In this document: piece by piece, positions 1 through 64,000 of the stretch
How positions within the stretch are numbered: position 1 is the stretch's first letter
Layout of the letters: the number at the start of each line of letters is the position of its first letter
Origin: a phage
DNA length: 64,000 bases
Direction: 5' to 3' (one strand)
Sequence record: PQ826431.1
Position numbers and translations under genes: made by a program
The notes under the pieces: generated by a model
Told to the model about the DNA's origin: nothing
Seen by the model: the letters and a program-made list of their open reading frames with translations, nothing else
Databases searched by the model: none

Positions 1-2
1 AG

Positions 3-149
3 GATGCAGCAAAACCTCTCCGCTTCCAAGCAGCTAAAGCTATTAAAGAGCAAGTAGAAGAATGGTTAGAAGAACATTATGAAGCTATGGAAGAAGAAAC
101 CCCTGCCGTGCAGAATACAGATGACGTTCCTAAAAAGATCGTAATCTAA
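3..149 (+). CDS. 3' end of an upstream gene (5'-truncated), hypothetical protein
   Basis: Open frame from window edge to TAA near 147-149; acidic C-terminus ...EEWLEEHYEAMEEETPAVQNTDDVPKKIVI. Confidence 0.4.
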   Translation, partial: DAAKPLRFQAAKAIKEQVEEWLEEHYEAMEEETPAVQNTDDVPKKIVI

Positions 150-199
150 TCCCTCTCCTCTCTTGGGGCTTTGCCCCCTCCTCCTTGTTATTTTTAACA

Positions 200-229
200 C
201 CCCTCTCCGAAAGGTTAGGGGCTTTTTTA
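200..229 (+). terminator. putative rho-independent terminator
   Basis: CCCCT...AGGGG stem followed by CTTTTTTATTTTT. Confidence 0.4.
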
Positions 230-239
230 TTTTTAATGC

Positions 240-269
240 TTGCAATTGTATATCATTTTGTGATAAGAT
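240..269 (+). promoter_or_regulatory. putative sigma70-type promoter
   Basis: TTGCAA -35, about 18 nt spacer, TGaTAAGAT extended -10; followed by GAGGAGG RBS. Confidence 0.35.
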
Positions 270-290
270 CAGATATGAGGAGGATAAAAT

Positions 291-467
291 ATGCGCAATT
301 TTGTAGTTAAAAATGATTTTAACCGTTCTTCTTATCATAAAGATAAAAAGAATGATTACACACGGGTTTGGAACTTGGAGGAAGAACTTTATGATGACAG
401 AGAAGACTTGGGAAGAGATCCTAGCGGAGGCTCAACCAATGGAAGTGAAGAAGATAGTTAACAACGC
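291..467 (+). CDS. small hypothetical acidic protein (57 aa, not in ORF track)
   Basis: ATG preceded by AGGAGG at correct spacing; MRNFVVKNDF... Confidence 0.3.
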
Positions 468-511
468 CCCTTCTCTTCCTAAAATAAAATTTTATGAGGA
501 AGTAGAAGATA

Positions 512-904
512 ATGAATCTAAAGACTAAAACTGTATTAAGTTTTGTTTTAATTGTTGTTCTTATTCTTGCCGGAATGTTTGCTTATAACAAGATACGTGA
601 GTCTGGCTACAAAGATGGTGTTGCCTATCAAACGCAAGTATATCAAGCAGCCCAAGCAAAAGCAAAACAAGATTTTGATGTTCTTCAAAAAAGAGCAGAT
701 GAAGAAAGAGCATTATTAAATACTCAAATAAACAACTTGTCTAAAAACAATGCACAATTAAAAGCAGATTTAGAGAAGAAGAAACAAACGATCAATGAGG
801 ATACAACGAATTATGCAAAAACTAATTCTGGCAGTATGTCTTGCTTTGCCCCTAATGATGACGGGTTGTTCATCATCAACAAAAGTTTCCCCAGTTCTTA
901 TTGA
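512..904 (+). CDS. putative i-spanin (Rz-like)
   Basis: N-terminal TM helix (VLSFVLIVVLILAGMFAY) then coiled-coil periplasmic domain; 3' end overlapped out of frame by a lipoprotein gene. Confidence 0.5.
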   Translation: MNLKTKTVLSFVLIVVLILAGMFAYNKIRESGYKDGVAYQTQVYQAAQAKAKQDFDVLQKRADEERALLNTQINNLSKNNAQLKADLEKKKQTINEDTTNYAKTNSGSMSCFAPNDDGLFIINKSFPSSY

Positions 905-1139
905 TGAGTGTAAGGCTGTAGCCATAGAAAAGGTTAAAGGTCCAGATTCGGACTTGATGGATAAAGTATCGACACCTGTGCCATACACTAAAAATCAAAT
1001 TGCAAAAGGGGCTAGTAGATCTGAAGTTGTTAACAACCAAACTCAAAACAATGCTCTTTGGGAGCAAGATAGACGAAAGGTTTTAGGTTTACAAACATAT
1101 ATTAAAACACTGCAAGAAAAAGGTATTATTGCTGAATAA
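795..1139 (+). CDS. putative o-spanin (Rz1-like outer-membrane lipoprotein)
   Basis: Lipobox LALPLMMTG-C after signal sequence; likely start at internal Met (about 813); embedded in the 3' end of the i-spanin gene in another frame. Confidence 0.5.
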   Translation: MRIQRIMQKLILAVCLALPLMMTGCSSSTKVSPVLIDECKAVAIEKVKGPDSDLMDKVSTPVPYTKNQIAKGASRSEVVNNQTQNNALWEQDRRKVLGLQTYIKTLQEKGIIAE

Positions 1140-1148
1140 GGAGGGAAT

Positions 1149-3224
1149 GTGGCAAAGAAAAAGGCAGCAGGTAGTTTAGCTGGAGTAGATATTGAAGTAA
1201 AGGCTCAACCAGGTAAACAGACTCTTGCAATGGATTTAATGCCAGAAGTTATGATTTATGGTGGTGCCGCTGGATGTGTTTCTGCTGAAACGGAATATCT
1301 TACAAAAGATGGTTGGAGGCAGATTAGTGAATATTCGGGAGAGGATATTTACCAATACAATCCTAAGAATAAGCGTTTAGAATTGGTAACACCTTATTTT
1401 GTAGAATACGATTTAAATGGAGATAACCTATACAGAATAACAAATGGTGTAGGATTATTCCAAGAACTTAGTATGGAACACCGTTTTGTATTCTATAAGA
1501 AAAAGAAATCAAAGAAACATTTCGAGATTCTTGTAGGAGATCTTATTGCATTACAGCAAATAGGAAAACCCCTGCAAGGTTATGTAGAAAATCCATTCGG
1601 TAAACGTGTTCCTTTTAACATACCTGGTAAAAAGAGCACTTACTTAAAAATACACGAGGTTATTTCAACAGATGATAAGAAATATTGTTTTGAGACTCCA
1701 AGCAGTTATATTGTCTTTAGACGTGGCGATCACTGCTTCGTTACTGGGAATAGCGGCAAGTCTCGTCTGCTATTGCTGAAAGCTTTAAAATACGCCTACA
1801 AAGACCCTTTGTTTGGTGGAATACTTTTCCGTAAGAACACCACTGCTCACCGTAAACCAGGTGGTCTGTTTACAGAAGCAAAACGTTTGTATCTTCCTTT
1901 ACAACCACACGTAAAAGAAAGTACAATGGATATCATTTTTGAAGCCACTGGTGGTGGAACCCTCAAATTTGACCATTTGGAAAATGATAACGTAACAGCA
2001 GAAACAAACCATCAGGGTACACAGTATTCAATGGTAGGTTTTGATGAGTTAACCCACTTCACACAATATGAAATGCTCTATCTTCTGGGACGTATGCGTT
2101 CAGAGTCAGAAACAAGTTTCATGTTGTGCACATGTAACCCTGACGCAGATAGTTGGGTTTTGAATTGGGTGTTACCTTATCTTGATGAGGGTGGTTATCC
2201 TAGAGAAGATATGTGTGGTAAACAAAAATATTTCATCATTGTTAACGATGAACCTGTTTTTGCTGACACACCTGAAGAACTGAAAGAAAAATATCCAGAA
2301 AACTGTTTCATGGAAAACCCTAATACAGGGGAGACAGTTGTTATTGAACCACAAACTTTCGTATTTATTGGTGGGACAATATTTGATAACCCAGAACTAA
2401 TTAGGCTTAACCCTAATTACTTAGCACAGCTTAAATCACAAACAGCTATCAAAAGAGCACAGCTTCTGGACGGTTGTTGGTTTGCACGTATCCAGAAAGA
2501 ATCTTTCTTTCAACGTGAATGGTTACATAAAATATCTTATAAAGATGTTCCTAACAATCTTAAACTAATGCGAGCATGGGATAAAGCTGTTTCAGTTCCT
2601 ACAGAAACTTACCGTTATCCAGACTATACAACATCTGTCAAAATGGGTAAAGACCAAGATGGTAATATCTACATCTTTGGCGACTATGATTATGATGCTG
2701 TGGATGAGAAAAGTAAAATTTTCGGAAGGTTTCGAAGACTACCTGGGGAAAGGGATAACCTGATTCTAAATCAATGTAAGATTGATGGACCAGAAGTTAC
2801 AGTAGTTCTTCCTAAAGACCCATCTGGTGCTGGGACAATAGAATATACAGAGTCTGCAAAGAAACTTATTCTAGAGGGTTTTGTTGTTAAACCAGATGCT
2901 ATGCCAGGCAACAAGAAAAAGCTTCAGCGTTTTATGCCTTTTAGTAGTGCGTGTCAAAACGGTTTTGTTTATATTGTTGAAGATTCTTTCCCTAATGTGG
3001 AAACTTTAACCCACTTTTATAAAGAATTGGAATCTTTCAATGGTGAAAGATCTACAGCCACTATTAAAGATGACATTCCCGATGCTGCTGCCTCTTGTTT
3101 TAATACTCTGTCAAAAGAGAATACTTTCAAAGCAGTAGCTATCCCTACAACAACAAATGCTCCTACAGGATACAGTAGAATGAACAGCGGATTTCACCAA
3201 CCGTATAGTGTCCGTAAAAGATAA
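1149..3224 (+). CDS. terminase large subunit, intein-containing
   Basis: Walker A GGAAG/SGKS split by a Hint domain, Walker B MVGFDE, large ATPase/nuclease-sized protein directly upstream of portal. Confidence 0.8.
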   Translation: MAKKKAAGSLAGVDIEVKAQPGKQTLAMDLMPEVMIYGGAAGCVSAETEYLTKDGWRQISEYSGEDIYQYNPKNKRLELVTPYFVEYDLNGDNLYRITNGVGLFQELSMEHRFVFYKKKKSKKHFEILVGDLIALQQIGKPLQGYVENPFGKRVPFNIPGKKSTYLKIHEVISTDDKKYCFETPSSYIVFRRGDHCFVTGNSGKSRLLLLKALKYAYKDPLFGGILFRKNTTAHRKPGGLFTEAKRLYLPLQPHVKESTMDIIFEATGGGTLKFDHLENDNVTAETNHQGTQYSMVGFDELTHFTQYEMLYLLGRMRSESETSFMLCTCNPDADSWVLNWVLPYLDEGGYPREDMCGKQKYFIIVNDEPVFADTPEELKEKYPENCFMENPNTGETVVIEPQTFVFIGGTIFDNPELIRLNPNYLAQLKSQTAIKRAQLLDGCWFARIQKESFFQREWLHKISYKDVPNNLKLMRAWDKAVSVPTETYRYPDYTTSVKMGKDQDGNIYIFGDYDYDAVDEKSKIFGRFRRLPGERDNLILNQCKIDGPEVTVVLPKDPSGAGTIEYTESAKKLILEGFVVKPDAMPGNKKKLQRFMPFSSACQNGFVYIVEDSFPNVETLTHFYKELESFNGERSTATIKDDIPDAAASCFNTLSKENTFKAVAIPTTTNAPTGYSRMNSGFHQPYSVRKR
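1275..1751 (+). mobile_element. mini-intein (159 aa) inserted in terminase P-loop
   Basis: Starts CVSAETEYLTKDGW (Hint block A), TxxH-like block SMEH, ends ...DHCFVTGN with +1 Ser restoring GxxxxGKS. Confidence 0.7.
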
Positions 3225-3227
3225 TTG

Positions 3228-3256
3228 TTGACAAAAGTCACTTTAAAGTGTATTAT
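3228..3256 (+). promoter_or_regulatory. putative sigma70 promoter upstream of portal gene
   Basis: TTGACA, 17 nt spacer, TATTAT; then GGAGG RBS and GTG start. Confidence 0.45.
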
Positions 3257-3325
3257 AACTAGATAGGTGAGGTTGTATATAATACAGCCTTGCCTTAACG
3301 ATTTTATACCTGACTGGAGGAACAA

Positions 3326-4891
3326 GTGTCAACAGGAAAAAGAACGTACACTAAAAAGTCAGAATACTGGGACAAAGGTGCTGCAAATAAAGCTGCTCTC
3401 TCTCCAACAAAAGAGGCAGAGAAAGAGAAAACGTTACTCCTGTCACCTGAAATAGGAACGATCGGATTAAACTCAATCAAAGCATTTACGAATTTCATGC
3501 AACCTTATGAGACTCGTTTCCCAGAATGTATTCGCACTTTTAAAGAGATGGGTGAAGACCCTGATGTAGCTACTGCTCTTGACGCTACATATATCTTTGT
3601 AGATAGAGCATTCTTTGATTTCAAGATAAAATACAATGTAAACTCGGCAAAGTCAAGAAAAGCTGCTAAGTTTATTGATTACATGTTGCGCAATATGCAA
3701 GCCCCTCTACGTCAATATGTTAGATCACTTTTGACATATAAGCAATATGGTTTTGCATTCGCAGAGAAAGTTTATGAGTTGGATGAAGATCCTAAAAGTC
3801 CTTACTTTGGGTATTGGCGATTAACCAAACTGGCTTTTAGACCACAAGACACTCTTCACATGGCTCAACCTTTTACATATTCGGCAGACGGACGTTCTAT
3901 TCTATCTGTTAACCAGAATATCACCAATACGATGTTAGCTCCAGGCAATACAACTTTAGAAACTGGTATTAAAGAAATTCCTTTCAGTAAAGTTTTATTT
4001 GTTGGTAGCAACATTACAGAGAATAACCCACTAGGAGTTAGTCCGCTTTTAGCTGTATATCGTAGCTGGCGTGAAAAATCTCTTATTCAGGAATTTGAGG
4101 TTATTGGGGTATCTAAAGATTTAGGTGGTATGCCAGTTCTTAAGGTTCCAAGTGACATTCTAAACAGGGCATCTTTAGATCCTGCTGGGGATGAAGCACA
4201 ATCTCTTCGAGTTCTCCAAGCCAACATCGCTAACCTGCACTCTGGTGAGCAAGCCTACATGGTATTGCCTTCAGACGTTTATGAAGGCACAGTGATGCGT
4301 CAATACGATCTTGTATTCCAAGGTGTTGATGGCACGGGTAAACAGTTTGACACTCAAGCACTAATCAAACAACGCAAGCTAGATATTTATAACCGCTTTG
4401 GTGCGGGTGTGTTGATTATGGGTGATGGTGATGCAGGAAGTTTTGCGCTTTCTGACAACAAACAAACACTATTGTCTCATTTTATTGAGCGAGATGTAGA
4501 TATTGTTGTAGAAGCTATAAACTCTCAACTGATCCCTCAAACACTACGACTAAACAATATCTTCCTTTCTGATGAAGATATGCCTAAGTTTGTCAGTGGT
4601 GAAATGGGTGATCCTGATATTGAAGTAAATGCTAAAGCTATTCAGCAGTTGGTAGCCTCTGGTGCAATACCTTTAACCCCAGAAGTTATTAACGAATTCC
4701 TTGAAAAAATTGGTTTTGAATATCGCATCCCTGACGATATTGTTGCCAATAAAGAGAAATTCTTTGAATTCATGGATAACTATATGCCTGACAAAACTTC
4801 ACGATCAGGAGATGGTTTAGCTACAGCGGGAACTGGAACGTCTGATACTGTTTATGCTCTAGATCCTTCAGCACAAAACCTGTCGAATTAA
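3326..4891 (+). CDS. putative portal protein
   Basis: 521 aa protein immediately after terminase; GTG start with GGAGG RBS; call by position and size. Confidence 0.55.
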   Translation: MSTGKRTYTKKSEYWDKGAANKAALSPTKEAEKEKTLLLSPEIGTIGLNSIKAFTNFMQPYETRFPECIRTFKEMGEDPDVATALDATYIFVDRAFFDFKIKYNVNSAKSRKAAKFIDYMLRNMQAPLRQYVRSLLTYKQYGFAFAEKVYELDEDPKSPYFGYWRLTKLAFRPQDTLHMAQPFTYSADGRSILSVNQNITNTMLAPGNTTLETGIKEIPFSKVLFVGSNITENNPLGVSPLLAVYRSWREKSLIQEFEVIGVSKDLGGMPVLKVPSDILNRASLDPAGDEAQSLRVLQANIANLHSGEQAYMVLPSDVYEGTVMRQYDLVFQGVDGTGKQFDTQALIKQRKLDIYNRFGAGVLIMGDGDAGSFALSDNKQTLLSHFIERDVDIVVEAINSQLIPQTLRLNNIFLSDEDMPKFVSGEMGDPDIEVNAKAIQQLVASGAIPLTPEVINEFLEKIGFEYRIPDDIVANKEKFFEFMDNYMPDKTSRSGDGLATAGTGTSDTVYALDPSAQNLSN

Positions 4892-4919
4892 AAATATTTA
4901 ATATTTTTTAATTTTTCTA

Positions 4920-4948
4920 TTGACAAAACAACAAATATCCTGTAGACT
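4920..4948 (+). promoter_or_regulatory. putative promoter
   Basis: TTGACA, 17 nt spacer, TAGACT. Confidence 0.3.
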
Positions 4949-4984
4949 AAGATTTATGGGATATCTGTTTTTAAGAGGTTTCAA

Positions 4985-5464
4985 ATGGAACTCAATAAAG
5001 ATACACTGTGGGAACTCTTCAAAACCTTCGCTGGTTTTAAAGAGAATTCTGAATCCCAACAAGATTCTATACCATCTCAAAAACCTGAAACTCTAGTCAA
5101 ACAAAATAAATTTGATGAAGAAAAGATGCAGGTTATTGAGGTCTTGTATTGTCCACCTGAAGAAGACGATCTCCACGGAGAGCGCATGTCTGATTTGGAA
5201 ATCAGGAAGATGGTTGACAACTTCAATGAGAATATTACCAATATTAGTGGTAATCTTGGTCACATGAAGAACACCGATAAGTTTGCTCCAATTAAAGCTT
5301 GGGTAAATGAAGTCGATTGTTACATTGGTGACGAACTCGTTGTGGAAGGAACTCCCCTCGTTAAAATCCAATTCAACGACCCTGAATTATATCAAGCTCG
5401 TAAAGACGGCGTTCTTAAAGGTTTGAGTATAGGCGCAATGGGCGTTAAAGTCAAGAAGGACTAA
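4985..5464 (+). CDS. putative prohead protease (XkdF-like family)
   Basis: Motifs resembling XkdF/S78-like phage proteins (VLYCPPEEDDLHGERMS ... GLSIGAMG) recalled from memory; sits between portal and scaffold. Confidence 0.4.
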   Translation: MELNKDTLWELFKTFAGFKENSESQQDSIPSQKPETLVKQNKFDEEKMQVIEVLYCPPEEDDLHGERMSDLEIRKMVDNFNENITNISGNLGHMKNTDKFAPIKAWVNEVDCYIGDELVVEGTPLVKIQFNDPELYQARKDGVLKGLSIGAMGVKVKKD

Positions 5465-5466
5465 TC

Positions 5467-6582
5467 GTGGCAAATACATATTTAACTAACGTAGACTTTT
5501 CAGGAAAAGCTACGGAAGAGTCACTAGGTGCTCATATTGCTTACACTTTTGATTTTCAAGGTGGAGCGGCATCTGGTTATAATACCCCCCTTTTATTTAA
5601 GTCAGACGGATCTCCAGACATAACTTTTGAAAAGTTAGAAGCTCTCACTAAAATGGGAGAAGATGTTACAGAGTTACGTAAAAGCTATATTCAACAAGTA
5701 ATGGATCGCATTTCTGAAAAAGTGCGTGAAAAATTTGAAGCTGGTTGGGATTGGGTTTACGTTATTGATGCTGACTTCGATGCGAACGTTGCAATTTTCT
5801 GTTCAGATAACGGTATGTTCTCTGTTGGCTTTAAAGTTGACGGACTGAATGTTGAAGTTGAAGAGGTTGCTAAACCTGTTGTTCGTGTTACTGATTATCA
5901 AGTTGTTGATGGTGATGTAATGATCTCCATTGATTTCTTTGAGGACGTTTTAGACGATGCTTTGAGTAATCTCGTTAAGAGTTCCTTGAAACAAAGTCAA
6001 GTTAAAGATTATTTAGTGAAAGCTCACGCTAAAGCTAATACAAACTCTGTGGATGCAGAGGCTAACCCCGCAGGTGATAAATCTGCAAACACAACTGGAA
6101 TCAATAAAGGAGAAACCCCTTTGGAAAATATCAACAAAGAAGAATTCCTGAAATCTGCTGAATTCCAAGAACTGATGAAAGCACAGATCGCTGAAGCTGT
6201 AGAAAAAGCAGCAGCAGATGCACGTGCAGCCGCAGAACTTGAAGCACAGGAAAAAATCGCTAAGGCAGAACAGGAAGCAGAAGAACTTCGTAAAGCTGAA
6301 CAAGCTCGTATCGAAGAAGAATATACAACTGTTGTTAAATCCTATTCTTTCGTAGAAGAAGACAAAGTTGAAGCTCTCGTTAAATATCTGGTAGACAATA
6401 AAGATATCGCTGAAACTATCGTCAAAGCATTCGAAAAAGCACGTGCAGAAGTGGACGCAGTTAAGAAAGAATTTGGAACAGAACGTGGTGTTGACGTGAT
6501 CAATACTCAACCTGTAGCTAAATCTTCTTCTGAACTGATTAGTCAGAAAGCTGCTGAACTTAAAAAAGCCCAGAAACAATAA
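5467..6582 (+). CDS. putative scaffolding protein
   Basis: GTG start; C-terminal half is highly charged coiled-coil (AELEAQEKIAKAEQEAEELRKAEQARIEEE); position before decoration/capsid genes. Confidence 0.4.
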   Translation: MANTYLTNVDFSGKATEESLGAHIAYTFDFQGGAASGYNTPLLFKSDGSPDITFEKLEALTKMGEDVTELRKSYIQQVMDRISEKVREKFEAGWDWVYVIDADFDANVAIFCSDNGMFSVGFKVDGLNVEVEEVAKPVVRVTDYQVVDGDVMISIDFFEDVLDDALSNLVKSSLKQSQVKDYLVKAHAKANTNSVDAEANPAGDKSANTTGINKGETPLENINKEEFLKSAEFQELMKAQIAEAVEKAAADARAAAELEAQEKIAKAEQEAEELRKAEQARIEEEYTTVVKSYSFVEEDKVEALVKYLVDNKDIAETIVKAFEKARAEVDAVKKEFGTERGVDVINTQPVAKSSSELISQKAAELKKAQKQ

Positions 6583-6601
6583 TCTTAGGAGATTAAATTA
6601 A

Positions 6602-7000
6602 ATGGCTAAAGGAATTACTTTATCTAACTCTCGCCAGGAATTCGGACACCTGGTTCTGGGTGGAGTGTTTAGCTCTGACCTTGGACACTGTGTACGTGAA
6701 GTTAACCTGGTTAAAACAGCAACCATGAAAATTGGTTCTATCCTGAAAGCTGACAACACTGAAGCTGCTAAAGCTGAAGCTGCCGATGCTGCTAAAGTTC
6801 TGATTTGGACTGATGCTCTGTTCGGTATTGACGATGTAGCAGTAGGTGACACTTTCACCGCAGTTGTTGGCGTACGTGATCTTACTCTGAACCGCTTTGC
6901 AGTATACTACAAAGATGGCTCCCTTGTAGATGAAGCTGGCGTAGCAGCACTGGAAACACATGATCTGAAACTGACCGAAAAAGTCGTTTTCACTTCTTAA
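6602..7000 (+). CDS. putative head decoration protein (gpD-like)
   Basis: 132 aa protein directly upstream of major capsid gene, strong RBS TAGGAGATTAA; loose resemblance to lambda gpD. Confidence 0.45.
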   Translation: MAKGITLSNSRQEFGHLVLGGVFSSDLGHCVREVNLVKTATMKIGSILKADNTEAAKAEAADAAKVLIWTDALFGIDDVAVGDTFTAVVGVRDLTLNRFAVYYKDGSLVDEAGVAALETHDLKLTEKVVFTS

Positions 7001-7021
7001 TTTTAATAGGAGATTAATATA

Positions 7022-8023
7022 ATGCCAGCAGTAATTTTAGATCAGGTTGTAGATTTCAGCCCTATGATCGAACTTCAGGATTCCCCTGATACACTGATTG
7101 CCAGCCTGAATCTGTTCAGTGTTGACTATCATTCAACTACCGCTATTGAAATCGGTAAAGAAAAAGCTGAAGATGCTCTGATCTCCGCTCGTGAGCGTGG
7201 TGGTGAGCGTAACTTCCTGAGCATGAAAAATCCAGAACTGAAAGCGTTCCGCATTCCGTTCTTCCCTCTGGATAAAAACATCAAAGCTCAAGATATTCAA
7301 TCTTTCCGTAGCTTTGCAATGGCAGGAATCAATGACTCTCTGCGCACAGACGCTGAAGTTGTTAACCGCTATATGTCCCAGATTCTGCGTGACGTAGCAA
7401 AAACCAAAGAGAAAATCTTTGCAGAAGCAGTTATGGGTCGTGCCTATAACGGCGTAGGTGGTGCAGCTAACTCTGCATACAACTGGTATACCGAATGGGG
7501 TGCTACCCAGAAATCTGTTGCTGTAGACTTTGCTTCTACCACTGTTTCTCCAGCAGCCACTATCGAGAAAGAAGCTCGTGCTTACATCATCGATACTAAA
7601 CAAGATGGCTCTACCGCTACTCGTATCGTAGCTCTGTGTTCTCGTGAATTTTTCGCATCTCTGGTTAACTCTCCATTTGTTCGCCAGGCATATCAGTATT
7701 TCCAGGGAACTCCTAACCTTCTGCGTGATCGCCTTAGCGGTAACATGGATGTTCAGGTGTTTGAATGGAACGGTGTAACTTACATTGAAGATATCCACGG
7801 TAACATCCCTGCTGGTGAAGCATATGTTCTGCCTATGGGTATCGAAGGTATGTTCCAGGCGCACTACGCTCCTGCGGATACTCCAGAACTGGCTAACACC
7901 CAGGCTCGTGAACTGTATACCTTCATGATCAGCCAGCACCGCACTATTCAGCTTCAGTCTGAATTCTCGCTGCTCGCAGTTAACACCCGTCCAGAACTGG
8001 TAGTTAAACTGACTACGGCTTAA
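7022..8023 (+). CDS. major capsid protein, lambda gpE-like
   Basis: C-terminal segment LANTQARELYTF matches lambda E MVLGNTQARGLRTYG region; 333 aa; strong RBS; followed by terminator. Confidence 0.8.
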   Translation: MPAVILDQVVDFSPMIELQDSPDTLIASLNLFSVDYHSTTAIEIGKEKAEDALISARERGGERNFLSMKNPELKAFRIPFFPLDKNIKAQDIQSFRSFAMAGINDSLRTDAEVVNRYMSQILRDVAKTKEKIFAEAVMGRAYNGVGGAANSAYNWYTEWGATQKSVAVDFASTTVSPAATIEKEARAYIIDTKQDGSTATRIVALCSREFFASLVNSPFVRQAYQYFQGTPNLLRDRLSGNMDVQVFEWNGVTYIEDIHGNIPAGEAYVLPMGIEGMFQAHYAPADTPELANTQARELYTFMISQHRTIQLQSEFSLLAVNTRPELVVKLTTA

Positions 8024-8044
8024 TAGAACTCTGTTAAGATTAGA

Positions 8045-8077
8045 GGCTCGTCCGTGATGGGCGAGCCTTTTCTGTTT
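8045..8077 (+). terminator. rho-independent terminator after capsid gene
   Basis: GGCTCGTCC-GTGAT-GGGCGAGCC hairpin then TTTTCTGTTT. Confidence 0.6.
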
Positions 8078-8107
8078 ACAATAAGAGTTTACAACGAGGA
8101 GATTGAT

Positions 8108-8452
8108 ATGTCAAACCCAGAATTGAAACGTTACTTTAGTTATCACGAAATGATTCGTGATTTCGAATCGCTTTCACCACTGATCGATGCTGATAAAACA
8201 TTAGTATCTGCGCCACCAATGTCTTTCTATCTGAAAGATGGTCGTATTGCATTAGGTGGAAACTTCATTCACTTCCTCACGCGTTTGAGAGAAGAAACAG
8301 GTATTCTTGTGCATCCTTTTGCAAGTGAAGAACACATGGGTTACTATCTTGTAAGTTACGAAGACTATGCGCCTGTAAAAATCAAAGAAGAAGTTTTAAA
8401 AGTAGAAGCGGTAGACACTCCAGCTAAAAAACGTTCCCTTCGTAAAAAATAA
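8108..8452 (+). CDS. hypothetical head-tail joining protein
   Basis: ORF 8054-8452; likely start at internal ATG (MSNPELKRY) preceded by GAGGAG, because the first ATG lies inside the terminator hairpin. Confidence 0.4.
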   Translation: MSNPELKRYFSYHEMIRDFESLSPLIDADKTLVSAPPMSFYLKDGRIALGGNFIHFLTRLREETGILVHPFASEEHMGYYLVSYEDYAPVKIKEEVLKVEAVDTPAKKRSLRKK

Positions 8453-8461
8453 GGTGGGCTT

Positions 8462-9010
8462 ATGCTGAATGCGGTAGAGTTGGCACCACTGATCCGAATT
8501 CTTGTTTATAACCCTTCTCAAGAAGTATTGCCAGATGCAATGCTGATTCAGATCATCCAAACTTGGATTGATATTATAGGGAATGAAGATAAGGATAAGT
8601 GTGCAGTATTGTGGAACAGCTTGATTTCTGTTTTAGAGTATTTATGGAACAACGATGTTCTTAACAACAGTACTCAAACAGGAGGAGCTATGTCCCGCAG
8701 AGAAAAGATGGGTGAAGTCGAAGTTGAAGTTAAATTTAACAACGGTCAAGTCACTTATAAGTCTCCGTGGGAAGATATCTATCATAACTATTTAAATGGT
8801 CTTATGGTCATTCCTGGGTGCACGGCAGGACGAGGAGCAACCAGTAAAGTTCTTATTGGCGGTGTGGATGCTCGTGAGATTGATCGAGTAAACAGCGATC
8901 CTAACTCTGTGAATGGTCTTGGTAATGTTGCAAGTGTTGATCGTAATACCCGCAACGTTAATTATTTGCGAAATTACGGACCTGTTTCTTTTTATCGTAG
9001 GGACAAATAA
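8462..9010 (+). CDS. hypothetical head-completion/neck protein
   Basis: ORF tightly packed in the head-to-tail connector block. Confidence 0.35.
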   Translation: MLNAVELAPLIRILVYNPSQEVLPDAMLIQIIQTWIDIIGNEDKDKCAVLWNSLISVLEYLWNNDVLNNSTQTGGAMSRREKMGEVEVEVKFNNGQVTYKSPWEDIYHNYLNGLMVIPGCTAGRGATSKVLIGGVDAREIDRVNSDPNSVNGLGNVASVDRNTRNVNYLRNYGPVSFYRRDK

Positions 9011-9498
9011 TGGAAAGTGAGATCTTACCAGGTGACGATACAGATTGGGAAACCATTATCAAAAAGATGATGGATCTTGAACAAGTTCAAATCGAAGCTG
9101 GTTTTTTAACAAACAAAAGGCATCCTGAATCAGATCTCACTATTCCTGCAATAGCAGCTATTCAACAATATGGTAATGAAACAAACAACATACCTGCTCG
9201 CCCTTTTATAACAGATGGTGCTGTTATCTCACAGAACAATATAGCTAAAAAGATGAAGCAGGTTTTTGCAAATTACCTAATGAACAATGTTGGGTTGGCT
9301 GTTTTTGAGCCTATAGCGAGAGCCTCTAGAGAAGGAATAGCTCAAGCGATTGCAATGCAACGTTATCGTCCTTTATCTCCTGTGACAATTAAGATACGAC
9401 AAGATAAAGGCAACTATTCTAATCATATCTTAATAGATACGGCATATATGATAAATGCAATCGAAACAAAAATCACAAAAAGCAAGTCTAAAAAATAA
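9010..9498 (+). CDS. hypothetical neck/tail-completion protein
   Basis: ATGA-type overlap with upstream gene. Confidence 0.35.
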   Translation: MESEILPGDDTDWETIIKKMMDLEQVQIEAGFLTNKRHPESDLTIPAIAAIQQYGNETNNIPARPFITDGAVISQNNIAKKMKQVFANYLMNNVGLAVFEPIARASREGIAQAIAMQRYRPLSPVTIKIRQDKGNYSNHILIDTAYMINAIETKITKSKSKK

Positions 9499-9499
9499 C

Positions 9500-9528
9500 T
9501 TGCATAAACTTTGTTTTTGATGTATACT
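9500..9528 (+). promoter_or_regulatory. putative promoter
   Basis: TTGCAT, 17 nt spacer, TATACT; followed by AAGGAG RBS. Confidence 0.35.
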
Positions 9529-9543
9529 AAAAAGGAGATACAA

Positions 9544-9960
9544 GTGTTACTAGATCAATTTACTCTCCTTGATCTAACTGAATACCAAGGCCGTAGACGA
9601 GTCTACAAAGAGGCAGTTGGTTCAGTTATTGCTAACTTAGAAAGTAGTGTAGAATATGAACCATTTACTATTGAAGCGGCAAGCTTACAACCGATATCTG
9701 GTAAAACACTGAATGCACTACCTGAAGGTTACAGATCTAAGGCTCAATATAGTTTCTGGACTAAAACAGAAATGAAGGGGTTACAACAAGGAACAGAACA
9801 GTTATCAGATCAGATATTGATAGATGGTAAATGGTATTCTGTTTATTCCCTTAAAGATTGGACCAGAACATCTTTCTTAGTCCATCATCACTGTGTTGCG
9901 ATATTAGACGATCAAAACAACTCCTGGTCTTATGGAACAGAAGGAGGAAACTTTGGCTAA
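9544..9960 (+). CDS. hypothetical structural protein
   Basis: ORF 9511-9960; likely GTG start at 9544 after AAGGAG. Confidence 0.35.
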   Translation: MLLDQFTLLDLTEYQGRRRVYKEAVGSVIANLESSVEYEPFTIEAASLQPISGKTLNALPEGYRSKAQYSFWTKTEMKGLQQGTEQLSDQILIDGKWYSVYSLKDWTRTSFLVHHHCVAILDDQNNSWSYGTEGGNFG

Positions 9961-10591
9961 TATTTACCAACAAATAGAAGCATACGAAAATGCCATCTAC
10001 TTAAATATAGGTGGCTTCCTTCAAGAATTAGTGGGGTTGCCAGTCTATGTTATGGATAAGCCATTCATTAAACCGGATACTCCTTACCTAGCACTACGTA
10101 TTATCACTTCCAGCGATTCTGGAGGTTGGTCTTACCGAAGCTCTATTCAAAATGATATGTATTCCTACGAGATGGATAATACCTACGAGATTGAACTTGT
10201 AGCCTATCGTGGAAGACCTACCACTTTGATGAGCTATGTTCTGGCTGCTCTCCGTGGTGCAGAGGAATTAAAATACAAACATCTCTATTCTAAAGGTCTT
10301 GGTTTTTTAGGAGCCTCTAATATAGCTCAAGCCAATACAATTGTAGACGGAGATAAGACTGAATTAAGAGCGCGTATGGTTATGACGTTCAACACTCGTA
10401 TGAGTATTGAAGATATTGCTACTACACCAATAGAAGCAATCAACATGCACATCCGTTCATTCAGAGATAGTTACAATGATCCTATCCCTTTAGATTTAAT
10501 TCTAAACAGGGTTTATGCAATTACTTTGGTTCCAGGCGAATACTCGTCAGTTAATCAAAATGGATCATTATTTAACAACCCTACCGAATAA
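9932..10591 (+). CDS. hypothetical tail-completion protein
   Basis: ORF; alternative TTG start near 9953 has a strong AAGGAGG RBS. Confidence 0.35.
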   Translation: MEQKEETLANIYQQIEAYENAIYLNIGGFLQELVGLPVYVMDKPFIKPDTPYLALRIITSSDSGGWSYRSSIQNDMYSYEMDNTYEIELVAYRGRPTTLMSYVLAALRGAEELKYKHLYSKGLGFLGASNIAQANTIVDGDKTELRARMVMTFNTRMSIEDIATTPIEAINMHIRSFRDSYNDPIPLDLILNRVYAITLVPGEYSSVNQNGSLFNNPTE

Positions 10592-10625
10592 ACTCATTGG
10601 AATTAAGTTTCTAACAGGAGCATAA

Positions 10626-11999
10626 ATGGCAACTTTTCGTGAAAAGGTAGCAACCGTAACTTTACTGTATGGTGCTACATCAATTCGTGAAACCCAGTTC
10701 GATATTCCCCTGATCCTTACAGGTCAGAACGTAACTGGCGAAGCGATTCAATATTACTCTTCTTCCGATGCACTTTTGGAAGCAGGTTATGGATTAAATG
10801 ATCCAGCGTATATTATGGCAGTCAAACTGTTTAACGGTTTGTTCCCACCAGATCAAGTCATGGTTGGTAAGCGTGAAGTTACAAACTTTACTCTAACTCC
10901 AATCGTAGAAGATAGTGCAACTTACACAATTACCATCAAAAATGGTACCAAGAAAAAAGAATTTAAATTCATTGCTGATGACACTGCAACTGCACAAGAG
11001 ATTGTAGTTGGTCTGACTGAAATGATCAATGCAGATCTTGTTTATGGCCCACTGTTTACAGTAGCTAACAACGGCGCTGCAATGACTTTCACTCCAGTAG
11101 AAGGTAAGTTTGGTTCTATTGACAGCACAGGTTTCACTCAAGAAACTGTCTATGCTAATGCTATTACGGAAGATATTGCTGCTCTGCATGATATTGATAG
11201 TAGCTGGTTCTGGACCCTTTCAGATTCCCATGAAACAGAAGATGTTCTAGCTTTGGCTGCATGGGTAGAAGAGAATGATAAAGTTTACTTCTTCTCTAGC
11301 TCTGAACCTGGAATTAAAACGAAAGCAGAAGATAACGTTCTGGAACGACTGAATGACCTCGGTTATAATAACACTTGCTTTGCTTTGTGGATGACCGATG
11401 CAGATTCTGTATTCCCAGAAGCAGCAGTTGTTGGTGCAATCTGTTCTCGTCAGCCTGGTTTAACTACTCTTCACGGTAAAACACTGGTAGGTGTAGAGAT
11501 CGAGAAACTGGATCAGACTTCGGAAAACAATATTGTTCAACAGAACGGTAACATCTATCGTAAAGAGCATGGAACTCTGTTCTATCGTGATGGATTGATG
11601 GTTAGCGGTTTCTTTGTTGACTATGTTGTTCATGCTTTGTGGTTTAAAGCTCGCACAGAAGAATCACTGTTTACACTGTTTAAACAACAGTCTATGCTGG
11701 GTGGTGGTGTTCGTGCTACTTCAAACGGTCTGGCTTTGATTCGACAAGCTGTTCTGGCTAACCCGATCCAAGTAGGTATCCTCAACGGTTCCATCGCTAA
11801 TGAAGTTGTTACTTCTGAAGAGACTGGTTTGCGTGTCGATCTGAAACCTATTGTTTATATTCCTTCTCGTGCTGATATGACTGATGCGCAAATCAATGCT
11901 CGTCTGGTCGATGGGATGAAGATTGAATATGTTTACGCTGGCTTCTTCCATTACGTTAAAGTTCAGGTCAACGTCCTGACTAACCGTACTGCAAACTAA
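10626..11999 (+). CDS. putative tail sheath protein
   Basis: 457 aa protein followed by about 160 aa tube-sized protein, chaperone pair and tape measure. Confidence 0.55.
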   Translation: MATFREKVATVTLLYGATSIRETQFDIPLILTGQNVTGEAIQYYSSSDALLEAGYGLNDPAYIMAVKLFNGLFPPDQVMVGKREVTNFTLTPIVEDSATYTITIKNGTKKKEFKFIADDTATAQEIVVGLTEMINADLVYGPLFTVANNGAAMTFTPVEGKFGSIDSTGFTQETVYANAITEDIAALHDIDSSWFWTLSDSHETEDVLALAAWVEENDKVYFFSSSEPGIKTKAEDNVLERLNDLGYNNTCFALWMTDADSVFPEAAVVGAICSRQPGLTTLHGKTLVGVEIEKLDQTSENNIVQQNGNIYRKEHGTLFYRDGLMVSGFFVDYVVHALWFKARTEESLFTLFKQQSMLGGGVRATSNGLALIRQAVLANPIQVGILNGSIANEVVTSEETGLRVDLKPIVYIPSRADMTDAQINARLVDGMKIEYVYAGFFHYVKVQVNVLTNRTAN

Positions 12000-12045
12000 T
12001 ACGGCGGGGGTTAAGCCCCCGTTATCAAAATAAAGAGGATCTATA

Positions 12046-12525
12046 ATGGATAAAATGCTTACTGGCGTAATGGCCTACGACCCATCTCAAGTTATCCTTT
12101 CATTAGGTGGTTGGGAACCGTGGGGTTTTGCGGCTGATACTAAAATCGTTATTGCTAAATCTAACGATATTATCAACCCTTATTCAGGGACTGATGGTGA
12201 CGTTTCACTAGCTTTGAGTCGTAACCGTTTGGGAACACTCACAATGTCTTTGCAACGCACATCTCCAGCTAATGAAGTACTTGCAACATATGCACAAACA
12301 ATGTATTCTACTCGTCAAGTAGCATTCAGCGTTTACTTGGAAGACCCACGTGGCTATTACATTAGCACGATTGGATGGATTCAAAGTCAGCCTGAAGATA
12401 CTATTGGCGAAATGATTACAGAGAACCAATGGGTTATTGGTCTTAAAGATGCAAGCCTTCTGCGTAATGAAGTTGGTGTAGGTTTGAGCACCCTTAACTC
12501 AATCTCTGCTCTGACAATTCAATAA
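12046..12525 (+). CDS. putative tail tube protein
   Basis: 159 aa between sheath and chaperone genes; followed by strong terminator. Confidence 0.5.
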   Translation: MDKMLTGVMAYDPSQVILSLGGWEPWGFAADTKIVIAKSNDIINPYSGTDGDVSLALSRNRLGTLTMSLQRTSPANEVLATYAQTMYSTRQVAFSVYLEDPRGYYISTIGWIQSQPEDTIGEMITENQWVIGLKDASLLRNEVGVGLSTLNSISALTIQ

Positions 12526-12532
12526 TAAATAA

Positions 12533-12552
12533 AGGGCAGAAATGCCCTTTTT
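12533..12552 (+). terminator. rho-independent terminator
   Basis: AGGGCA-GAAA-TGCCCT hairpin then TTTTT. Confidence 0.6.
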
Positions 12553-12570
12553 ATCATTAGAGAGGAAAAT

Positions 12571-13053
12571 ATGTCACAAGAACAAGATAACACAATTCAA
12601 AAATATGCTCGACCAGAAGAAGTAGTTGAGATTCCGTTAGATGGAAACAGATCTGTTACTTTCCGTATTATGAAGTGGAGTCCATCTAAAGTGTTTGACA
12701 GGATTCCAGAATTGGGTAGTGTTCTGGTTGTTCCTATGACTATGTACAGCACAGCAACAATGTCCGCAGACGAAGACCTTGAGTCACGTATTGCTATGGC
12801 ACTGATCCAACTTTTTGCAGGTTTGGAAGAAAAGAATTTAACTGTCTTTTTGCGTAAAATTTTAGATGAGGTTTATACTCAAGACGGTTATAACGTTGCA
12901 GAAAATTTTGACGAATTATTTATGGCTCACCCAGAACTAGTGTTAGATCTTACTGCTAAAGTTCTGGAGGTAAACTACGGCCCTTTTTTCAAACGAGGTT
13001 TCGGAAAACTGTTCACACAGCTTCAGGCGATGACGAGTTTAGCAGCAAATTAA
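12571..13053 (+). CDS. tail assembly chaperone (G-like, frame 1 product)
   Basis: Position between tube and tape measure; contains slippery heptamer near its 3' end. Confidence 0.55.
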   Translation: MSQEQDNTIQKYARPEEVVEIPLDGNRSVTFRIMKWSPSKVFDRIPELGSVLVVPMTMYSTATMSADEDLESRIAMALIQLFAGLEEKNLTVFLRKILDEVYTQDGYNVAENFDELFMAHPELVLDLTAKVLEVNYGPFFKRGFGKLFTQLQAMTSLAAN

Positions 13054-13319
13054 CACCTGCGATTGAACATGCTATCGACACAGCAACGAAAACCCTTACT
13101 TTGAAGTGGTATGAGGTTATTCTTTGCAAAGTCGTTAAAGATACCTCGGAAACACTGAAAACATTGGATAACTACGGTGTAGATTATCTTTTAAAACTAT
13201 ATGAGTATTTAACATACGAAGAGTATGTTGAAGCCATGTATGTTAAAGACACTTCAATAAAGAGAAAACATCAAAACCAGACAAATAAAATGTCAGATTT
13301 GTTTAAGAAACTTGTTTAA
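12571..13319 (+). CDS. tail assembly chaperone frameshift fusion product (GT-like)
   Basis: Joins ORF 12571-13053 with ORF 13101-13319 through a -1 shift at about 12990; the -1 frame has no stop between 12990 and 13319. Confidence 0.5.
12984..12990 (+). other. -1 programmed ribosomal frameshift slippery site T_TTT_TTC
   Basis: Heptamer in X_XXY_YYZ register in the chaperone frame; -1 frame stays open to 13319. Confidence 0.55.
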
Positions 13320-13339
13320 TCCAACACGAGGAACATACT

Positions 13340-15328
13340 TTGTTAGAAATTAACGCCTCCAAAATTAGTAACGTGGTTACGTTTAAGGTGGACAAGAACA
13401 GTCTCAAGGAAGCAAAAGATGCCGTGTTGAGTGTTCAGAAGTTTGCAAATAAAATGCAACCCACTATGAACATGACCAAGTTTAGACAACAAATGAAAGA
13501 GATTGAGCGTGAACTTAAGAAAGCTCAAACTCAAAGTCAAAAACCTATGCGAGCACCTACTCCCGCTGGAGCGGGTGCTCCTGTAGGTGGATCTGGCAGA
13601 CCAAGAACTCCTAAAACCCCGCAAGGAAGAGAAGAAGAAAAAGCTCGTAAAGCGGCTGAACGCGAAGCTAAAGCAGCAGCACGTAGGGAAGACTTAGGTA
13701 ATCTTCGTTTGCAAAACTTTAACTACCGAGCAAAAGCATTTAGTAAAGCCAGCCCTGGCGCTATACAAGAAGCTAGAGACGTTATGGGTAAAGCTGTAGA
13801 GCAATACAAAAAGGGTGAAATAACTCTTCAACGTATGAACCAAGCTCTTGCTCACCAGTTAGATGCCTTACGCAGATCTCATCGTGAAAAGAATGCTGAA
13901 ATAGAAGACGAGGTTCGCGGTCGTCGCCGTATTCGTAGAGAGCTAGAAGCAGAAGCTAAAATGCGTATACGTATGCGAAATCGTGAACTTAGAGATATAG
14001 AACGCAACCGTAAGCGTGAATTAGCTCAACAAAAACGTGATCGTGATCGTCGATATGGACAATTAAAAGAAGGTGCAGCAGGTCTTAATCCACGTATGAT
14101 TGCATCCTCTTTGATAGGTGCTGGGCTGTTTGCAGGTGGTTCTGTAGTTGGTAACACGTTGATGAATACTAACGAAAGAATTAAACTTGTAAGTCGTGGC
14201 GCTGAAAACGTTCAGACAAACGCCAACGCTATTTTGGCAATGACAGCTTGGGGTGAACAGAACGGTGTAGACTCTGCAAATATTATTAAATCAATAGATA
14301 ATATTAAAGACGTTCGTGAACGTCTTGGTAATACAGTTTTAGCCTCAAAATGGAATGAGAAAGAAGGGAAGTGGAAAGGCGGTGATAATGGCATAAATGA
14401 CATTATGAACTTGTTTGGATGGAATCCAGAACAGCTTAAACCTTTACAGAACGACCCTTTAGCTTTTATTCAGGCTACTGTTAATGAAGGTGAGCGTCGA
14501 GGTATGAACTCTGCTCAAATCGGGCGACTTCTTGAAAACCTTGGTGACGACCTTATGCACTACCAGCGCATGTTTAGTAAAAACGGCGAAGGGTATAATG
14601 AGGTATTGAAAATGCTTCAAAGAACAGGTGCAACATTAACTCAAGAACAAATAGATGCTTCTAAAGAGTTTACTCGTTTTGCTGCAACAGTTCAGCTTGT
14701 AGGTCAAGGTATGCAGAACCATTTCTTAGAGGGTTTTGTGAAAGCCTTACCTAAAGATGATTCTTGGTTGGATAACGTTAAAGTGCTAGATCAGTTTGCC
14801 AAAGATTTAGGTGAAGAACTTGGTAAAACAACAGTTCAACTTGGTGGTTTTGCTAAAGAATTGGGAGATGGTTTCGGATCTTTTACCAATTGGCTTAAAG
14901 AAACATTCCCAGATACCTTCGGAGACAACACAGATCCTAATAAATCTATGGCACAAAAAGCATACGAGGCAACGCAAAGTGGAGACAGTAACCCTGTAGC
15001 AGATTGGTTGTACAATTTAACAGGTATTGATACACAAGATATTGGTCGTATGTGGAGAGGAGAACAAACAAGGACACGTGCTTTTGGATTTGGTAATCCT
15101 CTTGAAGATTTACGTGAATCAGCCTATACACCTAACGTAAGTTTGGCTCGTAATCAACCTGTTGTTGAGAATACGGTAGCAATACCAAGTGATCTTATCA
15201 AAGTTACGATCAGTCCTTCTTCCGAGTTTGGAAATATTCTTGATGCAAGAATTCAAAATAGCGGAAATAGCATTTTCCAACGTTTGTCTCTTTCAACTCT
15301 AAGTGGACAATCTAGCACTGGTGGTTAA
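13340..15328 (+). CDS. tail tape measure protein
   Basis: 662 aa, Arg/Glu-rich coiled-coil (RRRIRRELEAEAKMRIRMRNRELRDIERNRKRELAQQKRDRDRR), hydrophobic Gly-rich segment; follows chaperone pair. Confidence 0.7.
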   Translation: MLEINASKISNVVTFKVDKNSLKEAKDAVLSVQKFANKMQPTMNMTKFRQQMKEIERELKKAQTQSQKPMRAPTPAGAGAPVGGSGRPRTPKTPQGREEEKARKAAEREAKAAARREDLGNLRLQNFNYRAKAFSKASPGAIQEARDVMGKAVEQYKKGEITLQRMNQALAHQLDALRRSHREKNAEIEDEVRGRRRIRRELEAEAKMRIRMRNRELRDIERNRKRELAQQKRDRDRRYGQLKEGAAGLNPRMIASSLIGAGLFAGGSVVGNTLMNTNERIKLVSRGAENVQTNANAILAMTAWGEQNGVDSANIIKSIDNIKDVRERLGNTVLASKWNEKEGKWKGGDNGINDIMNLFGWNPEQLKPLQNDPLAFIQATVNEGERRGMNSAQIGRLLENLGDDLMHYQRMFSKNGEGYNEVLKMLQRTGATLTQEQIDASKEFTRFAATVQLVGQGMQNHFLEGFVKALPKDDSWLDNVKVLDQFAKDLGEELGKTTVQLGGFAKELGDGFGSFTNWLKETFPDTFGDNTDPNKSMAQKAYEATQSGDSNPVADWLYNLTGIDTQDIGRMWRGEQTRTRAFGFGNPLEDLRESAYTPNVSLARNQPVVENTVAIPSDLIKVTISPSSEFGNILDARIQNSGNSIFQRLSLSTLSGQSSTGG

Positions 15329-15335
15329 TAAAATA

Positions 15336-15360
15336 CCTCGCTTCGGCGGGGTTTTTTCGT
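15336..15360 (+). terminator. rho-independent terminator after tape measure gene
   Basis: CCTCGC-TTCG-GCGGGG hairpin then TTTTTTCGTTT. Confidence 0.65.
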
Positions 15361-15365
15361 TTCCC

Positions 15366-15395
15366 TTGACACGAAGTTTCTATATGTGTTACAAT
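15366..15395 (+). promoter_or_regulatory. putative strong sigma70 promoter for baseplate operon
   Basis: TTGACA, 18 nt spacer, TGtTACAAT extended -10. Confidence 0.5.
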
Positions 15396-15454
15396 AATCA
15401 ATATGGGAAGATCTTGCATCTTCCTTTTGGCATTATCATTACTACGAGGTTATC

Positions 15455-16156
15455 ATGGCAGCAATGACTCCACAACAGTCGGTGAGAGCCGTCTATAAGG
15501 CAGAACAGGAAATCAACTCTACCGAGAATAAAAATACCTCGGCATCTACTGTAAAGGGTGATAATGGTTTCTGCATTTTAGCAAGTGTTTATAATAGTTC
15601 AAGTGATCAATACATTCAAAACTTTAAAGCAATTACTTTCGATTCAGTCCCTGAAGTAGGTGTAACTCGTGAGGCAGATGTTACAAGTTTTCCAGTAGAA
15701 TCGGGATCGGATGTAAGCGACCACGTTCAAATAAAAAACAACAGATTTAAACTTTCAGGTATAATTACCGAAACACCAATTCGGCTCATGCGAGATCAAT
15801 TATACAGTGCAGGTGTAAATGGGGCAAGGATTTCTCAAGCAATAGAATATCTAGATCAAATATTTGAGTCAAGACAACCAATAGTTCTTTTGACAGAACA
15901 CAGAACTTTTGAAAATGTTATTCTCAAAGGTTATTCGTATGATTATAAATCTGAATTTGCTATGCAATTTGATTTAGAGTTTGAACAAATCCGTCTCGTT
16001 TCTAAGGCCACTACTAACGCTATTGCTGTAAAAACAGCACCAAATAAGTCAACTGGTGGTGATGTGAAAGGTCAAGTTGCTTCTAATGGTCCTAAGTCAG
16101 ATATTACAGTAAGAACTGCTGAAGCTACTAATACCCCAACAAACAATGGAGGTTAA
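15455..16156 (+). CDS. hypothetical tail/baseplate protein
   Basis: First ORF of post-tape-measure block. Confidence 0.35.
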   Translation: MAAMTPQQSVRAVYKAEQEINSTENKNTSASTVKGDNGFCILASVYNSSSDQYIQNFKAITFDSVPEVGVTREADVTSFPVESGSDVSDHVQIKNNRFKLSGIITETPIRLMRDQLYSAGVNGARISQAIEYLDQIFESRQPIVLLTEHRTFENVILKGYSYDYKSEFAMQFDLEFEQIRLVSKATTNAIAVKTAPNKSTGGDVKGQVASNGPKSDITVRTAEATNTPTNNGG

Positions 16157-16158
16157 TA

Positions 16159-16572
16159 GTGACAACTTATTCTAAAACAACAAGGTCTACAAGTAATACT
16201 GGCTACAGTGCAGTTTATCTGGAGGACCATTCTACTTATTTTGCATGGTATCTGAAAACTGAAGAGTACCCTGATCAAACATATACAGTTACATTGGATG
16301 GAGTTGATTATGACATTCGTTTAAGGTGGAACACTAGGGACGAATCTTGGCAATGTCAAATGGGATTATCTGGAGATGATCCGAGTATAAGTTTCAAAGT
16401 TACAAATGGTTTAGATCTTCTTAAACCTTATAAATATCTTGAAAGTGTACCAGATGGTCAATTGTATATAGTAGATACAGTTAAGATTAATGGTCGTCCT
16501 GGGTATACAACTACAGGTCGAGATAAACGTTTTGTATTGGTTTATATTGATAACAAACCTAATCAGGCGTAA
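16159..16572 (+). CDS. hypothetical tail/baseplate protein
   Basis: ORF, compact spacing. Confidence 0.3.
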   Translation: MTTYSKTTRSTSNTGYSAVYLEDHSTYFAWYLKTEEYPDQTYTVTLDGVDYDIRLRWNTRDESWQCQMGLSGDDPSISFKVTNGLDLLKPYKYLESVPDGQLYIVDTVKINGRPGYTTTGRDKRFVLVYIDNKPNQA

Positions 16573-16581
16573 GGAGATAAT

Positions 16582-17592
16582 ATGGCAGAAAGAGAGTATA
16601 CAAAAGCTCCTGCCCCTAATTTAAACAGGGCATACAAATTATTAATTGGTTCTGCCACAAACACAATACAGAAGAGAACTAAGAACTCGGCATTTAAATC
16701 TACAGTAGATTTGGATACCAAGTTAGGGACAACAGAAAAATCCTCTTCTAATTTGTATTTGTTGCAAGACCATCAAATAACCTTCAGTATTAAGAAAGAT
16801 AATAACAAAGATCCTAACCAAGCAGAGATTGTAGTTTATAACCTTTCAGATGATACTGTTAACTATATAAACCGTGGTATCCGAAATAACTTGGCTGTTG
16901 CTTTAGCGGTAGGATACGAAGGTGAAGAGTTGGTTATGATCTTCAAAGGAACTATCCAGTGGGTTAGTGATACTTTTGACTCGGTAGACAGGAAAACCAC
17001 TTTACACTGTTTGGATGGTGGTATTAACATTGCAGAAGCAAGAACAAGCCGCAGCTATCCAAAAGGAACTAAAATCAAACGTGTTGTGACAGATTTGGTA
17101 AAGGATTTAGGGACTACAGAAGGTAATATACATGTAGACAATGACCAAACACTGTCTTCAGCAACAGCTATGTGTGGAAACACTTCACATTACCTAGAAC
17201 ATATTTGTAAGAGTATTGATCACAATGTGTCAATACAAGACGGATCTGTTTATGTTACTCCACGTTCCCAAATGTCTAGTGCACGTAGCGCCTACATTAG
17301 TCCTGAAACTGGTTTAATAGGAAGCCCAGAACCATTCCACAATGATATTAAACCTACTAAAAAAGTTACCAAATCCTCTAAGAAGGCAAAGAAACCTACA
17401 GATGGTGTTAAATTCAAATGCCAAATGAATGGTGCAATATTACCAGAAAAAACAATCTGGTTAAAAAGCCGAGATTATGATGGTCCATTTAAAGTAGTTT
17501 CTGTTTCTCACAACGGAGATAAAGAAGGTAAAGAGTGGGTTACTGAAGTGGAGTGTGTATCCGTGTCTGAAATAATGACTAAGGAGAAATAA
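16582..17592 (+). CDS. putative baseplate hub protein
   Basis: 336 aa ORF immediately upstream of spike-like gene; call by position. Confidence 0.3.
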   Translation: MAEREYTKAPAPNLNRAYKLLIGSATNTIQKRTKNSAFKSTVDLDTKLGTTEKSSSNLYLLQDHQITFSIKKDNNKDPNQAEIVVYNLSDDTVNYINRGIRNNLAVALAVGYEGEELVMIFKGTIQWVSDTFDSVDRKTTLHCLDGGINIAEARTSRSYPKGTKIKRVVTDLVKDLGTTEGNIHVDNDQTLSSATAMCGNTSHYLEHICKSIDHNVSIQDGSVYVTPRSQMSSARSAYISPETGLIGSPEPFHNDIKPTKKVTKSSKKAKKPTDGVKFKCQMNGAILPEKTIWLKSRDYDGPFKVVSVSHNGDKEGKEWVTEVECVSVSEIMTKEK

Positions 17593-18326
17593 TGGATGCA
17601 TTGAATTTTGTCACAGCAATGCGTGGCTTAATGACAGAACAATTAGCAGAAGTCCATACAGCCTTGCCAGTCCGTGTGACTGGCGTTAATTATGGTGCTA
17701 AGACTGTCACCTTAGAATCTATTGTTAAAAACACACGATCTAGTGAAGATGAAATAGATTATCCTACTTTTGAAGATGTTCCTTTCATGGTTAATGGTGG
17801 TGGGACAGGAAGAATCTCATTCCCTATTAAATCAGGAGATTTAGGGACCGTTATATTTTCTGAACGAGATCCTTCTAATGCACTGCAAACTAGTGGGGAA
17901 ACTTCTTCATCATCCACTTTTATGCAGCCTTGTGGATTATACCCTATTTGTTTTATTCCCAAAATAGCTACAGGAACAGATTCAACAGAAGCTGTAGATT
18001 CTGAAAAGGTAGTTATTTCTAATAACAAAAACACGTACGCTTCTTTCGACCCTACAGGTAATATTTCAATATGGAATAGTCAAGGGATGAAAATAGACAT
18101 TACTACCTCCGGTATTACTATTACAGATGGCACAGGGACTTTGGATCTAAAAGGTGGTAATTTAACTTTCAAAGGCGGCGTAGCAGATATTAATGGTCTT
18201 AAAATAGATCAGAACGGTTTGATGACAGATGGTAATGGCATCGGATTCCATACTCACACGCACACGGTTCGTAACATTCAGAGCGGTAGCTCAAGTGCCG
18301 AGTCCTTAAAACCAACAGGAGCCTAA
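17592..18326 (+). CDS. putative baseplate central spike (gpV-like)
   Basis: C-terminal Gly/Thr beta-rich region ending GIGFHTHTHTV (His-x-His apex motif). Confidence 0.4.
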   Translation: MDALNFVTAMRGLMTEQLAEVHTALPVRVTGVNYGAKTVTLESIVKNTRSSEDEIDYPTFEDVPFMVNGGGTGRISFPIKSGDLGTVIFSERDPSNALQTSGETSSSSTFMQPCGLYPICFIPKIATGTDSTEAVDSEKVVISNNKNTYASFDPTGNISIWNSQGMKIDITTSGITITDGTGTLDLKGGNLTFKGGVADINGLKIDQNGLMTDGNGIGFHTHTHTVRNIQSGSSSAESLKPTGA

Positions 18327-18327
18327 C

Positions 18328-18954
18328 ATGGGAATCCCTTTTGACTTAAAACTTGGACCAAACAACGACCTCATCATGGATGATGGGGATTTGGTCCTCA
18401 CCACAACCAGAACAGAAATTGCAGCACAAACTCTTGGGATAACTCTGAACACGTATCGTGGGGAGTGGTTTTTAAATACTAACTTCGGTGTTCCTTACTT
18501 ACAAGAGATTATTGGTGTTGCTAGAAAGAAAGATATTGTAGACAGAATATTTTTAGCAGAGATTGCCAAAAACGTTTACATAGATACAATAAACAGTTAT
18601 AAATCTGCTTATGATATGGATCAACGTTATTACTCAATGACAGTTATGGTCACAGTTGGAGCAGATACAGTAACATCTATATTCAATACTCAACCTTCTG
18701 AAGAGTTTATTTACCCTGAAGCTGGTGAAGACAATGCAGCGATCATTTGTGAAGCTTACAGTATTGTTGAGAATTCGAATAGACTTTATCGCTTTATCAA
18801 CTTTGTTGGTTTGCCACGTGATACCTACTCTACTTGGTGGAATGAATGGTCTACAGAGTCAGCAGTGGAAAGAATCATGGTTAACGAAAAAGGTGATGCA
18901 TTAGCTACAAACAATGACTTCGGTATAACAGCTATGACAGGAGTAGAAGAGTAA
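18328..18954 (+). CDS. hypothetical baseplate protein
   Basis: ORF in baseplate block. Confidence 0.3.
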   Translation: MGIPFDLKLGPNNDLIMDDGDLVLTTTRTEIAAQTLGITLNTYRGEWFLNTNFGVPYLQEIIGVARKKDIVDRIFLAEIAKNVYIDTINSYKSAYDMDQRYYSMTVMVTVGADTVTSIFNTQPSEEFIYPEAGEDNAAIICEAYSIVENSNRLYRFINFVGLPRDTYSTWWNEWSTESAVERIMVNEKGDALATNNDFGITAMTGVEE

Positions 18955-19427
18955 TGGCAGATTTAACTACGATCAAAATTTCTGATCTTACACAAACAAC
19001 CTCTGTGTCTGATACAGATTTCTTTGTAACAGATCAGGCTGGAATAACAAAGAAAACTTCTTTGAAAGTGCTGTTGAGTGGTGCAGGGGTAACTAGAAAC
19101 CGTCTGAATGCACGGGGAACAGTAACTAGCACCTTGGCATTAGATATTAGTTCAGCAGAATATTTTTCAGCAACTTTATCTTCTGCAACGTGCACAATTA
19201 GTTTTACTAATATTCCAGTAGCAACAAATGCAGTTTTAAACTTTACTTTAGCTTTGCGTCAAGGAAGTGGTGCAAATAAAGTCGTATGGCCTTCTTCTGT
19301 AAAATGGAGTTTTGGTCGCCCCCCAGTTTTGAGTTATCGTCAAGGTGCAACAGACACTTTTGAGTTTATCAGTTATGATAATGGAGCAACTTGGACAGGT
19401 AGCTTAGTTTTAGCAGGAGTTATTTAA
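18954..19427 (+). CDS. hypothetical tail protein
   Basis: ORF, start codon overlaps upstream stop. Confidence 0.3.
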   Translation: MADLTTIKISDLTQTTSVSDTDFFVTDQAGITKKTSLKVLLSGAGVTRNRLNARGTVTSTLALDISSAEYFSATLSSATCTISFTNIPVATNAVLNFTLALRQGSGANKVVWPSSVKWSFGRPPVLSYRQGATDTFEFISYDNGATWTGSLVLAGVI

Positions 19428-22303
19428 TGTCAAGAGTTAAGCACAATATTGACAACACGTTTCAGTTGATTGAAGGGTTGGTTCAGTTTTTGGAAAGAAA
19501 TACTGGTCTTACCATAGATCCTACGGTTCAGCATTACATTATCAACCCACAAAACGTATTGGCGAACAACAGACACTTTATTAACTGGACAGCGCAGGAA
19601 GGGCAACCAAACGGTGACGCTACTACCGAAGGTCAATCTGTGCTTATCACTGGTTTTGCTTATGCATATTTGGCTACAGGGGATAAAAAATATCTTGAAT
19701 CTGCCGAGAAGTATTGGCAAGCTTATATAGATCACTTCTTCGGGGGCCAACCTATTCCTGATCCTCCGGCTAAATATCGTCCCAACTGGATCATCAATGG
19801 TAAAGAACCACGTTTAGCACATTACCCTCTCACAGATGATGGGTATCCTACGCACGGTGGGTTCAAAGGTAGCATGATGACTTGGATTAACGGAAGGACT
19901 ATTATTCCTAAAGGTGCGCCACACTGGGGAGAATACTTAGATAAAGCTTGGTTTGCTTTCAATGGTAATCTTGGTTGGAACTCTGTTAACGCAACAGTGT
20001 ATGCAACTAACCCAGATGGTTCAACCAACTGGAAAGAATATGGAGATCAGTGGGACGTTGAATGGATTATAGACCGTCTAGGACGTAAAGTTGATTGGGA
20101 TGGTAACATTTTATCTACTGGTCATAGCTTTGCAGAATATGGAACAGTGCAACTTAAAAACGCTTCTGTGAACGGTGACTATAAATTCAACTACGCTACA
20201 TGCAACCCTGTAGAACACGGTGGGTATCTACTTAAACGTAATGAGATGTGGCATAACCGTCCTGTAAACGTTCCGGTAGAGTTAGGTTATCAAGATAATG
20301 CTTCCGATGCTGAAACGTGGTGGTGTGATGCAAACTACTTGATGTATCAGATCACAGGAGAGAGAAAATACTGGCTTTGCTGGCAATCTTCTTTATTGCT
20401 GTGTCAAGACTACTCAAACATCGATATGTTTGATAAATTCTTCCGTAGATCTACGACAGCAATAATTCCTTTTACAGATGGTATTTCTTATGATTACTCA
20501 TACCCATCTACAGCAATACCTAAATATTCTCGTGACGAATTAGGATACACAGTAATTCGCCAAGATGTTGCAGCACAAACAACTCTAGAACAACAGGCAG
20601 TTTGGTTCAGAGTGGATCAGAATTCAAAACTACGTATTGAGTTTCAAGGCGTAGATGATGCAGGGGAAGGTGTTCTTTTCCGTCCAGAGTTAGAATTAAG
20701 CAAGACTAAGAGTGAAACAGACACAGTGACATATCGTTGTGGCTTACCTCTTGGTGCAGCTAATATGACTAAGATGGATATACCTTTATCCAGTTTTATG
20801 CGCACTGAACCTCCTGGAGGTGGTGTATATATTATTGCCGAACCTAGAATCATTGTTGACTGGGGAAGCAATACTGTGATACAATATAAATATGCAACTG
20901 GTATTGCTGGGACAAATAGTGATCAGATAGTTTCTGCTAATATGGATTCAGATGGTGGTTTTACTATTGGGTTTTGGTTAACACCAACTAAAACAGCCAA
21001 TTTAAAATCTATTACGTATCGTTCATACGCAGATGATTTTAACATCACTATTACGGATTCCGCAGGTTGGAGATGGTGGGCTATGTTAGAAAAAACAAAT
21101 TCTGCATGGGTTACTAAAGCTTTAAGTCCTGCTGATTTCAAATTAAGTACTTGGCAACCTAATCACGATGACACAGAGACAAAACCTTCGTCAATAAACC
21201 TGACTGCTGTTGATCAGATCAACATTGCATTGGATTCTGAACCTGCAAATGGCTTGACAGGGGCAATCGACTTTTATTGCGTTAACGATATCCCATCTTT
21301 GTATTCTTCAGCCGCTGGCGATGATTACACAATGTATTTCAGGGTTACAGTTTCATCTGAAAATCCTTATACAGCAAAACTTGGAGATTGTACAATACTG
21401 GACTACAAACTTGACAGTTTGAATTATACTCCAGGAATCATTCCATTTTCCAATATTAGTGATCCTAATACAGCATTATATGACGGTTGGCGTGGTATTC
21501 CTTACCCAGGTTATCAATACCCATCCTTATATTGTTTTAAAGGGAGAGATATTGACTGGGTTCGTATGAACAACAGTATAGACTTTTTATATGATTCACA
21601 AATGTGGTTTTATAATAAGTTTGCCCCTGTAATGCCTGGGCCAATGGCACAAGCTTATGTTTGGGATCGTTGGGATGCTCATAAATATGGAAACAAAAAT
21701 GAGTTCACAATGTATCATTGGAACGATAAAGCTTGGGATGGTTATGAAGCACGAGCATTCTTCTGTGCGTGTCATACGGTATACGAACTAAAGCGACGAG
21801 GAGCCGAAGTTCCTGAAAAACTTTTAACAGTTTGTAAAAACTGGATCAACTACCTGAAGTGGTTCCAAGATAACAACGAAGGAAGAACACCAACAATATT
21901 TTATCCCAACGGAGAAGTGGCTGCGCCTGTAGATGACTTTACAAGTCACATGTCTGCGCTCTTTATGGCGGGATGTGCTATAATGGGGATGGCTGGATAT
22001 GATTCAGAAATTCCTAACATTAAAATAGTAGCAGACCGCTGTTTTGAACTTATTCAGGAAAACTATATTGTTCTTGGTCCTAATCACGTTATGAATGGTT
22101 GTTGGAGTGCTGCTCCTAGACCAGACAGTGATAACGGAGTCTTCTTTGGCTTCCACGCTGGAGAGTTGTTACGTGGTTTTGGGTTGTATGCTTTATACAA
22201 AAAACTTAATCCCCAAAATGCATTACCTGTTTTGGATTCGAGCAATATTCCTGCACTTACTGTTTTGACAATGGCAAACATTAGTGTGGACGTTACCGAG
22301 TAA
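19427..22303 (+). CDS. large virion structural protein (958 aa)
   Basis: Long ORF in tail block, Trp/Tyr-rich. Confidence 0.4.
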   Translation: MSRVKHNIDNTFQLIEGLVQFLERNTGLTIDPTVQHYIINPQNVLANNRHFINWTAQEGQPNGDATTEGQSVLITGFAYAYLATGDKKYLESAEKYWQAYIDHFFGGQPIPDPPAKYRPNWIINGKEPRLAHYPLTDDGYPTHGGFKGSMMTWINGRTIIPKGAPHWGEYLDKAWFAFNGNLGWNSVNATVYATNPDGSTNWKEYGDQWDVEWIIDRLGRKVDWDGNILSTGHSFAEYGTVQLKNASVNGDYKFNYATCNPVEHGGYLLKRNEMWHNRPVNVPVELGYQDNASDAETWWCDANYLMYQITGERKYWLCWQSSLLLCQDYSNIDMFDKFFRRSTTAIIPFTDGISYDYSYPSTAIPKYSRDELGYTVIRQDVAAQTTLEQQAVWFRVDQNSKLRIEFQGVDDAGEGVLFRPELELSKTKSETDTVTYRCGLPLGAANMTKMDIPLSSFMRTEPPGGGVYIIAEPRIIVDWGSNTVIQYKYATGIAGTNSDQIVSANMDSDGGFTIGFWLTPTKTANLKSITYRSYADDFNITITDSAGWRWWAMLEKTNSAWVTKALSPADFKLSTWQPNHDDTETKPSSINLTAVDQINIALDSEPANGLTGAIDFYCVNDIPSLYSSAAGDDYTMYFRVTVSSENPYTAKLGDCTILDYKLDSLNYTPGIIPFSNISDPNTALYDGWRGIPYPGYQYPSLYCFKGRDIDWVRMNNSIDFLYDSQMWFYNKFAPVMPGPMAQAYVWDRWDAHKYGNKNEFTMYHWNDKAWDGYEARAFFCACHTVYELKRRGAEVPEKLLTVCKNWINYLKWFQDNNEGRTPTIFYPNGEVAAPVDDFTSHMSALFMAGCAIMGMAGYDSEIPNIKIVADRCFELIQENYIVLGPNHVMNGCWSAAPRPDSDNGVFFGFHAGELLRGFGLYALYKKLNPQNALPVLDSSNIPALTVLTMANISVDVTE

Positions 22304-22311
22304 GGGGTAAA

Positions 22312-24465
22312 ATGAAACAAGCTATATTTACTGTCACGCGAGACAAGAGAGTAAATGCGAGTTCATTTAACTACACGACTGTTGACGGAACAGCAGTCGC
22401 TGGTAGAGATTATATTGCAAAATCGGGAACACTTGTGTTCCCTGATGATGCTGATTCTGCTACTATTGTGGTTGAAGTATTTGAACGACCAAAGAACTCA
22501 ATAGATCTTAACTTCTCCCTCCAAGTTTCAGGGATTAGTCAAAATAACATGATGGTTGAAACAACCATCAATTGTATTATAACTACTATCCAAGAAAATA
22601 CTACTCCAATAACTTGGACTACAAAAGACGTTAAAATGTTCTCTCCTATGTATTGGACAATAGATTCTCAAGCAACGGAAAGTTGTTCTATTGTATCTCA
22701 TGGAGACTCTTTTACTGCAAGATTTGTAAACAGAACAACAGCAGGTTTGGCAGGGGTTATCTGGAGCACAGTTGACAAATATGACCATAAAGGTGTTGGG
22801 TATTTGCCTCACACAGATTTAAGTTCAGAGAAACTTTGGTTTAAAATGGAAATTAGTCAAAACATGCCAGGTTTTAAAGAAGAACCTTTGGTGCCGACTT
22901 TAACTGTAACTCTCCTGGATAAAAGTGTTCATTATGTCAGTTTAGGATTCTACGCTTCAGATATTTCAGAAGATGGTAAAACAGCCACAATCAAGTTAGA
23001 TTTTGGTAATATCTTTTCTGGCCCTAATAATGATATTCCTTTGGATATGAGTGCTGTAGATAATATTTTCTTCTCTTTGATTACAGCAAGGTATGAAGAA
23101 ATAGAAGAGATTGTGCCTATTGATAGTCAAGAGGCTTGGTTTACTTTCACTCTTCTTGAACCTACTTCTGGTTACAGTATGATGAAAGTCAGCAACCTTG
23201 TCCAGCCTGAACATGATATTCGTATGTGCACATCTTATGATGATATGTATAACCTGACTCCAGAGAGAGTTATTTATAATACATATGCGCTAGGTTATCG
23301 TGGGATGATTAACCATTATAACGGAATGTCCCATTATTATGAGTTCTCATGGAATGGAACATCTTGGGCTTTAAATAGATCTGTCTTCCTGAATCCTGCT
23401 ACAGAAGCTTGGCTAAATAGTTTCCATTCTATAGCAAACGAGAAGGGCTACACAATAATGAACTCTTTAAGTTTTGAATTGATGAGCACAGTTTGTCCTG
23501 TAGAATGGGTCCAGCATGATTGGAACGATGCTCTTGCAGCAACAGGGTATAAGCCTCCTAGTTACGTGTTGTCTCCAACTATTGACGAAGGCATGGAATA
23601 TTTGCAAAATGTTATTAACAAAATAGCATCTATTTCTCAAGCTAATAACATTCCAGTCGTCATTCAAATTGGTGAACCTTGGTGGTGGTATAATACAGCA
23701 AGTAAAATGCCTTGTATATATGATTACACTACCAAACTGGCATTCAATACAGAAACAGGCTTATTTGCACAAGATGCAGGAACAATAGATAATTATAAAA
23801 CAGGAACGCCATTTGACGAATACTATGCATTTTTGTCTCGTAAACTAGGGTTAAGAGTTACAAAGTTTGCAACAGACACCAGAGCAACTTACCCAGGAGC
23901 TAAAGTAACATTGCTTCCGTTCTTACCATCGATTATCGGCAACGGTTTGATGGAGAAAGTTAACTTTCCGTCTGATTACTACATTCCTGAAGCTTTTGAT
24001 TTTTACTGTTCAGAGTGTTACGACTGGCTTCTGGAAGGTAAGATGATGAAAGCATTTGATGCAATTACCATACCACATGAAAAATTAGGTTTTGAATATT
24101 CTGATATTCACTATCTTTCGGGTTTTGTTCCAGATGCTACTCTTGCACCTTTGTATGGCTTCGATCCTGAATCAAACTACCGCACGTATCTTTGGAAAAT
24201 GATTATAGGTAATATAGTGTTGAACGCCAATAAGTTCAATGGGCTTACACAATACATATGGGCCTATCCTCAAATAATGCATGATTCTATCACGGTAGTT
24301 AATTCTCAATCCCAAGTTTTCTATATGGGTAACGTGCCTTTGAACGTTTATTTACAGGATATCACTCTTAAACAGGTAAATGTTGAGATTGCCACCATAA
24401 GTGGAATTACATTAGCCACTAAATCTGGAGAAGATTTAGTAACAACGCAAAAATTTTATATATAG
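22312..24465 (+). CDS. structural protein with N-terminal Calx-beta-like domain
   Basis: N-terminus TVTRDKRVNASSFNYTTVDGTAVAGRDYIAKSGTLVFPDD resembles Calx-beta signature. Confidence 0.4.
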   Translation: MKQAIFTVTRDKRVNASSFNYTTVDGTAVAGRDYIAKSGTLVFPDDADSATIVVEVFERPKNSIDLNFSLQVSGISQNNMMVETTINCIITTIQENTTPITWTTKDVKMFSPMYWTIDSQATESCSIVSHGDSFTARFVNRTTAGLAGVIWSTVDKYDHKGVGYLPHTDLSSEKLWFKMEISQNMPGFKEEPLVPTLTVTLLDKSVHYVSLGFYASDISEDGKTATIKLDFGNIFSGPNNDIPLDMSAVDNIFFSLITARYEEIEEIVPIDSQEAWFTFTLLEPTSGYSMMKVSNLVQPEHDIRMCTSYDDMYNLTPERVIYNTYALGYRGMINHYNGMSHYYEFSWNGTSWALNRSVFLNPATEAWLNSFHSIANEKGYTIMNSLSFELMSTVCPVEWVQHDWNDALAATGYKPPSYVLSPTIDEGMEYLQNVINKIASISQANNIPVVIQIGEPWWWYNTASKMPCIYDYTTKLAFNTETGLFAQDAGTIDNYKTGTPFDEYYAFLSRKLGLRVTKFATDTRATYPGAKVTLLPFLPSIIGNGLMEKVNFPSDYYIPEAFDFYCSECYDWLLEGKMMKAFDAITIPHEKLGFEYSDIHYLSGFVPDATLAPLYGFDPESNYRTYLWKMIIGNIVLNANKFNGLTQYIWAYPQIMHDSITVVNSQSQVFYMGNVPLNVYLQDITLKQVNVEIATISGITLATKSGEDLVTTQKFYI

Positions 24466-24473
24466 GAGTAAAA

Positions 24474-26150
24474 ATGTCAACTACAATTACTAATTTACCC
24501 GAAACATCAAAAGTTAACGGTTCAGATTACCTGGTTTTAGATCAACCTGATAAAACTGTTAAAAGCACAGTTTCCAATTTTCTTGCTGACACTGGGGTGG
24601 TTTTAGCCACCCAGTTGAAAGATACAGATGGAGCAGATTCAGGTTTATCCATTATCGGCACTAACCACCGGGGGACTTTACAGGAAGATTTAGATGCTAT
24701 CGACCGTCGTCCTGATGGGTATTCCAATAATATCCAAACAGTTCTATCGAATGGCCAGGATGTGCAGATTGCAAAAGATATTAATATCACAACAGTAATA
24801 TCGCCTGTGGCTGACTACCAAGTAATTCAAGGGGTAGGTGGTTTAGTCTCCAATACTACAAAAACGCAAGCTGTGAATATTAATGGAAAAAACGGGGTTA
24901 AAGTAAGAGATATACGTGTTTCTGGTTTAATTGTGAATGCCCCTACAACTGGGGGTAATGTGGCGTATGCTGTTAATGCTAATGACTGCTCAGATATTTC
25001 AATGATTGGTATTAATACATTTGGCTATACAGGCTCTGTGCAGCTGACAAGAGTTGCAGACTCAGTTGTTAGGGATGTGTATTCTAGAGGTAATAGATAC
25101 CATTCTGATGTTGTTGCTGGCGGGTATGGAGTTCTTCTTGGCGGGTGTAAGAGAGTTCTCATTGACGGTATTAATTTTGAGGCTGACCATGCAAAGGGCG
25201 ACTTAGGTCGCCATGCTCTGTATGTGTCCGTAGTACAGTCAGATGGTTCGTACTGTGAGGATATTATTGCAAAAAATATTATAGGTCGCTATTCAGGTGT
25301 CGATGACCGTAATATGTGGTTTATTAATATTCGCCATAGTAAGCGAGTATTGGTAGATGGGTTACTGCTGCAAGGTGGTAACGGTGGTGTAGCACTAAAC
25401 ACTGATGACGGAGAAGTTAGAGATACTCAAATAAAGAATGGGCATTTGCAAGTTCTCCAGTATGGAAGCGACACTGTCTATGGCATTAGTGGTACACCTG
25501 CTGATAGTTCTCTTCTTAACAACCTCCTGATTAGTGGTGTCTCTTTTGATATGCAAACCAAACTCGGGGTTACAGCCACCACAAACGGCATAATTCCGAT
25601 ATCTCTGAGTTGTCAGCGTTCACGTATCGAGAACATTAAAATAGCAGGTAACGGTGCGTCTACACCAATATTGCTAGGCTCCTGCTCACAATTAACCATT
25701 GATGGGGTCACTGATACGATAAACGCTGGTAGTGTTACCCAACCATTCTTGCGATTTCAGGGAACTTGCTCTGATATATCAGTGCTGAACATAGATACCC
25801 CTAGAGATACTATGTTCTTTGGGCTGGATAATGTAACTAACCTTACTGTCAACTGGGAGCGGTTTGGTCGTATTGTGAGTAACAACGGAACCATCAACAT
25901 ATCCGATAGCAACTCACTATTCAGTTCTGTCACTAGTACAGGTACTGGTGAGATTACTGTTGTATTCAAAAATCACGTTACCATTGATGCGGTCAGGAAT
26001 TGCACTGTAACCCCAGCATCGACGGCAGGATTTGTGTGTCTGCCAGAGGTTGTTGGTCGTAACTTAATTTTACGTTTCTATAATAGCAATGGTACGTTAG
26101 TTCCCCTTGCTTCTTCCATTGTATCGGCTGATGTTAGGTTACATTCATAA
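24474..26150 (+). CDS. putative tailspike/tail fibre (beta-helix-like)
   Basis: 558 aa, Gly/Asn/Val-rich repetitive beta strands. Confidence 0.4.
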   Translation: MSTTITNLPETSKVNGSDYLVLDQPDKTVKSTVSNFLADTGVVLATQLKDTDGADSGLSIIGTNHRGTLQEDLDAIDRRPDGYSNNIQTVLSNGQDVQIAKDINITTVISPVADYQVIQGVGGLVSNTTKTQAVNINGKNGVKVRDIRVSGLIVNAPTTGGNVAYAVNANDCSDISMIGINTFGYTGSVQLTRVADSVVRDVYSRGNRYHSDVVAGGYGVLLGGCKRVLIDGINFEADHAKGDLGRHALYVSVVQSDGSYCEDIIAKNIIGRYSGVDDRNMWFINIRHSKRVLVDGLLLQGGNGGVALNTDDGEVRDTQIKNGHLQVLQYGSDTVYGISGTPADSSLLNNLLISGVSFDMQTKLGVTATTNGIIPISLSCQRSRIENIKIAGNGASTPILLGSCSQLTIDGVTDTINAGSVTQPFLRFQGTCSDISVLNIDTPRDTMFFGLDNVTNLTVNWERFGRIVSNNGTINISDSNSLFSSVTSTGTGEITVVFKNHVTIDAVRNCTVTPASTAGFVCLPEVVGRNLILRFYNSNGTLVPLASSIVSADVRLHS

Positions 26151-26350
26151 TACTTAGCCCCTCTTTGTAGGGGCATTACTTAGAAAAACAAAGAGGTTGT
26201 TATGAACGAAATGTTCTCACAAGGCGGTATTGCCCCAGGTACTACTGCCATTAGTCTTAGTGCTGCCGGAGTATTAGTTCACTCTGCGGGTAATGTGGAC
26301 CTTGGGGAATTAGCTGCATATCGTGATTTAAAAAGTAATGAGAACGCACT

Positions 26351-26593
26351 ATGAGAAAATTTTTAATAGGTATGTTCTGTACATATCCTGATAATAAAGT
26401 CAGTTCTACGAAAGTCTGGAACGCTGTAGGCATGTCGGTTATGACAGGCATGTTTATCTTTTTAGGAATAGAAAAAGAAATTCCTGAATGGATGGGTTGG
26501 GCTTTTGTTTTCATGATAACTCCTTCTCGCCTCATGAAAAATCTTATTGATTTACGCTGGGGCAGATCACAATCTACCAAAGAGGATGACTAA
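26351..26593 (+). CDS. small membrane protein, holin-like
   Basis: 80 aa, two hydrophobic segments, charged C-terminus RWGRSQSTKEDD. Confidence 0.3.
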   Translation: MRKFLIGMFCTYPDNKVSSTKVWNAVGMSVMTGMFIFLGIEKEIPEWMGWAFVFMITPSRLMKNLIDLRWGRSQSTKEDD

Positions 26594-28080
26594 TGGACGA
26601 ATATGGTTTGACAGATGCGGGATTTGTAATCCCGACTTTTGACGATGTTTTAAACAACTACATGACAGCAGTAAAAAACACATTTGGTGCAGATGCAGCC
26701 ACTTCGGAAGATACTGTGATCGGACAACTGTTTAGAATAATTGCATACACAGATTACACATTGTGGGAAGGTATGCAAGGTGTTTATAATACTCAAACAC
26801 TGGATGGTGCAGAAGGTATTTATCTTGATGAAATCTTTTCTAAACGCGGTTTCTATCGAGCAGGGGCAGCAGCAAGTACAGGTTATGCATATGTTAAGAG
26901 TAATAACAAAGCAGCTTGGACTTATGAGCTAGGCACGGATATTTACTTCAACTCTGATAGTGATATGAACTACTATGTTAGCACACCAACTATGTTGAAT
27001 GCTAAGATTGCAGCTTATCAAATCTCTCGTGCTAATGCAACTGCTACAGGTGTTCCAAATATTACTTTTTATGCACAAAGTGCGGTCGATGGAGGACTAA
27101 ACAGTAAAACACTTGCACCTGGTTCTTCTACATTTATAACCGATCTTGAAACTTTTATCAAGGCGAATTTAACAGAAGCTGATCGTAGTCTTGTATTTTC
27201 TGATTCAGGTAACTTATCAATTGGTTTTACTTCTTTAACCAGTGATACTCCAGTGGGGCTGGTAACTCCTATTAAATTTTATGCTAGTGTTCCGGTTGGA
27301 ACCAAGTGGAGTGAGATTCCGGTAGTTGCAGCAGAGAAAGGATACAATCCTGTTGGTGTGGAGTCTATTACAGGGATATCTTCTACCTTTACAGGTTATC
27401 TTGATAGTGGTAACTTCTATTCATTTTCCCCTGGTCGAGATGTTGAGACAGACGCAGAATTCCGCTCTCGTTTCAATGACAATGTTGACGAAGCTAACGC
27501 AGGGACACGAGCAGCTATTGTGAAAGCTCTGCTACTTACAGATGGTGTTACTAAGGTGAAGATTTATGATAACCCTACGTTACATGATCAAGAACACGCT
27601 CCAGCTATGACTTTCCAGACTATAGTTTATGGTGGCAGTGCAGAAGAAATTGCAAATGTTATCTATAAAACCAAACCAATCAACACTTTGACACACGGAA
27701 CAACTAACATAACAGTTACAACAGAAGATGGAGGACAAGAAATTATTCGCTTCTCTCCTGGTGCTTCTGCTATGTATTCCGTAAAACTTGTTTATCAAAC
27801 TGTCAACGGAACAACTTTAAGTGGAACAGAAAAACAAAACATCGTAGAAGCTTTACAAAACCTGCAAGCTTACTTTGAATTAGGTTCTTCAGTAACGAAC
27901 GATCAAATCAAAGGTGTTATTTATGCAGCACTTGCTTTTGGACGCTTGACTTCTCTTCGTGTTTATGTTAAACTTAATACTGAGGATGACAGTAAATATA
28001 CAGAGAATAATATAGTTCCTGCTTATAATGTTGTCCCTTCTTTTGACCTTGATAACATTTCTTACGAGTATGGAGTGTAA
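26593..28080 (+). CDS. putative baseplate J-like protein
   Basis: 495 aa ORF in baseplate block; call by size and context. Confidence 0.4.
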   Translation: MDEYGLTDAGFVIPTFDDVLNNYMTAVKNTFGADAATSEDTVIGQLFRIIAYTDYTLWEGMQGVYNTQTLDGAEGIYLDEIFSKRGFYRAGAAASTGYAYVKSNNKAAWTYELGTDIYFNSDSDMNYYVSTPTMLNAKIAAYQISRANATATGVPNITFYAQSAVDGGLNSKTLAPGSSTFITDLETFIKANLTEADRSLVFSDSGNLSIGFTSLTSDTPVGLVTPIKFYASVPVGTKWSEIPVVAAEKGYNPVGVESITGISSTFTGYLDSGNFYSFSPGRDVETDAEFRSRFNDNVDEANAGTRAAIVKALLLTDGVTKVKIYDNPTLHDQEHAPAMTFQTIVYGGSAEEIANVIYKTKPINTLTHGTTNITVTTEDGGQEIIRFSPGASAMYSVKLVYQTVNGTTLSGTEKQNIVEALQNLQAYFELGSSVTNDQIKGVIYAALAFGRLTSLRVYVKLNTEDDSKYTENNIVPAYNVVPSFDLDNISYEYGV

Positions 28081-28082
28081 AA

Positions 28083-28712
28083 ATGGCAGTGAGTGTTGAC
28101 CATGTAACAACTTGGGCCAGTATCAATGAAGATGTTAAAAACCTTCTGATTGAAGATTTTAAATCTTCTCCTAACATTGTCAAGCTCCTCTACATCGTAT
28201 CCAGTGAAAAGCAAAAGATAGATCAGGCAATGATCTATCTTGCTAAACACCGCTTGATCTCTACAGCCACAGGCAAATACCTAGATATTCTAGGGGAAGA
28301 AATGGGGATCGAACGTAATGGCTCTGATGATGAAGAGTATAGAACAATATTAAAAATCAGGGCTTACCGCGTAGCCTCATCGGGGACTCGTGGTGACATA
28401 ATTGATATCTTCGCCCGTTTCACAGGAACAGAGCGTGAAACGCTTAATACTTACGTAGGTTTGAATAAAACCTTTGATGTGTTTTTCTACAACCTGTGTC
28501 TTCAATCTGATCAAGCTTTAGAGCAGTTGCTAAGTGTTTTCCCTATTATTAGTAGCTACCGTCTTGGAGCAAAAGCAGGATCAGCTTTTGGTTTTAGTTC
28601 TTATTATGCTACCAAACCGCCTCATGGTATTGGTGGTTTAGGTTCCCTGTACATGGAATCTACTGGGGATGAAACAGGACGCATGTGTACGCTTCTCAAG
28701 CAAATAGATTAA
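28083..28712 (+). CDS. putative baseplate/tail protein (gpI-like)
   Basis: 209 aa ORF immediately after J-like gene. Confidence 0.35.
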   Translation: MAVSVDHVTTWASINEDVKNLLIEDFKSSPNIVKLLYIVSSEKQKIDQAMIYLAKHRLISTATGKYLDILGEEMGIERNGSDDEEYRTILKIRAYRVASSGTRGDIIDIFARFTGTERETLNTYVGLNKTFDVFFYNLCLQSDQALEQLLSVFPIISSYRLGAKAGSAFGFSSYYATKPPHGIGGLGSLYMESTGDETGRMCTLLKQID

Positions 28713-28721
28713 GGAGTTTAA

Positions 28722-29783
28722 ATGGCGAAGCCAATATATTATCCTGACTGGGCTACACAAACTGTAACGCTCCCAGGAACTTTAAACACAAACAAAATTA
28801 GACCTAAAGAAACCATCCGCACAGTTGGTATGGATTATGGTCAAATCATGACTTGCGAAGAAATGAACTGGATTCTTAATAATATCGGTTTATGGATTCG
28901 CTATTTGGTGGATGATTTTCTTCCAACTTTACCTAATACCTACTTGCCTTTAGTGGGAACTAAGATTACAATGGCAGGTGATGCTACTGGTGAGGCCACT
29001 TGGAACGGTAACAAAGAAGTTACTTTATCTATCCAAGTTCAAGATAACAGTCATAATCACTTGTCAGCAAACATTACAGATGCCACTAGTTCAACAGTAA
29101 CACCAAACGTGCTGGTAAAACGTGATGCGGGTGGTGCTATTTATGGTGGCGATGTTTATGTTAACGGTACTTCCACAACAGATCCTGCAACACTGTTCTT
29201 CAAAAACTTTGCAGGACAAACAAATGGTGAGATTTCTGCCGAGTATCAAAGCGGAGGTCAGCTTTACATCTATCGTAGAAATCCTAGCACAGGTAGTGTA
29301 TCGGCAGGTATTCGTTTATATGACGCAGGTTATGTTCTAATAGATAATCCAAGATCAAACAGTGGACAAGATACTTCTAACGGAAATGCTTTAGTTCGTT
29401 TAGATTATCTGAACTCTCGTTTGACTTCCCTTCAGAACACATTGCAGACGAATATTAACACTGTTCAAAACAACTTGAATAATGTTAACAACAACCTCTC
29501 TTCTCGTATAAACAATGTAGAAAGTAATCATCAAAGTCAGATTACAAATAACTACAACTATGCTAACGGAACCTTTGTAAGAGATATTCGTTATACTAGC
29601 CAAGGTGTGTATTATCCACCAGGGAACGAGGTTTCTTGGACTTATATCTGTTCTTCTGGTTATGTTCTTTCTGGTATTATCGTACAGGAAACAGGACGTA
29701 GCTCTGCGGATAACATCGGTGGGGTTTACTTCAAACGCCTCCAGCGCAACGTTAACGGAAACTGGTACGATATTGGAGGCTAA
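28722..29783 (+). CDS. putative tail fibre protein
   Basis: Asn-rich heptad region (LQTNINTVQNNLNNVNNNLSSRINNVESN) typical of fibre shafts. Confidence 0.45.
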   Translation: MAKPIYYPDWATQTVTLPGTLNTNKIRPKETIRTVGMDYGQIMTCEEMNWILNNIGLWIRYLVDDFLPTLPNTYLPLVGTKITMAGDATGEATWNGNKEVTLSIQVQDNSHNHLSANITDATSSTVTPNVLVKRDAGGAIYGGDVYVNGTSTTDPATLFFKNFAGQTNGEISAEYQSGGQLYIYRRNPSTGSVSAGIRLYDAGYVLIDNPRSNSGQDTSNGNALVRLDYLNSRLTSLQNTLQTNINTVQNNLNNVNNNLSSRINNVESNHQSQITNNYNYANGTFVRDIRYTSQGVYYPPGNEVSWTYICSSGYVLSGIIVQETGRSSADNIGGVYFKRLQRNVNGNWYDIGG

Positions 29784-30329
29784 ATGATATTTACAAACTT
29801 TAAAAAATATATTCCTGAAGACCCTGAACTAAAAGAATTGGTAGAAGCAGAGAACATTCTTTTTCTTCGTTGCGATCAAGGTTACGATTGGTATGATTTA
29901 CGTAGCACAGAATTCAATAACGATAAAATGAAAGTCGTTTTTGATGATCAAAATCGTATTGTGTTTTGGAATACTGATCCTACACTACTTTGCCCTGAAG
30001 ATCTTTCTATAGCACAAGTAGACTTTAATATAGATACTTTTGAGGATATTAGGAACAAGGTTCTGGATTTAGAAACCTTAACTCTTAAGGATAAAGAGTA
30101 TTCCCGTGAAGAGTTGATGACACAAGCTAGTGCAAAAATTCGCTCTTTACAAGAAACAGCGGTAGCACTTATAACACCTTTACAGTATGCTAAAGATTTA
30201 GAAATGGCTACTGAAGACGAATTAGCTTATCTTAAAAATCTTCAAGTTTATGTAGTTAAACTAAATCGTGTTCCGCTTCAAAAAGACTATCCTTACGCTA
30301 TAGATTGGCCTACATTACCGACAGAATAA
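29784..30329 (+). CDS. putative tail fibre assembly protein
   Basis: 181 aa ORF directly downstream of fibre gene. Confidence 0.3.
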   Translation: MIFTNFKKYIPEDPELKELVEAENILFLRCDQGYDWYDLRSTEFNNDKMKVVFDDQNRIVFWNTDPTLLCPEDLSIAQVDFNIDTFEDIRNKVLDLETLTLKDKEYSREELMTQASAKIRSLQETAVALITPLQYAKDLEMATEDELAYLKNLQVYVVKLNRVPLQKDYPYAIDWPTLPTE

Positions 30330-30338
30330 GGGATCACT

Positions 30339-30674
30339 ATGGAATTTCAAGAAGCATGGGGACTTGCAAAGGATGCAATAATCCCTTTAATCGGAGTCAT
30401 CTGGTTCTTTTTCAAACAAAAAATGGATAAATTCGGCTCTGATCTTGAGGAAATGGAGGAGAAAAGTCGAGAGCTAGAGAAGAAGTTGGTCTTTGTTGAA
30501 TCAACTTATGCAACTAAAGCCGAACTTACCCAGATGCTAAATCAAATTAACTCTACATTAATGGCAAATAATAACACCCTTGAGCAAAAAATTGAAAAGA
30601 TTATGGACCTCAAGAATGCGACTATCCAAATGATGCTAGATGACATAGTTAAACGTACACAGAATAAGGGGTAA
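30339..30674 (+). CDS. membrane-anchored coiled-coil protein
   Basis: One N-terminal TM segment (AIIPLIGVIWFFF) then coiled-coil. Confidence 0.3.
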   Translation: MEFQEAWGLAKDAIIPLIGVIWFFFKQKMDKFGSDLEEMEEKSRELEKKLVFVESTYATKAELTQMLNQINSTLMANNNTLEQKIEKIMDLKNATIQMMLDDIVKRTQNKG

Positions 30675-30677
30675 TTA

Positions 30678-33600
30678 ATGGCAACATTCCCAACATATCC
30701 AGCAACGTCTCTCGAACAGGGCGTAGACCTGGTTATTTTCTCATCTAACCAACTCCATGATGTTATTAATGGAAGTGCTACAGAGAGTATTGAAACAGAA
30801 TCAGGGTTGATACCAACCCTGAGAAAAGCCCTTGTTGACAACTTTTTCTTTAAAAGCCCATTGGATTGGGCGCAAGGCACAAACGAAACAGTTTTTAACC
30901 AACTTCGTTATTTCCAGAATGGAGTATTGAGCGGTTATTACTATGCCCCTAACGCTACATTGGTTAACCCAATCCCTATGCAAGGGACTCCAGTAGGAGA
31001 TAACAACTGGGTATTGTGGGGACTGAAGACAGAACAATTGGCAACAGAAGTCACCCCTTGGGTATATTCTGGTGCAACTGGTTATGAAACAGTAATTAGT
31101 CCTCCTTACATCTTTGATAGTGCTATTGTTACGATCAATGGTGTTATTCAGGTTCTGGGGGAAGCTTTCCGTATAGAAGATAGTAAGATCATCTTATCTG
31201 AACCTTTGGGACACGATCCTGCAACAGGACTGCCAAACAAACTTTTTGCTTATATTGGCAAAATCGTAGCTTCAGCAGATACAGATCCTAATCTAGAGAA
31301 CCGTCTTGTTAGTTTAGAAACAAAAACGGAAGAACTAACAGAAAGCATGGATAAAGTCCCTCTGCAAACTATTGCTCGTAAGTATGGTTTGTTAGATGAT
31401 GAGGTGGCTTACGCAACAGCAGGTCAATCGTTAACAGGGATTAAAGCTCTGTATGATCCGGTAGCGCAGTCTTCCTACACATTACCTCCTAACATTACAG
31501 GCACTTTAACATCCTTGTCTGTTTCTGGAGTAATGACTTATTCTGGAGGATCTGTAGACCTTTCTGCACTGGCTGTTGAGCGTGGACAGTTTGTTCATTT
31601 GCCTACAAGCTTTGGTAATAATGTAACTCTGACAGCTAAAAATCAGACGATTGGACGTGGCGCTGGTCGTTATCGTTGGGCTGGAAGTTTACCAAAAAGT
31701 ATTTTGGCTTCCGATACCTTGGAGACGAGCGGAGGATTAGGTCCAAATGCATGGGTTCTGACTAATACAGAAGGACTGTTAACCCCTCGTGGTGGAACAT
31801 ACAACGATTTATTCGATGTTGTCTACTTGTCCGAATTTGCTAACAATATAACTACCTATACCACACCAGAAGCAGCTTTCCAAGCGGCACTGTTAGCAGC
31901 AAAAGCTTCGAAAAGCAAGATTCTCGATGCTTACGGTTGCGATATGACTTTCACGACAAGCTCTTTTGATATTCAAGGTATCACTTTGCGTGGGGGTGTG
32001 TTCCGTGGTCAACGCGACTATCGTGTGCAAAATGCTACAGTAGAAGGCACAACTTTCCGTAACTCTCGTGTTATGTATTGGGGTGGTGCTGTGCGCATGT
32101 TTGATTGTTTGTGGGACGGTGCTCCTCGCGCAGGTCAAGTTGGTAGCTTGGTATTCCAAGGCAACCCAATATCAGGTACTTTTGAAATTGATAACTGTAC
32201 TTTTAAAAACGGGTTGTATGGCATCCTTCAACAAGGAACAGGGGAACCAGTAACACGTGGTGTCTTCCGTAACCTTACCTTCATGGACATGCAAGGTGAT
32301 GCAATAGAACTGAACGTCATCAATAAACATTATGACGATGGTTGTGTGATTGAGAATATTTACCTGTCTAATATCGATGGGACTAACGCTCCTATTCCTC
32401 TGTCCAACTGGGGTATCGGTATCGGTGTAGCTGGTAAAGGACCATATGGTTACGGAATCCCTGATGATCAATATTGCAAGAATATTACAATTCGTAACGT
32501 TTTTGCAAAACGTTGTCGTCAGATTGTCCACGTAGAAGTTGGTCGTAATATCTCTATCGAAAACATTCATGGCGATCCAGATCAGACTGTATCTGTTGGG
32601 ACAGGTTTGGCAACTGGCGCAGTTGTAATGTACGGAAGTAAAGATTTTACGATTGACGGTGTTTACGGAGAGCCTAAAACAGACGGTAGCACACTTGCAA
32701 GTAATATCCGTATGATTTATTTGGAGTGGGGAACTAACGCAGTTCTGGACGAAGAGGGTAATCCGGTAGTTCCGGCACAGGGTAGACCTTCAAACCCATG
32801 CTTTAACTATTCTGTTCGTAATATTCACACCAAAACTGGGCGTGTTTTTGCAGGAGTTTCCGCTGGGCCAGGTTATGAAAACAGAGTTAGCTTTGAAAAT
32901 ATTCGTTGCGCTGCATTGCAGTTGTTCGGTATAGCTTCTTGGCTTTCAATGTCTAACATCACCTGTAATATCTTCGATTGTGTTGGTCAACCTGAATCTG
33001 GTCCAGGGACATTTTATGATGGATTCTTCCGTAGAGAAAAATCTGTTCTTGAAATGGTTAACGTAAACTGTTACCCAGATGGCAAGACGATGGTTACTGG
33101 TCGTCCACAGTGGAGCCGTTGCCGTTACTCGGATATTCATCGTGTCAACTGTAATGTTGAAGCTAATATGTATACCAATATCGCAGGTGGTATTGGAGCT
33201 ATTGTAGGAACAACTGGCAAAGTTTATTACTTAGAGCCTAATCCTAGTCGAAACATTGATGGAATGCATTTCCCAACAGGGAAAGAGTTTGACAAAGGTG
33301 ATATGATAGTCAAGGCGGATAATACGTTCTTCCTTGTAACAACAAGTGGGGCATATATTCCAGATATCCCAGCTTTCGGTATTCGAGCTACACAGGCAGG
33401 AGATACCTTCCTGACACAGAACTTGACTCCTAACGGGACAGCAACAAATGCTTCTTGGTTGTATCATTACCCTCTGTCAGCAGGGACACGTATCCGTATT
33501 CCTGGTGCTGGCGTAGGTGGAGCAGATTTGGACACAGTTATTACTCGTGCACCTTATCAAGATAATGATACGTGGACTAACCCAGTTAAAATAGACATTG

Positions 33601-33731
33601 CAGATCCAATTGTAACGCCTACAAGTGCTGGAGTTAGAATTAAAACCATACCTAATGATTCCAGTAATGTTTCTGTAGGTAATACTGCGGTTATTCGCCC
33701 AACGCCAGTAGTAGATGTGCCAACAACCTAA
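30678..33731 (+). CDS. putative tailspike/depolymerase (parallel beta-helix)
   Basis: 1017 aa; repeated N-I-x-I/V rungs typical of right-handed beta-helix. Confidence 0.45.
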   Translation: MATFPTYPATSLEQGVDLVIFSSNQLHDVINGSATESIETESGLIPTLRKALVDNFFFKSPLDWAQGTNETVFNQLRYFQNGVLSGYYYAPNATLVNPIPMQGTPVGDNNWVLWGLKTEQLATEVTPWVYSGATGYETVISPPYIFDSAIVTINGVIQVLGEAFRIEDSKIILSEPLGHDPATGLPNKLFAYIGKIVASADTDPNLENRLVSLETKTEELTESMDKVPLQTIARKYGLLDDEVAYATAGQSLTGIKALYDPVAQSSYTLPPNITGTLTSLSVSGVMTYSGGSVDLSALAVERGQFVHLPTSFGNNVTLTAKNQTIGRGAGRYRWAGSLPKSILASDTLETSGGLGPNAWVLTNTEGLLTPRGGTYNDLFDVVYLSEFANNITTYTTPEAAFQAALLAAKASKSKILDAYGCDMTFTTSSFDIQGITLRGGVFRGQRDYRVQNATVEGTTFRNSRVMYWGGAVRMFDCLWDGAPRAGQVGSLVFQGNPISGTFEIDNCTFKNGLYGILQQGTGEPVTRGVFRNLTFMDMQGDAIELNVINKHYDDGCVIENIYLSNIDGTNAPIPLSNWGIGIGVAGKGPYGYGIPDDQYCKNITIRNVFAKRCRQIVHVEVGRNISIENIHGDPDQTVSVGTGLATGAVVMYGSKDFTIDGVYGEPKTDGSTLASNIRMIYLEWGTNAVLDEEGNPVVPAQGRPSNPCFNYSVRNIHTKTGRVFAGVSAGPGYENRVSFENIRCAALQLFGIASWLSMSNITCNIFDCVGQPESGPGTFYDGFFRREKSVLEMVNVNCYPDGKTMVTGRPQWSRCRYSDIHRVNCNVEANMYTNIAGGIGAIVGTTGKVYYLEPNPSRNIDGMHFPTGKEFDKGDMIVKADNTFFLVTTSGAYIPDIPAFGIRATQAGDTFLTQNLTPNGTATNASWLYHYPLSAGTRIRIPGAGVGGADLDTVITRAPYQDNDTWTNPVKIDIADPIVTPTSAGVRIKTIPNDSSNVSVGNTAVIRPTPVVDVPTT

Positions 33732-33792
33732 TGGAATAGAGGGGGATTTCCCCTCTTCTTCCAATAGAATGGTCTAATGATAGGAGAGATAA

Positions 33793-35817
33793 ATGAATTT
33801 AACAAGACCTAATAGTGCGATAGCCGATCTGGTAGAAGCTACTTATCGAAAACGTCGCAGCTTTGAGGCAGGTTTTACATTACGTAATTCCCGTGAAGTT
33901 TTGCTGTTAGCAGCAGAAGGGAATTATTACCAATGGAAAGGAACTTTTCCTAAAGTAGTTCCAGCAAACTCTACACCAGCCACCACAGGTGGTATTTCTT
34001 CCCTTGCATGGCAAAGTGTTGGGACCGCTGATGATATAGCAATTATCAATGCCAAGTTTACGGCAATGCAGCAACAGATTGATGATCTGTCGGAAACAAT
34101 ACCTGAAGCTGGTAAATCGGCTTATCAGATCGCACTTGATAATGGTTTTGTTGGAACAGAAGCACAATGGCTTGCTTCTTTGAAAGGGGATACTGGTGCT
34201 CAACTTAATATTAAAGGATCATTAGCAAGCACTAGTGAACTACCATCCACAGGTAACGTTGCAGGGGATGGTTATATCGTAGGTGATGTAATCTACGCTT
34301 GGGATGGTTCTGTTTGGAAACTTATTTCTTCTCTTGGGCCAGAAGGTAAATCAGCTTACGAGGTATGGTTGGCAGATGGTAATACAGGATCTGTTTATGA
34401 TTTTCTTACCTCTATAAAAGGTGATAAAGGCGATGTTGGTCCTACAGGGCCACAGGGAGCACCTGGTGTTAACGCCAACGGTTTTGATTATCGTGGGGAT
34501 TTGCCTTCTACAAGTAACTTACCACAACCAAACTCTGAAAACGTAAGTCAAGCTTATTCTATCAATGGTAATCTTTATGTCTCTAATGGGACAGCTTGGG
34601 TCAACATGGGTAATATTGTTGGTCCTCAAGGTCCACAAGGTGAGGCAGGTAAAGACGGTCTTGATGGAACAGATGGAGATGAAGGGAAATCTGCATATCA
34701 AAGTTGGCTGGATGCTGGTAATGAAGGGACAGAAGTAGATTTTATTGCCTCACTTAAAGGTCCAAAAGGAGACAAGGGTGATCAAGGAGAGCGAGGTCCA
34801 CAAGGTGAACTAGGTCCACAAGGACCAGTGGGTGCAACAGGATCAGGCTTAGAGATTATCGGGGTTCTGAACAGTGAAGCTGAACTTCCTCCTACTGGAG
34901 AAGTAGGTGATGCATATAAAATTAATAATGATTTGTATGTTTGGATTCAAGATGCTACGGAATGGATGAATGTTGGCAGTCTTGGAGGAACATCAATTAC
35001 AGCTAAAGGTCATGTTCCGAACAGTGAAGCTCTCCCTGTTTATAATAACTATGGTGATGCCTACTTAACTGAAGACACTAGTAATCTTTACATCTATACC
35101 TACGATCAAGACACCAATTCCGCATCTTTTGTTGACATGGGAAGTATTAAAGGCGACAAAGGTGAAAAAGGGGATAAAGGAGATAAGGGTGATCCTGGAA
35201 CAAACGGAACCAACGGTACTAATGGGACCAACGGTAAAGACGGCGCACAGTGGTTTGTAGCAACAACTAATCCAGTCGCAGGTGATGGTGTTATCAATGA
35301 TTACGCTTTCAACACTACCACTGGAGCAGTGTTTAAGAAAACAGATTCTTCTACGTGGACACTTATAGGAACTCTTCCTAGTATACCAGAAGCACCTCAA
35401 GACGGCTTGACGTATGGTCGTTCTGATGGGAACTGGATCGAAATATCAGGATCAGATCCTACAGAAGCTATAACACCAACTAAAGTTACAGCAGGTTTCA
35501 TGGAACTTGAAACAACTACTGCCAACTCTGGAGCATCTTGGACTCCTTCTGGAACTTCCAATATGTATGTTGTTACAGTAACTGACGCTCTGACAGTTGG
35601 AGCATGGCCTGGTGTCACTGGCTCTACAAAGCCTAAAGCGTTTTCAGCAATGATTTATTTGATTCAAGATACAACGGGACACACGGTTACACTAGATGCG
35701 TCTTATGGAGCACTGAATGATACAGAAATAGCAACTACTGCTAACGCAGTAACAATTTTGCAATTAACGTATCCTGGTGTGGGTAATGTCGTGGACATGG
35801 TTGTTGTAACACGATAA
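33793..35817 (+). CDS. collagen-like tail fibre protein
   Basis: Several Gly-X-Y triplet runs (GDKGDVGPTGPQGAPG; GPQGPQGEAGKDG; GPKGDKGDQGERGPQGELGPQGPVG; GDKGEKGDKGDKGDPGTNGTNGTNGTNGKDG) alternating with a repeated GKSAYxxWLxxGN module. Confidence 0.6.
   Translation: MNLTRPNSAIADLVEATYRKRRSFEAGFTLRNSREVLLLAAEGNYYQWKGTFPKVVPANSTPATTGGISSLAWQSVGTADDIAIINAKFTAMQQQIDDLSETIPEAGKSAYQIALDNGFVGTEAQWLASLKGDTGAQLNIKGSLASTSELPSTGNVAGDGYIVGDVIYAWDGSVWKLISSLGPEGKSAYEVWLADGNTGSVYDFLTSIKGDKGDVGPTGPQGAPGVNANGFDYRGDLPSTSNLPQPNSENVSQAYSINGNLYVSNGTAWVNMGNIVGPQGPQGEAGKDGLDGTDGDEGKSAYQSWLDAGNEGTEVDFIASLKGPKGDKGDQGERGPQGELGPQGPVGATGSGLEIIGVLNSEAELPPTGEVGDAYKINNDLYVWIQDATEWMNVGSLGGTSITAKGHVPNSEALPVYNNYGDAYLTEDTSNLYIYTYDQDTNSASFVDMGSIKGDKGEKGDKGDKGDPGTNGTNGTNGTNGKDGAQWFVATTNPVAGDGVINDYAFNTTTGAVFKKTDSSTWTLIGTLPSIPEAPQDGLTYGRSDGNWIEISGSDPTEAITPTKVTAGFMELETTTANSGASWTPSGTSNMYVVTVTDALTVGAWPGVTGSTKPKAFSAMIYLIQDTTGHTVTLDASYGALNDTEIATTANAVTILQLTYPGVGNVVDMVVVTR
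34420..35240 (+). repeat. collagen-like Gly-X-Y triplet repeat blocks and three-fold internal module repeat
   Basis: Seen directly in translation and DNA (ggt-nnn-nnn periodicity). Confidence 0.6.
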
Positions 35818-35821
35818 CAGA

Positions 35822-35845
35822 AGCCCCGAAAGGGGCTTTCTTTTT
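35822..35845 (+). terminator. rho-independent terminator
   Basis: AGCCCC-GAAA-GGGGCT hairpin then TTTCTTTTTAT. Confidence 0.6.
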
Positions 35846-35858
35846 ATGGAGGGTTTAA

Positions 35859-38531
35859 ATGTTTCCAATTCCAATATTTACTATTATGACCAGCACTGGT
35901 GTCGTTCCTCTGCCAGCGGGTATTGTTAAAAAAGTAATCACTTTAGATTACCCATATAATGCTGGTAATTCTAACAGCAGTTTAGCAATTTTGCTTAATG
36001 ATGGTAGATTGTTTACTCAAGGCGCAAACCTTTTTGGTGAGATTGCAGATGGAACTCGTAGTGCACGATTCAATAATTTCCACTTAGCTTCTACTGTAGT
36101 AGCGGATGTGTTTACCGCAGATCGTTGTTTTGTTATTAAAACTAACAGTGGGGGATGGCAATATTCAGGATTGACAGCAGGGTTGGTAGGATCTATAGCA
36201 GCAGGTGGTACGGATGCATGTGTAACTACTTGGACCAGCTTTCCATCTGTAATAACAGGGACTATCTCTTTAGCCAATCTTAAAGAGGTTAAGGGAGGAT
36301 ATAACAACACTCTCTGGTTAATGAATAGTGGTGTTCTTTATGGATCAGGTCAAAACACAGTAGGTAGTTTAGGTGCAAGTACTACTAACGAAGTTTCTAC
36401 TCCTCGTCAGATAACAAGTGCAGCAGTTGCTTTTGATGCAGGTTACAACCAATGCTCTTATGTCAACAATGTGGGAACCTTGCGTGTTTGTGGAGCTAGT
36501 AAAGGTTTAGCAGGTAATAATAACACAACAACAGCTTTTGTCAATGCCAAGATATCCGCTACTGAAACAGTGTATGTCAAAGATTACATCAATACAGTTT
36601 CCCAGACAATAGTTGTAGGAGATACCTCCGGTGGCACGGGTGCAGTAAACTACTTATATGTTAGATCTAATACAGAAACAACCTACACTAAACTGGATAC
36701 CTTTGCAGCAGGTTTCTCAACATGGAAATTTCCACCAAGCCGCCACTCTTTTTTCGTTGGGATCAATAATTCCTTGTGGGCTATTGGTAAGAACTACACT
36801 GCAAACTTAGGTTTGGGGTATGATTCTGCGAGCGGAGATCCACTTCAAGTGGGAAAACCAGTTAAACCTGAAGGAGTGGGTTCCTGGGATATAAACAAGC
36901 TCACAAGCGTTCATACGCTGAATATGGATGTTACTAACCAATTAGGTTATCAAGGAACCTTTTTCGTTTATAATGGAGATATGTATTATTCCGGTATTTG
37001 GAAAGATGGGAAAGCCTCGTATCTGTTCAATAGTGGTCTAAACTATAATAAATTCACACCAATAGCAAGCTCTGTGATTACAGGGGATGTGCTGGCAACT
37101 AGCTTAACTACAGATTCTTTAGGAGTTTGTATTGTAGGTGGAACTAAACAGTTGACACATTCTGTTAGCCCAGAAGGAGGTAAACTTTTCAATATTAAAT
37201 ACACTTCTTCTGCCCCTGCAAACATGACAATATCATCTACTGGTTTAATGACTTTCCATGCAGAAGGTGGTTTTGATGCAGGTATGACAGCCTTAAACGC
37301 TGAAGGAACAACTTTATCAGATACCTCTGGAGGATATGCTTCAACATTGAGTGTTTACACCCCTAGCTTATCTGCGATGGATGTAGGAACAACACAAACA
37401 ATGGTAGCAGAAATAACGCCAACAGGGGCAGCAAGCTTACCTGGCATGGTTGTTGAATATACAACTACAGATCCTAGTGTTGCTACAGTAGATCCTACAA
37501 CTGGTGTAATAACTGGTGTTGGTGATGGTGGTTGTAGGATTGGTTGCACAGCTACGTATCAAGGTGTTGTTACCGCTTCCGATAGTTCTTATTTAACGGT
37601 GAATGCTGTTGCGGGAAAGGAGTTAGCTCCATCTCCGAGTAGTAGTTTAACGGTTCTAAACGGATATTTCAACCACTCGGCAGATGGGGCAATTACGTTC
37701 CCAATTTTATCGGGTACTGTCACACCAGCTAACTTTGTAGTTAAGGTGGATGACGTTGTAATACCTTCAAATAAAGTAATATTTAGAAATAAAGCTTTCT
37801 CTACAGTGGATAGTTATCCAGCAGGAGAATATAGACTGGCTATTGAATTTGCAAGTGCTTCAGTAGTGAATAGTGTTGATGTGTCTATGGAAGCAAATCC
37901 AGATCTTTTAGAATTATGGGGCGGCAACAGAATTGGTTATTCTACAAGCCCAGCCTCACAATTCTTAAAAGGTTGTGCTAACTTAAGACGAATAACTTCT
38001 GATTGTTTTAGTAACACATCTTACACCGGAACATCTATAAGTGGTATCTTCTCTGGCTGCACAAGTTTGACAGCTATCCCTGAAGGATTATTCAGTGATG
38101 CTTTATTTCCTTCAATGACAACAATGTCAAGCACGTTTGAAGGTTGTACATCTTTAACATCTATTCCTTCAGATTTATTTAAGAATCTATCAAAAGTTAC
38201 AAGATATTCTTACACTTTTAAAGATTGCACCTCTCTTGCAGAAGTTCCAGCAGGAATGTTTGATAATATTCCAACGAAAGTGACCTCTTTAACAGCTACA
38301 TTCCAAGGTTGTTTAGCACTTACAGATTTTAATAAAATCTTTAATGACAACCCAGGGTTAACTGTTTGTGGTAAACGTGGAGCATTATCTTCTTTCTTTA
38401 GTGGATGCACAAATCTTACAGGAACAGGAACAACATTAACAAATACATTAGGTGGAGTAGCTAATAGTTACCTATTCAGGTATTGCACAAAACTTTCTGA
38501 TTATAACAATATTCCTTCGGGTTATAAATAA
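35859..38531 (+). CDS. virion-associated protein with Big_2-like Ig domain and BspA-type leucine-rich repeats
   Basis: Big_2-like segment about 37360-37600 (TPTGAASLPGMVVEYTTTDPSVATVDPTTGVITGVGDGG); C-terminal repeats about 37960-38500 (FSGCTSLTAIPEGLF / FEGCTSLTSIPSDLF / FKDCTSLAEVPAGMF / FQGCLALTDF / FSGCTNLTG). Confidence 0.5.
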   Translation: MFPIPIFTIMTSTGVVPLPAGIVKKVITLDYPYNAGNSNSSLAILLNDGRLFTQGANLFGEIADGTRSARFNNFHLASTVVADVFTADRCFVIKTNSGGWQYSGLTAGLVGSIAAGGTDACVTTWTSFPSVITGTISLANLKEVKGGYNNTLWLMNSGVLYGSGQNTVGSLGASTTNEVSTPRQITSAAVAFDAGYNQCSYVNNVGTLRVCGASKGLAGNNNTTTAFVNAKISATETVYVKDYINTVSQTIVVGDTSGGTGAVNYLYVRSNTETTYTKLDTFAAGFSTWKFPPSRHSFFVGINNSLWAIGKNYTANLGLGYDSASGDPLQVGKPVKPEGVGSWDINKLTSVHTLNMDVTNQLGYQGTFFVYNGDMYYSGIWKDGKASYLFNSGLNYNKFTPIASSVITGDVLATSLTTDSLGVCIVGGTKQLTHSVSPEGGKLFNIKYTSSAPANMTISSTGLMTFHAEGGFDAGMTALNAEGTTLSDTSGGYASTLSVYTPSLSAMDVGTTQTMVAEITPTGAASLPGMVVEYTTTDPSVATVDPTTGVITGVGDGGCRIGCTATYQGVVTASDSSYLTVNAVAGKELAPSPSSSLTVLNGYFNHSADGAITFPILSGTVTPANFVVKVDDVVIPSNKVIFRNKAFSTVDSYPAGEYRLAIEFASASVVNSVDVSMEANPDLLELWGGNRIGYSTSPASQFLKGCANLRRITSDCFSNTSYTGTSISGIFSGCTSLTAIPEGLFSDALFPSMTTMSSTFEGCTSLTSIPSDLFKNLSKVTRYSYTFKDCTSLAEVPAGMFDNIPTKVTSLTATFQGCLALTDFNKIFNDNPGLTVCGKRGALSSFFSGCTNLTGTGTTLTNTLGGVANSYLFRYCTKLSDYNNIPSGYK

Positions 38532-38536
38532 GAAAA

Positions 38537-38560
38537 GGAGCCATTTGGCTCCTTTTCTTT
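38537..38560. terminator. bidirectional rho-independent terminator between convergent arms
   Basis: AAAA-GGAGCC-ATTT-GGCTCC-TTTTCTTTT; perfect hairpin flanked by A-tract and T-tract. Confidence 0.65.
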
Positions 38561-39087
38561 TATTCAGCGTTCAACCCTTCCCCATGTTCTTGATGCCAAG
38601 CTTCATGGTGCAGAGGACACAGCCATAGAACATCTAACGGTTTATCATAATCACAATGATGAGCATGAACATCAACAGACCCACACACTTGGCAAGGCTG
38701 TTTTACTAACTTTCCATCTCGGAGTGCGTTACCTACAGCTATATGAGCAGAACGTTTTTTCGGATTCTTTTCGATGTAACGTTTCTTAGCTTCATTAGCC
38801 TTATCTTTACCTTTCCCTTTTGCGTAAGCCTCTTTCAAAGCTTTGCGCTCTGGGGTCTGATCTCTGCTTTTATCATACTCTTTGTAATATTCAGATTTAT
38901 CTTTACGATTCTGTTTAACATCTTTCTTATTACATTCCTTGCATTTATTGACGTGACCGTCAGCCATAGCTTTATGTTTGTAAAATTCAGTGAGGGGCTT
39001 TAACACCCCACACTTGAAACAAACCTTAGAAGCAATGCAGGAAGTTTCGACCATATTGCAGTCCAATAGGGGCAAATGGAATATCAT
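38560..39087 (-). CDS. HNH endonuclease
   Basis: N-terminal Cys4 ribbon (CFKCG...CKEC), C-terminal HNH-type motif VHAHHCDY...LWLCPLHHEAWH; ORF track extends to 39252 but real start is probably an internal Met (39087 or 39054). Confidence 0.6.
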   Translation of the reverse strand: MIFHLPLLDCNMVETSCIASKVCFKCGVLKPLTEFYKHKAMADGHVNKCKECNKKDVKQNRKDKSEYYKEYDKSRDQTPERKALKEAYAKGKGKDKANEAKKRYIEKNPKKRSAHIAVGNALRDGKLVKQPCQVCGSVDVHAHHCDYDKPLDVLWLCPLHHEAWHQEHGEGLNAE

Positions 39088-39958
39088 CGTCGAAGTCCAT
39101 TGGAGGTTCTTCTTGATTACTTGGAGTTGGTTCTGGTTGTGGTTCAGGTTTCTTAACTTCTTTCTTCTCTTCTTTCTTAGGCTGTTCTGCGGAACCACGA
39201 ATGGCAGCAGCAACTTTATCAGACAGAGCCAGAACTTTACGAGCAGAATCAATCAGATCTTCTACAGAGACAGTCTTAATGGTATGGTCTTTACAAGCAT
39301 TGAGAATAGCGTGACCAACAGATGCCCCAAGATCATAATCATTAATATCAACGCCACGAGATTCAGCAATTTCAGATTTCAGCGTGACAGTTGCAGATTG
39401 AACAACCCCAGCGATATCGAAAGCATCGCCTTTAACACCATTACGAATCAGTTCCAGTGCACCATTTACTGCGTGACCAGTTTCCAGACCTACAGTATCA
39501 CGTTTTTTATAGGATTGCTTAGGAGCAGCATCGTTGGAACCTTTATTGCCAGAAGATTTGTTAGACTTCTGAACACCATCGGTAGACAATACTGTAATAC
39601 GAGATTTTTTAGTATTGTAGTAAGTTTTACCGCCTTTATTATCAACGCGATCAATATCAATACTTACTTCTACACCTTTTTCAATAGTGATCCAATTATC
39701 ACCTTCTTTGACTTGCAGGTTTTCATAACCTTCTTTCAGTTCAATGTCACCAAGAGAAATCCAAACACCTTTCTCATCTGGTTTAGCACCTTTCTCTTTC
39801 AGAACAAGAGAGGCTCGGTGAGTTGAAACAATCGTTTTTCCTTCCCAATGAAAAGTTTTAGGTTCAGCGAATTTATCCAGTTTAACGTAGTCTACGATAC
39901 CAGTTGCATAAGTTACGGTTTTGCCTTTACGATCAGTTTCAGTATTAATTACGGACAT
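39026..39958 (-). CDS. ssb: single-stranded DNA-binding protein
   Basis: Pro/Glu-rich linker followed by PPMDFDDDIPF (E. coli SSB acidic tip), then a 15 aa extension. Confidence 0.55.
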   Translation of the reverse strand: MSVINTETDRKGKTVTYATGIVDYVKLDKFAEPKTFHWEGKTIVSTHRASLVLKEKGAKPDEKGVWISLGDIELKEGYENLQVKEGDNWITIEKGVEVSIDIDRVDNKGGKTYYNTKKSRITVLSTDGVQKSNKSSGNKGSNDAAPKQSYKKRDTVGLETGHAVNGALELIRNGVKGDAFDIAGVVQSATVTLKSEIAESRGVDINDYDLGASVGHAILNACKDHTIKTVSVEDLIDSARKVLALSDKVAAAIRGSAEQPKKEEKKEVKKPEPQPEPTPSNQEEPPMDFDDDIPFAPIGLQYGRNFLHCF

Positions 39959-39974
39959 TATTATCTCCTCTACA

Positions 39975-40367
39975 TTACATTAATTTTGCACAGAAAGAAC
40001 GGAGTCTTTCCATATCATCTTGCTCTAACAGGTATTTACCTTTACCTATTCCAACTCCAATTTCACCATTAGGAAAATGAACTATTTGCACTGGGAAACC
40101 TCCGAGTTTAATTGTGGCAGCTTTGCCTTCTTCGTCTATAACGTTTCGGATTGTATCTTGCAGTGAAATGAATTCTTTGTTTGTAACAGTGGTTTCAATT
40201 ATTTCAGATTTTTCAACACGAGCAGTTAGCTTCTTGTTTCCACCTTGAATAACCAAAATTTGAAAATAAAAAGAGTTGTCAAGACCTACAACATTTTTCT
40301 CAACTAGTGTCAAACTGGTATAGTTTCCATAAACAGTTTCAACAGCTATCTTAGAACGTTCAGTCAT
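39975..40367 (-). CDS. hypothetical protein
   Basis: 130 aa ORF. Confidence 0.3.
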   Translation of the reverse strand: MTERSKIAVETVYGNYTSLTLVEKNVVGLDNSFYFQILVIQGGNKKLTARVEKSEIIETTVTNKEFISLQDTIRNVIDEEGKAATIKLGGFPVQIVHFPNGEIGVGIGKGKYLLEQDDMERLRSFCAKLM

Positions 40368-40412
40368 TGAATGCTATCCTATCATAAAATGTTTAATATT
40401 GTCAAGCTTTAA

Positions 40413-41006
40413 TTACCAAGGAATATCATCTTCTTCCAATCTGGTATCTACTTGAGGTGGACGTGGAACCTTAACCTCTTTCACAAAACGAAGATATGGG
40501 AAACGTGTAGCAATTTTAATAACGTGTTTGGCATCTTCTCTAACGTCTTTGTGCAAGAAGCAGATCCCTGTTTCCAAGGTTGTTTCAAAATCTTTAGAAT
40601 AATAACAATCCTTCCCATCAAATGCAGCCTGGCAGATGGACAGATCGAACTCATTTAGAAAGGTTGTCATTACGCTTGGTTCCATAATCATAAGGTTGCA
40701 AAGCTGACCATCACGTTCAAACTCAAAAACGTGTTTAAGACCAGTAACACCTTCATAATTGTCAGAAGCCTCTTTGTTTCCTAGTTTACGAATATTGGTT
40801 CCCATTAAAGCAGATGCAATTAATCCTTGTATTTGTTCTTCCGTCCGATGTGCAGGAAGGGATGTATAGAAATCCAGATCACGTCCAGCAATATCAAGAA
40901 TACGCCAATCACGAACAGCACCGCCAGCCAAGACAGAATTAGGATCAGCAATCTTTAATACGGTAAGAATTTCTTTGGCAATATTGATTTGTTTTGATTT
41001 AGTCAT
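40413..41006 (-). CDS. Pol-beta-like nucleotidyltransferase (CCA-adding/poly(A) polymerase head-like)
   Basis: AGGAVRDWRILDIAGRDLDF matches GGxVRD...DxD signature; C-terminus ends EEDDIPW. Confidence 0.45.
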   Translation of the reverse strand: MTKSKQINIAKEILTVLKIADPNSVLAGGAVRDWRILDIAGRDLDFYTSLPAHRTEEQIQGLIASALMGTNIRKLGNKEASDNYEGVTGLKHVFEFERDGQLCNLMIMEPSVMTTFLNEFDLSICQAAFDGKDCYYSKDFETTLETGICFLHKDVREDAKHVIKIATRFPYLRFVKEVKVPRPPQVDTRLEEDDIPW

Positions 41007-41217
41007 GGATACGCTCCACAGTTACTTTTACAACATCGTCCATATTAATCTCATCCCCCAAGACCTCAATAACACCTTCCTCATAAAGTCGAGCACATTC
41101 TTCCCACACTTCAGCTTCCGTCATTCCACCTGCAATCTTATTTGCAAGACCTTTAATAACATCTTCATTTTGTTCATCAACAAGAATTGAAACATTAAAG
41201 CTCACTAATTTACGCAT
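40999..41217 (-). CDS. hypothetical protein
   Basis: 72 aa ORF with AAGGAG RBS. Confidence 0.3.
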   Translation of the reverse strand: MRKLVSFNVSILVDEQNEDVIKGLANKIAGGMTEAEVWEECARLYEEGVIEVLGDEINMDDVVKVTVERIHD

Positions 41218-41227
41218 TGTTTTCTCC

Positions 41228-41395
41228 TTATACTTCTAAACGGAAAGTTTCTTTAGATACAAAATCGTATCCACCTTTTTCAAGCCAGTCATTGTAAACC
41301 TCATCGGCTTGAGACTCTATCATAAAATACCGAGTGGTAATTTCGTCTCCGACAATACGCACAATTTTATAGCAAATCATGATACCATTTCCCAT
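41228..41395 (-). CDS. small hypothetical protein (55 aa, not in ORF track)
   Basis: ATG overlapping upstream stop (TAATG), ends 10 nt before the next RBS. Confidence 0.3.
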   Translation of the reverse strand: MGNGIMICYKIVRIVGDEITTRYFMIESQADEVYNDWLEKGGYDFVSKETFRLEV

Positions 41396-41607
41396 TAATC
41401 TTCCTCCAGATCAATTTCATTATAACAATGTATGCAGAAACCATCATTGTGCATATGTTGTTCATAAGACATATCTTTACCACAAGACCAACAACGGATA
41501 TCCCCATCGTCCCATTCACGTTCTTCTTCACCTTCAAATTCATCTGGTAGATAAGGCATACCAAAATAATCTAAATCGTAACTCATATCTTCTCCTATCG
41601 AGTCCAC
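41395..41607 (-). CDS. small acidic zinc-ribbon protein
   Basis: CWSCG ... CIHC pairs of cysteines. Confidence 0.35.
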   Translation of the reverse strand: MDSIGEDMSYDLDYFGMPYLPDEFEGEEEREWDDGDIRCWSCGKDMSYEQHMHNDGFCIHCYNEIDLEED

Positions 41608-42191
41608 TCCTTACGTTGTTCAATATGTTCAAGCATATCATTATACAATGTTTTAAGATGTGGAACAACTCTTTGATCTTCTGTTTCAAAAAACTTTGTA
41701 AGCTGCTCTGCTTTAGCTTTTAGCCAACAAAGATGTGCCTCAAGTTCAGTATCAAAACGTCCGAGCGTTATAATACGACCATCTACTTTTATATGGGCTT
41801 TATATTTCTTACGATCTTTTTCGTAATGGAAGCCTACCATAGTGCCATGAGATCTTTTACTTACCCTGTAAGCTAAAAACTTGTTAAGATCCCCTGTTAC
41901 TAAAAGGCAGGTGGCGGGAGAGTAAACTCTCCCTCCTATAATATCTTTATCGAGTTCTAAGTTTTCCCAGTTGTCCCAAGTTTGCAACCAAGCGTAGAAG
42001 TTGGAAAACAGTTTCCATTCTTCACAGACCGTCACTCCGTGATAACAAGGATCACGTTCTTGTTGGCAAGGGGAGTAACACCTCCCCAACATAGCCATCC
42101 ACTTCATATAATGAGGAGTTAATTTCTTACTGCCAGGCAGTGTACTTTCACCCTCCAAATCATTAATACCTTCACCATACACAGTAAGCAT
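41595..42191 (-). CDS. AP2-domain DNA-binding protein, possible homing endonuclease
   Basis: C-terminal GFHYEKDRKKYKAHIKVDGRIITLGRFDTELEAHLCWLKA resembles AP2 fold; adjacent to intein-containing polymerase. Confidence 0.35.
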   Translation of the reverse strand: MLTVYGEGINDLEGESTLPGSKKLTPHYMKWMAMLGRCYSPCQQERDPCYHGVTVCEEWKLFSNFYAWLQTWDNWENLELDKDIIGGRVYSPATCLLVTGDLNKFLAYRVSKRSHGTMVGFHYEKDRKKYKAHIKVDGRIITLGRFDTELEAHLCWLKAKAEQLTKFFETEDQRVVPHLKTLYNDMLEHIEQRKEWTR

Positions 42192-42218
42192 AAAAACTCC
42201 TTTAAAGTCAAATAGATG

Positions 42219-45200
42219 TCAATGACATGTGGCCCAGGAATTACCCACATCGTATCCGGCAGTAAGCTGAACGTTAAGATTGTAAAATTCTCCAGCCTTA
42301 GTAACAGCTAAAGCAGCAAGTTCACCTGCCCGACTATAGGCTGTAAACCATCCACCTTTGGGAGATTCATGAATGTTAGCCCAAATTTGCCCTGTCTCTT
42401 TTTCCTTATTATGCTTCCATTCTTCGACTTTAGCAAGGCATTCTTTATCAATTTTCTTTTGTTCTTCAGGATCGTCTACTTTCTTCCAACCTAATGATTC
42501 AGGTGAAAACCATTTGAATTCTACAAGGTTACGAGAAACTTCAAGCTGGGCTTCATCGTGATATGCAATCATTTGTTGCACGAAGTCTTTATTCTTCCAG
42601 TCATCTTTAAAGAAGTCAACACTTAGCCCTTCTTCTTCGATCATGTCATCATAAATAACCATTGCACGTTTAGCACAGATAACCCCACCGCTTTGGAACA
42701 GAGAGTTAAGAATCGCGTGAGCAGAACGAGTAGGAACCTTACGACCGTCAATACCCAAAACATATTGTTTACCAGTCTTAACCCAGAAATCGTTTAAACG
42801 TTCTTTAAGACGCGCCAATGGGAATGCAGCTTCCCAGAAAGCATCGAACACCAGTTGCCCTGTGTATTTATCGCTACCAATTGTTTTAGCAACCTTGTCG
42901 GCTTGTGCACCATAGGTAATACCATACTTAACAGATTTAGCAGGACTACGTTCAAATTTACGTCCAATAGTTTCAGTGATACGTTTTGCCATCATTGTGT
43001 GAACATCATTAGGTTTCTCTAACAACAGAGCGTTACAATATTCGTGTGGCTCCGGCTCGTACCGCCAACAGTTTCCTGTGATGGTAATGCAGTCTTTCTG
43101 ACGCATGACCCACGTACCAAGTTCTGTTTGTGGACACCAAACATCCTCTACACCCCACTCTTCAATAGTCAAACTTTGAACAGGAATGTGAGAGCGGTTA
43201 GTCAATGTTGCCACTTTTACTTTCTGCTCTTTTGTATTGAAAGCTACAGAGATATTGCCTCCATGCACCAGGTACGAGGCAGTTAAAGCTGCTTCAAAAA
43301 GTTCACCTGGGTTCTGCGCCCAACGCCAAACAGGTTTTTGTTTATGTTCGTGCCAGTAACCATCTGCAATCAAGAAACCTTCCAAGAAAGCTACACGCTC
43401 GGCATGAGACATATTAACTACACGTTCTACCCACGGAACATCCCATTTACCTTGTTGAACAGAAGTTAAACTATTTACCTGATCTTGTTCCATGTTAAAT
43501 GGAGCATTACAAATAATGTTATCTCCTGTGCAAAGCTCGGCAGTTGTTCTGACTTTAGGCACATAAGTATTCCCTTTACTACGGGTATTAACATACCAAC
43601 GGTGATCTGCTGTTGCACGGTAAGTGTGTGATTTCCCTTTAATCTCAAACGTCTTACTATTTTTATAGAAGACCTTACCTTTTACTTTAGTCCATTCTTT
43701 CAGACCTGTTTCAGCATTGTACCCTAAAATCTCATCCCCTTCCTTCAGGTCGTGATATCCTACCCAACCTTTACGAGTCAAAGCTTGAGCATCCATCGGC
43801 ACACAGTAATGCGATTCAATTTTTGCTTCCAAAGAGTCGAAGTCGTAACCAATCTGGAAGTATTTAGGAACCTCTACACCAAACAAGTTACGCATCTCCC
43901 ATCCAAACAAAGATGTGACACGAGGAATATTAGCTACAGATCTGTGCTTCATACGAGAGGTTGCAGCATCACATGTAGCGGCTGGGGTAGGAATACGACC
44001 ATCCGCCCTTACTGCGGCTAAGAAACCTTTATCATATTCTTGGTCTTCTTCATCTTCTTCCCAATCAGCACCGCCACCTAAAATAGAGTTCCTACGATGC
44101 TTATACGTTAAGTATTCTACAATCTGTGTAGCATAAGGAAATTTCTCACCCAAAGCTTGCAGGTTAGGACAAATTTCTTTTTCCTGACCTTTGGTAAAAC
44201 ATGGGTTAGTCAATACTTTAAGACCGCGACCCTTACCTTTTGCTATACGCTCTTGAATCTTCCTCTCCAAGGTTTCCGGTGTGCACTCCAGATGATCACA
44301 ACGATCCTGACAAAAATTAGAAGACAGAGTTTGCTCAACGTAAGCTCGAATACCTTTCTGAAGTTCTTCCTCGCTCTTTTTAATCTTGGTGCCAGATTTA
44401 AGAGTCAAGTCTTTATCTTTATATTCAGACGGTACCCAACCTAATCCTACAAGCCAGTTTTTAATATGGGTTGTATCGTTCAATGTTGCAGGAATGTTAG
44501 GATCACATAGAGGCTCATCTGCTGCAACTGGCAGTTTCCACTCTTTCCCCAGCATAACTAACCACCAATCGCCATCCCTCTCTTCCAAATGACCATCATG
44601 TTTCTTAGCAAAATTGATCATATGGTTAGTTGGCTCTAAGTTCTTTTTAATTTGCAACTTAGGTGGAATAAAAGCCTTAAGATAACCTTTTGTTGCTGGT
44701 TTAGGTGGCAAAATAGGCTCAACGAGTAAACGAAGACGCTCCATTTCTGCATCCAAAAAAGCAAGGTTCTCTTCTGCTTGTTTCATGTTAAAAGCAAACC
44801 CACGGTGTTCCTGGCGTGTAATAATGTCTGCTACACGTTGTTCAAGTTCAAATGGACCTTCCCATTTATCATAATCACCCCATTCTTCCATAAGGTAATT
44901 ATATACGCTCGTATTGGCTTTGTTGTCATAGATACAGTAATAAAGCATATCAGCAGCAAAAGTCTTAAATCGATCTTCTTCTGGAATCTCTTTACGGAAA
45001 TCTATTTTTACATCACCCCCTGCCTTTCGAGAAAGTGCTGCCAAGCTATGTCCTGATTTGCCCTCAATCTTTCGATCTGGGTTTAACACTTTACTCAAAA
45101 TCAAGGAGTCAATAAGTTTTACCTTATTTTTGCCCCACGTATTATATTTAACACTGTAATCTAAACCATAAAACAGTTTTGTAGCCAACCAGTCATAGTT

Positions 45201-45551
45201 GATACCGTTGTGAGCCACAGCCATTTCAACCAGATATTCAGGTTTATCTTTAAAATAACCTTCATGATTAATAAAGTCTGGGAAATCTTTTAGTTGAAAA
45301 TGTGTGTAATCTTGCGCCACATACTCTTTAAGAACATATGTGTATTTACCATCTGACTCTTCATAAGGACGCCCATCAAAGATGTATTTAGGGCCATCGT
45401 GGAAAGCTACTATTTCTCCTGTTTCATGGTTCTCTAAGACAATACAGTGCATTTGAAATGTGTCTTTGAGACGATAAGGACTAGCTAAATAATCGATAGT
45501 GTCATTATTCAACAATCCGTTTGCTTCAATATCCCATGTAAACTTACTCAC
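42219..45551 (-). CDS. family A DNA polymerase (3'-5' exo + polymerase), intein-containing
   Basis: Exo I WDIEANGL; motif A GYDFDSLEAKI; motif B RSPAKSVKYGITYG; motif C AYHDEAQLEV; 245 aa insertion between motifs A and B. Confidence 0.85.
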   Translation of the reverse strand: MSKFTWDIEANGLLNNDTIDYLASPYRLKDTFQMHCIVLENHETGEIVAFHDGPKYIFDGRPYEESDGKYTYVLKEYVAQDYTHFQLKDFPDFINHEGYFKDKPEYLVEMAVAHNGINYDWLATKLFYGLDYSVKYNTWGKNKVKLIDSLILSKVLNPDRKIEGKSGHSLAALSRKAGGDVKIDFRKEIPEEDRFKTFAADMLYYCIYDNKANTSVYNYLMEEWGDYDKWEGPFELEQRVADIITRQEHRGFAFNMKQAEENLAFLDAEMERLRLLVEPILPPKPATKGYLKAFIPPKLQIKKNLEPTNHMINFAKKHDGHLEERDGDWWLVMLGKEWKLPVAADEPLCDPNIPATLNDTTHIKNWLVGLGWVPSEYKDKDLTLKSGTKIKKSEEELQKGIRAYVEQTLSSNFCQDRCDHLECTPETLERKIQERIAKGKGRGLKVLTNPCFTKGQEKEICPNLQALGEKFPYATQIVEYLTYKHRRNSILGGGADWEEDEEDQEYDKGFLAAVRADGRIPTPAATCDAATSRMKHRSVANIPRVTSLFGWEMRNLFGVEVPKYFQIGYDFDSLEAKIESHYCVPMDAQALTRKGWVGYHDLKEGDEILGYNAETGLKEWTKVKGKVFYKNSKTFEIKGKSHTYRATADHRWYVNTRSKGNTYVPKVRTTAELCTGDNIICNAPFNMEQDQVNSLTSVQQGKWDVPWVERVVNMSHAERVAFLEGFLIADGYWHEHKQKPVWRWAQNPGELFEAALTASYLVHGGNISVAFNTKEQKVKVATLTNRSHIPVQSLTIEEWGVEDVWCPQTELGTWVMRQKDCITITGNCWRYEPEPHEYCNALLLEKPNDVHTMMAKRITETIGRKFERSPAKSVKYGITYGAQADKVAKTIGSDKYTGQLVFDAFWEAAFPLARLKERLNDFWVKTGKQYVLGIDGRKVPTRSAHAILNSLFQSGGVICAKRAMVIYDDMIEEEGLSVDFFKDDWKNKDFVQQMIAYHDEAQLEVSRNLVEFKWFSPESLGWKKVDDPEEQKKIDKECLAKVEEWKHNKEKETGQIWANIHESPKGGWFTAYSRAGELAALAVTKAGEFYNLNVQLTAGYDVGNSWATCH
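43071..43805 (-). mobile_element. intein (245 aa) in DNA polymerase with LAGLIDADG-like motif
   Basis: Starts CVPMDAQALTRKGW, block B TADH, LAGLIDADG-like AFLEGFLIADGY (about 43356-43391), ends ...CITITGN with +1 Cys; boundaries checked against codons. Confidence 0.7.
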
Positions 45552-46345
45552 TATTCCTCCTTTCTAATGTTCTCCAGAACCCACTGAAGTTCTTTTAAAC
45601 TTAAACTTCTTACTCCCGCAGTTTTACTAGCTTCAGCTTTAAGTAACGGGTAAGCCTCAATGATACGCGTTTTAAGATCAGAAGTCAAGGCTTTTAAAAA
45701 ATAGGTAGATGCTTCAGATAAAGAATCTTCTTCTGATAACACTTTACCTGCACTTGCTCCCGCTCTCCTAACGGCTATATCGTAGTCTTTACTGTTACCT
45801 AATACGAATAGTCGATTCTCTCCTAAAACAACGGGAGAACGCTTCTCGTTGCGTTTAATCCATATCTGGAATACACAAGGAACATCCCAAGGTTCTCCAT
45901 GAAGAATAAAAGATCCTTTTGGACATTCTTCTTCGTAAAGAAGATGCATGTGGGGATTTAGTTTGTGTGCAAAAAAGATTTTTTGAAATGTGCGAGGCAA
46001 GATAAAACAAATACCACCTTCGTTATCCAACATTTCAGCACAATGGTTAAAGAACTTAATGGCAAGACTGGCATTTTTTCCAAACGGAGGATTACCGACA
46101 AAAGCAGTTACACTACCAACAGACTCAACAGATTGAGCTAAAAAATCTGCCTCAATACAATCTTCAAACTTAGGGTCAATATCAAAAGAAGTTATGTTTT
46201 TAAAACAAGAAGAGAAAGCTCCTTCTCCCGCAGATGGTTCTACGTAGTTAGCTTCCTCTCCAAAAATTTCTTTGATCTTATCACATAAGAACCCCGCATA
46301 AGCGGGGTTAGTGTAATATTGATCAAGTGTGTTCAACTTGCTCAA
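45551..46345 (-). CDS. DNA methyltransferase (gamma-class, N6-adenine or N4-cytosine)
   Basis: Motif I VEPSAGEGAF and motif IV NPPF; stop overlaps polymerase start. Confidence 0.65.
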   Translation of the reverse strand: MSKLNTLDQYYTNPAYAGFLCDKIKEIFGEEANYVEPSAGEGAFSSCFKNITSFDIDPKFEDCIEADFLAQSVESVGSVTAFVGNPPFGKNASLAIKFFNHCAEMLDNEGGICFILPRTFQKIFFAHKLNPHMHLLYEEECPKGSFILHGEPWDVPCVFQIWIKRNEKRSPVVLGENRLFVLGNSKDYDIAVRRAGASAGKVLSEEDSLSEASTYFLKALTSDLKTRIIEAYPLLKAEASKTAGVRSLSLKELQWVLENIRKEE

Positions 46346-46354
46346 TAGTCCTCC

Positions 46355-46786
46355 TTAGTTGTTAGCGAACTCAATAGTGAGGTCAACTTTACCATCATCA
46401 GAAATAACCATGTTTTTAGTATTTTTAAAGATGATATCTACTTTACCTTCACTTACACGACAGAATGCAACACCATCTGCAACTTTATCGATATAATATT
46501 TGTAAGAAAGAATACCCACTTTACTACGACCAGCACCTTTTGTGAAAGAAGGGCTTACATCGAAACGGAAACCTTTAGAAGAAACAACACGGTAAGAACG
46601 TCCAGTTGGGATATGTTCAATAACAGAAACATTATTCTCAACAACTTTTACAGCAAACTCTTCAGGATGATCCTCAACAATCATATGTGGGATGGCAAAT
46701 GCCAACGCTTGTTTGTGTTTAATAACACCAGCACCCAGAGCACCAGCAGCTTTAACTTTTGCATTCAGATCGATTGTCATACGCAT
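46355..46786 (-). CDS. hypothetical protein
   Basis: 143 aa ORF with own promoter and RBS. Confidence 0.35.
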   Translation of the reverse strand: MRMTIDLNAKVKAAGALGAGVIKHKQALAFAIPHMIVEDHPEEFAVKVVENNVSVIEHIPTGRSYRVVSSKGFRFDVSPSFTKGAGRSKVGILSYKYYIDKVADGVAFCRVSEGKVDIIFKNTKNMVISDDGKVDLTIEFANN

Positions 46787-46819
46787 TTTTACTTCTCCTC
46801 TTGTTTGGTTGATGAAACA

Positions 46820-46848
46820 AGTATAAGTCCCTTCCGCAAAGTTGTCAA
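46820..46848 (-). promoter_or_regulatory. putative sigma70 promoter (reads on - strand)
   Basis: TTGACA, 17 nt spacer, TATACT on - strand. Confidence 0.5.
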
Positions 46849-46850
46849 CA

Positions 46851-46879
46851 GGTATTTTTAATAAAAGGGCCGAAGCCCT
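46851..46879 (-). terminator. rho-independent terminator after primase-helicase gene
   Basis: On - strand AGGGC-TTCG-GCCCT then TTTATT. Confidence 0.5.
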
Positions 46880-48657
46880 TAATAGTTGCTATCCGTAGGC
46901 AAATTAGCAGGATTGTTGAAATACTGCTCTTTGTCATGCAGAGTTGCAGTTCTAATGTCATAGTAAAACTGCCCTGCCGGACCAGTTTCCGAGAACTCAC
47001 GGTTTTTTAGGATAAAGCAATGAGTCGTATTGCGTTCTACAGGGTCTTCAGCGGCTTTATCTCGTTCCAAAGCCAAGGTAATACCAGCACCTTTAGCCAA
47101 GAAACTACTACCCATTGCATCGTCCTCTGTTAAGTGTTCATTGCCACCATTAGCCGATTTCTTAACGTGTGAGATGACGATAATAGTTATAGCATACTCT
47201 TTCATGATGCGCTTCAACCATGTTGCTAACTCTTCCTGGGCTTGAACATCCATACCAGAAAGCAAATCAGAATAAGGGTCGATAACAAGAATTGTTACTC
47301 CAAAATAGATGATCATCTCCAAAACTTTTTCTTTGATAGACTCCACATCTGCTCCACGATCATCACACACATAAAAACGTGGTGATCCATCTTCTCTTTC
47401 GTAAAAATCTAGGATTTTTTCTTTATTCTCTTCCAAGATTTGAAATTTCTCTTCCGGTGTTTTCCTGTGCAGAGGAATATGCAGGAACGAGGACAACAGG
47501 TTACGAGAGTATTTCTTATAAGTTGCTTCCAATGACAGAATACCGAGGGTATGTTCTGGGTGTGCAACGATAATATGTTTGGTGATCTCATTCACCATCA
47601 AAGTTTTACCGATACTCGTCTTTGCCAGAATGACTGTAATCTCTTCCTCTACTAAACCACCACCAAGCATATTTGCAGCAACACGCATAAAAGGAGGCAA
47701 GGTAATCATCTTGGATTCCAAGCATTCTAATGCAGCTTCATACAAGACATTAGAAGCATAAACACCTGCTGGGGTGTATAGACGAGCACTCCAAAAAGCT
47801 TTTACGAAATCCTTTGCACGACCTTCTTCCAGATACTGATTGGCATCCTTAAGATCCATCTGCATACGGTAGACTTTGTTACGAGGCAGCACCTTAACAA
47901 TATTTTCAAATGCCTCATTACCTGCTTTGTCATTATCCATGCAAACAATAATCTTCTTAAATTTTTCAAAAAAAGGATATTGCGCCTGAACTTGTTTATA
48001 CATACTGGTTTCACCAGTTGTGCCACTAACTACTGCTGGAAGTTCATACTTGTTGTCCAAGTTTTCAGATAGCATTTGATAAGCTGCCAGAGCATCGTGT
48101 TCACCACCTGTAATTACCACAGTATGAGAACGGTCTGCAAAACGAATTTGTCCAAAAAGATCTACATCTTTACCTACTTGACCAATAGGTTTACTGAAAT
48201 CTTTAGGATGAATACGACGCTTAAAACCAACCAATTCTTTACCGATAGTAGTCGGATATAAACAACTTTCTACTACCATCTGATCCCCTTCCTGACGGTA
48301 TTCATAACGAACACCATAGAAAGATGAAACTTTTTCTTTAATGCCTCGATAACCACGTGGGTTGGTTGATGTTTCTTGAACAATTTTACGATGAATCTGT
48401 TTATTAAATTCCGAACCCACAATCTCCTCCTCTTCTTCTAAAACTTCACCATTTTCTCGTAACCATTCTACGCTAGGAATAGTGTATTCACACGCAAAGC
48501 ACTTAGCACCTTTATGCTCTCCATTAGAATCTAATCCATAAACCATCAGGTTATTACGAGAGCGATCCTTGCCATTTTTCATGCAGCGCGGACAACCTGT
48601 ATGCCCTTCCTTGCTAAGATCAACATCAAATCCATATTTAGTTATAATGTGCGACAC
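46879..48657 (-). CDS. primase-helicase (T7 gp4-like / DnaB-like)
   Basis: N-terminal Cys4 zinc ribbon (CPRC...CFAC), Walker A AKTSIGKT, Walker B-like LVIDPYSD. Confidence 0.75.
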   Translation of the reverse strand: MSHIITKYGFDVDLSKEGHTGCPRCMKNGKDRSRNNLMVYGLDSNGEHKGAKCFACEYTIPSVEWLRENGEVLEEEEEIVGSEFNKQIHRKIVQETSTNPRGYRGIKEKVSSFYGVRYEYRQEGDQMVVESCLYPTTIGKELVGFKRRIHPKDFSKPIGQVGKDVDLFGQIRFADRSHTVVITGGEHDALAAYQMLSENLDNKYELPAVVSGTTGETSMYKQVQAQYPFFEKFKKIIVCMDNDKAGNEAFENIVKVLPRNKVYRMQMDLKDANQYLEEGRAKDFVKAFWSARLYTPAGVYASNVLYEAALECLESKMITLPPFMRVAANMLGGGLVEEEITVILAKTSIGKTLMVNEITKHIIVAHPEHTLGILSLEATYKKYSRNLLSSFLHIPLHRKTPEEKFQILEENKEKILDFYEREDGSPRFYVCDDRGADVESIKEKVLEMIIYFGVTILVIDPYSDLLSGMDVQAQEELATWLKRIMKEYAITIIVISHVKKSANGGNEHLTEDDAMGSSFLAKGAGITLALERDKAAEDPVERNTTHCFILKNREFSETGPAGQFYYDIRTATLHDKEQYFNNPANLPTDSNY

Positions 48658-48669
48658 TTTGTTCTCCTG

Positions 48670-48948
48670 TTAAAATGGTTCGTTAGTCTCCATCATATAT
48701 TCTGCTTCTAGTTCTTCCATGTGCTTTCTAAATTGGAAAGCAATTTCTGCTACAGTTACATTTAAATCTTTTTCAAAAACTTCTGTAGAGCCTTCGTAAA
48801 AACGAATACCGTCAATTAAAAGCCCTCCGTGGTAATCCCAATCACTTTCACGAGAAAGCGGGTTAGGCTCTTCATAATAGTAATCCACCTCCACGACTAA
48901 GGCTTTCCCGTTACAAGTGGTGTATTCAAAATCAAAAGTGTTAATCAT
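48670..48948 (-). CDS. hypothetical protein
   Basis: 92 aa ORF. Confidence 0.3.
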   Translation of the reverse strand: MINTFDFEYTTCNGKALVVEVDYYYEEPNPLSRESDWDYHGGLLIDGIRFYEGSTEVFEKDLNVTVAEIAFQFRKHMEELEAEYMMETNEPF

Positions 48949-49892
48949 TATAGCTCCTCAAATAAAAGTCTACGACGCTCATTCAACACATCAATGTGAT
49001 AATGAGTCCTGACATACTTAGCTAATGCTAATCCTTTCTCCATGCAAACATCGGGAGCACTTAATAAGTATTCCGTAATATCTTTCCACTCGGAAGGTGT
49101 TTCAGCAAAGAACAACAGATCTTTAAACTCTTGTGTATGATAATTCTCACGAGGAGAACAGATCAAAGGTAAACCCTTAGCACCTGCCTCAAGAATTTTA
49201 AGATTGCTTTTTGCATTATTAAACACGTTATCAATCAGTGGCGCAAGACTTATTTGATGACCATCGTAAGATTCCATGTAGTTGGCATATGGTCTTACAC
49301 CTTCATAAACACAAGTTGGTGCTACATTTTCTCTGATTACAGACCATTCACGACTACTTAAAACTTCAGAATCCCTACGAAAACCACATATTGTAAGATC
49401 TTTACCAAAATCGGGCAAGATAGCCAAATCTTGCTTATGTGTTTCACTTCCAGCCCACACTAATGGAGTTTTGGAGTAGCGATCACGGGTCAACACAAAT
49501 TGACCTTCGTCATAAGGAAGTCCATTAGGGATTATGTGCACATTATCATTGTATTGTGAAAGTTCAACTTGCAAGGCAGGTGTCGTAGTTGTAACAAGAT
49601 CACTGTGCTCTAAAAACCATTTTAAATGTTCACGAATACCTGATTCAAAAATACCTTCTAACATGTGTCCTTTTGGAATAACTAAAGAGTCATCCAAATC
49701 CATAACCATTTTAAAGCCTAGGTTTTTAAGGGCTAAAAAGCCCTCTTTACCTTTTGTTGGCACTCCGTTAAAAACGAAAACATTGTATTTAGGTTGTGAA
49801 GAGAACTGCCTTGAGTAAGGCAGCACTACCCTATGGAAATCGCAGACACTATAATTGATTCCGTTACGATTGTCAAGAATTATTTGTCCCAT
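48948..49892 (-). CDS. glycosyltransferase-like protein, paralog 1
   Basis: C-terminal LKILEAGAKGLPLICS; clear paralogy with next gene. Confidence 0.45.
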   Translation of the reverse strand: MGQIILDNRNGINYSVCDFHRVVLPYSRQFSSQPKYNVFVFNGVPTKGKEGFLALKNLGFKMVMDLDDSLVIPKGHMLEGIFESGIREHLKWFLEHSDLVTTTTPALQVELSQYNDNVHIIPNGLPYDEGQFVLTRDRYSKTPLVWAGSETHKQDLAILPDFGKDLTICGFRRDSEVLSSREWSVIRENVAPTCVYEGVRPYANYMESYDGHQISLAPLIDNVFNNAKSNLKILEAGAKGLPLICSPRENYHTQEFKDLLFFAETPSEWKDITEYLLSAPDVCMEKGLALAKYVRTHYHIDVLNERRRLLFEEL

Positions 49893-49899
49893 ACTTCAC

Positions 49900-50847
49900 C
49901 TACAAACTTTCAATAACCTGGCGTCGCAACTCGTTTGCATCTGCCAGATTATAATGTGTTCGAACATGTTCAGCCAAGAACAAGCCACGATCTTCCCGAT
50001 AGTTTGGATTGCGAAGAAGCTTAACAATTTCGTAATGCCATTCTGCTTTATTCTCTGCGTAAGCAACAGCGCGAGCATCTACAGGGTTAAAATAAGGTAA
50101 TACCTTAGAACAAACAATCGGAATACCTTTTGCTCCAGCTTCTAGGATTTTGAGATTACTTTTACAATTATTAAAATCATTATCTACCAAAGGAGCTATA
50201 GCAATAGCATGACTTTCGTAAACACTCATGTAATTATCTAAATCTTTTACAGCGGCTTTATATTTGGCATTTGGTAAATTTCTGCGAATCTTAATCCACT
50301 CTTGTCCCGTGATGCTCTGCGATGCTTCATACCCCGCAATAGTAAGAAGTTCATCATCGAAAGTATTAGAGACTAGTCGTAAATCGGGTTCGTGACTAGC
50401 ACCGCCAGCCCATACAACAGGGGTACCGGATGAACGATCATTTGACAAAGTGAATTGTCCGCTATCAAAAGGAAGTGCATTTCGGATCACAACGACATTT
50501 CTATTTAAGTGACGGATCTTGTATGCCAAGTATTCCGTAGTTACAATAACCACATCAGCAAGCTTAACCATAGCCACAATAGCATGAGTGTTTGACTCGT
50601 ATAGACTCGCTAAGTAATGTTCTGGATTAAGTTGGTAGAAATCATCTAAATCTACAACAACCTTAACACCTTGACGTTTCAAAGATAAAACGTATTCTGC
50701 ACCTTTAGAGTGGATACGGTTAAACACAACAATATCTTTCTTAGGTTGAAAATTATTGTTGTTAAATGGCATAACAATACGATGATAGTCACAACCACTA
50801 TGAGGTTTTGCATCAATTTTTAGTTTAGACCATTTTTTATTTGACAT
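49900..50847 (-). CDS. glycosyltransferase-like protein, paralog 2
   Basis: ORF track 49900-50886; likely start at internal ATG (MSNKKW) preceded by GAGGAGG; shares CDYHR, VVDLDD, LKILEAGAKGIP with paralog 1. Confidence 0.45.
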   Translation of the reverse strand: MSNKKWSKLKIDAKPHSGCDYHRIVMPFNNNNFQPKKDIVVFNRIHSKGAEYVLSLKRQGVKVVVDLDDFYQLNPEHYLASLYESNTHAIVAMVKLADVVIVTTEYLAYKIRHLNRNVVVIRNALPFDSGQFTLSNDRSSGTPVVWAGGASHEPDLRLVSNTFDDELLTIAGYEASQSITGQEWIKIRRNLPNAKYKAAVKDLDNYMSVYESHAIAIAPLVDNDFNNCKSNLKILEAGAKGIPIVCSKVLPYFNPVDARAVAYAENKAEWHYEIVKLLRNPNYREDRGLFLAEHVRTHYNLADANELRRQVIESL

Positions 50848-51520
50848 GTGCCAGTGCCTCCTCATAGGAAATTCGGATTTTCCCATTTTTAATATCCTCT
50901 AAAGATGCTTTATATTCTTCCCAGTTAATCCCGATAGCAGCTTCTTTCTCTTCTTTTGTCAGATTAGCAAAAGGCATAGGGTTGTTTCCAAAAACATCGT
51001 CTGGGTGGATATAAGCCATGATACGAAGTGGACAAGGTGTTGCCTGAATACCATGATTCAAACCAGCAGCTTTCAAACGGTGTCCCCATTCAGCATCTTC
51101 AAAACCATAGCCGTGAGTGTAAGGACGGAAATAACCCATCTTCTCAACAACGGCACGAGAATACATTGCAAATTGACACATTGCAAGTTCCCAGAGAATA
51201 ACTTCTCCTTTGCTTCCAACAACTTTATCTTTGAAATACTCCGGCATACCAAAGAAATCCCATCCTCCAGAGACAGCTTGATCTACAAAGTATGTTTCCC
51301 ATCCCTCCATGACTGGGTAGCAATCGTCGTCAAAAATAAACCAATAATCATAACCTTCTTCATAAAACTGGTGCATAAGTTCATTCCTGGCATAAGCTAC
51401 ACCTTTACGATCTGGATCGTTGAATACTCGAAAATCTGCACGTGGATCTGTTACAAGGTAGTCTTTAAGTGGACGGACACCTACAGTGATAACACCCACT
51501 CCAATTTTAATATTTTCCAT
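50837..51520 (-). CDS. glycosyltransferase (GT-A-like, DxD)
   Basis: FIFDDDCYP acidic motif after hydrophobic strand. Confidence 0.4.
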   Translation of the reverse strand: MENIKIGVGVITVGVRPLKDYLVTDPRADFRVFNDPDRKGVAYARNELMHQFYEEGYDYWFIFDDDCYPVMEGWETYFVDQAVSGGWDFFGMPEYFKDKVVGSKGEVILWELAMCQFAMYSRAVVEKMGYFRPYTHGYGFEDAEWGHRLKAAGLNHGIQATPCPLRIMAYIHPDDVFGNNPMPFANLTKEEKEAAIGINWEEYKASLEDIKNGKIRISYEEALAHVK

Positions 51521-51528
51521 TTTCTCTC

Positions 51529-52092
51529 CTAAATAGTTTTACTGTGATCATGACAGTGTAATAAATGATGTATAGACCGTTGAGGATTTGTTTGACCTAA
51601 TCTGTAAATGTGAAACAGATACATTCCCCGCATCAATCCTAACCTCTTTCCTTTTTCATGTAAAGTGCGAGAGAAAATTAAGTCGAATTGGATAGATTTT
51701 TCTTCGAAAGGAATTTCATTCCACAATGATTTTCTAAAAAGCAAGAAGAAACCTGCCAGAGGTGTTCCGAAAGGAACTTCTTCAACACTCACTTTATGAT
51801 ATTCTCTTGCAATCTTAGCATATTCTATATGGTTTAGAATATCTGGATCATCGTTAATTTGGTTAGAGAAAAGCTGATAACCACTGCCTAACCTGTTACA
51901 AGTTGCACCTATTACATCAAAAGGCGGGTTTGACATAACAAGCTCTTCAAGCATAGATGGTTGATCAGGTAGGAGGAACATTGTATCGGTATCTCTTAAA
52001 CACACCCAACTATCATCTGGAAGAACGGCAATGGCTTCATTGATAGCCTTGCCGATATTTCCTGTCAGATAGGGAGTAATATAATAAATCAT
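51529..52092 (-). CDS. putative glycosyltransferase-like protein
   Basis: LRDTDTMF DxD-like motif. Confidence 0.3.
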   Translation of the reverse strand: MIYYITPYLTGNIGKAINEAIAVLPDDSWVCLRDTDTMFLLPDQPSMLEELVMSNPPFDVIGATCNRLGSGYQLFSNQINDDPDILNHIEYAKIAREYHKVSVEEVPFGTPLAGFFLLFRKSLWNEIPFEEKSIQFDLIFSRTLHEKGKRLGLMRGMYLFHIYRLGQTNPQRSIHHLLHCHDHSKTI

Positions 52093-52108
52093 TCTCCCCT
52101 CCGTTATA

Positions 52109-52300
52109 TTAACTGTCAGCTACAATCCCACGTTTAATCATTTCTTGTTGAATCTGGATCACACGATCTCGTGCTTCCATATATTCTTTAAAAGATTCTT
52201 GGAGATGGTCACGAGCTACATCCCGTAGTTTAATCAGTTTGTCGTTTGTCACTTCTTGAAGAGAGATTTCGCCAGTTTCATTGGTCCCAAGCGTTTTCAT
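52109..52300 (-). CDS. small hypothetical protein
   Basis: 63 aa ORF. Confidence 0.25.
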   Translation of the reverse strand: MKTLGTNETGEISLQEVTNDKLIKLRDVARDHLQESFKEYMEARDRVIQIQQEMIKRGIVADS

Positions 52301-52556
52301 TTACAACCTCCTTAATAGCTACTGCACAGTTCTTACAAATACATTGACCTTTGTTCTTAGAAATTTCAATGTAAGGTTCATTTTCGTTTTCTCCGCGTCG
52401 TGAGTCGTATATTACTGTATTGAAGCAGACAACGCAAATGTTTTTAATAACGACATATTTTTGCACTTTCTGTTTAGTGCGAAAATTGACTTCAATGACT
52501 TCTCCCATCAATGAATCTCCCCTAAAATGTTGTTTTGAGACATTACTGCGGAGCAT
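52278..52556 (-). CDS. small zinc-ribbon protein
   Basis: CVVC ... CICKNC. Confidence 0.3.
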   Translation of the reverse strand: MLRSNVSKQHFRGDSLMGEVIEVNFRTKQKVQKYVVIKNICVVCFNTVIYDSRRGENENEPYIEISKNKGQCICKNCAVAIKEVVNENAWDQ

Positions 52557-52792
52557 TCTACAGCATCATGAGTCCTTGCAAAACGCTCCCACAACACAGC
52601 ATCTACTTTAAGAACCATACAAGGATAAATACTGTCGTTGATCATATCAATGCTATATTTATCTACATCCTTTTCATCTTCCATAAACAAAGTAGCGTAT
52701 GCTTCCAAATGCTTACGGGTGTAGTATACGTCCTCTTCGGTAAGACCGACAACCAGGTAACTTGCTACAACAACAGTATTATCTTCTTGCAT
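52508..52792 (-). CDS. hypothetical protein
   Basis: ORF track 52508-52855; likely start at internal ATG after GGGGAG RBS. Confidence 0.3.
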   Translation of the reverse strand: MQEDNTVVVASYLVVGLTEEDVYYTRKHLEAYATLFMEDEKDVDKYSIDMINDSIYPCMVLKVDAVLWERFARTHDAVECSAVMSQNNILGEIH

Positions 52793-52793
52793 T

Positions 52794-53315
52794 TTAACTC
52801 CCCTTTGGTAGATAGAAACCATGCACTTTATCTCGATAAACAAGACGCATATCACGTTCCCAGTGTGTCCTTATATTCCGTTTCTTGAAGTATAGAGCAC
52901 CTTTAGTAACATCTAAAACAGACCGCAATTCAGGAAAATGTTTCTCTAAATAAAGTAAACGCTCCGCTATTGCTTTTGCTTCCTGCCACTTATCTTTCTC
53001 TGTTACGTTAAAAGTTTTCGCATATGAGAATTGTCCTTTCTGGAACAAGACTCCTCTGACTGTGTTAGGGAAGTAGGTATCATTTCTTCTGTTGATTACC
53101 ACATTCCCAACGGCATTCATTCCTTTTTTACCCAGACCGCGACCTTCTGCGTAAATTGCACAAGCTAATAGAATTTTATCATTATATTGCTTTGTACATT
53201 TGTGAACTACTTTAGCGGTTTTTACGTTTGCAGCTTCGGCTTTCGCCACAACAGGTGTAAATGTAAAAGCAGTTAAGGATAGTAACGCAACTGTTACAAA
53301 GTTTTTTATCAGCAA
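52794..53315 (-). CDS. secreted cell-wall hydrolase, SleB/CwlJ-like (putative endolysin)
   Basis: Signal peptide ending AKA-EAA; motif CAIYAEGRGLGKKGMNAVGNVVINRRN...VLFQKGQFS; TTG start with AAGGAGG RBS. Confidence 0.55.
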   Translation of the reverse strand: MLIKNFVTVALLSLTAFTFTPVVAKAEAANVKTAKVVHKCTKQYNDKILLACAIYAEGRGLGKKGMNAVGNVVINRRNDTYFPNTVRGVLFQKGQFSYAKTFNVTEKDKWQEAKAIAERLLYLEKHFPELRSVLDVTKGALYFKKRNIRTHWERDMRLVYRDKVHGFYLPKGS

Positions 53316-53347
53316 ATTTTGCCTCCTTTTTAAGTTAACGAATTTCT

Positions 53348-53376
53348 AGTATAACACGATAGAGGCTTTATTGCAA
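53348..53376 (-). promoter_or_regulatory. putative promoter for hydrolase gene (reads on - strand)
   Basis: TTGCAA, 17 nt spacer, TATACT on - strand. Confidence 0.4.
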
Positions 53377-53396
53377 GAGGGGGATTTCTCCCCCTC
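53377..53396. other. G-rich palindromic hairpin GAGGGGGA-TTTC-TCCCCCTC
   Basis: Perfect 8 bp stem; near-identical copy at about 33738-33756. Confidence 0.5.
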
Positions 53397-53414
53397 AAAA
53401 TCATTTGTTAATTA

Positions 53415-54017
53415 TTATGGACATTCATACCATTCTTTTTTACCACCGAAGGCCATCACCACATCACAAATATCCAGACCAGCTTTACCTACACCATATG
53501 CTTTCAGCTTCCATTCCCCATCTTCACGAACCAAGGAAGCCACGTGGCAGATTGTGTTGCCAGCTACTTCAGGAGCCAGGAAGTCAAAATCCAGAATTTC
53601 CACATTGCGCTCGGAGTCGAAGATTTTAAGCATACCTTCAGAAGCATGACCAAAACGTTTCAGACCTGTATCATCATCAATGGTCAGAACAAAGGCAATC
53701 TCTTGTGCATCAGGAGAGATTTTAGCCAGAGTAATATCAATCTGCTCCATGCTGCCAGTTCCATCACGAACATCGTCACCAGCGAAGGTAGAACGTTCAG
53801 GATCAAACTTGTTAGCATAGCAAACCAGATGACGTGCAGACAGCATTTCAGGATTACCAGCGGCATTGTGACGACAAACCAGTGCACTTACATCCAGATC
53901 CAGTTTAGAATCAGATTTCCAAGAGAATTCCAGGCGCAGTTCTTTCAGAGCCGGAGCAACTTTCTTCAGGGAAATTTTTTCGCTAGAGCCTTTTTTCAGG
54001 GAAATTTTATCAGTCAT
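53415..54017 (-). CDS. terD: TerD-family stress protein
   Basis: N-terminal KISLKKG, DLDVSAL, EIAFVLTIDD, GEWKLKAYGVGKAGL match canonical TerD blocks (compared with E. coli TerD from memory). Confidence 0.8.
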   Translation of the reverse strand: MTDKISLKKGSSEKISLKKVAPALKELRLEFSWKSDSKLDLDVSALVCRHNAAGNPEMLSARHLVCYANKFDPERSTFAGDDVRDGTGSMEQIDITLAKISPDAQEIAFVLTIDDDTGLKRFGHASEGMLKIFDSERNVEILDFDFLAPEVAGNTICHVASLVREDGEWKLKAYGVGKAGLDICDVVMAFGGKKEWYECP

Positions 54018-54032
54018 CTTTTGTCTCCTCTA

Positions 54033-54302
54033 TTATTTAAGTGTAATACCAGTTACAGTCAATTCTACTTCCAAAAGCTTAGATGTGTTTTGGATTGATA
54101 CTAATTGTGCATGATGGTTTAGTTCTACAGCAGAATAATCATTTTCCCCATCATCTACTTTTAAATAAACAATGATTTCACTAAGGTCTAAACCATTTTC
54201 GTCAAATGCATTTTCATAGACGAAAGTATCTCCTACATCCAAATCTTTAATGGTAAGGCATCGTTTATTTACTTTTTGCTCATCAATTTCGAAGTTTAAC
54301 AC
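54033..54302 (-). CDS. small protein, paralog B of a phage-specific pair
   Basis: Shares DLDVGDTF ... ELTVTGITLK with the 55324-55602 product. Confidence 0.4.
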   Translation of the reverse strand: MLNFEIDEQKVNKRCLTIKDLDVGDTFVYENAFDENGLDLSEIIVYLKVDDGENDYSAVELNHHAQLVSIQNTSKLLEVELTVTGITLK

Positions 54303-54531
54303 TTCTTCCTCCTAATGTTATCTCCGGTTTGTATATACGAAGAATTATAGCATTTTCATTTTCTTTGTCAACCCATTCTTCATAATCGGGCCATACATGA
54401 ATCTCCACTCTACTTACAATATCTTCCATTCGCACAGTCCCAATGAAATACTCTTTGAGACTGCGCATAATGAAAGCTTCTCTCTCGCGCCAATAATTTT
54501 CTATGACTTGAGAGGCAAGCTCGTCGATCAT
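54283..54531 (-). CDS. hypothetical protein
   Basis: 82 aa ORF. Confidence 0.3.
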   Translation of the reverse strand: MIDELASQVIENYWREREAFIMRSLKEYFIGTVRMEDIVSRVEIHVWPDYEEWVDKENENAIILRIYKPEITLGGRSVKLRN

Positions 54532-55322
54532 TTTTTAGCACCTACTTTAACAACCCACTCTCCGAACTCTTCAGATAAGAGTTTGTCATAAAGCTCTGAA
54601 TCTGTCAAGTCTAAATCTTTAATGCCAATAAAACCAACATTATCATAAGCATTTGCCAGTTCTTTCAGGAACCCAAACTTCTCATTACCAACGCCAACCA
54701 TGAACCAATAAATAGGTTTATTCTTATTCTCTTCAATAAGACGACGAACAGCACTAGGATCACCATTCTCACCATCCGTCTGGAAGAATACAACACCAGG
54801 GGTAACGTCAGCACCTGGTTCAGATACAGCTACAACTTTTTCACGCTCTACAGACACTGTTTCAGTTTTACCAAGCAGACGATTAAAGAAGCCTTTCTTT
54901 GGAGCCTCCTCTTGTACCACTTGTTTAGTGGTAATATATTTGGTAACAGTGCCAAAATACTCATCGTAGATATCTGCCATTACAGGGGCGTAATTTGTTC
55001 CACCTCCGATACGAACATTACGCATACATTTACCAACATAGTCATCGTAAACGTCTGCTGTTGCTGGAGTAAGCTCTTGGGAACTCGTATTGAAGGCCCA
55101 CATATCAATTTGTTGATTATCGTCGAACAGCATACCAAAAGGAAGCAGTTTACCTACAAAATCACTCACTACCCCACTAGAATATAGACCATGCATACTA
55201 CCAGAAATATCTAGAGCACATGCTACACGAAGAACAATCTTACCTTCATTCAGGTTCTTATTCTTTTTCAGAGAGAAAGCAAGGTTTTCTTGACGTTTTT
55301 TCAGGCTGATTTTCTCGGACAT
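54528..55322 (-). CDS. vWA-domain protein, TerF C-terminal-like
   Basis: MIDAS motif ALDISGSMHG; N-terminus KISLKK like TerD. Confidence 0.6.
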   Translation of the reverse strand: MSEKISLKKRQENLAFSLKKNKNLNEGKIVLRVACALDISGSMHGLYSSGVVSDFVGKLLPFGMLFDDNQQIDMWAFNTSSQELTPATADVYDDYVGKCMRNVRIGGGTNYAPVMADIYDEYFGTVTKYITTKQVVQEEAPKKGFFNRLLGKTETVSVEREKVVAVSEPGADVTPGVVFFQTDGENGDPSAVRRLIEENKNKPIYWFMVGVGNEKFGFLKELANAYDNVGFIGIKDLDLTDSELYDKLLSEEFGEWVVKVGAKK

Positions 55323-55323
55323 A

Positions 55324-55602
55324 TTATTTCTCCTTCTTAAGTGTAATATTGGTAACTTCTAAATCTACTTCCACCATATTTGTATCTGGTGGGATGCAAT
55401 GAGTATAGCCTCGTTGTGCTAGTGATCCATTAATACAAATCGCACTGTTTGTGGAATTTTTAATGAACACCAAGTTACGGTAGGTATCCAACCCTGCGTC
55501 TTCATAGGCATCATAATACATGAATGTGGCCCCTACGTCAAGATCTTCGAAAGCAATAGGTAAATCCTGACTTTTTTCTTCTTGAATATTGAATCTAAAC
55601 AC
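55324..55602 (-). CDS. small protein, paralog A of a phage-specific pair
   Basis: ORF track 55324-55668; likely GTG start after GAGGAGG; DLDVGATF ... LEVTNITLKKEK. Confidence 0.4.
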   Translation of the reverse strand: MFRFNIQEEKSQDLPIAFEDLDVGATFMYYDAYEDAGLDTYRNLVFIKNSTNSAICINGSLAQRGYTHCIPPDTNMVEVDLEVTNITLKKEK

Positions 55603-56158
55603 GCATACCTCCTCTACCAATTTTGAAGCCCAAATCGTAAGCTTCCTTAGTGATCTTTTGTAACTCACTTATAGGAAGTGTTACAAGAGGATCATCTTCT
55701 TCAATTTCCATCTTGTCATCTTCTGTTTCAATGAGAGTATTATGCACTTTGTGATAAGGGTTGTCAACACGTTTAAACTTATTCTTTTCTGTGCTGAAAA
55801 AACAATCTGGATCTTCTTCACCATCACCCCAACCTTGGTTAGGATCTCCGTCAGATTGTTCTGTAGGGATTTCACCTGTAAAGTACTCTTCCAGCACCAT
55901 AGCAATACCGTCCCTTGGATTTGAGGAATGCATTAAATCACAAACCTTACCCCAATCCATAGCCCATTCGAACCGTTCACGAACGCCATTTTCATCCTCC
56001 TTTCCAGAGAAAACACAACCATAACTATCATAGTTGCCATACATCTCTTCAATAACAACACCGTCCTTCAAAAGAAAGAGGTAGCAAGGTGATCCGTCGA
56101 AAGAAGTAGAAAGGGCAGCTTTGCCCGATTCTTTGCACAAAAAGCTAAAACAACCCAT
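55595..56158 (-). CDS. hypothetical acidic protein
   Basis: 187 aa ORF. Confidence 0.3.
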   Translation of the reverse strand: MGCFSFLCKESGKAALSTSFDGSPCYLFLLKDGVVIEEMYGNYDSYGCVFSGKEDENGVRERFEWAMDWGKVCDLMHSSNPRDGIAMVLEEYFTGEIPTEQSDGDPNQGWGDGEEDPDCFFSTEKNKFKRVDNPYHKVHNTLIETEDDKMEIEEDDPLVTLPISELQKITKEAYDLGFKIGRGGMRV

Positions 56159-56361
56159 TACAAACCCTCCTTCAGATTATCAAGAGCTACAGTGGTTTCA
56201 CAAGAGTCTCCATAAGTTTTATGATGTTCCAGAAAAGCTTCGGGTCCACCCCAGTCATTATCTTGTGTATTCCAGCCATCAATAAAAGCATCTTCAATGA
56301 TTGTGATCAGTTCTTGTCGGGTTAACTGGATAATATTAGGATCGTTATCGTAGTTAAACAT
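56158..56361 (-). CDS. small hypothetical protein
   Basis: 67 aa ORF. Confidence 0.25.
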   Translation of the reverse strand: MFNYDNDPNIIQLTRQELITIIEDAFIDGWNTQDNDWGGPEAFLEHHKTYGDSCETTVALDNLKEGL

Positions 56362-56527
56362 CTTCTTCCTCCTCTAAAATATGGAACCCGTAATTACAAT
56401 AATCCTGAAAGGTTTCGTGCGCAAGATCTTCTATATCCTCTTGAGACATATCATCTTCAATTTCGATATCCACAACCTCATTGCATCCACACCAAGCAGT
56501 TTCAATATTCACTCGTAATGTTTTCAT
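56354..56527 (-). CDS. small Cys-containing protein (57 aa, not in ORF track)
   Basis: ATG overlapping upstream stop (TAATG). Confidence 0.25.
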   Translation of the reverse strand: MKTLRVNIETAWCGCNEVVDIEIEDDMSQEDIEDLAHETFQDYCNYGFHILEEEEDV

Positions 56528-56724
56528 TACTCCTCCTCCTCATTGAAGTCAATATCTGCAAGGAGTTCGAATTTACGGAAGTTACGACAACCTTCATAAA
56601 TATAACAATCACGACAAACTGCTAGAACACTTGCGGGATATATACCTCCCATCGGTGCGAATCGTTTTTCGTCATCATAACGGACACCAATGTCTTCATC
56701 AATTATATAGATACGGATTCTCAT
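56527..56724 (-). CDS. small hypothetical protein
   Basis: 65 aa ORF, CRDC...GC. Confidence 0.25.
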   Translation of the reverse strand: MRIRIYIIDEDIGVRYDDEKRFAPMGGIYPASVLAVCRDCYIYEGCRNFRKFELLADIDFNEEEE

Positions 56725-57833
56725 TTACCAAGCCCTCGTTTCACAGCAGCTACCATCCCGTCTTCCAGAGATTGAACTTCATTAATATAATCAACACGAG
56801 CAGCACGGGCTTCCGTATTGATGCGGTTAGTTTCTTCCAACATCTTAACCAAGTTTTCCTGATCGTGACGCAGAGTTTCAATATCCAACACTTGACGGTT
56901 AGCCAGTGCTGCTGCTTCGATCTGATTCTGTGTGGCAAGATCGCTACCCAGTTTAATTGCCAGGTTAAATTCATCAAGAACGTTATTCTGCGTCTCTGCT
57001 GCTTTCATTTGACGTAAGCTCTCGATATACATTGAGAAGTTAGCAGAGTAAGCAGGAATAACATTATTTACTATGTTACGCGCAGATCGCATTAAGCTTG
57101 CAGAAACTTTTTGCATACCTTGTACACGCGGTCCCATTTGGACACACAGTAGGCGCAATGCTTTTAAATCTGCAATACGAATCTCCAGAAGATCCAAAGT
57201 ATCTCGGATCACTTGTCGCTGTTCTACTGCATCTTCTGGAAGAGCAGCCAAAGCTTGTTCTTCTTTTTCATAGGTTGCTGTTAGAAGCTGCATATCTCGG
57301 TTCAAACTTGCAGCATATTGTCCAATAGCTTGATGCAGCTTTTCAAGATATACCAAGGAATCTTCTTCTTTGCGAATATCCATTTGAAGGTTCTTTACCA
57401 ACTCTTCAATACGGTTATTAACATTATCAAACTCCCCGAACAGGTCTTCTTTCATACCCATAACTTTTTTAATGAGTTTAGTAATACCCTTGCTTTGTTT
57501 AATAGAGTTTGGATCAAGTTGTTTTGCCTGTTTAATCAAAGCTGTGAGTCGTTCACTCATCTGATCGCCTTGATTACTACGTTGATGTTTTAACACCTCG
57601 GCATTCAAGGAACGCAAGGTTGTTCCTGCCTCTGCCCCAATCTCTTCAATCTCTTGTCGGGTCATAGAAGGCAAAACTGGAACTTCTTGCGGTGCCGCTG
57701 GTGCATAAACAGGACTGGCATCTAACACGCTTGGAGCGAATACAGATTTACTTGCATCTGTTGTTGCAGCGAATACACTCATTTCAGACTTCTTCTGACC
57801 ACCAGTAGCTGCTTTTAAAAATGGACTTGTCAT
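56721..57833 (-). CDS. telA: TelA-like toxic-anion-resistance family protein
   Basis: 370 aa, all-helical, acidic; call rests mainly on size, composition and the TerD/TerC/vWA neighbourhood. Confidence 0.4.
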   Translation of the reverse strand: MTSPFLKAATGGQKKSEMSVFAATTDASKSVFAPSVLDASPVYAPAAPQEVPVLPSMTRQEIEEIGAEAGTTLRSLNAEVLKHQRSNQGDQMSERLTALIKQAKQLDPNSIKQSKGITKLIKKVMGMKEDLFGEFDNVNNRIEELVKNLQMDIRKEEDSLVYLEKLHQAIGQYAASLNRDMQLLTATYEKEEQALAALPEDAVEQRQVIRDTLDLLEIRIADLKALRLLCVQMGPRVQGMQKVSASLMRSARNIVNNVIPAYSANFSMYIESLRQMKAAETQNNVLDEFNLAIKLGSDLATQNQIEAAALANRQVLDIETLRHDQENLVKMLEETNRINTEARAARVDYINEVQSLEDGMVAAVKRGLGK

Positions 57834-58420
57834 TCTTCATTCTCCTCTTCTGCATCTCTTATATATGGTGAAACACCGTACTCTTTAGCTACTTTAACCC
57901 AATCATCCCATTTATACAACCATAATTTTCCTTCAGTTCCTTCTTTATCTGATTTCAACCACATGTTAGGTTGCTTGCCTGGGTACATGCGATTAGGTTT
58001 ACGATTATAACCTCTAACACATCTTGTCGCAAACCTATCTACCAGAACAAGAACATATTTATATTCGTGGTTCAACGGCTCTTTGGAAGTGGCTTTAGGA
58101 TTAGCCCCTAACTCTGCTGCCAGTTTTTGCCAATGAGCACCGTGTCTACTAAACTTACCCATACAACCATCAATAGCATGAGCAATTTCGTGCTTCATTG
58201 TATCCACGATCATATCTCTTGTGGAGTTCTTATGCAAGTGCCAATTTACAACAACAATTTTATCTCGGTAGTTGCACCAACCGAAAGAGTTATTCACTTT
58301 GTTTCTAACACAAGCTTTATATCCTGCTTCACGTAACATGTTGTAGTAAACAGGAAAATCTTCTTTTATTTCCTGCATCACTTCCCACCACAAGAGTTGC
58401 AAGTCTCTCTCGGTATGCAT
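57830..58420 (-). CDS. SprT-like zinc metalloprotease domain protein
   Basis: HEIAH zinc-binding motif followed by HGAHW. Confidence 0.5.
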   Translation of the reverse strand: MHTERDLQLLWWEVMQEIKEDFPVYYNMLREAGYKACVRNKVNNSFGWCNYRDKIVVVNWHLHKNSTRDMIVDTMKHEIAHAIDGCMGKFSRHGAHWQKLAAELGANPKATSKEPLNHEYKYVLVLVDRFATRCVRGYNRKPNRMYPGKQPNMWLKSDKEGTEGKLWLYKWDDWVKVAKEYGVSPYIRDAEEENEE

Positions 58421-58423
58421 AAC

Positions 58424-59017
58424 TTACACCTTAAAAGCGAAATGCGTGGTCGTGGCTTCAAAATCAGGGCCAGATAAACTTGCACTGAAATCTGAAATAT
58501 TTGTAATTAAAAAGCTTTTATGCATACCTAACACAGCCACGCTTTCAATATCTTCTACTAACATTTCAATCATGTTAGAAACATGGCTGAACGTATAGTT
58601 TTGTTTTTTGATGGTGTAGAAAGAAAGACTCCCACCTGCTGTATAAGATACCTCTTCAAAATCTTTAATCGTATATTGTGTGCCATCAGTAAAGAAAATG
58701 GTAGCTTTATTAGTAGCACGTTTCTTGTTTTTTGGTCCTTTTTTACGTTTACTGCGAGTAGGCAAACCGTTTGGAAATACTGTAGCTACAAATTCTTCAG
58801 GAGAAACCTCCTTACCGAAATCATAACCGTAAGAAACAGCGTCTATAAACTCGTCGTCTTCATTTTTAAAATAATGAAAATAGGGCCAATTTGAGAGATT
58901 ATCGAGCATCTTATGCTCATCCACAGCAGAGAACGTATCCCTCAAAGCACGTGTGATTTGCAAAGCATTAGGCAAACTTTTAACACCTGTAATGGAAGTA
59001 CGAATAGAAATTGTCAT
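58424..59017 (-). CDS. hypothetical protein
   Basis: 197 aa ORF. Confidence 0.3.
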   Translation of the reverse strand: MTISIRTSITGVKSLPNALQITRALRDTFSAVDEHKMLDNLSNWPYFHYFKNEDDEFIDAVSYGYDFGKEVSPEEFVATVFPNGLPTRSKRKKGPKNKKRATNKATIFFTDGTQYTIKDFEEVSYTAGGSLSFYTIKKQNYTFSHVSNMIEMLVEDIESVAVLGMHKSFLITNISDFSASLSGPDFEATTTHFAFKV

Positions 59018-59031
59018 TGTTTTTCTCCTTA

Positions 59032-59469
59032 TTAACGTCGCTTGCTACGAGATGAACTCTTTTTACTTAAAGGGCTATTGTAAGATTTACGAGTTGTATA
59101 GCTACTATTTGTTTTAAAAGTTTGTCTCGGCTTTTCATAAGTTTTTATCTCTTGTTTAGGCTTACCATAAAAATTAGTTTTCGGTTTAGGTGTATTATAA
59201 TGCTTATTAATAATCGTTCTGTTATCGTTATAATCCCCACTGTTACGATTACTACCACCACTCATCATATGCCCTAACAACATACCTGTAGCAAACTCAC
59301 CAACACCGCTACTACTAGAACCGCCACCATTGTTGATAATAGTTGTATCTCCGTCAGATCCTTGTTGAGCGTATTGTTGAGGAGGTTGTTGGTATTGTGC
59401 AGGATTTGTTTCATCCTCGCAAGCTGTTAAAAAGATACAACCAATTAAAATCAGGGCTAGTTTTTTCAT
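59032..59469 (-). CDS. lipoprotein
   Basis: ORF track 59032-59544; likely start at MKKLALILIG after AGGAAAG RBS; lipobox LTA-C; Gly/Ser/Asn-rich mature part. Confidence 0.5.
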   Translation of the reverse strand: MKKLALILIGCIFLTACEDETNPAQYQQPPQQYAQQGSDGDTTIINNGGGSSSSGVGEFATGMLLGHMMSGGSNRNSGDYNDNRTIINKHYNTPKPKTNFYGKPKQEIKTYEKPRQTFKTNSSYTTRKSYNSPLSKKSSSRSKRR

Positions 59470-59656
59470 ATTTGCTTTCCTCATTTTGACTATTAATACA
59501 TCTGTGTTTGAAATCTCCAGAGAAGCAATAAAGTTGCTCTCCATCTCGGTATAAACTCACTTTACTGCCGTTGATTACGCTTGTCAATACAAAAATTACA
59601 ACAAACAACCCTATTGCAAAACAAATATTTTCAAACACAATCAACAAGTATTTCAT
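59411..59656 (-). CDS. small membrane protein (uncertain)
   Basis: 81 aa with one TM segment; overlaps lipoprotein start by about 60 nt. Confidence 0.2.
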   Translation of the reverse strand: MKYLLIVFENICFAIGLFVVIFVLTSVINGSKVSLYRDGEQLYCFSGDFKHRCINSQNEESKYEKTSPDFNWLYLFNSLRG

Positions 59657-60003
59657 TTTAAAAATACCTCATCATCAGTTTCATTATCCCAGAAGAACAA
59701 ATCCCAACCATTCGGATCATTCCATTTGGCTGCTGGAGAAGTCCATATTTGTTCGATATCAATATTCAAAACTTCACCGTTTCGTTTTGAAACAGCTTTA
59801 GTTAATTCCCAACGAGATACAGGCTCTACTTCCCCTGAACCACTCCCACAACAAGCTACCACGTTAGGAGGCAAATTAATTGGATCTTTGGTCACGATCA
59901 TAACGCTTACCCCAGGGTAAACTTTTGAAAGATAATCTAAAACGTAATCCACATCACCAGATAAATCCCAAACAAGTTCTTGAATTTCATCAAAATTATT
60001 CAT
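59653..60003 (-). CDS. hypothetical protein
   Basis: 116 aa ORF. Confidence 0.3.
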   Translation of the reverse strand: MNNFDEIQELVWDLSGDVDYVLDYLSKVYPGVSVMIVTKDPINLPPNVVACCGSGSGEVEPVSRWELTKAVSKRNGEVLNIDIEQIWTSPAAKWNDPNGWDLFFWDNETDDEVFLK

Positions 60004-60045
60004 AAGTCTCTCCTATAAAATAGCCTCCCGAAGGAGGCTCATCTA

Positions 60046-61020
60046 TTAAACAGCAGCTTCTTCTTTTTCAGGGAAGATAAAGCTTGCAATAACACCAAGA
60101 GCTAATGTGCTTAGAACAATCATCAGACTTACGTTAGGGGAAATATCATGCGGGAGGAATGACCATTTGGCATGAAGTGTTTCACCGAACGGGTGATACA
60201 TAAGTTTAGCACCGACAAACACCAGAACCACAGCAACAGCTTTCTCTAAGTGAACCAGATATTTCACAGCTACACTTAACACAAAGAAAAGTGCACGTAA
60301 ACCAAGAACAGCCATCAGCATTGCAGAATAAACTAGCAGAGGTTCTTGTGTCACACCGATCACAGCCGGAACTGAATCAAAAGAGAAGACAATATCTGTA
60401 AGCTCAATAACAAACACACAAAGAAGAGCAGGAGTTGCATATTTAATACCATTCTTAATGGTGATGAACTTTTCACCATCCAGTGCATTGTGCACAGGCA
60501 GAACTTTACCTACTAAACGAACAGCCCAATGCTTAGAGTAATCAATATCCTCTTCTTCGTCACCACCTTTGATGATAGCCACGGCAGACCAAGCTACAAT
60601 CAAACCGAACAACACTTGGACCGACCAATGAAGGTTAAACAAAGCGGTCCCTGCTGCAACAAAAATACCTCGGAAGACAATGGCTCCTGCAATCCCCCAA
60701 AGTAAAATCTTATGTTGGAGATGTGTGCTCTTAATTCCAAAGCTTGCAAAAATTGCCATGAACACCATCAGGTTATCTACAGAAAGACTCTTTTCCAACA
60801 CATAGCCACTTAGGAAAAGCGCGGCAAACTCTTTACCATGTTCTACCCAAATGAATGCGTAATATCCTAAAGCTAAAGCAATCCAAAAAACAGACCAAAG
60901 CAAAGCAGATTTAATTCCAATTTCTTTATTCTCTTTATGACCAAAGAAATCGATACCAATAGACAATGCCAAAATACCAACTAAAACAACTACATCAATA
61001 ATTGGGAAACCAAGTTGCAT
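60046..61020 (-). CDS. terC: TerC-family integral membrane protein
   Basis: Multi-pass membrane protein with signature YVLEKSLSVDNLMVFMAIF. Confidence 0.7.
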   Translation of the reverse strand: MQLGFPIIDVVVLVGILALSIGIDFFGHKENKEIGIKSALLWSVFWIALALGYYAFIWVEHGKEFAALFLSGYVLEKSLSVDNLMVFMAIFASFGIKSTHLQHKILLWGIAGAIVFRGIFVAAGTALFNLHWSVQVLFGLIVAWSAVAIIKGGDEEEDIDYSKHWAVRLVGKVLPVHNALDGEKFITIKNGIKYATPALLCVFVIELTDIVFSFDSVPAVIGVTQEPLLVYSAMLMAVLGLRALFFVLSVAVKYLVHLEKAVAVVLVFVGAKLMYHPFGETLHAKWSFLPHDISPNVSLMIVLSTLALGVIASFIFPEKEEAAV

Positions 61021-61037
61021 TCTTTTCTCCTCTCTTT

Positions 61038-61096
61038 GCGGGGAACTATTCCCCGCTTCATGTGATACATCTTACTCTTTTTAAGAACTATGTCAA
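61038..61096 (-). promoter_or_regulatory. putative promoter plus 5'-UTR hairpin upstream of TerC gene
   Basis: On - strand TTGACA, 16 nt spacer, TAAGAT, then GCGGGGA-loop-TCCCCGC hairpin and AGAGGAG RBS. Confidence 0.4.
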
Positions 61097-61099
61097 CAC

Positions 61100-61321
61100 T
61101 TATTTTGTTGAATGAGAGGAAAAGATTCCTCGTAATACAGCCAGAATAAACGAAACACAAACCACGGTCCAGAAGGTTACTGGGACAGTGATATCTGCAT
61201 GACCCATAACTTCAGCAACATAGTTGTAAGCCAGCAACAGTAACCAAGCTGGAATCAAACTAAGCATAAAAGCAATAACAAAAAAGCTTACCACTGCAAC
61301 AATACCTGCAAAAACACCCAT
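61100..61321 (-). CDS. small membrane protein
   Basis: 73 aa, two hydrophobic helices. Confidence 0.35.
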   Translation of the reverse strand: MGVFAGIVAVVSFFVIAFMLSLIPAWLLLLAYNYVAEVMGHADITVPVTFWTVVCVSFILAVLRGIFSSHSTK

Positions 61322-61333
61322 ACTAATCTCCTC

Positions 61334-61807
61334 TTAAAGTTTATAAATAGTCACATCGTGACCTGTTTTTACTAAAGTTTCTTCAATCATCACTTGGATG
61401 ATAGCCCAATTACCTCCAGCATATCCAGCGCCAATCATAGGTAAGCCGATCTTACATTTTTTGTCACGGAGAAGCAAATCGTTAGCCATAGCTATTAGTG
61501 CATCGTAAAGTGCATCATAGTCCAACTGACGACCTTTAGCATTGTATCCGTAACGGTATTGCCCGTATAGATTATATACCAAAGGGTCTGATTGTTCGTC
61601 TGGCACCCCTAAACTAAAACAACCTAGTTTACTTTGATCACCAGCCATTGTGTCTAAGTCTGCTGCATATGCGTAAGGAAATGCTTGTTTGATTTGTGGG
61701 GCAATACCTGCCCCCATATTACACATACAGTTGCAACAATGAGCAATAACAGTTACTTCACCTGCTTTAGCGGCATCAATAAGATTACCTCTTTTCATTT
61801 TAAGCAT
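61334..61807 (-). CDS. macro-domain protein
   Basis: VIAHCCNCMCNMGAGIAPQIKQAF fits macro pattern; ORF track extends to 61912 but AAGGAG-supported ATG at 61807 avoids overlap with upstream gene. Confidence 0.45.
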   Translation of the reverse strand: MLKMKRGNLIDAAKAGEVTVIAHCCNCMCNMGAGIAPQIKQAFPYAYAADLDTMAGDQSKLGCFSLGVPDEQSDPLVYNLYGQYRYGYNAKGRQLDYDALYDALIAMANDLLLRDKKCKIGLPMIGAGYAGGNWAIIQVMIEETLVKTGHDVTIYKL

Positions 61808-61820
61808 TTTTAGCTCCTTA

Positions 61821-62648
61821 TTACAGAATGTGTTGTTTTGTGTAACGATCCAAGAATTCAAAGTTTTCAGCATACTTTGAAATTCGGTTGTAACCTTCTC
61901 CCAAACATCCAAAGAAAAGTTGCTCTACATAGTAATGTGGCAATTGGCTAAGAATGATTTTGAAGTCTTCATGATTTTGGCCCATAAGATACTTAATAGG
62001 ACGAACAAGACACTGTGCATCACGTTCTTCATTAATCATTTTAACAAACGCTTCTGGTGTATTAATGTAGTTAAAATTCAGTTTAGCTTCGGTATCTGCT
62101 TGATTACCTTCGTATTTTGCAAAATACAAGAAGTAAACATCATTTTTAACTTGATTTTCATCAAGGATCTCAATCAGTTTGTCTTCATGCGTTCCAGTGA
62201 TATTTACATCATCAATGAATACAAGCTTCTTATCACCCCAGAATTCTTTGTTGCAGTAGAATGTATCCCCATCAATAAGTTTCTTACGACTAGCTTTATC
62301 CAAGAAACCATAATCGTTGATATAGCTAACTTTACGATGAATAATGTCCAGTTCTGCTGAACGACCTTGATCATATTGTGATTGCAACATATTAAAATAA
62401 TTAATAAAATGATTTGTCATCATTGTTGCAGCATTATGCACATGGTTATAAGGAGAAGGAATGATAACAAATTGTTCCCCAATATGTTTCATTGCCACTT
62501 GAGCAAAAAACTGAAGTGCCAATTCTTTACCCATACGACGCGCAGCTTGGTTACTACCAAATTTTAATTTTGAATAATCTTGGATATCAAAAGTAGCAGT
62601 TTCCAGGTCATCAAATTTATTTGCAAAAATTTGAGTTTGATTACGCAT
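61821..62648 (-). CDS. phosphoribosyltransferase-domain protein
   Basis: PRPP-binding motif KLVFIDDVNITGTHEDK. Confidence 0.55.
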   Translation of the reverse strand: MRNQTQIFANKFDDLETATFDIQDYSKLKFGSNQAARRMGKELALQFFAQVAMKHIGEQFVIIPSPYNHVHNAATMMTNHFINYFNMLQSQYDQGRSAELDIIHRKVSYINDYGFLDKASRKKLIDGDTFYCNKEFWGDKKLVFIDDVNITGTHEDKLIEILDENQVKNDVYFLYFAKYEGNQADTEAKLNFNYINTPEAFVKMINEERDAQCLVRPIKYLMGQNHEDFKIILSQLPHYYVEQLFFGCLGEGYNRISKYAENFEFLDRYTKQHIL

Positions 62649-63297
62649 TTACAATTTCTCCTCTTTTAAGTTTCTCTAGTAAGTCGTTAGGGTTCTTAAT
62701 ATGACAGAAGTTAAATCCTAAGTCAACACATTTTCCATCATATTCTTCACTATCGCCTACGTGCAACACTTCGTGCCCTAACAGAGGGATCGGAGAATAC
62801 GTGAGCGTGCGAGCAAAGAATCGCGGATCTGGTTTACAAAGTAAAGCTTCATCCGAGAAATGGGTGAACTCAAAACAATTCCAACTATCAAACTTACAAG
62901 CACGACGCAGGATATCCCCTGATATGAAGTTGGTATTGCTCTTAATACTCAAATCATAACGCCCTGAAAGATACAGCAAGTATATCGGCAGATCCACGGC
63001 TACGTGTGGTGGAAACTTAAGGAACCACTGTTCACACTCGAAACGAAGCTTTGCAGACTTCCAAGGCGTTATCCCAAGTTCAGAACCAAGTCTTTCCCAG
63101 GCGTATGCTGCACACTCGGCTTTGCCTTGAAGTGCTGCATTATCCAGTTCCTTTTTGATCTTTTTATAAGCTGCTCTTGCTTCCACTTCCGTAATATCTC
63201 CATATTTTGCGATAGTCCAGGCTCGCATGTCTGCGTAATTGGAGTTTGCTGTGATCAGTGTGTTCCATACATCAAAAGAGATATGTTTAATAGTCAT
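62641..63297 (-). CDS. HAD-superfamily hydrolase
   Basis: Motif I ISFDVWNTLI, later K-containing CKPDPRFF and acidic HVGDSEEYD. Confidence 0.55.
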   Translation of the reverse strand: MTIKHISFDVWNTLITANSNYADMRAWTIAKYGDITEVEARAAYKKIKKELDNAALQGKAECAAYAWERLGSELGITPWKSAKLRFECEQWFLKFPPHVAVDLPIYLLYLSGRYDLSIKSNTNFISGDILRRACKFDSWNCFEFTHFSDEALLCKPDPRFFARTLTYSPIPLLGHEVLHVGDSEEYDGKCVDLGFNFCHIKNPNDLLEKLKRGEIVNA

Positions 63298-63298
63298 A

Positions 63299-63904
63299 TT
63301 AAGCCCACCATGCGTCTAAGTTAAGATTACTGTCCACTACCACTTGTTCTATGTGGTAGCCTTTTATCTGTATCCCACTGTTCAAGAGCATATCATACGC
63401 TTCATTGAAACGCAACTTATCTTCTGCGGAATATAAGCGAGCATTATAAAATCGGTAATCAATTTCTTCAGCATTAGAAGAAATACGGAAGAAGTTTGTT
63501 TCTACTTCGGGATCACTTGCTGAAGTCTTAATGTGAACTTCTCCGTAATTTTCTTTACTTAGATCCATGAAAAGAACACAGGCAACATGTTTAAACATTC
63601 GTTCCAGTTTGTAACGAACAACATTGAAACCTGCATTCTCAAGTTTTTCTACACACTGCAACATTAAAGTAGTGTCGAGATCGCTTTGATACTTTGTTAA
63701 CATACGATCACGTTGAGACTTTGTATCCCGATGTAAATCAATTGTTGTGCATTTGGCACCAATAATCTTAGCTGCTTTCATCAACTCTTCAGAACTAACG
63801 TTAGATAAAGTAAGATGAAAATGAGCTTTCCACACTTTTTTAGCAGGGACACCAAAAGATTTATCCCCACTATTCGGCATGTTGACTACTACACTATGTT
63901 GCAT
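63299..63904 (-). CDS. hypothetical protein
   Basis: 201 aa ORF with GAGGAG RBS; contains HLTL, no confident family assignment. Confidence 0.3.
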   Translation of the reverse strand: MQHSVVVNMPNSGDKSFGVPAKKVWKAHFHLTLSNVSSEELMKAAKIIGAKCTTIDLHRDTKSQRDRMLTKYQSDLDTTLMLQCVEKLENAGFNVVRYKLERMFKHVACVLFMDLSKENYGEVHIKTSASDPEVETNFFRISSNAEEIDYRFYNARLYSAEDKLRFNEAYDMLLNSGIQIKGYHIEQVVVDSNLNLDAWWA

Positions 63905-63919
63905 TACTTATCTCCTCAC

Positions 63920-64000
63920 TTAAAATGGAAGTCTTTGAAGTTCATCTCCTCCGATATCAAGTAATTTAGCAACATCTCGATCAGAAAGCAACTCTTTTCT
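63920..64000 (-). CDS. 3' end of a further upstream gene of the same operon (5' outside window)
   Basis: Open frame to window edge ending ...LLDIGGDELQRLPF. Confidence 0.35.
   Translation of the reverse strand, partial: RKELLSDRDVAKLLDIGGDELQRLPF

Follow-up and report, generated by a model that had tools for sequence, protein, structure and literature searches.

A 64,000-nucleotide segment of a Phapecoctavirus (phAPEC8-like) coliphage genome (PQ826431.1, hereafter the window) harbors a cassette of four consecutive glycosyltransferase genes at 48948-52092, which may well assemble a short rhamnose-containing glycan on an acceptor other than DNA. We favor this interpretation tentatively. The acceptor would most likely be a protein, and the foremost candidate is a component of the virion. 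A sequence-only reading of this segment had suggested DNA base glycosylation or host surface-glycan modification; protein glycosylation, which it did not list, appears to fit the comparative data better. Dozens of genomes in RefSeq already have these genes labeled as glycosyltransferases, and our literature search found no experimental work on them.

Gene content and organization of the block

The four open reading frames lie on the minus strand between genes encoding a primase/helicase (46879-48657) and a SleB-type endolysin (52794-53315), both supported by ORF and Pfam evidence, and their number and surroundings agree with the sequence-only reading. Its further statement that the block adjoins a DNA methyltransferase gene needs correction: a putative N6-adenine methyltransferase of the NPPF type is encoded at 45551-46345, and the primase/helicase gene and a 143-aa ORF lie in between.

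The first two genes encode proteins with a single Rossmann-like domain and a conserved DxD motif, as expected of GT-A enzymes. Gene 1 (51529..52092, minus strand) specifies a minimal GT-A glycosyltransferase of 187 aa with a D34-x-D36 motif, assigned to PHROG 14179 and giving no match in a Pfam search. Gene 2 (50837..51520, minus strand) encodes a 227-aa GT-A-type glycosyltransferase with a DDD motif (FIFDDDCYP), an E141-D142 pair and H172/D175; the DDD, ED and His/Asp positions are all invariant in the family alignment. It matches two glycosyltransferase families, PHROG 2456 (E = 9e-79) and PHROG 1579 (E = 7.6e-13), and, weakly and under threshold, the Pfam GT-A families TAGT, Glycos_transf_2 and Glyco_transf_7C. 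Both DxD motifs had been noticed from the sequence and are present, and no kinship between the two proteins was detectable, including by profile comparison of the two families.

Genes 3 and 4 encode GT-B enzymes with two Rossmann-like domains and a C-terminal nucleotide-sugar binding motif. Gene 3 (49900..50847, minus strand; GT-B paralogue 2) encodes 315 aa. The longest ORF reaches 50886 and corresponds to 328 aa, but the ATG at 50847 is likely the true start because a GAGGAGG sequence lies nine bases upstream and a relative, iGC_PHA_EC001, carries a 948-nt annotation. Gene 4 (48948..49892, minus strand; GT-B paralogue 1) encodes a CgeB/GT4-like protein of 314 aa with a conserved N-terminal C-D-[YF]-H-R, a DLDD motif, H76 and KSNLKILEAGAKG. 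The paralogy recognized earlier from shared motifs is clear: the two proteins are 41% identical over 303 residues (E 7e-77) and have in common CDYHR / CDFHR, VVDLDD / VMDLDD and LKILEAGAKG[IL]P. Gene 4 reaches a Pfam threshold marginally and for Glyco_trans_1_2 alone (PF13524, 25.2 vs 25 bits), and the matches of gene 3 to Glyco_trans_1_4 and Glyco_trans_1_2 both fall under threshold. PDB sequence searches with three of the four proteins returned nothing usable, and an NCBIfam search assigned none of the four to a family.

The genes either overlap or follow closely on one another, each is preceded by a Shine-Dalgarno sequence, and no minus-strand terminator was found inside the block. No membrane segments were detected in the four proteins; the best 19-residue Kyte-Doolittle means, 0.8-1.6, fall in core beta-strands. 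Gene 4 is followed by an ORF for a 92-aa acidic protein (48670..48948, minus strand; pI 4.1; PHROG 4240, unknown function) whose start codon shares one base with the gene 4 stop codon, and which had no match in a Pfam search. Orthologues are encoded at this position in phAPEC8, EmilieFrey and the L015 locus, and two Klebsiella phages have ORFs of 86-89 aa there, likened to it by position. Since the small ORF also comes after the block in the other Stephanstirmvirinae loci that were inspected, its product may be a partner of the transferases. A set of TerD, vWA-TerF, TelA, TerC, PRTase_3 and HAD genes is likewise found alongside the block in both the window and L015.

Distribution and modularity of the cassette

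Among Stephanstirmvirinae, a single genomic slot holds two, three or four transferases. By megablast, 71 Phapecoctavirus-type records carry the block; phi92-like phages have an orthologous four-gene block at the identical location, and Klebsiella relatives have two or three of the genes there. Outside this group a smaller core recurs, consisting of one GT-B and a GT-A of the gene 2 type. Gene 3 is the copy nearest to the single GT-B of these prophage versions, with 50% identity to that of a Serratia prophage and 40-46% to other prophage copies. Among 35 dereplicated loci, each with 3 kb or more of flanking sequence on either side, the GT-A partner lies beside the GT-B in 18 and an acetyltransferase is present in 8. 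The core is mobile and the cassette modular.

The core was found in lambdoid, HK97-like, Pseudomonas and Chitinophaga prophages, usually beside or inside packaging or head genes and often with sugar-tailoring enzymes. For example, a Serratia HK97-like prophage has it between lysis genes and terminase, a lambdoid phage has it in the late operon between the Q antiterminator region and holin, and in Pseudomonas prophages it lies directly upstream of TerS, TerL and the portal gene. In a Chitinophaga prophage it is flanked by primase-helicase and TerL and accompanied by a hexapeptide acetyltransferase. The L007 locus carries it between TerL and portal/capsid genes, and in the IMG/VR locus L053 it comes right after TerL and portal, with GT2, GT_PLOD and a CmcI-like methyltransferase (rhamnosyl O-methyltransferase family) next in line. 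In the Pseudomonas prophages a Ser/Thr-rich Big_2 ORF adjoins the GT pair. Many small phages carry the block at the replication-packaging junction, a site that doubles as a hot spot for DNA-modification genes and morons, which weighs against a protein acceptor. The commonest unknown neighbor clusters (162-aa, 101-aa and 80-aa families) have no PHROG or Pfam annotation.

Co-occurrence with dTDP-L-rhamnose genes

The Phapecoctavirus-type, phi92-like and Klebsiella phages with the block all encode dTDP-L-rhamnose genes elsewhere in the genome, namely rmlCD with or without rmlBA, and RmlC and RmlD score above NCBIfam equivalog cut-offs. The 71 Phapecoctavirus-type block records compare with 71 rml records, and the phages in both listings all have both; rmlC is also present in phi92-like and Klebsiella relatives with the block. 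In 25 of 71 records rmlBA has been lost and rmlCD kept, which argues that selection acts on the rhamnose end-product. The rml genes lie about 70 kb from the block, in a nucleotide-metabolism region among RNR and glutaredoxin genes, and it is solely from co-occurrence that we infer a link between rhamnose and the transferases. "Rhamnose modification" has already been speculated on in print (PMC7552041, PMC10844046).

Bacterial and viral relatives

The nearest cellular relatives of the phage GT-B proteins are modules of giant transferases that adjoin flagellin genes. For example, the phage GT-B profile matches residues 900-1208 of a 1232-aa protein of an uncultured bacterium (L035:4007-7705) as an end-to-end module (hhalign 99.6%, E 1.5e-24, 277 aligned columns). 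A flagellin gene lies at 13169-14011 of the same contig, and a TPR-GT41 protein is encoded between the two. Proteins of this kind were likened to Fgt1 of Pseudomonas syringae by locus. Fgt1 and Fgt2 place viosamine modified with Rha-Rha on flagellin serines, in a system that uses dTDP-deoxyhexoses, and the P. syringae flagellin is accordingly a rhamnose-glycosylated protein (PMC3927599). The phage proteins differ from the flagellin-island transferases in that they are single-module, have no flagellin nearby and share 22-30% identity with them.

Among viruses, further relatives are found in uncultured phages and giant viruses as CgeB-like or GT1 enzymes, and the structural neighbors include CgeB-like GT-B proteins from giant viruses and cyanophages. 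No T4-type DNA transferase appeared by name among the best 50 relatives, about a dozen of which are unnamed entries. The CgeB/YkvP family (PF13524) has the N-x-K-x-L-E-A-G-A-x-G motif in common with the phage GT-B proteins, although the gene 4 score is marginal and that of gene 3 lies under threshold. Rhamnose is also a component of Bacillus spore surface glycans, where it is made by sps-encoded Rml homologues.

Candidate acceptors

Glycosylation, perhaps rhamnosylation, of a modified DNA base as a means of evading nucleases, as in T-even, RB69 and TET-associated systems, is decidedly unlikely in our view. Such a role, published as an idea for DNA rhamnosylation by Olsen et al. (PMC7552041), would suit the position of the block in the replication arm between endolysin and primase/helicase genes, the company that the rml genes keep with RNR and glutaredoxin genes, and the transferase number, which varies among relatives as it does in T-even phages. 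The T4 alpha- and beta-glucosyltransferases and the arabinosyltransferases of RB69, DLP3 and HY126 are likewise phage-encoded and nucleotide-sugar dependent, some with a GT-B fold; the genes of T-even and RB69-type systems also lie among replication genes, and RB69-type phages encode their own sugar-nucleotide pathway (PMC13326640). However, no specific similarity of the block proteins to AGT or BGT above that to other GT-B enzymes was found. TAGT (PF20691), a small GT-A enzyme with a DxD motif that acts in the route from 5mC through 5hmC to glycosyl-5hmC, matches gene 2 weakly (E 0.0012; 19.3 bits vs a cut-off of 27.5), and a PHROG of beta-glucosyl-HMC alpha-glucosyltransferase does so within residues 32-70, but the TAGT match spans just 37 residues around the DxD (32-68) and stays below the gathering score. 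Some gene contexts also point to DNA: an Nmad5 gene lies about 5 kb from the core in L007, and C5-methylase and Mom-like clusters recur near the GT-B on some contigs, among the matches listed in a Pfam scan of neighbor-cluster representatives that covers 25 of 60 families. On the other hand, the sequence-only reading saw no hydroxymethylase in the window, and our analysis found no hydroxylating or hydroxymethylating enzyme there or in the rest of the genome of a near-identical relative (OR437326). A Pfam scan of the relative's annotated candidates and 74 further ORFs of at least 100 aa found 18 families, among them no ThyA-type hydroxylase or hydroxymethylase, TET/JBP dioxygenase, 2OG oxygenase or C5-cytosine methyltransferase; no Thymidylat_synt family was detected, and ThyX is the sole thymidylate synthase. 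This ThyX is the ordinary phage type, present in more than 1000 phage genomes including cassette-less rV5-like, ICP1 and N4-like phages. A divergent ThyX acting as hydroxymethylase was considered and rejected, given the same protein in all these genomes, some without the cassette. Exceptional sensitivity to type I-III restriction systems has been reported for phi92-like phages that carry the orthologous block (PMC8594841); restriction data for Phapecoctavirus were not found in the literature, including the ZCKP1 paper and that of Korf et al. In lambdoid and HK97-like temperate phages the core has no base-modifying gene nearby, and base replacement via the nucleotide pool is implausible in phages of this small size. 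The conserved N-domain residues of the GT-B proteins are acidic (DLDD), three of the four transferases have a pI of 5-6, and the flagellin-locus setting of the nearest cellular relatives likewise speaks against a DNA substrate. The DNA half of the earlier proposal thus found little support.

Its other half, a role in host surface glycans, gained no specific support and seems unlikely. The substrates could be lipid-linked or LPS/ECA/NGR-type intermediates at the inner membrane face, and the effect could be receptor masking (superinfection exclusion, fewer progeny lost on debris) or the tying up of undecaprenyl phosphate. Phage RmlC and RmlD would tap the dTDP-4-keto-6-deoxyglucose pool that feeds ECA, which counts in favor of this role, as do the classic moron positions at which temperate phages hold the module and the use of surface glycans (ECA/NGR, LPS core) as phage receptors (PMC8594841; PMC11990801). 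Yet the four proteins are soluble, with no transmembrane-like hydrophobic stretch, unlike the membrane-embedded gtrABC system of O-antigen glucosylation (GtrA flippase, GtrB bactoprenol transferase and serotype-specific Gtr); none of them has a Pfam match to Gtr families, and no flippase, polymerase, ligase or bactoprenol-type partner was seen. Moreover, the hosts have unrelated envelopes (Enterobacterales, Pseudomonas, Chitinophaga), and modules of the lambdoid and L053 type lie in late or head operons, expressed just before lysis. An acceptor specific to enterobacterial common antigen was rejected, as Pseudomonas and Chitinophaga prophages carry the module too. It is very unlikely indeed that the product is a soluble glycoside or glycosylated small molecule, such as the nucleoside-like metabolite predicted for Ter-associated PRTase/HAD modules, a sugar-phosphate or a trehalose-like compound. 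The Ter set with PRTase_3/HAD does occur on the same strand at a distance of 1-11 kb in the window and accompanies the block in L015, but prophage and IMG/VR contexts have the GT core without any Ter genes, and two to five transferases with sugar-tailoring enzymes rather suggest an oligosaccharide. The structural neighbors in GT4 have no predictive value for the acceptor.

Glycan assembly on a protein, the reading that we prefer, would proceed as follows. The block would be co-transcribed to yield two small GT-A enzymes and then two paralogous CgeB/GT4-like GT-B enzymes, and these soluble, nucleotide-sugar-dependent proteins would act in steps, adding one sugar each, to build an oligosaccharide of at most four residues. 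L-rhamnose probably makes up at least one of these, drawn from dTDP-L-rhamnose made by the phage RmlC and RmlD; in the lineage of the window the dTDP-4-keto-6-deoxyglucose precursor would come from host RffH/RffG or RmlA/RmlB, and some relatives also have RmlB/RmlA of their own. A protein made during lytic growth is the most probable acceptor, in parallel with the virion glycosylation of mycobacteriophages and chloroviruses and with bacterial flagellin glycosylation. Capsid and tail-tube glycosylation of mycobacteriophages was reportedly described by Freeman et al. in 2023. Viruses that glycosylate their virions (mycobacteriophages, chlorovirus PBCV-1, mimivirus) have their own cytosolic transferases, sometimes with a deoxy-sugar pathway and sugar methyltransferases. 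The L053 relative, with four transferases and the CmcI-like methyltransferase right after the portal gene, resembles these systems, although the phage block proteins do not belong to the mycobacteriophage transferase families at the sequence level.

Several observations bear on a virion acceptor. The placement of the Stephanstirmvirinae block among replication genes, like that of the T4 DNA glucosyltransferases, counts against the protein reading. No Ser/Thr-rich tails like mycobacteriophage acceptor sites were found on structural ORFs in positions 1-38500 of the window, where the Ser/Thr fraction per 25-residue stretch is at most 0.48 and the highest values always fall in folded-looking fiber proteins. 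A 2026 cryo-EM study of phi92 with atomic models for most virion components mentions neither glycans nor extra density nor modifications, although cryo-EM would miss glycans attached to flexible segments.

Implications

A broader and rather doubtful proposal puts the GT-B/GT-A pair at the heart of a widespread, unrecognized, flagellin-transferase-related protein O-glycosylation system in phages of Gram-negative bacteria and Bacteroidota, with the four transferases and dTDP-rhamnose pathway of Stephanstirmvirinae decorating virion proteins. Relatives of the GT-B are encoded on at least 568 IMG/VR contigs. If the DNA were glycosylated after all, the modification would have no need of a known hydroxylating enzyme. 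Few broad-host-range coliphages are isolated as often as Phapecoctavirus and phi92-like phages, which also serve in therapy cocktails. Should their virion proteins indeed carry a rhamnose glycan, immune recognition, clearance and stability would be affected, and virion glycosylation would reach from mycobacteriophages to phages of Gram-negative bacteria.

Four annotated glycosyltransferase genes of phAPEC8-like phages

Positions 48600-52400 of the window share 98-99.7% identity with 65 Phapecoctavirus (phAPEC8-like, Stephanstirmvirinae) genomes, with PQ438048 as the best match. The four consecutive glycosyltransferase genes claimed by the sequence-only reading are all present here as ORFs on the minus strand, the coding strand of this arm. 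In order of transcription, these are gene 1 (51529-52092, 187 aa) and gene 2 (50837-51520, 227 aa), both GT-A type, then gene 3 (49900-50886, 328 aa as longest ORF) and gene 4 (48948-49892, 314 aa), both GT-B type. They are followed by an acidic 92-aa ORF (48670-48948, minus strand), whose start overlaps the gene 4 stop, and by primase/helicase. For gene 3, the likelier start is the ATG at 50847, which follows GAGGAGG and gives 315 aa. The four genes are tightly packed or overlapping, each with a ribosome-binding site in front, and no terminators were found on the minus strand within the block. The two clear paralogs noticed earlier are genes 3 and 4 (41% identity, E 7e-77). Genes 1 and 2 showed no relationship by BLAST or profile comparison; gene 2 matches GT-A families weakly and carries an invariant DDD, an ED pair and a C-terminal His/Asp. 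The methyltransferase described as neighboring the block does not adjoin it but lies two genes away.

The observation of four genes is correct but previously annotated. RefSeq lists the four ORFs of phAPEC8 as gp071-gp074, every one labelled "glycosyltransferase", and in the hand-curated genome of EmilieFrey, a phi92-like phage of the BASEL collection, the orthologs are two "putative glycosyltransferase" and two "putative disaccharide synthase" genes. The genes are thus already on record.

Several other features were observed in the window and its relatives. Within the DNA polymerase gene (42219-45551) sits a clean insertion of 245 aa (residues 583-827; 43071-43805, minus strand) that begins with Cys and ends in ...TGN, the next residue being Cys. 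The phAPEC8 polymerase is without it, the flanks being 100% and 99% identical, and the insertion has the look of an intein. Just downstream of the polymerase lies an ORF for an HNH endonuclease (41595-42191), which the intein-bearing relative iGC_PHA_EC001 shares and phAPEC8 lacks. At its N-terminus, the SleB-type cell-wall hydrolase (endolysin; 52794-53315, minus strand) carries a hydrophobic stretch, MLIKNFVTVALLSLTAFTFTPVVAKA, that suggests a signal or signal-anchor-release sequence; the genomes of relatives have another endolysin, T4-lysozyme-like, annotated at a different place. A Ter-type stress/metabolite cluster (53415-63904), unusual in a lytic phage, shares the strand of the transferases and comprises TerD (53415-54017), a vWA-TerF-like protein (54528-55322), TelA (56721-57833), a SprT-like protease (57830-58420), a TerC membrane protein (60046-61020), PRTase_3 (61821-62648) and an ORF whose match to HAD hydrolases is weak and below threshold (62641-63297), all on the minus strand. 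In the relative OR437326, whose full genome was read, hypothetical ORFs in regions outside the window (L002, L004) encode NADAR, Macro, CapR, Acb2/Tad1-hairpin and cREC_REC domains, which suggests a sizeable counter-defense repertoire.

The transferase pair is found in diverse phages

In the protein database, the transferase families have few members and are confined to phages. The slot of the block holds two or three transferases in Klebsiella Stephanstirmvirinae and four in a more distant relative. Beyond these, an HK97-like Serratia prophage has a three-gene version (187-aa type, GT-A, GT-B; 35-50% identity) between the lysis cassette and the terminase, and a lambdoid phage has a GT-A and GT-B pair between the Q antiterminator/HicAB region and the holin, placing it on the late transcript. 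In Pseudomonas prophages the pair lies directly upstream of the genes for a metallopeptidase, the two terminase subunits (small, TerS; large, TerL) and the portal. Three of these prophages (L018, L019, L047) have a small Ser/Thr/Ala-rich ORF with a Big_2 Ig-like domain (L018:5645-6271) directly upstream of the pair, a possible glycosylation substrate. A Chitinophaga prophage shows the order primase-helicase, GT-B, hexapeptide acetyltransferase, GT-A-like gene and TerL.

At least 568 IMG/VR contigs carry a relative of the GT-B. Clustering the ORFs from 106 loci gave 53 dereplicated groups, 35 of them with flanks of 3 kb or more on either side. The commonest GT-B neighbor among the dereplicated loci was the GT-A family, always on the same strand and mostly immediately upstream (18 of the 35 flanked groups); an acetyltransferase occurred in 8 flanked groups, and terminase genes typically lay 2-14 genes downstream. 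One uncultured phage (IMG/VR contig 3300037193_000509) carries a five-gene glycan module (L053:4499-11583) inserted immediately after the portal gene; the genes there run TerS, TerL, portal, GT-B, 187-aa type, GT2, GT_PLOD and CmcI-like methyltransferase. Another locus (L007) has the module between TerL and portal/capsid genes, and a third (L008) adds a DegT aminotransferase. When such tailoring enzymes (acetyl-, amino-, methyl- and deoxy-sugar chemistry) accompany transferases that vary in number, the combination is characteristic of the assembly of oligosaccharides on glycoproteins or polysaccharides. Three metagenome-assembled GT-B proteins (P0013, P0014, P0020) resemble chimeras, the N-terminal half being similar to paralog 2 (gene 3) and the C-terminal half to paralog 1 (gene 4); they could stem from recombination between tandem paralogs or from an assembly artefact.

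Distant relatives lie beside flagellin genes

All close GT-B matches in bacterial genomes were prophages. Distant matches (L033-L037; uncultured Gammaproteobacteria, Chromatiaceae, Dechloromonas) were modules of ~1232-aa proteins, in which a module homologous to the phage GT-B occurs twice. The phage GT-B profile aligned end-to-end with residues 900-1208 of one such protein (hhalign 99.6%, E 1.5e-24), retaining the N-terminal HR, DD and KSNLKxLE motifs. At L035:4007-14011, and likewise at the other four loci, the ~1232-aa protein is encoded beside a 1305-aa TPR-GT41 protein and a flagellin gene, and these loci look like flagellin glycosylation islands. In P. syringae, Fgt1/Fgt2 put a Rha-Rha-modified-viosamine glycan on flagellin (PMC3927599). 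The kinship with the proteins of these loci, the sole functional hint among the homologs, points to protein glycosylation on the basis of genomic context.

Rhamnose synthesis genes co-occur with the block

The full rmlB-A-C-D set for dTDP-L-rhamnose is present in phAPEC8 (L012, 34470-42033, outside the window) and in phi92-like phages, and in 46 of 71 Phapecoctavirus-type records. The other 25, which include the window's closest relatives, show a precise rmlB/rmlA deletion with rmlC/rmlD retained (PQ438048, 108339-109756, likewise outside the window); in OR437326, RmlC and RmlD both exceed the NCBIfam equivalog cut-offs. Enterobacteria produce dTDP-4-keto-6-deoxyglucose for ECA, so the last two steps alone still give dTDP-L-rhamnose in such a host. 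Retention of rmlC/rmlD after loss of rmlBA argues that rhamnose itself is the phage's need. The block and rml genes were found together in Phapecoctavirus, Justusliebigvirus and Klebsiella Stephanstirmvirinae; they lie ~70 kb apart, with co-occurrence as their only link.

The acceptor is probably not DNA

Glycosylation of phage DNA by the four transferases, proposed from the sequence and already in print earlier, appears quite improbable. Phage DNA glycosylation, in its known forms, depends on a base hydroxyl supplied either by a ThyA-homolog hydroxymethylase or hydroxylase (PMC13326640) or by a TET/JBP dioxygenase. The sequence-only reading saw no hydroxymethylase in the window, and the rest-of-genome check, run on OR437326, likewise found neither a ThyA-type hydroxymethylase/hydroxylase nor a TET/JBP dioxygenase. 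A Pfam scan of 74 further OR437326 ORFs of at least 100 aa returned 18 families, with no oxygenase and no ThyA among them. The thymidylate synthase of OR437326 is ThyX, and the same ThyX is shared by over 1000 phage genomes, among them rV5-like, ICP1, PAK_P1-like and N4-like phages without the cassette. Maffei et al. describe the phi92-like BASEL phages, which possess the orthologous four-gene block, as "exceptionally susceptible" to restriction-modification "despite a putative dTDP glycosylation machinery" (PMC8594841). Gene 2 does match the TET-associated glycosyltransferase family (TAGT), over 37 residues around the DxD and under threshold. In the structural comparison, T4 AGT, T4 BGT and the HY126 DNA arabinosyltransferase were more distant than generic GT4 enzymes, and none of the best 50 viral matches, about a dozen of them unnamed entries, was named as a T4-type DNA transferase. 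DNA modification is disfavored by genome content, the published restriction phenotypes of sister phages and the distribution of the module; sparse or sequence-specific DNA modification on an unrecognized acceptor is conceivable, with nothing specific in its favor.

We tentatively place the acceptor outside DNA, probably on a protein, a virion protein being the leading candidate. Late or head-proximal positions, flagellin-island kinship and the known cases of viruses that encode both glycosylation and a deoxy-sugar pathway favor protein glycosylation; against it count the phi92 cryo-EM study, in which glycans are unreported, and Ser/Thr-rich acceptor tails, of which we saw no obvious ones. Host glycoconjugates of the envelope are an unlikely target: this would be hard to square with the wide spread of hosts and the late-operon or head-operon positions of the module, and no membrane component is found among the proteins. 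A small-molecule product tied to the neighboring Ter/PRTase/HAD genes is very unlikely, since the module travels without them. The transferase pair is widespread in phages, with a protein as our tentative choice of acceptor.

Follow-up and report, generated by a model that had tools for sequence, protein, structure and literature searches.

The Ter-type gene set of phAPEC8-like Escherichia coli phages in a Phapecoctavirus genome

Results

Gene content of the region

The window, that is, the whole stretch of 64,000 nucleotides of record PQ826431.1 that was analysed, belongs to an ordinary Phapecoctavirus of about 150 kb with 99.3% identity to a GenBank phage. Its positions 53415-63904 hold a known Ter (tellurite-resistance-type) membrane and metal stress gene set of phAPEC8-like E. 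coli phages and not a new kind of system: the whole region is 98.4% identical to phAPEC8, and at least 80% of it is held by 63 records. As an earlier note on this DNA had proposed, the region falls within the replication arm of the phage, a minus-strand arm that also covers nucleotide metabolism, and the genes named in that note are found on the minus strand where it had placed them and belong to the families it had called, with TerD, TerC and TelA recovered by profile searches (Table 1). About 11 further ORFs are interleaved in the run. Six families (TerD, vWA-TerF-like, TelA, SprT-like, TerC and PRTase_3) scored above the curated Pfam cut-offs, and Macro and HAD fell just below them.

Table 1. 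Features in and beside positions 53415-63904 of the window
Position	Strand	Feature	Basis
63299..63904	-	p201, 201-aa ORF, nucleotide-associated domain	Homologue fusions; no match in Pfam or PDB searches
62641..63297	-	HAD-IA hydrolase, motif I FDVWNT without Asp+2	PDB 2om6 8e-5, shared FDVWNTL motif
61821..62648	-	PRTase_3, ComF-like phosphoribosyltransferase	Pfam PF15610, 2e-41
61334..61807	-	Macro domain protein, TARG1/SCO6735/DarG-like class, 157 aa	PDB and DarG models
61100..61321	-	73-aa protein, two predicted transmembrane segments	Hydropathy; kept in phi92
61038..61096	-	Predicted sigma-70-like promoter TTGACA-16-TAAGAT, then 5'-UTR hairpin GCGGGGAA-TAG-TTCCCCGC, before TerC	
60046..61020	-	TerC-family inner-membrane protein, Alx subfamily	Pfam 3e-40
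60022..60039	-	Predicted intrinsic terminator after TerC, AGCCTCC-TTCG-GGAGGCT then T-run	
59653..60003	-	p116, 116-aa acidic ORF, Phapecoctavirus only	PHROG 27498 only
59411..59656	-	81-aa single-pass membrane protein	Hydropathy; kept in phi92
59032..59469	-	Predicted lipoprotein, signal peptide and lipobox LTAC	Read from sequence, MKKLALILIGCIFLTAC
58424..59017	-	197-aa ORF, conserved beside TelA	PHROG 27550; homologues in phi92 and 05F01
57830..58420	-	SprT-like zinc metalloprotease, H77-E-x-x-H81	Pfam 4e-9, above cut-off
56721..57833	-	TelA-like protein	Pfam 3e-33; PHROG 5890
56158..56724	-	Three small acidic ORFs, 65, 57 and 67 aa	PHROG matches; weak DUF7167
55595..56158	-	187-aa ORF, N-terminal ~135 aa a widespread phage domain	314 relatives
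55324..55602	-	92-aa ORF, PHROG 11278	Always immediately upstream of the vWA gene (phi92, 05F01 compared)
54528..55322	-	vWA-TerF-like protein	Pfam 2e-37
54283..54531	-	p82, 82-aa ORF, Phapecoctavirus only	PHROG; no phi92 match
54033..54302	-	p89, 89-aa ORF, second PHROG 11278 copy	PHROG and paralogy
53415..54017	-	TerD-domain protein	Pfam 3e-28; PDB 2kxt 1.5e-15
53377..53396	-	GC-rich hairpin after TerD, GAGGGGGA-GAAA-TCCCCCTC	

PRTase_3, present in 157 phage records by tblastn, retains an intact PRPP loop (D146 D147 ... T151 G152) whose columns are invariant in the alignment. In phi92, Klebsiella phage 05F01, the phage-like contigs and the bacterial loci compared, the HAD gene always lies immediately upstream of it. 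The HAD protein matched Pfam Hydrolase at 4e-4 (21.2 bits against a cut-off of 26.4) and, weakly, the HAD-IA NCBIfam models DREG-2 and YjjG; the Asp+2 residue missing from its motif I is typical of HAD phosphatases. The Macro protein, whose start codon was chosen after the annotation in relatives, reached 21.7 bits against a Pfam cut-off of 22 and matched 5e3b (2.5e-12), TARG1 (3e-6) and Poa1p (1e-3) in the PDB as well as DarG models (1e-8 and 6e-10; NCBIfam, PADLOC). These PDB, NCBIfam and DarG matches support the HAD and Macro calls of the earlier note, and the signal peptide and lipobox in its sequence support that of the lipoprotein.

TerC matched TIGR03718 with 319 bits, above the cut-off of that model, shares 34% identity with Alx, the Mn2+ exporter of E. 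coli, and has about nine hydrophobic segments by hydropathy. Mn2+ riboswitches are present on some bacterial TerC-family genes; a search of the TerC leader here returned no Rfam riboswitch. The NCBIfam model is named R_switched_Alx. TelA, found in 223 phage records, is 79% identical to its phi92 counterpart, and the MIDAS motif of the vWA protein, read from its sequence, is intact (D38-x-S40-x-S42). TerD is identical (100%) among the sampled Phapecoctavirus records and 81% identical to that of phi92, and its Ca2+-binding loop is partly degenerate. It is the only TerD-domain ORF that phmmer found in the whole window, and profile searches found no TerB family among the cluster ORFs, in agreement with the reported lack of TerA, TerB and TerZ. 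The 92-aa and 89-aa ORFs are paralogues.

Two of the interleaved ORFs have relatives in other settings. The 187-aa family is widespread in phages without a link to Ter genes: a Pfam domain was found in 0 of its 314 relatives, and the two that were examined come from unrelated phage contigs in which no Ter genes occur. The p201 gene, which had been counted into the cluster, is neither a HAD nor a Ter gene and probably lies outside the Ter set. Its family has 260 representatives, and among the 31 relatives scanned fusions to NUDIX (eight), HD_4 (one) and HTH (one) were seen; p201 itself matches a PADLOC model labelled AbiEi (5e-13). No PADLOC model matched the Ter, PRTase and HAD proteins. In a gene-by-gene comparison p201 was not found in phi92; its homologues are placed elsewhere in other phages, and in one contig a relative shares bases with the beginning of an Acb1 gene and has a NADAR gene nearby.

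Predicted transcription signals

The tight, co-directional packing described in the earlier note was borne out, with overlaps of 4-20 nt for the p82/vWA, TelA/SprT, HAD/PRTase and p89/p82 ORFs; the run is split by predicted promoters and terminators. Judged from these signals, the cluster would not be a single operon, because a promoter-like site and a terminator of its own flank TerC and more sigma-70-like sites lie inside the run. The promoter and hairpin before TerC are annotated at the same position in relatives, the terminator that follows TerC is annotated as such in phage ASO2A, and phi92 has a comparable promoter-like site ahead of its TerC. Further sigma-70-like sites occur upstream of p114/vWA and of p89/TerD, and a perfect sigma-70 consensus lies inside the 82-aa ORF (54371-54344); the three promoter-like sites with a positional counterpart in phi92 are those before TerC, p114/vWA and TerD. 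The hairpin after TerD carries a terminator annotation in ASO2A and coincides in position with a phi92 terminator, and beyond it lies a promoter-like site that would serve the endolysin gene. Each of the promoters was called from a consensus match only, and shuffled sequence gives a similar overall number of sites.

Conservation and linkage of the modules

Phage phi92 has the same gene order, HAD-PRTase-Macro-TM-TerC-...-TelA-...-vWA-TerD, and TerD, TelA and TerC are among the proteins best conserved between the two phages. The lipoprotein is kept in both phi92 and 05F01, as is, of the three small acidic ORFs, only that of 67 aa; the SprT-like gene is found in 05F01 and missing from phi92, which also has no match to the 116-aa ORF. 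The 05F01 locus is syntenic but rearranged, with other genes inserted between the modules: HAD-PRTase_3 lies about 8 kb from the envelope genes, a gene annotated "ADP-ribosylation" directly follows the PRTase, and Macro does not adjoin the PRTase. The paralogous family DUF475 occupies the TerC slot of 05F01, and this replacement at the same position suggests that the role rather than just the gene has been kept.

The families are also linked outside this subfamily. Two unrelated phage-like contigs have the order TerC-x-TerD-x-vWA-HAD-PRTase_3, and in four Bacteroidota loci HAD-PRTase_3 lies beside TerD paralogues, with TerC in three of the four and TelA in one. The order in the Mucilaginibacter locus L026, TerD-TerD-HAD-PRTase_3-TerD-TerD-TelA-x-TerC, upholds the claim that the phage genes correspond to components of bacterial ter loci (HAD, PRTase_3, TerD, TelA and TerC). 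Two modules recur, the HAD-PRTase_3 pair and an envelope module of TerC or DUF475, lipoprotein, TelA, vWA and TerD. Their coupling is not obligatory, since phages of Xanthomonas, Rhizobium and Caulobacter, and rhizobial plasmids too, carry HAD-PRTase_3 with no Ter genes in the vicinity, and in 05F01 the pair is set apart from the envelope module. Ribonucleotide reductase genes adjoin the cluster in relatives and likewise in a phage-like contig (L011).

The cluster genes are under purifying selection (pooled dN/dS 0.07-0.18). Because it is syntenic in phi92 and 05F01, is under such selection and has its families re-linked in unrelated contigs and in Bacteroidota, the arrangement is not due to chance; the region is a conserved Ter-type set of the Stephanstirmvirinae (Phapecoctavirus/phAPEC8, phi92, 05F01) amid unrelated small phage genes.

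Discussion

Possible roles of the cluster

The most likely role, which we advance tentatively and from sequence comparison, would be early-expressed control of envelope and metal homeostasis together with exclusion of rival phages. In the first module PRTase_3 would couple a base-like compound with PRPP, the HAD-IA protein would take off the 5'-phosphate, and a nucleoside-like small molecule would result. The second, to which it may be coupled, would act at the cell envelope, where the Alx-type TerC would serve as an inner-membrane divalent-cation transporter alongside the small membrane proteins, the lipoprotein, TelA, the MIDAS-bearing vWA protein and the Ca2+-type TerD. Host RNA polymerase would read the genes from several sigma-70-like promoters, without a Mn2+ riboswitch, and the envelope and metal homeostasis of the infected cell would be reset, protecting the cell against superinfecting phages and colicins. 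Experiments on bacterial ter genes have demonstrated phage inhibition, colicin resistance and metal/tellurite tolerance; insertions in terC, terD or terZ abolish the first two, and in K. pneumoniae plaques are larger and Zn/Mn tolerance is reduced when terC is deleted (PMC12054061). In jumbo phages of the gut, transcription of the TerD genes is high (PMC12880540). Counted against this explanation are the HAD without Asp+2, the degenerate Ca2+ loop of TerD, the autonomy of HAD-PRTase_3 and a promoter count near that of shuffled sequence.

The Klebsiella effect of terC on Zn and Mn tolerance (PMC12054061), the place of TerC in the Alx metal-homeostasis subfamily with its 34% identity to the Mn2+ exporter, the neighbouring ribonucleotide reductase genes (relatives and L011) and the pairing of TerD genes with a Ca2+ ATPase in Jug phages (PMC12880540) would also suit an auxiliary module in which TerC/Alx and metal-binding TerD and vWA tune Mn2+, Zn2+ or Ca2+ in the infected cell, serving phage metalloenzymes or metalating periplasmic proteins rather than excluding competitors. 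We regard this as unlikely: TelA, the lipoprotein and the HAD-PRTase_3 pair are left unexplained, and an exporter would lower cytoplasmic Mn2+, with no obvious gain for replication. It is, moreover, compatible with homeostasis plus exclusion and does not displace it.

A role in host takeover or counter-defence, put forward as possible in the earlier note, may exist, but still harder to credit than the metal module is a counter-defence island, in which Macro would reverse ADP-ribosylation (e.g. by DarT), immune signals derived from nucleotides would be degraded or diverted by p201 and HAD-PRTase_3, and abortive-infection effectors that target the membrane would be weakened by the Ter proteins. 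The DarG and TARG1 matches of Macro, the p201 relative that overlaps the anti-CBASS gene Acb1 near NADAR, the other relatives fused to NUDIX or HD_4, and the "ADP-ribosylation" gene of 05F01 point that way, but the linkage of Macro and p201 to the Ter genes is not stable and the Ter, PRTase and HAD proteins gave no PADLOC hit. The idea could hold for Macro and p201 individually without covering the whole cluster. Equally improbable in our estimation is that the run is no functional unit but a collection of independent morons and early genes that merely share inherited synteny within one phage subfamily, for although the predicted signals that split the run, its many lineage-specific ORFs, the 187-aa family, the autonomous HAD-PRTase_3 and the insertions in 05F01 fit such a view, the unrelated phage-like contigs again bring TerC, TerD, vWA, HAD and PRTase_3 side by side, the Bacteroidota loci combine HAD-PRTase_3 with TerD paralogues and some of them also with TelA and TerC, and DUF475 takes the very position of TerC.

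Comparison with known systems

In 2012 Anantharaman, Iyer & Aravind reportedly described Ter stress-response loci of bacteria that include a biosynthetic PRTase/HAD pair. Locus L026 of Mucilaginibacter aquaedulcis resembles the phage cluster in having HAD immediately upstream of PRTase_3 among TerD, TelA and TerC genes; it differs in its four TerD paralogues, where the phage has a single TerD and a vWA protein, and its scanned ORFs include neither a vWA-TerF-like nor a macro or SprT gene. The phage PRTase is 29-31% identical to those of the Bacteroidota loci. The terZABCDEF clusters (IncHI2 plasmid R478; Klebsiella/E. coli islands) share the TerC and TerD families, whereas the phage cluster lacks TerB and the TerZ/A/E/F paralogues and has TelA, which is not among the genes so named; R478-type plasmids were not matched by the phage PRTase_3.

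The reading of the region as a distinct variant, put forward in the earlier note, is not supported, the phage being a standard Phapecoctavirus and Iyer, Anantharaman, Krishnan, Burroughs & Aravind having already reported Ter systems from phages in 2021, among them "complete" ones that include PRTase and HAD (PMC7824862). The reading is weak also because p201 and SprT are missing from phi92, Macro is apart from the PRTase in 05F01 and the 187-aa ORF has no Ter link; the added macro and SprT genes are thus present, as claimed, but separable from the Ter core. The 2021 systems occur in Acinetobacter phage ME3 ("complete"), Caulobacter jumbo phages and "related smaller tailed phages". Alike are the set of PRTase, HAD, TerD, TerC, TerF-type vWA and TelA in a lytic phage and the idea of a nucleoside-like signal with a membrane response, superinfection exclusion having been proposed for them (PMC7824862); the phage studied here, in contrast, is not a jumbo phage and its Ter genes are interleaved with small ORFs. 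ME3 is absent among the organism names listed in tblastn with PRTase_3, TelA and TerD, and its proteins are therefore not close relatives.

Similar, abbreviated sets are carried by phiPsa374 (terC-terD-terF-telA) and phiKp34, virulent phages with the same four-gene envelope set; a HAD-PRTase pair is not reported among their ter genes, and with the TelA of the present phage theirs shares only about 23% identity. A further precedent is phi92 (sister genus Justusliebigvirus, "alx-like ter cluster"), the description of whose cluster is credited, in PMC11162368, to the 2012 phi92 genome paper. It belongs to the same subfamily and has the same backbone, to which the present phage adds the SprT-like gene, the 201-aa ORF, p116, p82, p57, p65 and the second PHROG 11278 copy. 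Genomes in print already label TerC, TelA, VWA, SprT-like, PRTase and stress protein.

Gene content of the Ter cluster

Gene calls were made from an ORF listing and Pfam scans at curated cut-offs. The profiles of TerD, the vWA-TerF-like protein, TelA, the SprT-like protein, TerC and PRTase_3 all match above their cut-offs, as listed in the table, and the gene assignments of the earlier note are therefore right, including those of TerD, TerC and TelA, the three families whose recovery it had proposed as a check. Its macro and HAD assignments fall just below the Pfam cut-offs and are supported by matches to PDB entries and to DarG and HAD-IA models. The macro ORF scores 21.7 against a cut-off of 22.0, is also matched by DarG models, and resembles macro domains over the whole domain; it is placed in the TARG1/DarG-like class, with a predicted ADP-ribose hydrolase activity. 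The HAD protein aligns over its full length with PDB 2om6, with which it shares the motif I FDVWNTL, and gives weak HAD-IA subfamily matches.

Features of the cluster and its surroundings in the window
Feature	Position	Strand	Evidence
TerD-domain protein	53415-54017	-	PF02342 3e-28, above cut-off; PDB 2kxt 1.5e-15
PHROG 11278 ORF, second copy (89 aa)	54033-54302	-	small, acidic
Candidate promoter	54371-54344	-	sigma-70 consensus, 12/12
vWA-TerF-like protein	54528-55322	-	PF10138 2e-37, above cut-off; MIDAS D38-x-S40-x-S42 intact
PHROG 11278 ORF, first copy (92 aa)	55324-55602	-	small, acidic
187-aa ORF	55595-56158	-	
Promoter-like site	55767-55739	-	11/12; identical base for base in phi92
TelA	56721-57833	-	PF05816 3e-33, above cut-off
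SprT-like zinc metalloprotease (predicted)	57830-58420	-	PF10263 36.7 bits (cut-off 25.6); H77-E78-x-x-H81
Canonical terminator after TerC	60039-60022	-	also annotated in relatives
TerC	60046-61020	-	PF03741 3e-40; TIGR03718 (Alx subfamily) 319 bits (cut-off 246)
TerC sigma-70-like promoter	61096-61069	-	followed by leader hairpin; same features annotated in relatives
Two-TM ORF	61100-61321		
Macro ORF (157 aa)	61334-61807	-	solved macrodomains: SCO6735 (PDB 5e3b) 2.5e-12, TARG1 3e-6, Poa1p 1e-3
PRTase_3	61821-62648	-	PF15610 2e-41; PRPP loop D146-D147...T151-G152 intact
201-aa ORF	63299-63904	-	

The lipoprotein carries a signal peptide and the lipobox LTAC, and the Ca2+ loop of TerD is partly degenerate. 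TerB, which the earlier note had called absent, was not found by Pfam scans of the cluster ORFs, and the window holds a single TerD-domain ORF in place of multiple paralogues (TerZ/A/E/F). The N-terminal peptides of TerD (MTDKISLKKGSSEKISLKK; 53958-54017, - strand) and of the vWA protein (MSEKISLKKRQENLAFSLKK; 55263-55322, - strand) are nearly alike, and the vWA protein may have kept the first strand of a TerD domain, in the manner of a split TerF.

All 20 ORFs scanned fall in existing PHROG families, and pooled dN/dS values against three relatives were 0.07, 0.14 and 0.18, substitutions being mostly synonymous. A recent host origin of TerC was considered and rejected, since a nucleotide search of 5,426 E. 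coli genomes gave no match and identity to the E. coli Mn2+ exporter Alx is only 34%.

Phage identity and genomic setting

A switch in both base composition and strand skew lies at about 38 kb of the window. In the annotation of a near-identical phage, structural genes on the plus strand are followed by a replication arm on the minus strand, which runs through SSB, DNA polymerase, primase/helicase, glycosyltransferases, endolysin, the Ter region and an anaerobic ribonucleotide reductase; the placement of the cluster in the replication arm is borne out by this annotation. Because the 10.5-kb region is 99.3% identical to that of Escherichia phage iGC_PHA_EC001 and 98.4% to that of phAPEC8, and because 63 phage records in GenBank cover 80% or more of its length, the window phage is, by sequence comparison, an ordinary Phapecoctavirus (subfamily Stephanstirmvirinae). 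The cluster brings together Ter envelope genes, a PRTase and a HAD gene in a virulent tailed phage, the composition of a phage-borne "complete" Ter system in the sense of Iyer et al. 2021.

Directly 3' of TerD, the minus-strand interval 49900-53315 encodes a SleB-type cell-wall hydrolase (PF07486, 2e-17) and, by the annotation of relatives, four glycosyltransferases, that is, further envelope-directed functions beside the Ter set. Some database labels among the relatives are likely errors. Contig JAEZZU010000022.1, which has been binned under "MAG: Proteobacteria bacterium", carries a PRTase_3 gene whose product shares 99% identity with that of the window phage, and the genes around it are the same. 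The records of Campylobacter phages B15 and A145 and Acinetobacter phage ABPW7 (GenBank MG065650, MG065645 and OP562383) show 98-99% identity to Phapecoctavirus or phi92-like phages of E. coli.

Conserved gene order and two separable modules

The window and phi92 have a common backbone consisting of HAD, PRTase_3, macro, a two-TM protein, TerC, a one-TM protein and the lipoprotein, and then a 197-aa ORF, TelA, a 67-aa ORF, the 187-aa ORF, a PHROG 11278 ORF, vWA and TerD. Unlike the window, phi92 has no 201-aa ORF, SprT-like gene, 116-aa or 82-aa ORF, small acidic ORFs p57 and p65, or second PHROG 11278 copy. A third lineage, represented by Klebsiella phage 05F01, differs in other respects: it keeps the SprT-like gene; its macro gene does not adjoin HAD-PRTase but is found 2.2 kb upstream; and the PRTase is separated from the envelope genes by nrdD/nrdG and by genes for ADP-ribosylation and a radical SAM protein. 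The TerC position of 05F01 (13512-14576 of that locus) is occupied by a DUF475 protein (DUF475 5e-93, also TerC 3e-17). DUF475 is a TerC-superfamily paralogue; in 05F01 a related membrane family has taken over the TerC slot.

On the strength of these two comparisons, and of the placement elsewhere of homologues of the 187-aa and 201-aa ORFs, the recurrent parts are, judged by gene order, two modules: the HAD-PRTase_3 pair, and an envelope set of TerC or DUF475, the lipoprotein, the 197-aa ORF, TelA, the PHROG 11278 ORF, vWA and TerD. The earlier note suggested a distinct variant to which macro and SprT-like genes had been added; this finds no support here, because both genes can be separated from the Ter core.

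The link between the two modules is recurrent, not obligatory. A scan with one genome per species found only 18 loci with this PRTase_3 subfamily. Four Bacteroidota loci have HAD-PRTase_3 adjoining TerD paralogues, with TerC in three of them and TelA in one; the order in Mucilaginibacter is TerD-TerD-HAD-PRTase_3-TerD-TerD-TelA-x-TerC, and gene orders of this kind uphold the proposed relationship to bacterial ter loci. In two unrelated phage-like contigs, consecutive genes encode TerC, a protein without assignment, TerD, a second unassigned protein, vWA-TerF-like, HAD and PRTase_3. The pair occurs alone in Rhizobiaceae, and Xanthomonas, Rhizobium and Caulobacter phages carry it with no Ter genes nearby. 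Among phage records, TelA was counted in 223, PRTase_3 in 157 and TerD in 148. The IncHI2 plasmid R478 was considered as the source of the nearest bacterial PRTase counterpart and rejected, the plasmid matches being rhizobial apart from one from Hymenobacter.

Phage ASO2A is otherwise about 99% identical to the window phage, and its 187-aa and two-TM ORFs show 85% and 79% amino acid identity, respectively. This sharp local divergence suggests recombination inside the cluster.

Transcription signals

The gene run is not one operon, as judged from terminators and from promoters recognised by consensus matches. In addition to the promoter and terminator that bracket TerC, a candidate promoter embedded in the 82-aa ORF, some 35 nt before the 89-aa ORF and TerD, matches the sigma-70 consensus perfectly (TTGACA-16-TATAAT, with the TG of an extended -10); by our estimate about 0.005 such perfect matches would be expected by chance in the stretch. 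Transcription starts are predicted near 61060, 55730 and 54337. Promoter-like sites also lie directly before TerC and TerD in phi92, where a terminator follows TerD; in the window a GC-rich hairpin lies 3' of TerD. All of these promoter-like sites are consensus matches, and their total count is near the shuffled expectation.

Some bacterial TerC-family genes are associated with the Mn2+ riboswitch yybP-ykoY. Such an element before the phage TerC was rejected: the leader is only 79 nt long and gave no Rfam match at the gathering score or at E<=1.

Small ORFs of the cluster

The 201-aa ORF belongs to a family of proteins of about 170-210 aa that is absent from Pfam and the PDB, with homologues that include those at 8001-9021 and 8001-8549 of comparison loci L033 and L034. 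Conserved positions include H30, T32, K51, R97, K99, E101, E122, H124, S142, E186 and D191. Fusions to NUDIX, HD_4 or HTH domains occur in some relatives. In other phages homologues are placed elsewhere, and one of them overlaps the beginning of a gene for the anti-CBASS protein Acb1. The ORF is matched at 5e-13 by a PADLOC model that bears the label AbiEi, the Pfam AbiEi families gave no match to it or to 30 relatives, and PDB searches with the single sequence and two profiles found nothing. A 2H phosphoesterase assignment found no support and was set aside: H30-x-T32 is present, but the second motif reads H124-x-K126, and the hhalign probabilities were 4.5% for E. coli ThpR and 0.8% for an Acb1. 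The family may represent undescribed nucleotide-processing or counter-defence domains.

About 135 aa at the N terminus of the 187-aa ORF define a widespread and very well conserved phage family (50-67% identity) with no Pfam model. The relatives examined, in comparison loci L035, L036 and L037, come from marine and other phage contigs, where their neighbours are genes of early or replication type. This ORF was rejected as a Ter-specific partner, the family being common and the phage contigs of two relatives carrying no Ter genes. The PHROG 11278 paralogues stand on either side of the vWA gene. In phi92 and 05F01, too, one copy immediately precedes vWA, and its product is therefore suggested as a candidate vWA partner.

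Discussion

Beyond the observed gene identities, synteny and selection, we infer a mechanism whose best-supported form draws on both the published comparative-genomic model and the phenotypes seen in bacteria. In this model a nucleoside-like compound would be the product of PRTase_3 and the HAD enzyme; TerD and the vWA protein would bind metal and possibly also that compound; and TelA and TerC would act at the inner membrane. Read from host-type promoters, the set would stabilise the envelope and metal homeostasis of the infected cell and shut out rival phages. The lipoprotein and small membrane proteins beside the Ter genes fit an envelope role. In bacteria, inhibition of phages and resistance to colicins require terC, terD and terZ, and terC also influences Zn/Mn tolerance and plaque size (PMC12054061); exclusion of rival phages is the role that Iyer et al. 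2021 proposed for phage Ter systems (PMC7824862). A more specific version, in which a nucleoside-like molecule made by HAD-PRTase_3 is sensed by TerD, vWA and TelA at the inner membrane and, through TerC, closes the cell to rival phages and colicins, seems to us unlikely. If true, it would amount to a phage-encoded, signal-based exclusion system.

Three alternatives remain beside stabilisation and exclusion. The set may serve metal supply for the phage, a reading that touches the same Zn/Mn phenotypes of terC and the likeness of TerC to Alx. Counter-defence is most plausible for the macro and 201-aa genes individually. Mere inherited co-location also remains, to be set beside a link between the modules that recurs in phages and bacteria.

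The biochemical role of Ter proteins is an old question, dating from the 1990s, and the remaining value of the cluster is that of a tractable system for it. To our knowledge, no phage Ter gene has been tested so far. Because some near-identical phages list E. coli K-12 MG1655 as host in GenBank, this compact set is a practical test bed for the function of TerC, TerD, TelA and vWA, for the nucleoside-like product of HAD-PRTase_3 and for competitor exclusion by phages.

Set against known systems, the cluster has the TerD-domain protein, the TerC-family membrane protein, and the TelA and TerF-type vWA proteins of a Ter-dependent stress response, together with the linked PRTase and HAD pair that is also found inside bacterial ter loci and whose predicted product is a nucleoside-like metabolite. 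Anantharaman et al. 2012 reportedly described Ter systems with further biosynthetic partners, an ATP-grasp enzyme and a TIM-barrel lyase; Pfam families of these two kinds are absent from the 21 ORFs of the cluster. Phages phiKp34 and phiPsa374 carry terC, terD, terF and telA, terD genes are highly transcribed in jumbo gut phages (PMC12880540), and phi92 was reported to have an "alx-like ter cluster", its function being stated as unknown (PMC11162368). Ter genes are already labelled in deposited Phapecoctavirus genomes, and one paper mentions "tellurite resistance" in passing. The cluster is already known, and it adds little as a discovery: dozens of deposited genomes contain the locus, and the concept is published, Iyer et al. 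2021 having described Ter systems of phages, among them a "complete" one that has PRTases and HAD (PMC7824862).

Follow-up and report, generated by a model that had tools for sequence, protein, structure and literature searches.

Ter systems, which comprise TerD, TelA, TerC and TerF-type vWA proteins, occur widely in bacteria, in plasmids and in large phages. Anantharaman, Iyer and Aravind are said to have described Ter in 2012 as a stress-response or exclusion system of bacteria, plasmids and some large phages, an account that Iyer et al. summarised in 2021 (PMC7824862). To our knowledge, its mechanism is still largely not understood. In TerF, a TerD domain is fused to a C-terminal vWA domain, and the Pfam family PF10138 is named 'vWA found in TerF C terminus'. 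Phage Ter clusters comparable to the one analysed here have been reported in two accounts, the second for Klebsiella phage phiKp34, and the available parts of both propose a role in superinfection exclusion or stress tolerance for the Ter modules of large phages (PMC7824862; PMC8386662). Ter signalling is described, in the available part of the first, in terms of a nucleoside-derived signal and ligand-binding TerB/TerD proteins (PMC7824862).

The window, by which we mean the whole 64-kb stretch of phage DNA that was analysed (PQ826431.1), is 99% identical to phAPEC8-like coliphages (genus Phapecoctavirus, subfamily Stephanstirmvirinae). From 52.7 to 64 kb, the minus strand holds every gene. 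Between 53415 and 63297, this strand has the neighbourhood of a Ter system, with Pfam matches to TerC, TelA, TerD, a vWA-TerF-like protein, PRTase_3 and, weakly, a HAD-type hydrolase (Table 1). Together with SprT, these make up the Ter module of the window (TerC, SprT, TelA, vWA, TerD, PRTase and HAD). Two small genes, here called A and B, are part of the same block, A ahead of the vWA gene and B ahead of TerD. In the records of phAPEC8-like phages, A, B, vWA and usually TerD appear as hypothetical proteins. The anti-phage defence models of PADLOC gave zero matches for A, B, vWA, TerD, TelA and TerC.

Table 1. Features of the Ter module and its flanks in the 64-kb window, listed in the order of transcription.
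Feature	Coordinates	Strand	Match or remark
HAD-type hydrolase	62641-63297	-	weak HAD-hydrolase hit
ComF-like PRTase (PRTase_3), Ter-associated metabolite-synthesis component	61821-62648	-	Pfam PF15610, 1.8e-41
Macro-like ORF	between PRTase and TerC	-	
TerC-family membrane protein	60046-61020	-	Pfam PF03741, 3e-40
Several function-unassigned ORFs	between TerC and SprT-like gene	-	
SprT-like protease	57830-58420	-	
TelA-like protein	56721-57833	-	Pfam PF05816, 3.2e-33; PHROG 5890 'tellurite resistance'
Three tiny ORFs and a 187-aa ORF	between TelA and A	-	
Sigma-70-like promoter candidate, TTGACA-17-CATAAT	55739..55767	-	11/12; ~137 nt upstream of A, in 3' part of 187-aa ORF
Small protein A, 92 aa (MFRFNIQEEK...)	55324-55602	-	PHROG 11278; net charge -7
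vWA-TerF-like protein, 264 aa	54528-55322	-	Pfam PF10138, 1.6e-37; 130.1 bits, cut-off 29.4
82-aa ORF	54283-54531	-	PHROG 22387; function unassigned; 3' part holds the B-TerD promoter candidate
Putative promoter with perfect sigma-70 consensus, TTGACA-16-TATAAT, TG upstream of -10	54344..54371	-	12/12
Small protein B, 89 aa	54033-54302	-	PHROG 11278; net charge -11
TerD-domain protein, 200 aa, N-terminus MTDKISLKKGSSEKISLKK	53415-54017	-	Pfam PF02342, 3.2e-28
GC-rich stem-loop, GAGGGGG-AGAAAT-CCCCCTC	53377..53396	-	19 nt after TerD stop; sequence reading
SleB-type cell-wall hydrolase	52794-53315	-	last in transcription order, after TerD

Judged by a sequence similarity far above chance, A and B are true paralogues. 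BLASTP aligned them over 89 residues without a gap (33% identity, E 3e-13), and the HMM of PHROG 11278 matched both end to end, A with 4.2e-51 (residues 1-92) and B with 7e-45 (residues 1-89). The initial annotation had already noticed this paralogy of two proteins of about 90 aa, the motifs DLDVG-TF and VT-ITLK, which are present in both of them, and the KISLKK starts of the products of the two genes just downstream; all of these observations held, the two products opening with MSEKISLKK... and MTDKISLKK.... The best reading of the A start is a GTG at 55602 behind GAGGAGG, which agrees with the annotation of related phages, and B likewise starts with a GTG, behind AGGAGG. The A stop is 1 nt from the ATG of the vWA-TerF-like gene, and the B stop is 15 nt from the ATG of TerD. 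B and TerD are in one frame, with TAA TAG plus four codons between them.

The family to which A and B belong is tiny, and phage DNA was the only place where it turned up. Among 5.8 billion proteins, a word-indexed search picked out 22 clusters. With HMMER, run exhaustively on 1.84 billion representatives, 20 hits scored E<=1e-3, including a spurious fibronectin-repeat protein; the remaining ~19 clusters were 54-93 aa in length, with full-length members of 87-93 aa. All of the aligned family members (23/23) matched PHROG 11278. In GenBank, the family was present in 127 phage records, 65 of which had two copies (Phapecoctavirus type), while the others, such as Justusliebigvirus, had one detectable copy. 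No member on a bacterial chromosome was found among the HMMER representatives or in the bacterial genome collection, where the sole matches were two phage fragments, 98-99% identical, binned in MAGs.

Only M1, F4 and G24 are invariant in the family, and L21, F27, K48, N58 and V83 are nearly so. Every member is acidic, with a net charge of -2 to -11. Searches of Pfam, PDB sequences and PADLOC revealed no relatives of the small proteins. The idea that they are TerD fragments or members of the TerD family (PF02342) was rejected, with an hhalign probability of 0.2% against the TerD alignment and no Pfam hit. PHROG 11278 is catalogued as a phage family without annotation of function or context; to that entry, the present analysis adds the link to vWA/TerD, the predicted fold and the arrangement of promoter candidates.

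For 12 distant clusters of the family, with 22-37% identity to A or B, we located the genes in their genomes, checking short contigs by BLAST. Wherever flanking DNA exists, all 12 are bordered directly by a vWA-TerF-like gene on the upstream side and by TerD on the downstream side, and the linkage of the family to the vWA/TerD pair is therefore strong. The initial annotation had staked its proposal of partner proteins on co-occurrence with TerD-family genes elsewhere, and that co-occurrence was found. Among the distant relatives, a single copy between vWA and TerD is the usual state. It was seen as vWA-small-TerD-SleB in six loci (L007, L008, L014, L021, L022 and L024) and in three others whose contigs are too short for the whole block (L005, L006 and L013). 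Two loci (L010 and L012) have two tandem paralogues in the order vWA-s1-s2-TerD and none ahead of vWA. The order in the window, A-vWA-orf82-B-TerD, is shared by L003, L004, L015 and L016, and the order A-vWA-TerD, without B, was found in Justusliebigvirus alia and Klebsiella phage 05F01.

Some phages have the vWA/TerD pair without the small protein. A six-frame HMM search detected no family member in Caulobacter and Brevundimonas jumbo phages, an Acinetobacter phage and a Lysinibacillus phage that have vWA-TerF-like genes, and in the Caulobacter, Brevundimonas and Acinetobacter phages TerD is near the vWA-TerF-like gene. Other small ORFs located beside Ter genes were compared with the family HMM, and likewise none of them (CcrColossus gp223, Kabachok 02720, an Acinetobacter ORF of 57 aa and a Lysinibacillus ORF of 91 aa) matched. 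From these cases, the family is a lineage-specific accessory that is always beside vWA/TerD where it is present. Its absence from other phage Ter modules and from bacterial chromosomes implies that it is dispensable for vWA/TerD function generally.

The small proteins are the fastest-diverging of the conserved module genes. Over four locus pairs, their identity was 43-54%, compared with 73-83% for vWA and 86-94% for TerD. For A and B, dN/dS was 0.11-0.13 in the L003/L004 pair, the only pair for which the ratio is reliable because dS is saturated in most pairs; this value implies purifying selection on the small proteins. Codon use also differed: CTG accounted for 17 of the 19 Leu codons of TerD, which is strongly codon-optimised, but for 0 of 12 in B and 0 of 7 in A. 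Fast divergence, together with a B gene that is not codon-optimised as TerD is, argues against an equimolar, tightly co-evolving structural partner. The rates and codon data would suit an adaptor or regulator of low abundance, or else a protein with some other, variable contact. That the small proteins are far more divergent than TerD and vWA counts against contact with these conserved partners alone.

Since they are always encoded beside phage TerD/vWA genes, the small proteins are probably accessory parts of the Ter system. We infer, at about even confidence, that the small protein has the vWA/TerD part of this module as its target and serves there as an adaptor or regulator. The acidic proteins, which are predicted SH3-like barrels (see below), would then belong to the phage-borne Ter module as an accessory specific to certain lineages. 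On the vWA/TerD pair, the small protein might be a sub-stoichiometric adaptor, assembly factor or regulator rather than an equimolar structural partner. A plausible contact would be that of the acidic barrel with the Lys-rich N-terminal beta-hairpin common to vWA and TerD.

Another explanation is that the family is a fast-evolving phage accessory with a role unrelated to Ter, for example in host takeover or anti-defence, in a block that is inherited as a unit. All carriers do have a wider synteny in common (TelA...vWA...TerD-SleB...glycosyltransferases...primase-helicase), so that the co-location may partly reflect vertical inheritance in one broad phage lineage rather than an association that arose independently several times. 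The much faster divergence than that of the neighbours, the absence from all other Ter systems examined, and the SH3-like small barrel, a very common generic fold in function-unassigned small phage proteins, would agree with such a passenger. However, other small ORFs between TelA and vWA were swapped among lineages, whereas the PHROG 11278 gene was retained in its slot at vWA/TerD down to 22-30% identity. Duplicates were never seen outside the module: they remain within it as the tandem s1-s2 in L010 and L012 and as A and B in the window. The starts and stops are, moreover, tightly packed with those of vWA and TerD (in L008, the small gene overlaps vWA by 8 nt and leaves a 10-nt gap to TerD), and the gene sits between a conserved promoter candidate and TerD. 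We consider an unrelated role somewhat unlikely.

The adaptor or regulator reading assigns a part to the N-terminus that vWA and TerD have in common. The 264-aa protein belongs to the vWA-TerF-like family PF10138, as it scores above the gathering threshold and has the DxSxS metal-site motif. In its sequence we read a Lys-rich N-terminal double motif, KISLKK...FSLKK, and then the metal-site motif DISGS at residues 37-41. Its match to PF10138 makes it resemble TerF, and its opening, a double (K)ISLKK strand motif, recalls the first hairpin of TerD, but it has no TerD domain body: ~25 N-terminal residues are TerD-like, and TerD is a separate gene. The TerD protein of the window is a member of PF02342 by 98.9 bits over residues 5-179 (cut-off, 25.3). 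The pattern (K)[ILV]SLKK-x5-7-[ILV]SLKK opens all the vWA proteins and all the Pfam-confirmed TerD proteins examined. In every one of these, the first 22 residues have a net charge of +4 to +7; the proteins are otherwise acidic.

A KISLKK-type N-terminus is also present in the vWA/TerD pairs of phages without the PHROG 11278 family. For example, vWA and TerD begin with SDVINLAK and TDTINLTK in CcrColossus, with AVIDLEK and SVIDLSK in Kabachok, and with MLQFDLVK and MLQFDLCK in Acinetobacter 313. Because the resemblance persists without the family, the like N-terminus is a general trait of the vWA/TerD pair. When the N-termini were compared position by position, pairs from the same genome matched at 5.9 of 9 positions and cross-genome pairs at 4.3, and the observed value was not attained in any of 10,000 permutations. 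Serine codons differ between the vWA and TerD genes of the window (AGC vs TCC), which makes a recent gene conversion there unlikely.

A promoter-like site is found ahead of each copy in the window. The one before B and TerD is the sole 12/12 sigma-70 match on either strand of the 64 kb, and its -10 element ends 41 nt upstream of the B GTG. It stays 12/12 in L003, L004, L015 and L016, with the enclosing 82-aa ORF at 59-60% amino-acid identity (as in L015 and L003). The site before A is retained in L001 and L003 and has a one-base variant, GATAAT, in L004. Similar sites were found in other gene orders: in alia, which lacks B, TTGACT-17-TAAAAT lies in the spacer between vWA and TerD, and L010 and L012 have an 11/12 promoter candidate ahead of s1-s2-TerD. 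The stem-loop after TerD may mark where the B-TerD transcript ends; its T tract is weak and a terminator scan did not call it. By these signals, [A-vWA] and [B-TerD] are plausibly separate transcription units in the window phage.

These sites bear on the description of the locus in the initial annotation as a duplicated two-gene module. The conserved promoter-like site before each copy makes two two-gene modules a fair description for the window phage. An 82-aa ORF between the vWA gene and B had been overlooked, and it changes the second unit, so that the modules become A-vWA and orf82-B-TerD. Among the loci examined, this ORF was found only in phages that also carry B.

The initial annotation had also taken each small protein as the dedicated partner of its TerD-fold neighbour. 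In this explanation, A would be the partner or chaperone of vWA and B that of TerD, each reading the KISLKK N-terminus of the downstream product. The arrangement in the window suits it, as both copies lie immediately ahead of their putative partners, each behind a conserved promoter-like site of its own. So do the charges (acidic barrels and basic N-terminal hairpins) and the retention of separate A and B clades in Phapecoctavirus-type phages, which fits subfunctionalisation after duplication. The other lineages do not follow this rule: single-copy lineages have one gene for both vWA and TerD, Justusliebigvirus and 05F01 have TerD and no B, and L010 and L012 have two copies ahead of TerD and zero ahead of vWA. 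The KISLKK-type N-terminus in phages that lack the family speaks against it as well. One-to-one pairing thus fails as a general account, and we regard it as quite unlikely.

Under the adaptor or regulator reading, the copy number could be explained by a simple history. A single copy of ancestral type between vWA and TerD would have been duplicated in Stephanstirmvirinae-type phages, with one copy placed ahead of vWA, and some of these phages would afterwards have dropped the copy ahead of TerD. In the tree, A and B fall into two clades of their own, both retained throughout the Phapecoctavirus-type phages, and the two clades group together, apart from most single-copy lineages. From this topology, the duplication may have taken place at the base of the Stephanstirmvirinae-type phages, and some of them would have lost B later. 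Bootstrap values were <50 at the deep nodes, including the placement of the A+B group, so the tree gives no more than a hint of the order in which duplication and loss took place.

Structure prediction of each small protein alone, proposed with the initial annotation, gave the same result for both. AF2 with the family alignment reached a pLDDT of 83 for A and for B, with identical strand order and one short helix. The predicted structures are five-stranded, strongly bent antiparallel barrels of ~60-70 residues, as in SH3-like small beta-barrels. We assign A and B, as predicted models, to this fold; the assignment is at the level of fold and transfers no function. The nearest known domains of this fold are the C-terminal domain of ribosomal L2, FeoA, the C-terminal SH3 of DtxR/IdeR, Tudor, and KOW/EF-P domain I. 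The matches stayed at the generic SH3-like level, and in Pfam the small proteins did not qualify as members of FeoA (the metal-linked SH3 of the FeoA/DtxR type). A ligand sensor or sponge, in which the barrel would bind a nucleoside-like metabolite of the PRTase/HAD enzymes or a metal ion and relay this to vWA/TerD, is speculative and very improbable: PRTase_3 and a HAD-type hydrolase are encoded next to the module in the window, and a nucleoside-derived signal with ligand-binding TerB/TerD proteins is what the available part of the Ter account describes (PMC7824862), but ligand-binding families were not preferred among the fold matches, and the family shows neither an evident conserved cluster of His, Cys or Asp nor a pocket motif.

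A more specific form of the adaptor or regulator reading can be imagined, which we hold to be a long shot. The acidic barrel would be a fast-evolving specificity or trigger subunit docked on the Lys-rich vWA/TerD hairpin, which co-varies between the two proteins of a genome, and would in this way gate the assembly of a sub-membrane superinfection-exclusion complex of TelA, vWA and TerD. Its rapid divergence would be the outcome of an arms race, fought with host factors or with rival phages, and the duplication in Phapecoctavirus would have split the control of vWA from that of TerD.

A small protein that is always beside vWA/TerD in one phage lineage is an experimental handle, easy to delete, to tag and to use in pull-downs. 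Identifying its binding partner would point to the Ter protein under regulation, or to what the module is sensing. The conserved consensus promoter candidate before B and TerD and the strong codon optimisation of TerD suggest early and abundant TerD from the host RNA polymerase, which would be in keeping with a function in host takeover or superinfection exclusion.

The Ter accounts in PMC7824862 and PMC8386662, in their available parts, make no mention of a small SH3-like component. In its other components, the window is like the described Ter system: it likewise has TerC, TelA, a vWA-TerF-like protein, TerD, PRTase_3 and a HAD-type hydrolase in one block on the minus strand. What the family of A and B adds to this known Ter system is an accessory not described before, in a variant specific to one lineage, and not a new kind of system.

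The first 20 or so residues of the vWA-TerF-like protein mimic the N-terminus of the TerD protein encoded in the same genome, both in the window and in loci L017, L018 and L019. By sequence comparison, the two N-termini co-vary from phage to phage: vWA and TerD carry KISLKK and KISLKK in the window, VINLAK and TINLTK in CcrColossus, VIDLEK and VIDLSK in Kabachok, and MLQFDLVK and MLQFDLCK in Acinetobacter phage 313. Identity between them averaged 5.9 of 9 positions within a genome versus 4.3 of 9 across genomes, and none of 10,000 permutations reached the same-genome value. In both proteins this segment is strongly basic (charge +4 to +7) and the remainder is acidic. The basic segment could be a docking or membrane-binding hairpin shared by the two proteins.

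Features of the vWA-TerD region, of the genes upstream of TerC and of two related phages
Feature	Position	Strand	Match or motif
TerD gene	53415-54017	-	
Small-barrel gene B	54033-54302	-	PHROG 11278
82-aa ORF	54283-54531	-	
Sigma-70 site	54344-54371	-	TTGACA-16-TATAAT with TG
vWA-TerF-like gene	54528-55322	-	
Small-barrel gene A	55324-55602	-	PHROG 11278
Macro-like ORF	upstream of TerC, within 61334-63904	-	weak match, 2e-4
ComF-like PRTase_3	upstream of TerC, within 61334-63904	-	1.8e-41
HAD-type hydrolase	upstream of TerC, within 61334-63904	-	weak match
201-aa ORF	upstream of TerC, within 61334-63904	-	no Pfam match
Escherichia phage WPEC2 locus (L025)	2781-4462		
Extra 200-aa gene, Escherichia phage alia (L001)	5788-6390		no Pfam match

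The only perfect sigma-70 consensus promoter of the 64-kb window lies within the 82-aa ORF, directly upstream of B and TerD, and four relatives that have diverged (L003, L004, L015 and L016) retain it without a mismatch. The TerD gene (GC 0.44) has strikingly host-optimal codons, with CTG as 17 of its 19 leucine codons. All its neighbours differ from it in this respect (CTG is 0 of 12 in B, 0 of 7 in A and 2 of 17 in the SleB gene). Host-optimal codon use in TerD but not in its neighbours suggests that TerD alone would be very highly expressed.

In WPEC2, a close relative of the window phage, the annotated CDS for the vWA-TerF-like protein has only 186 aa, and several tiny ORFs come after it in a row. 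A tblastn search covered 68% of the vWA protein, with a further match at a second place. Judged from these sequence features, vWA seems to be an interrupted gene in this viable phage. In alia, a Justusliebigvirus, the extra gene lies between TerD and the SleB hydrolase gene. Its product is very acidic (net charge -16) and TerD-sized, yet has no match to TerD. Justusliebigvirus phages with this gene have neither copy B nor the 82-aa ORF. The ORFs directly upstream of vWA are hypervariable, as is the small barrel protein: between loci L014 and L022, and L008 and L024, most of the block is otherwise 76-97% identical, whereas these ORFs share 19% (104/110-aa pair) and 29% (193/201-aa pair) identity. 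The 5′ flank of vWA seems to be a variable spot.

Fragments of the B gene, 98-99% identical to that of the window phage, occurred in two MAG records labelled 'bacterial' (Proteobacteria bacterium OH_PFB_59 and Lysobacteraceae bacterium JHOS43), and a partial TerD with the same sequence as the phage's is named a Xanthomonadaceae protein by NCBI. The most likely source of these matches is phage DNA that was mis-binned into MAGs.

From 49.9 to 64 kb of the window, every gene is on the minus strand. The GC skew changes from positive to negative near 38 kb, which may mark a switch of coding strand. The minus-strand genes upstream of TerC are the window's counterpart of the arm that synthesises nucleoside metabolites in Ter systems; the remainder of this arm may lie beyond the window's end.
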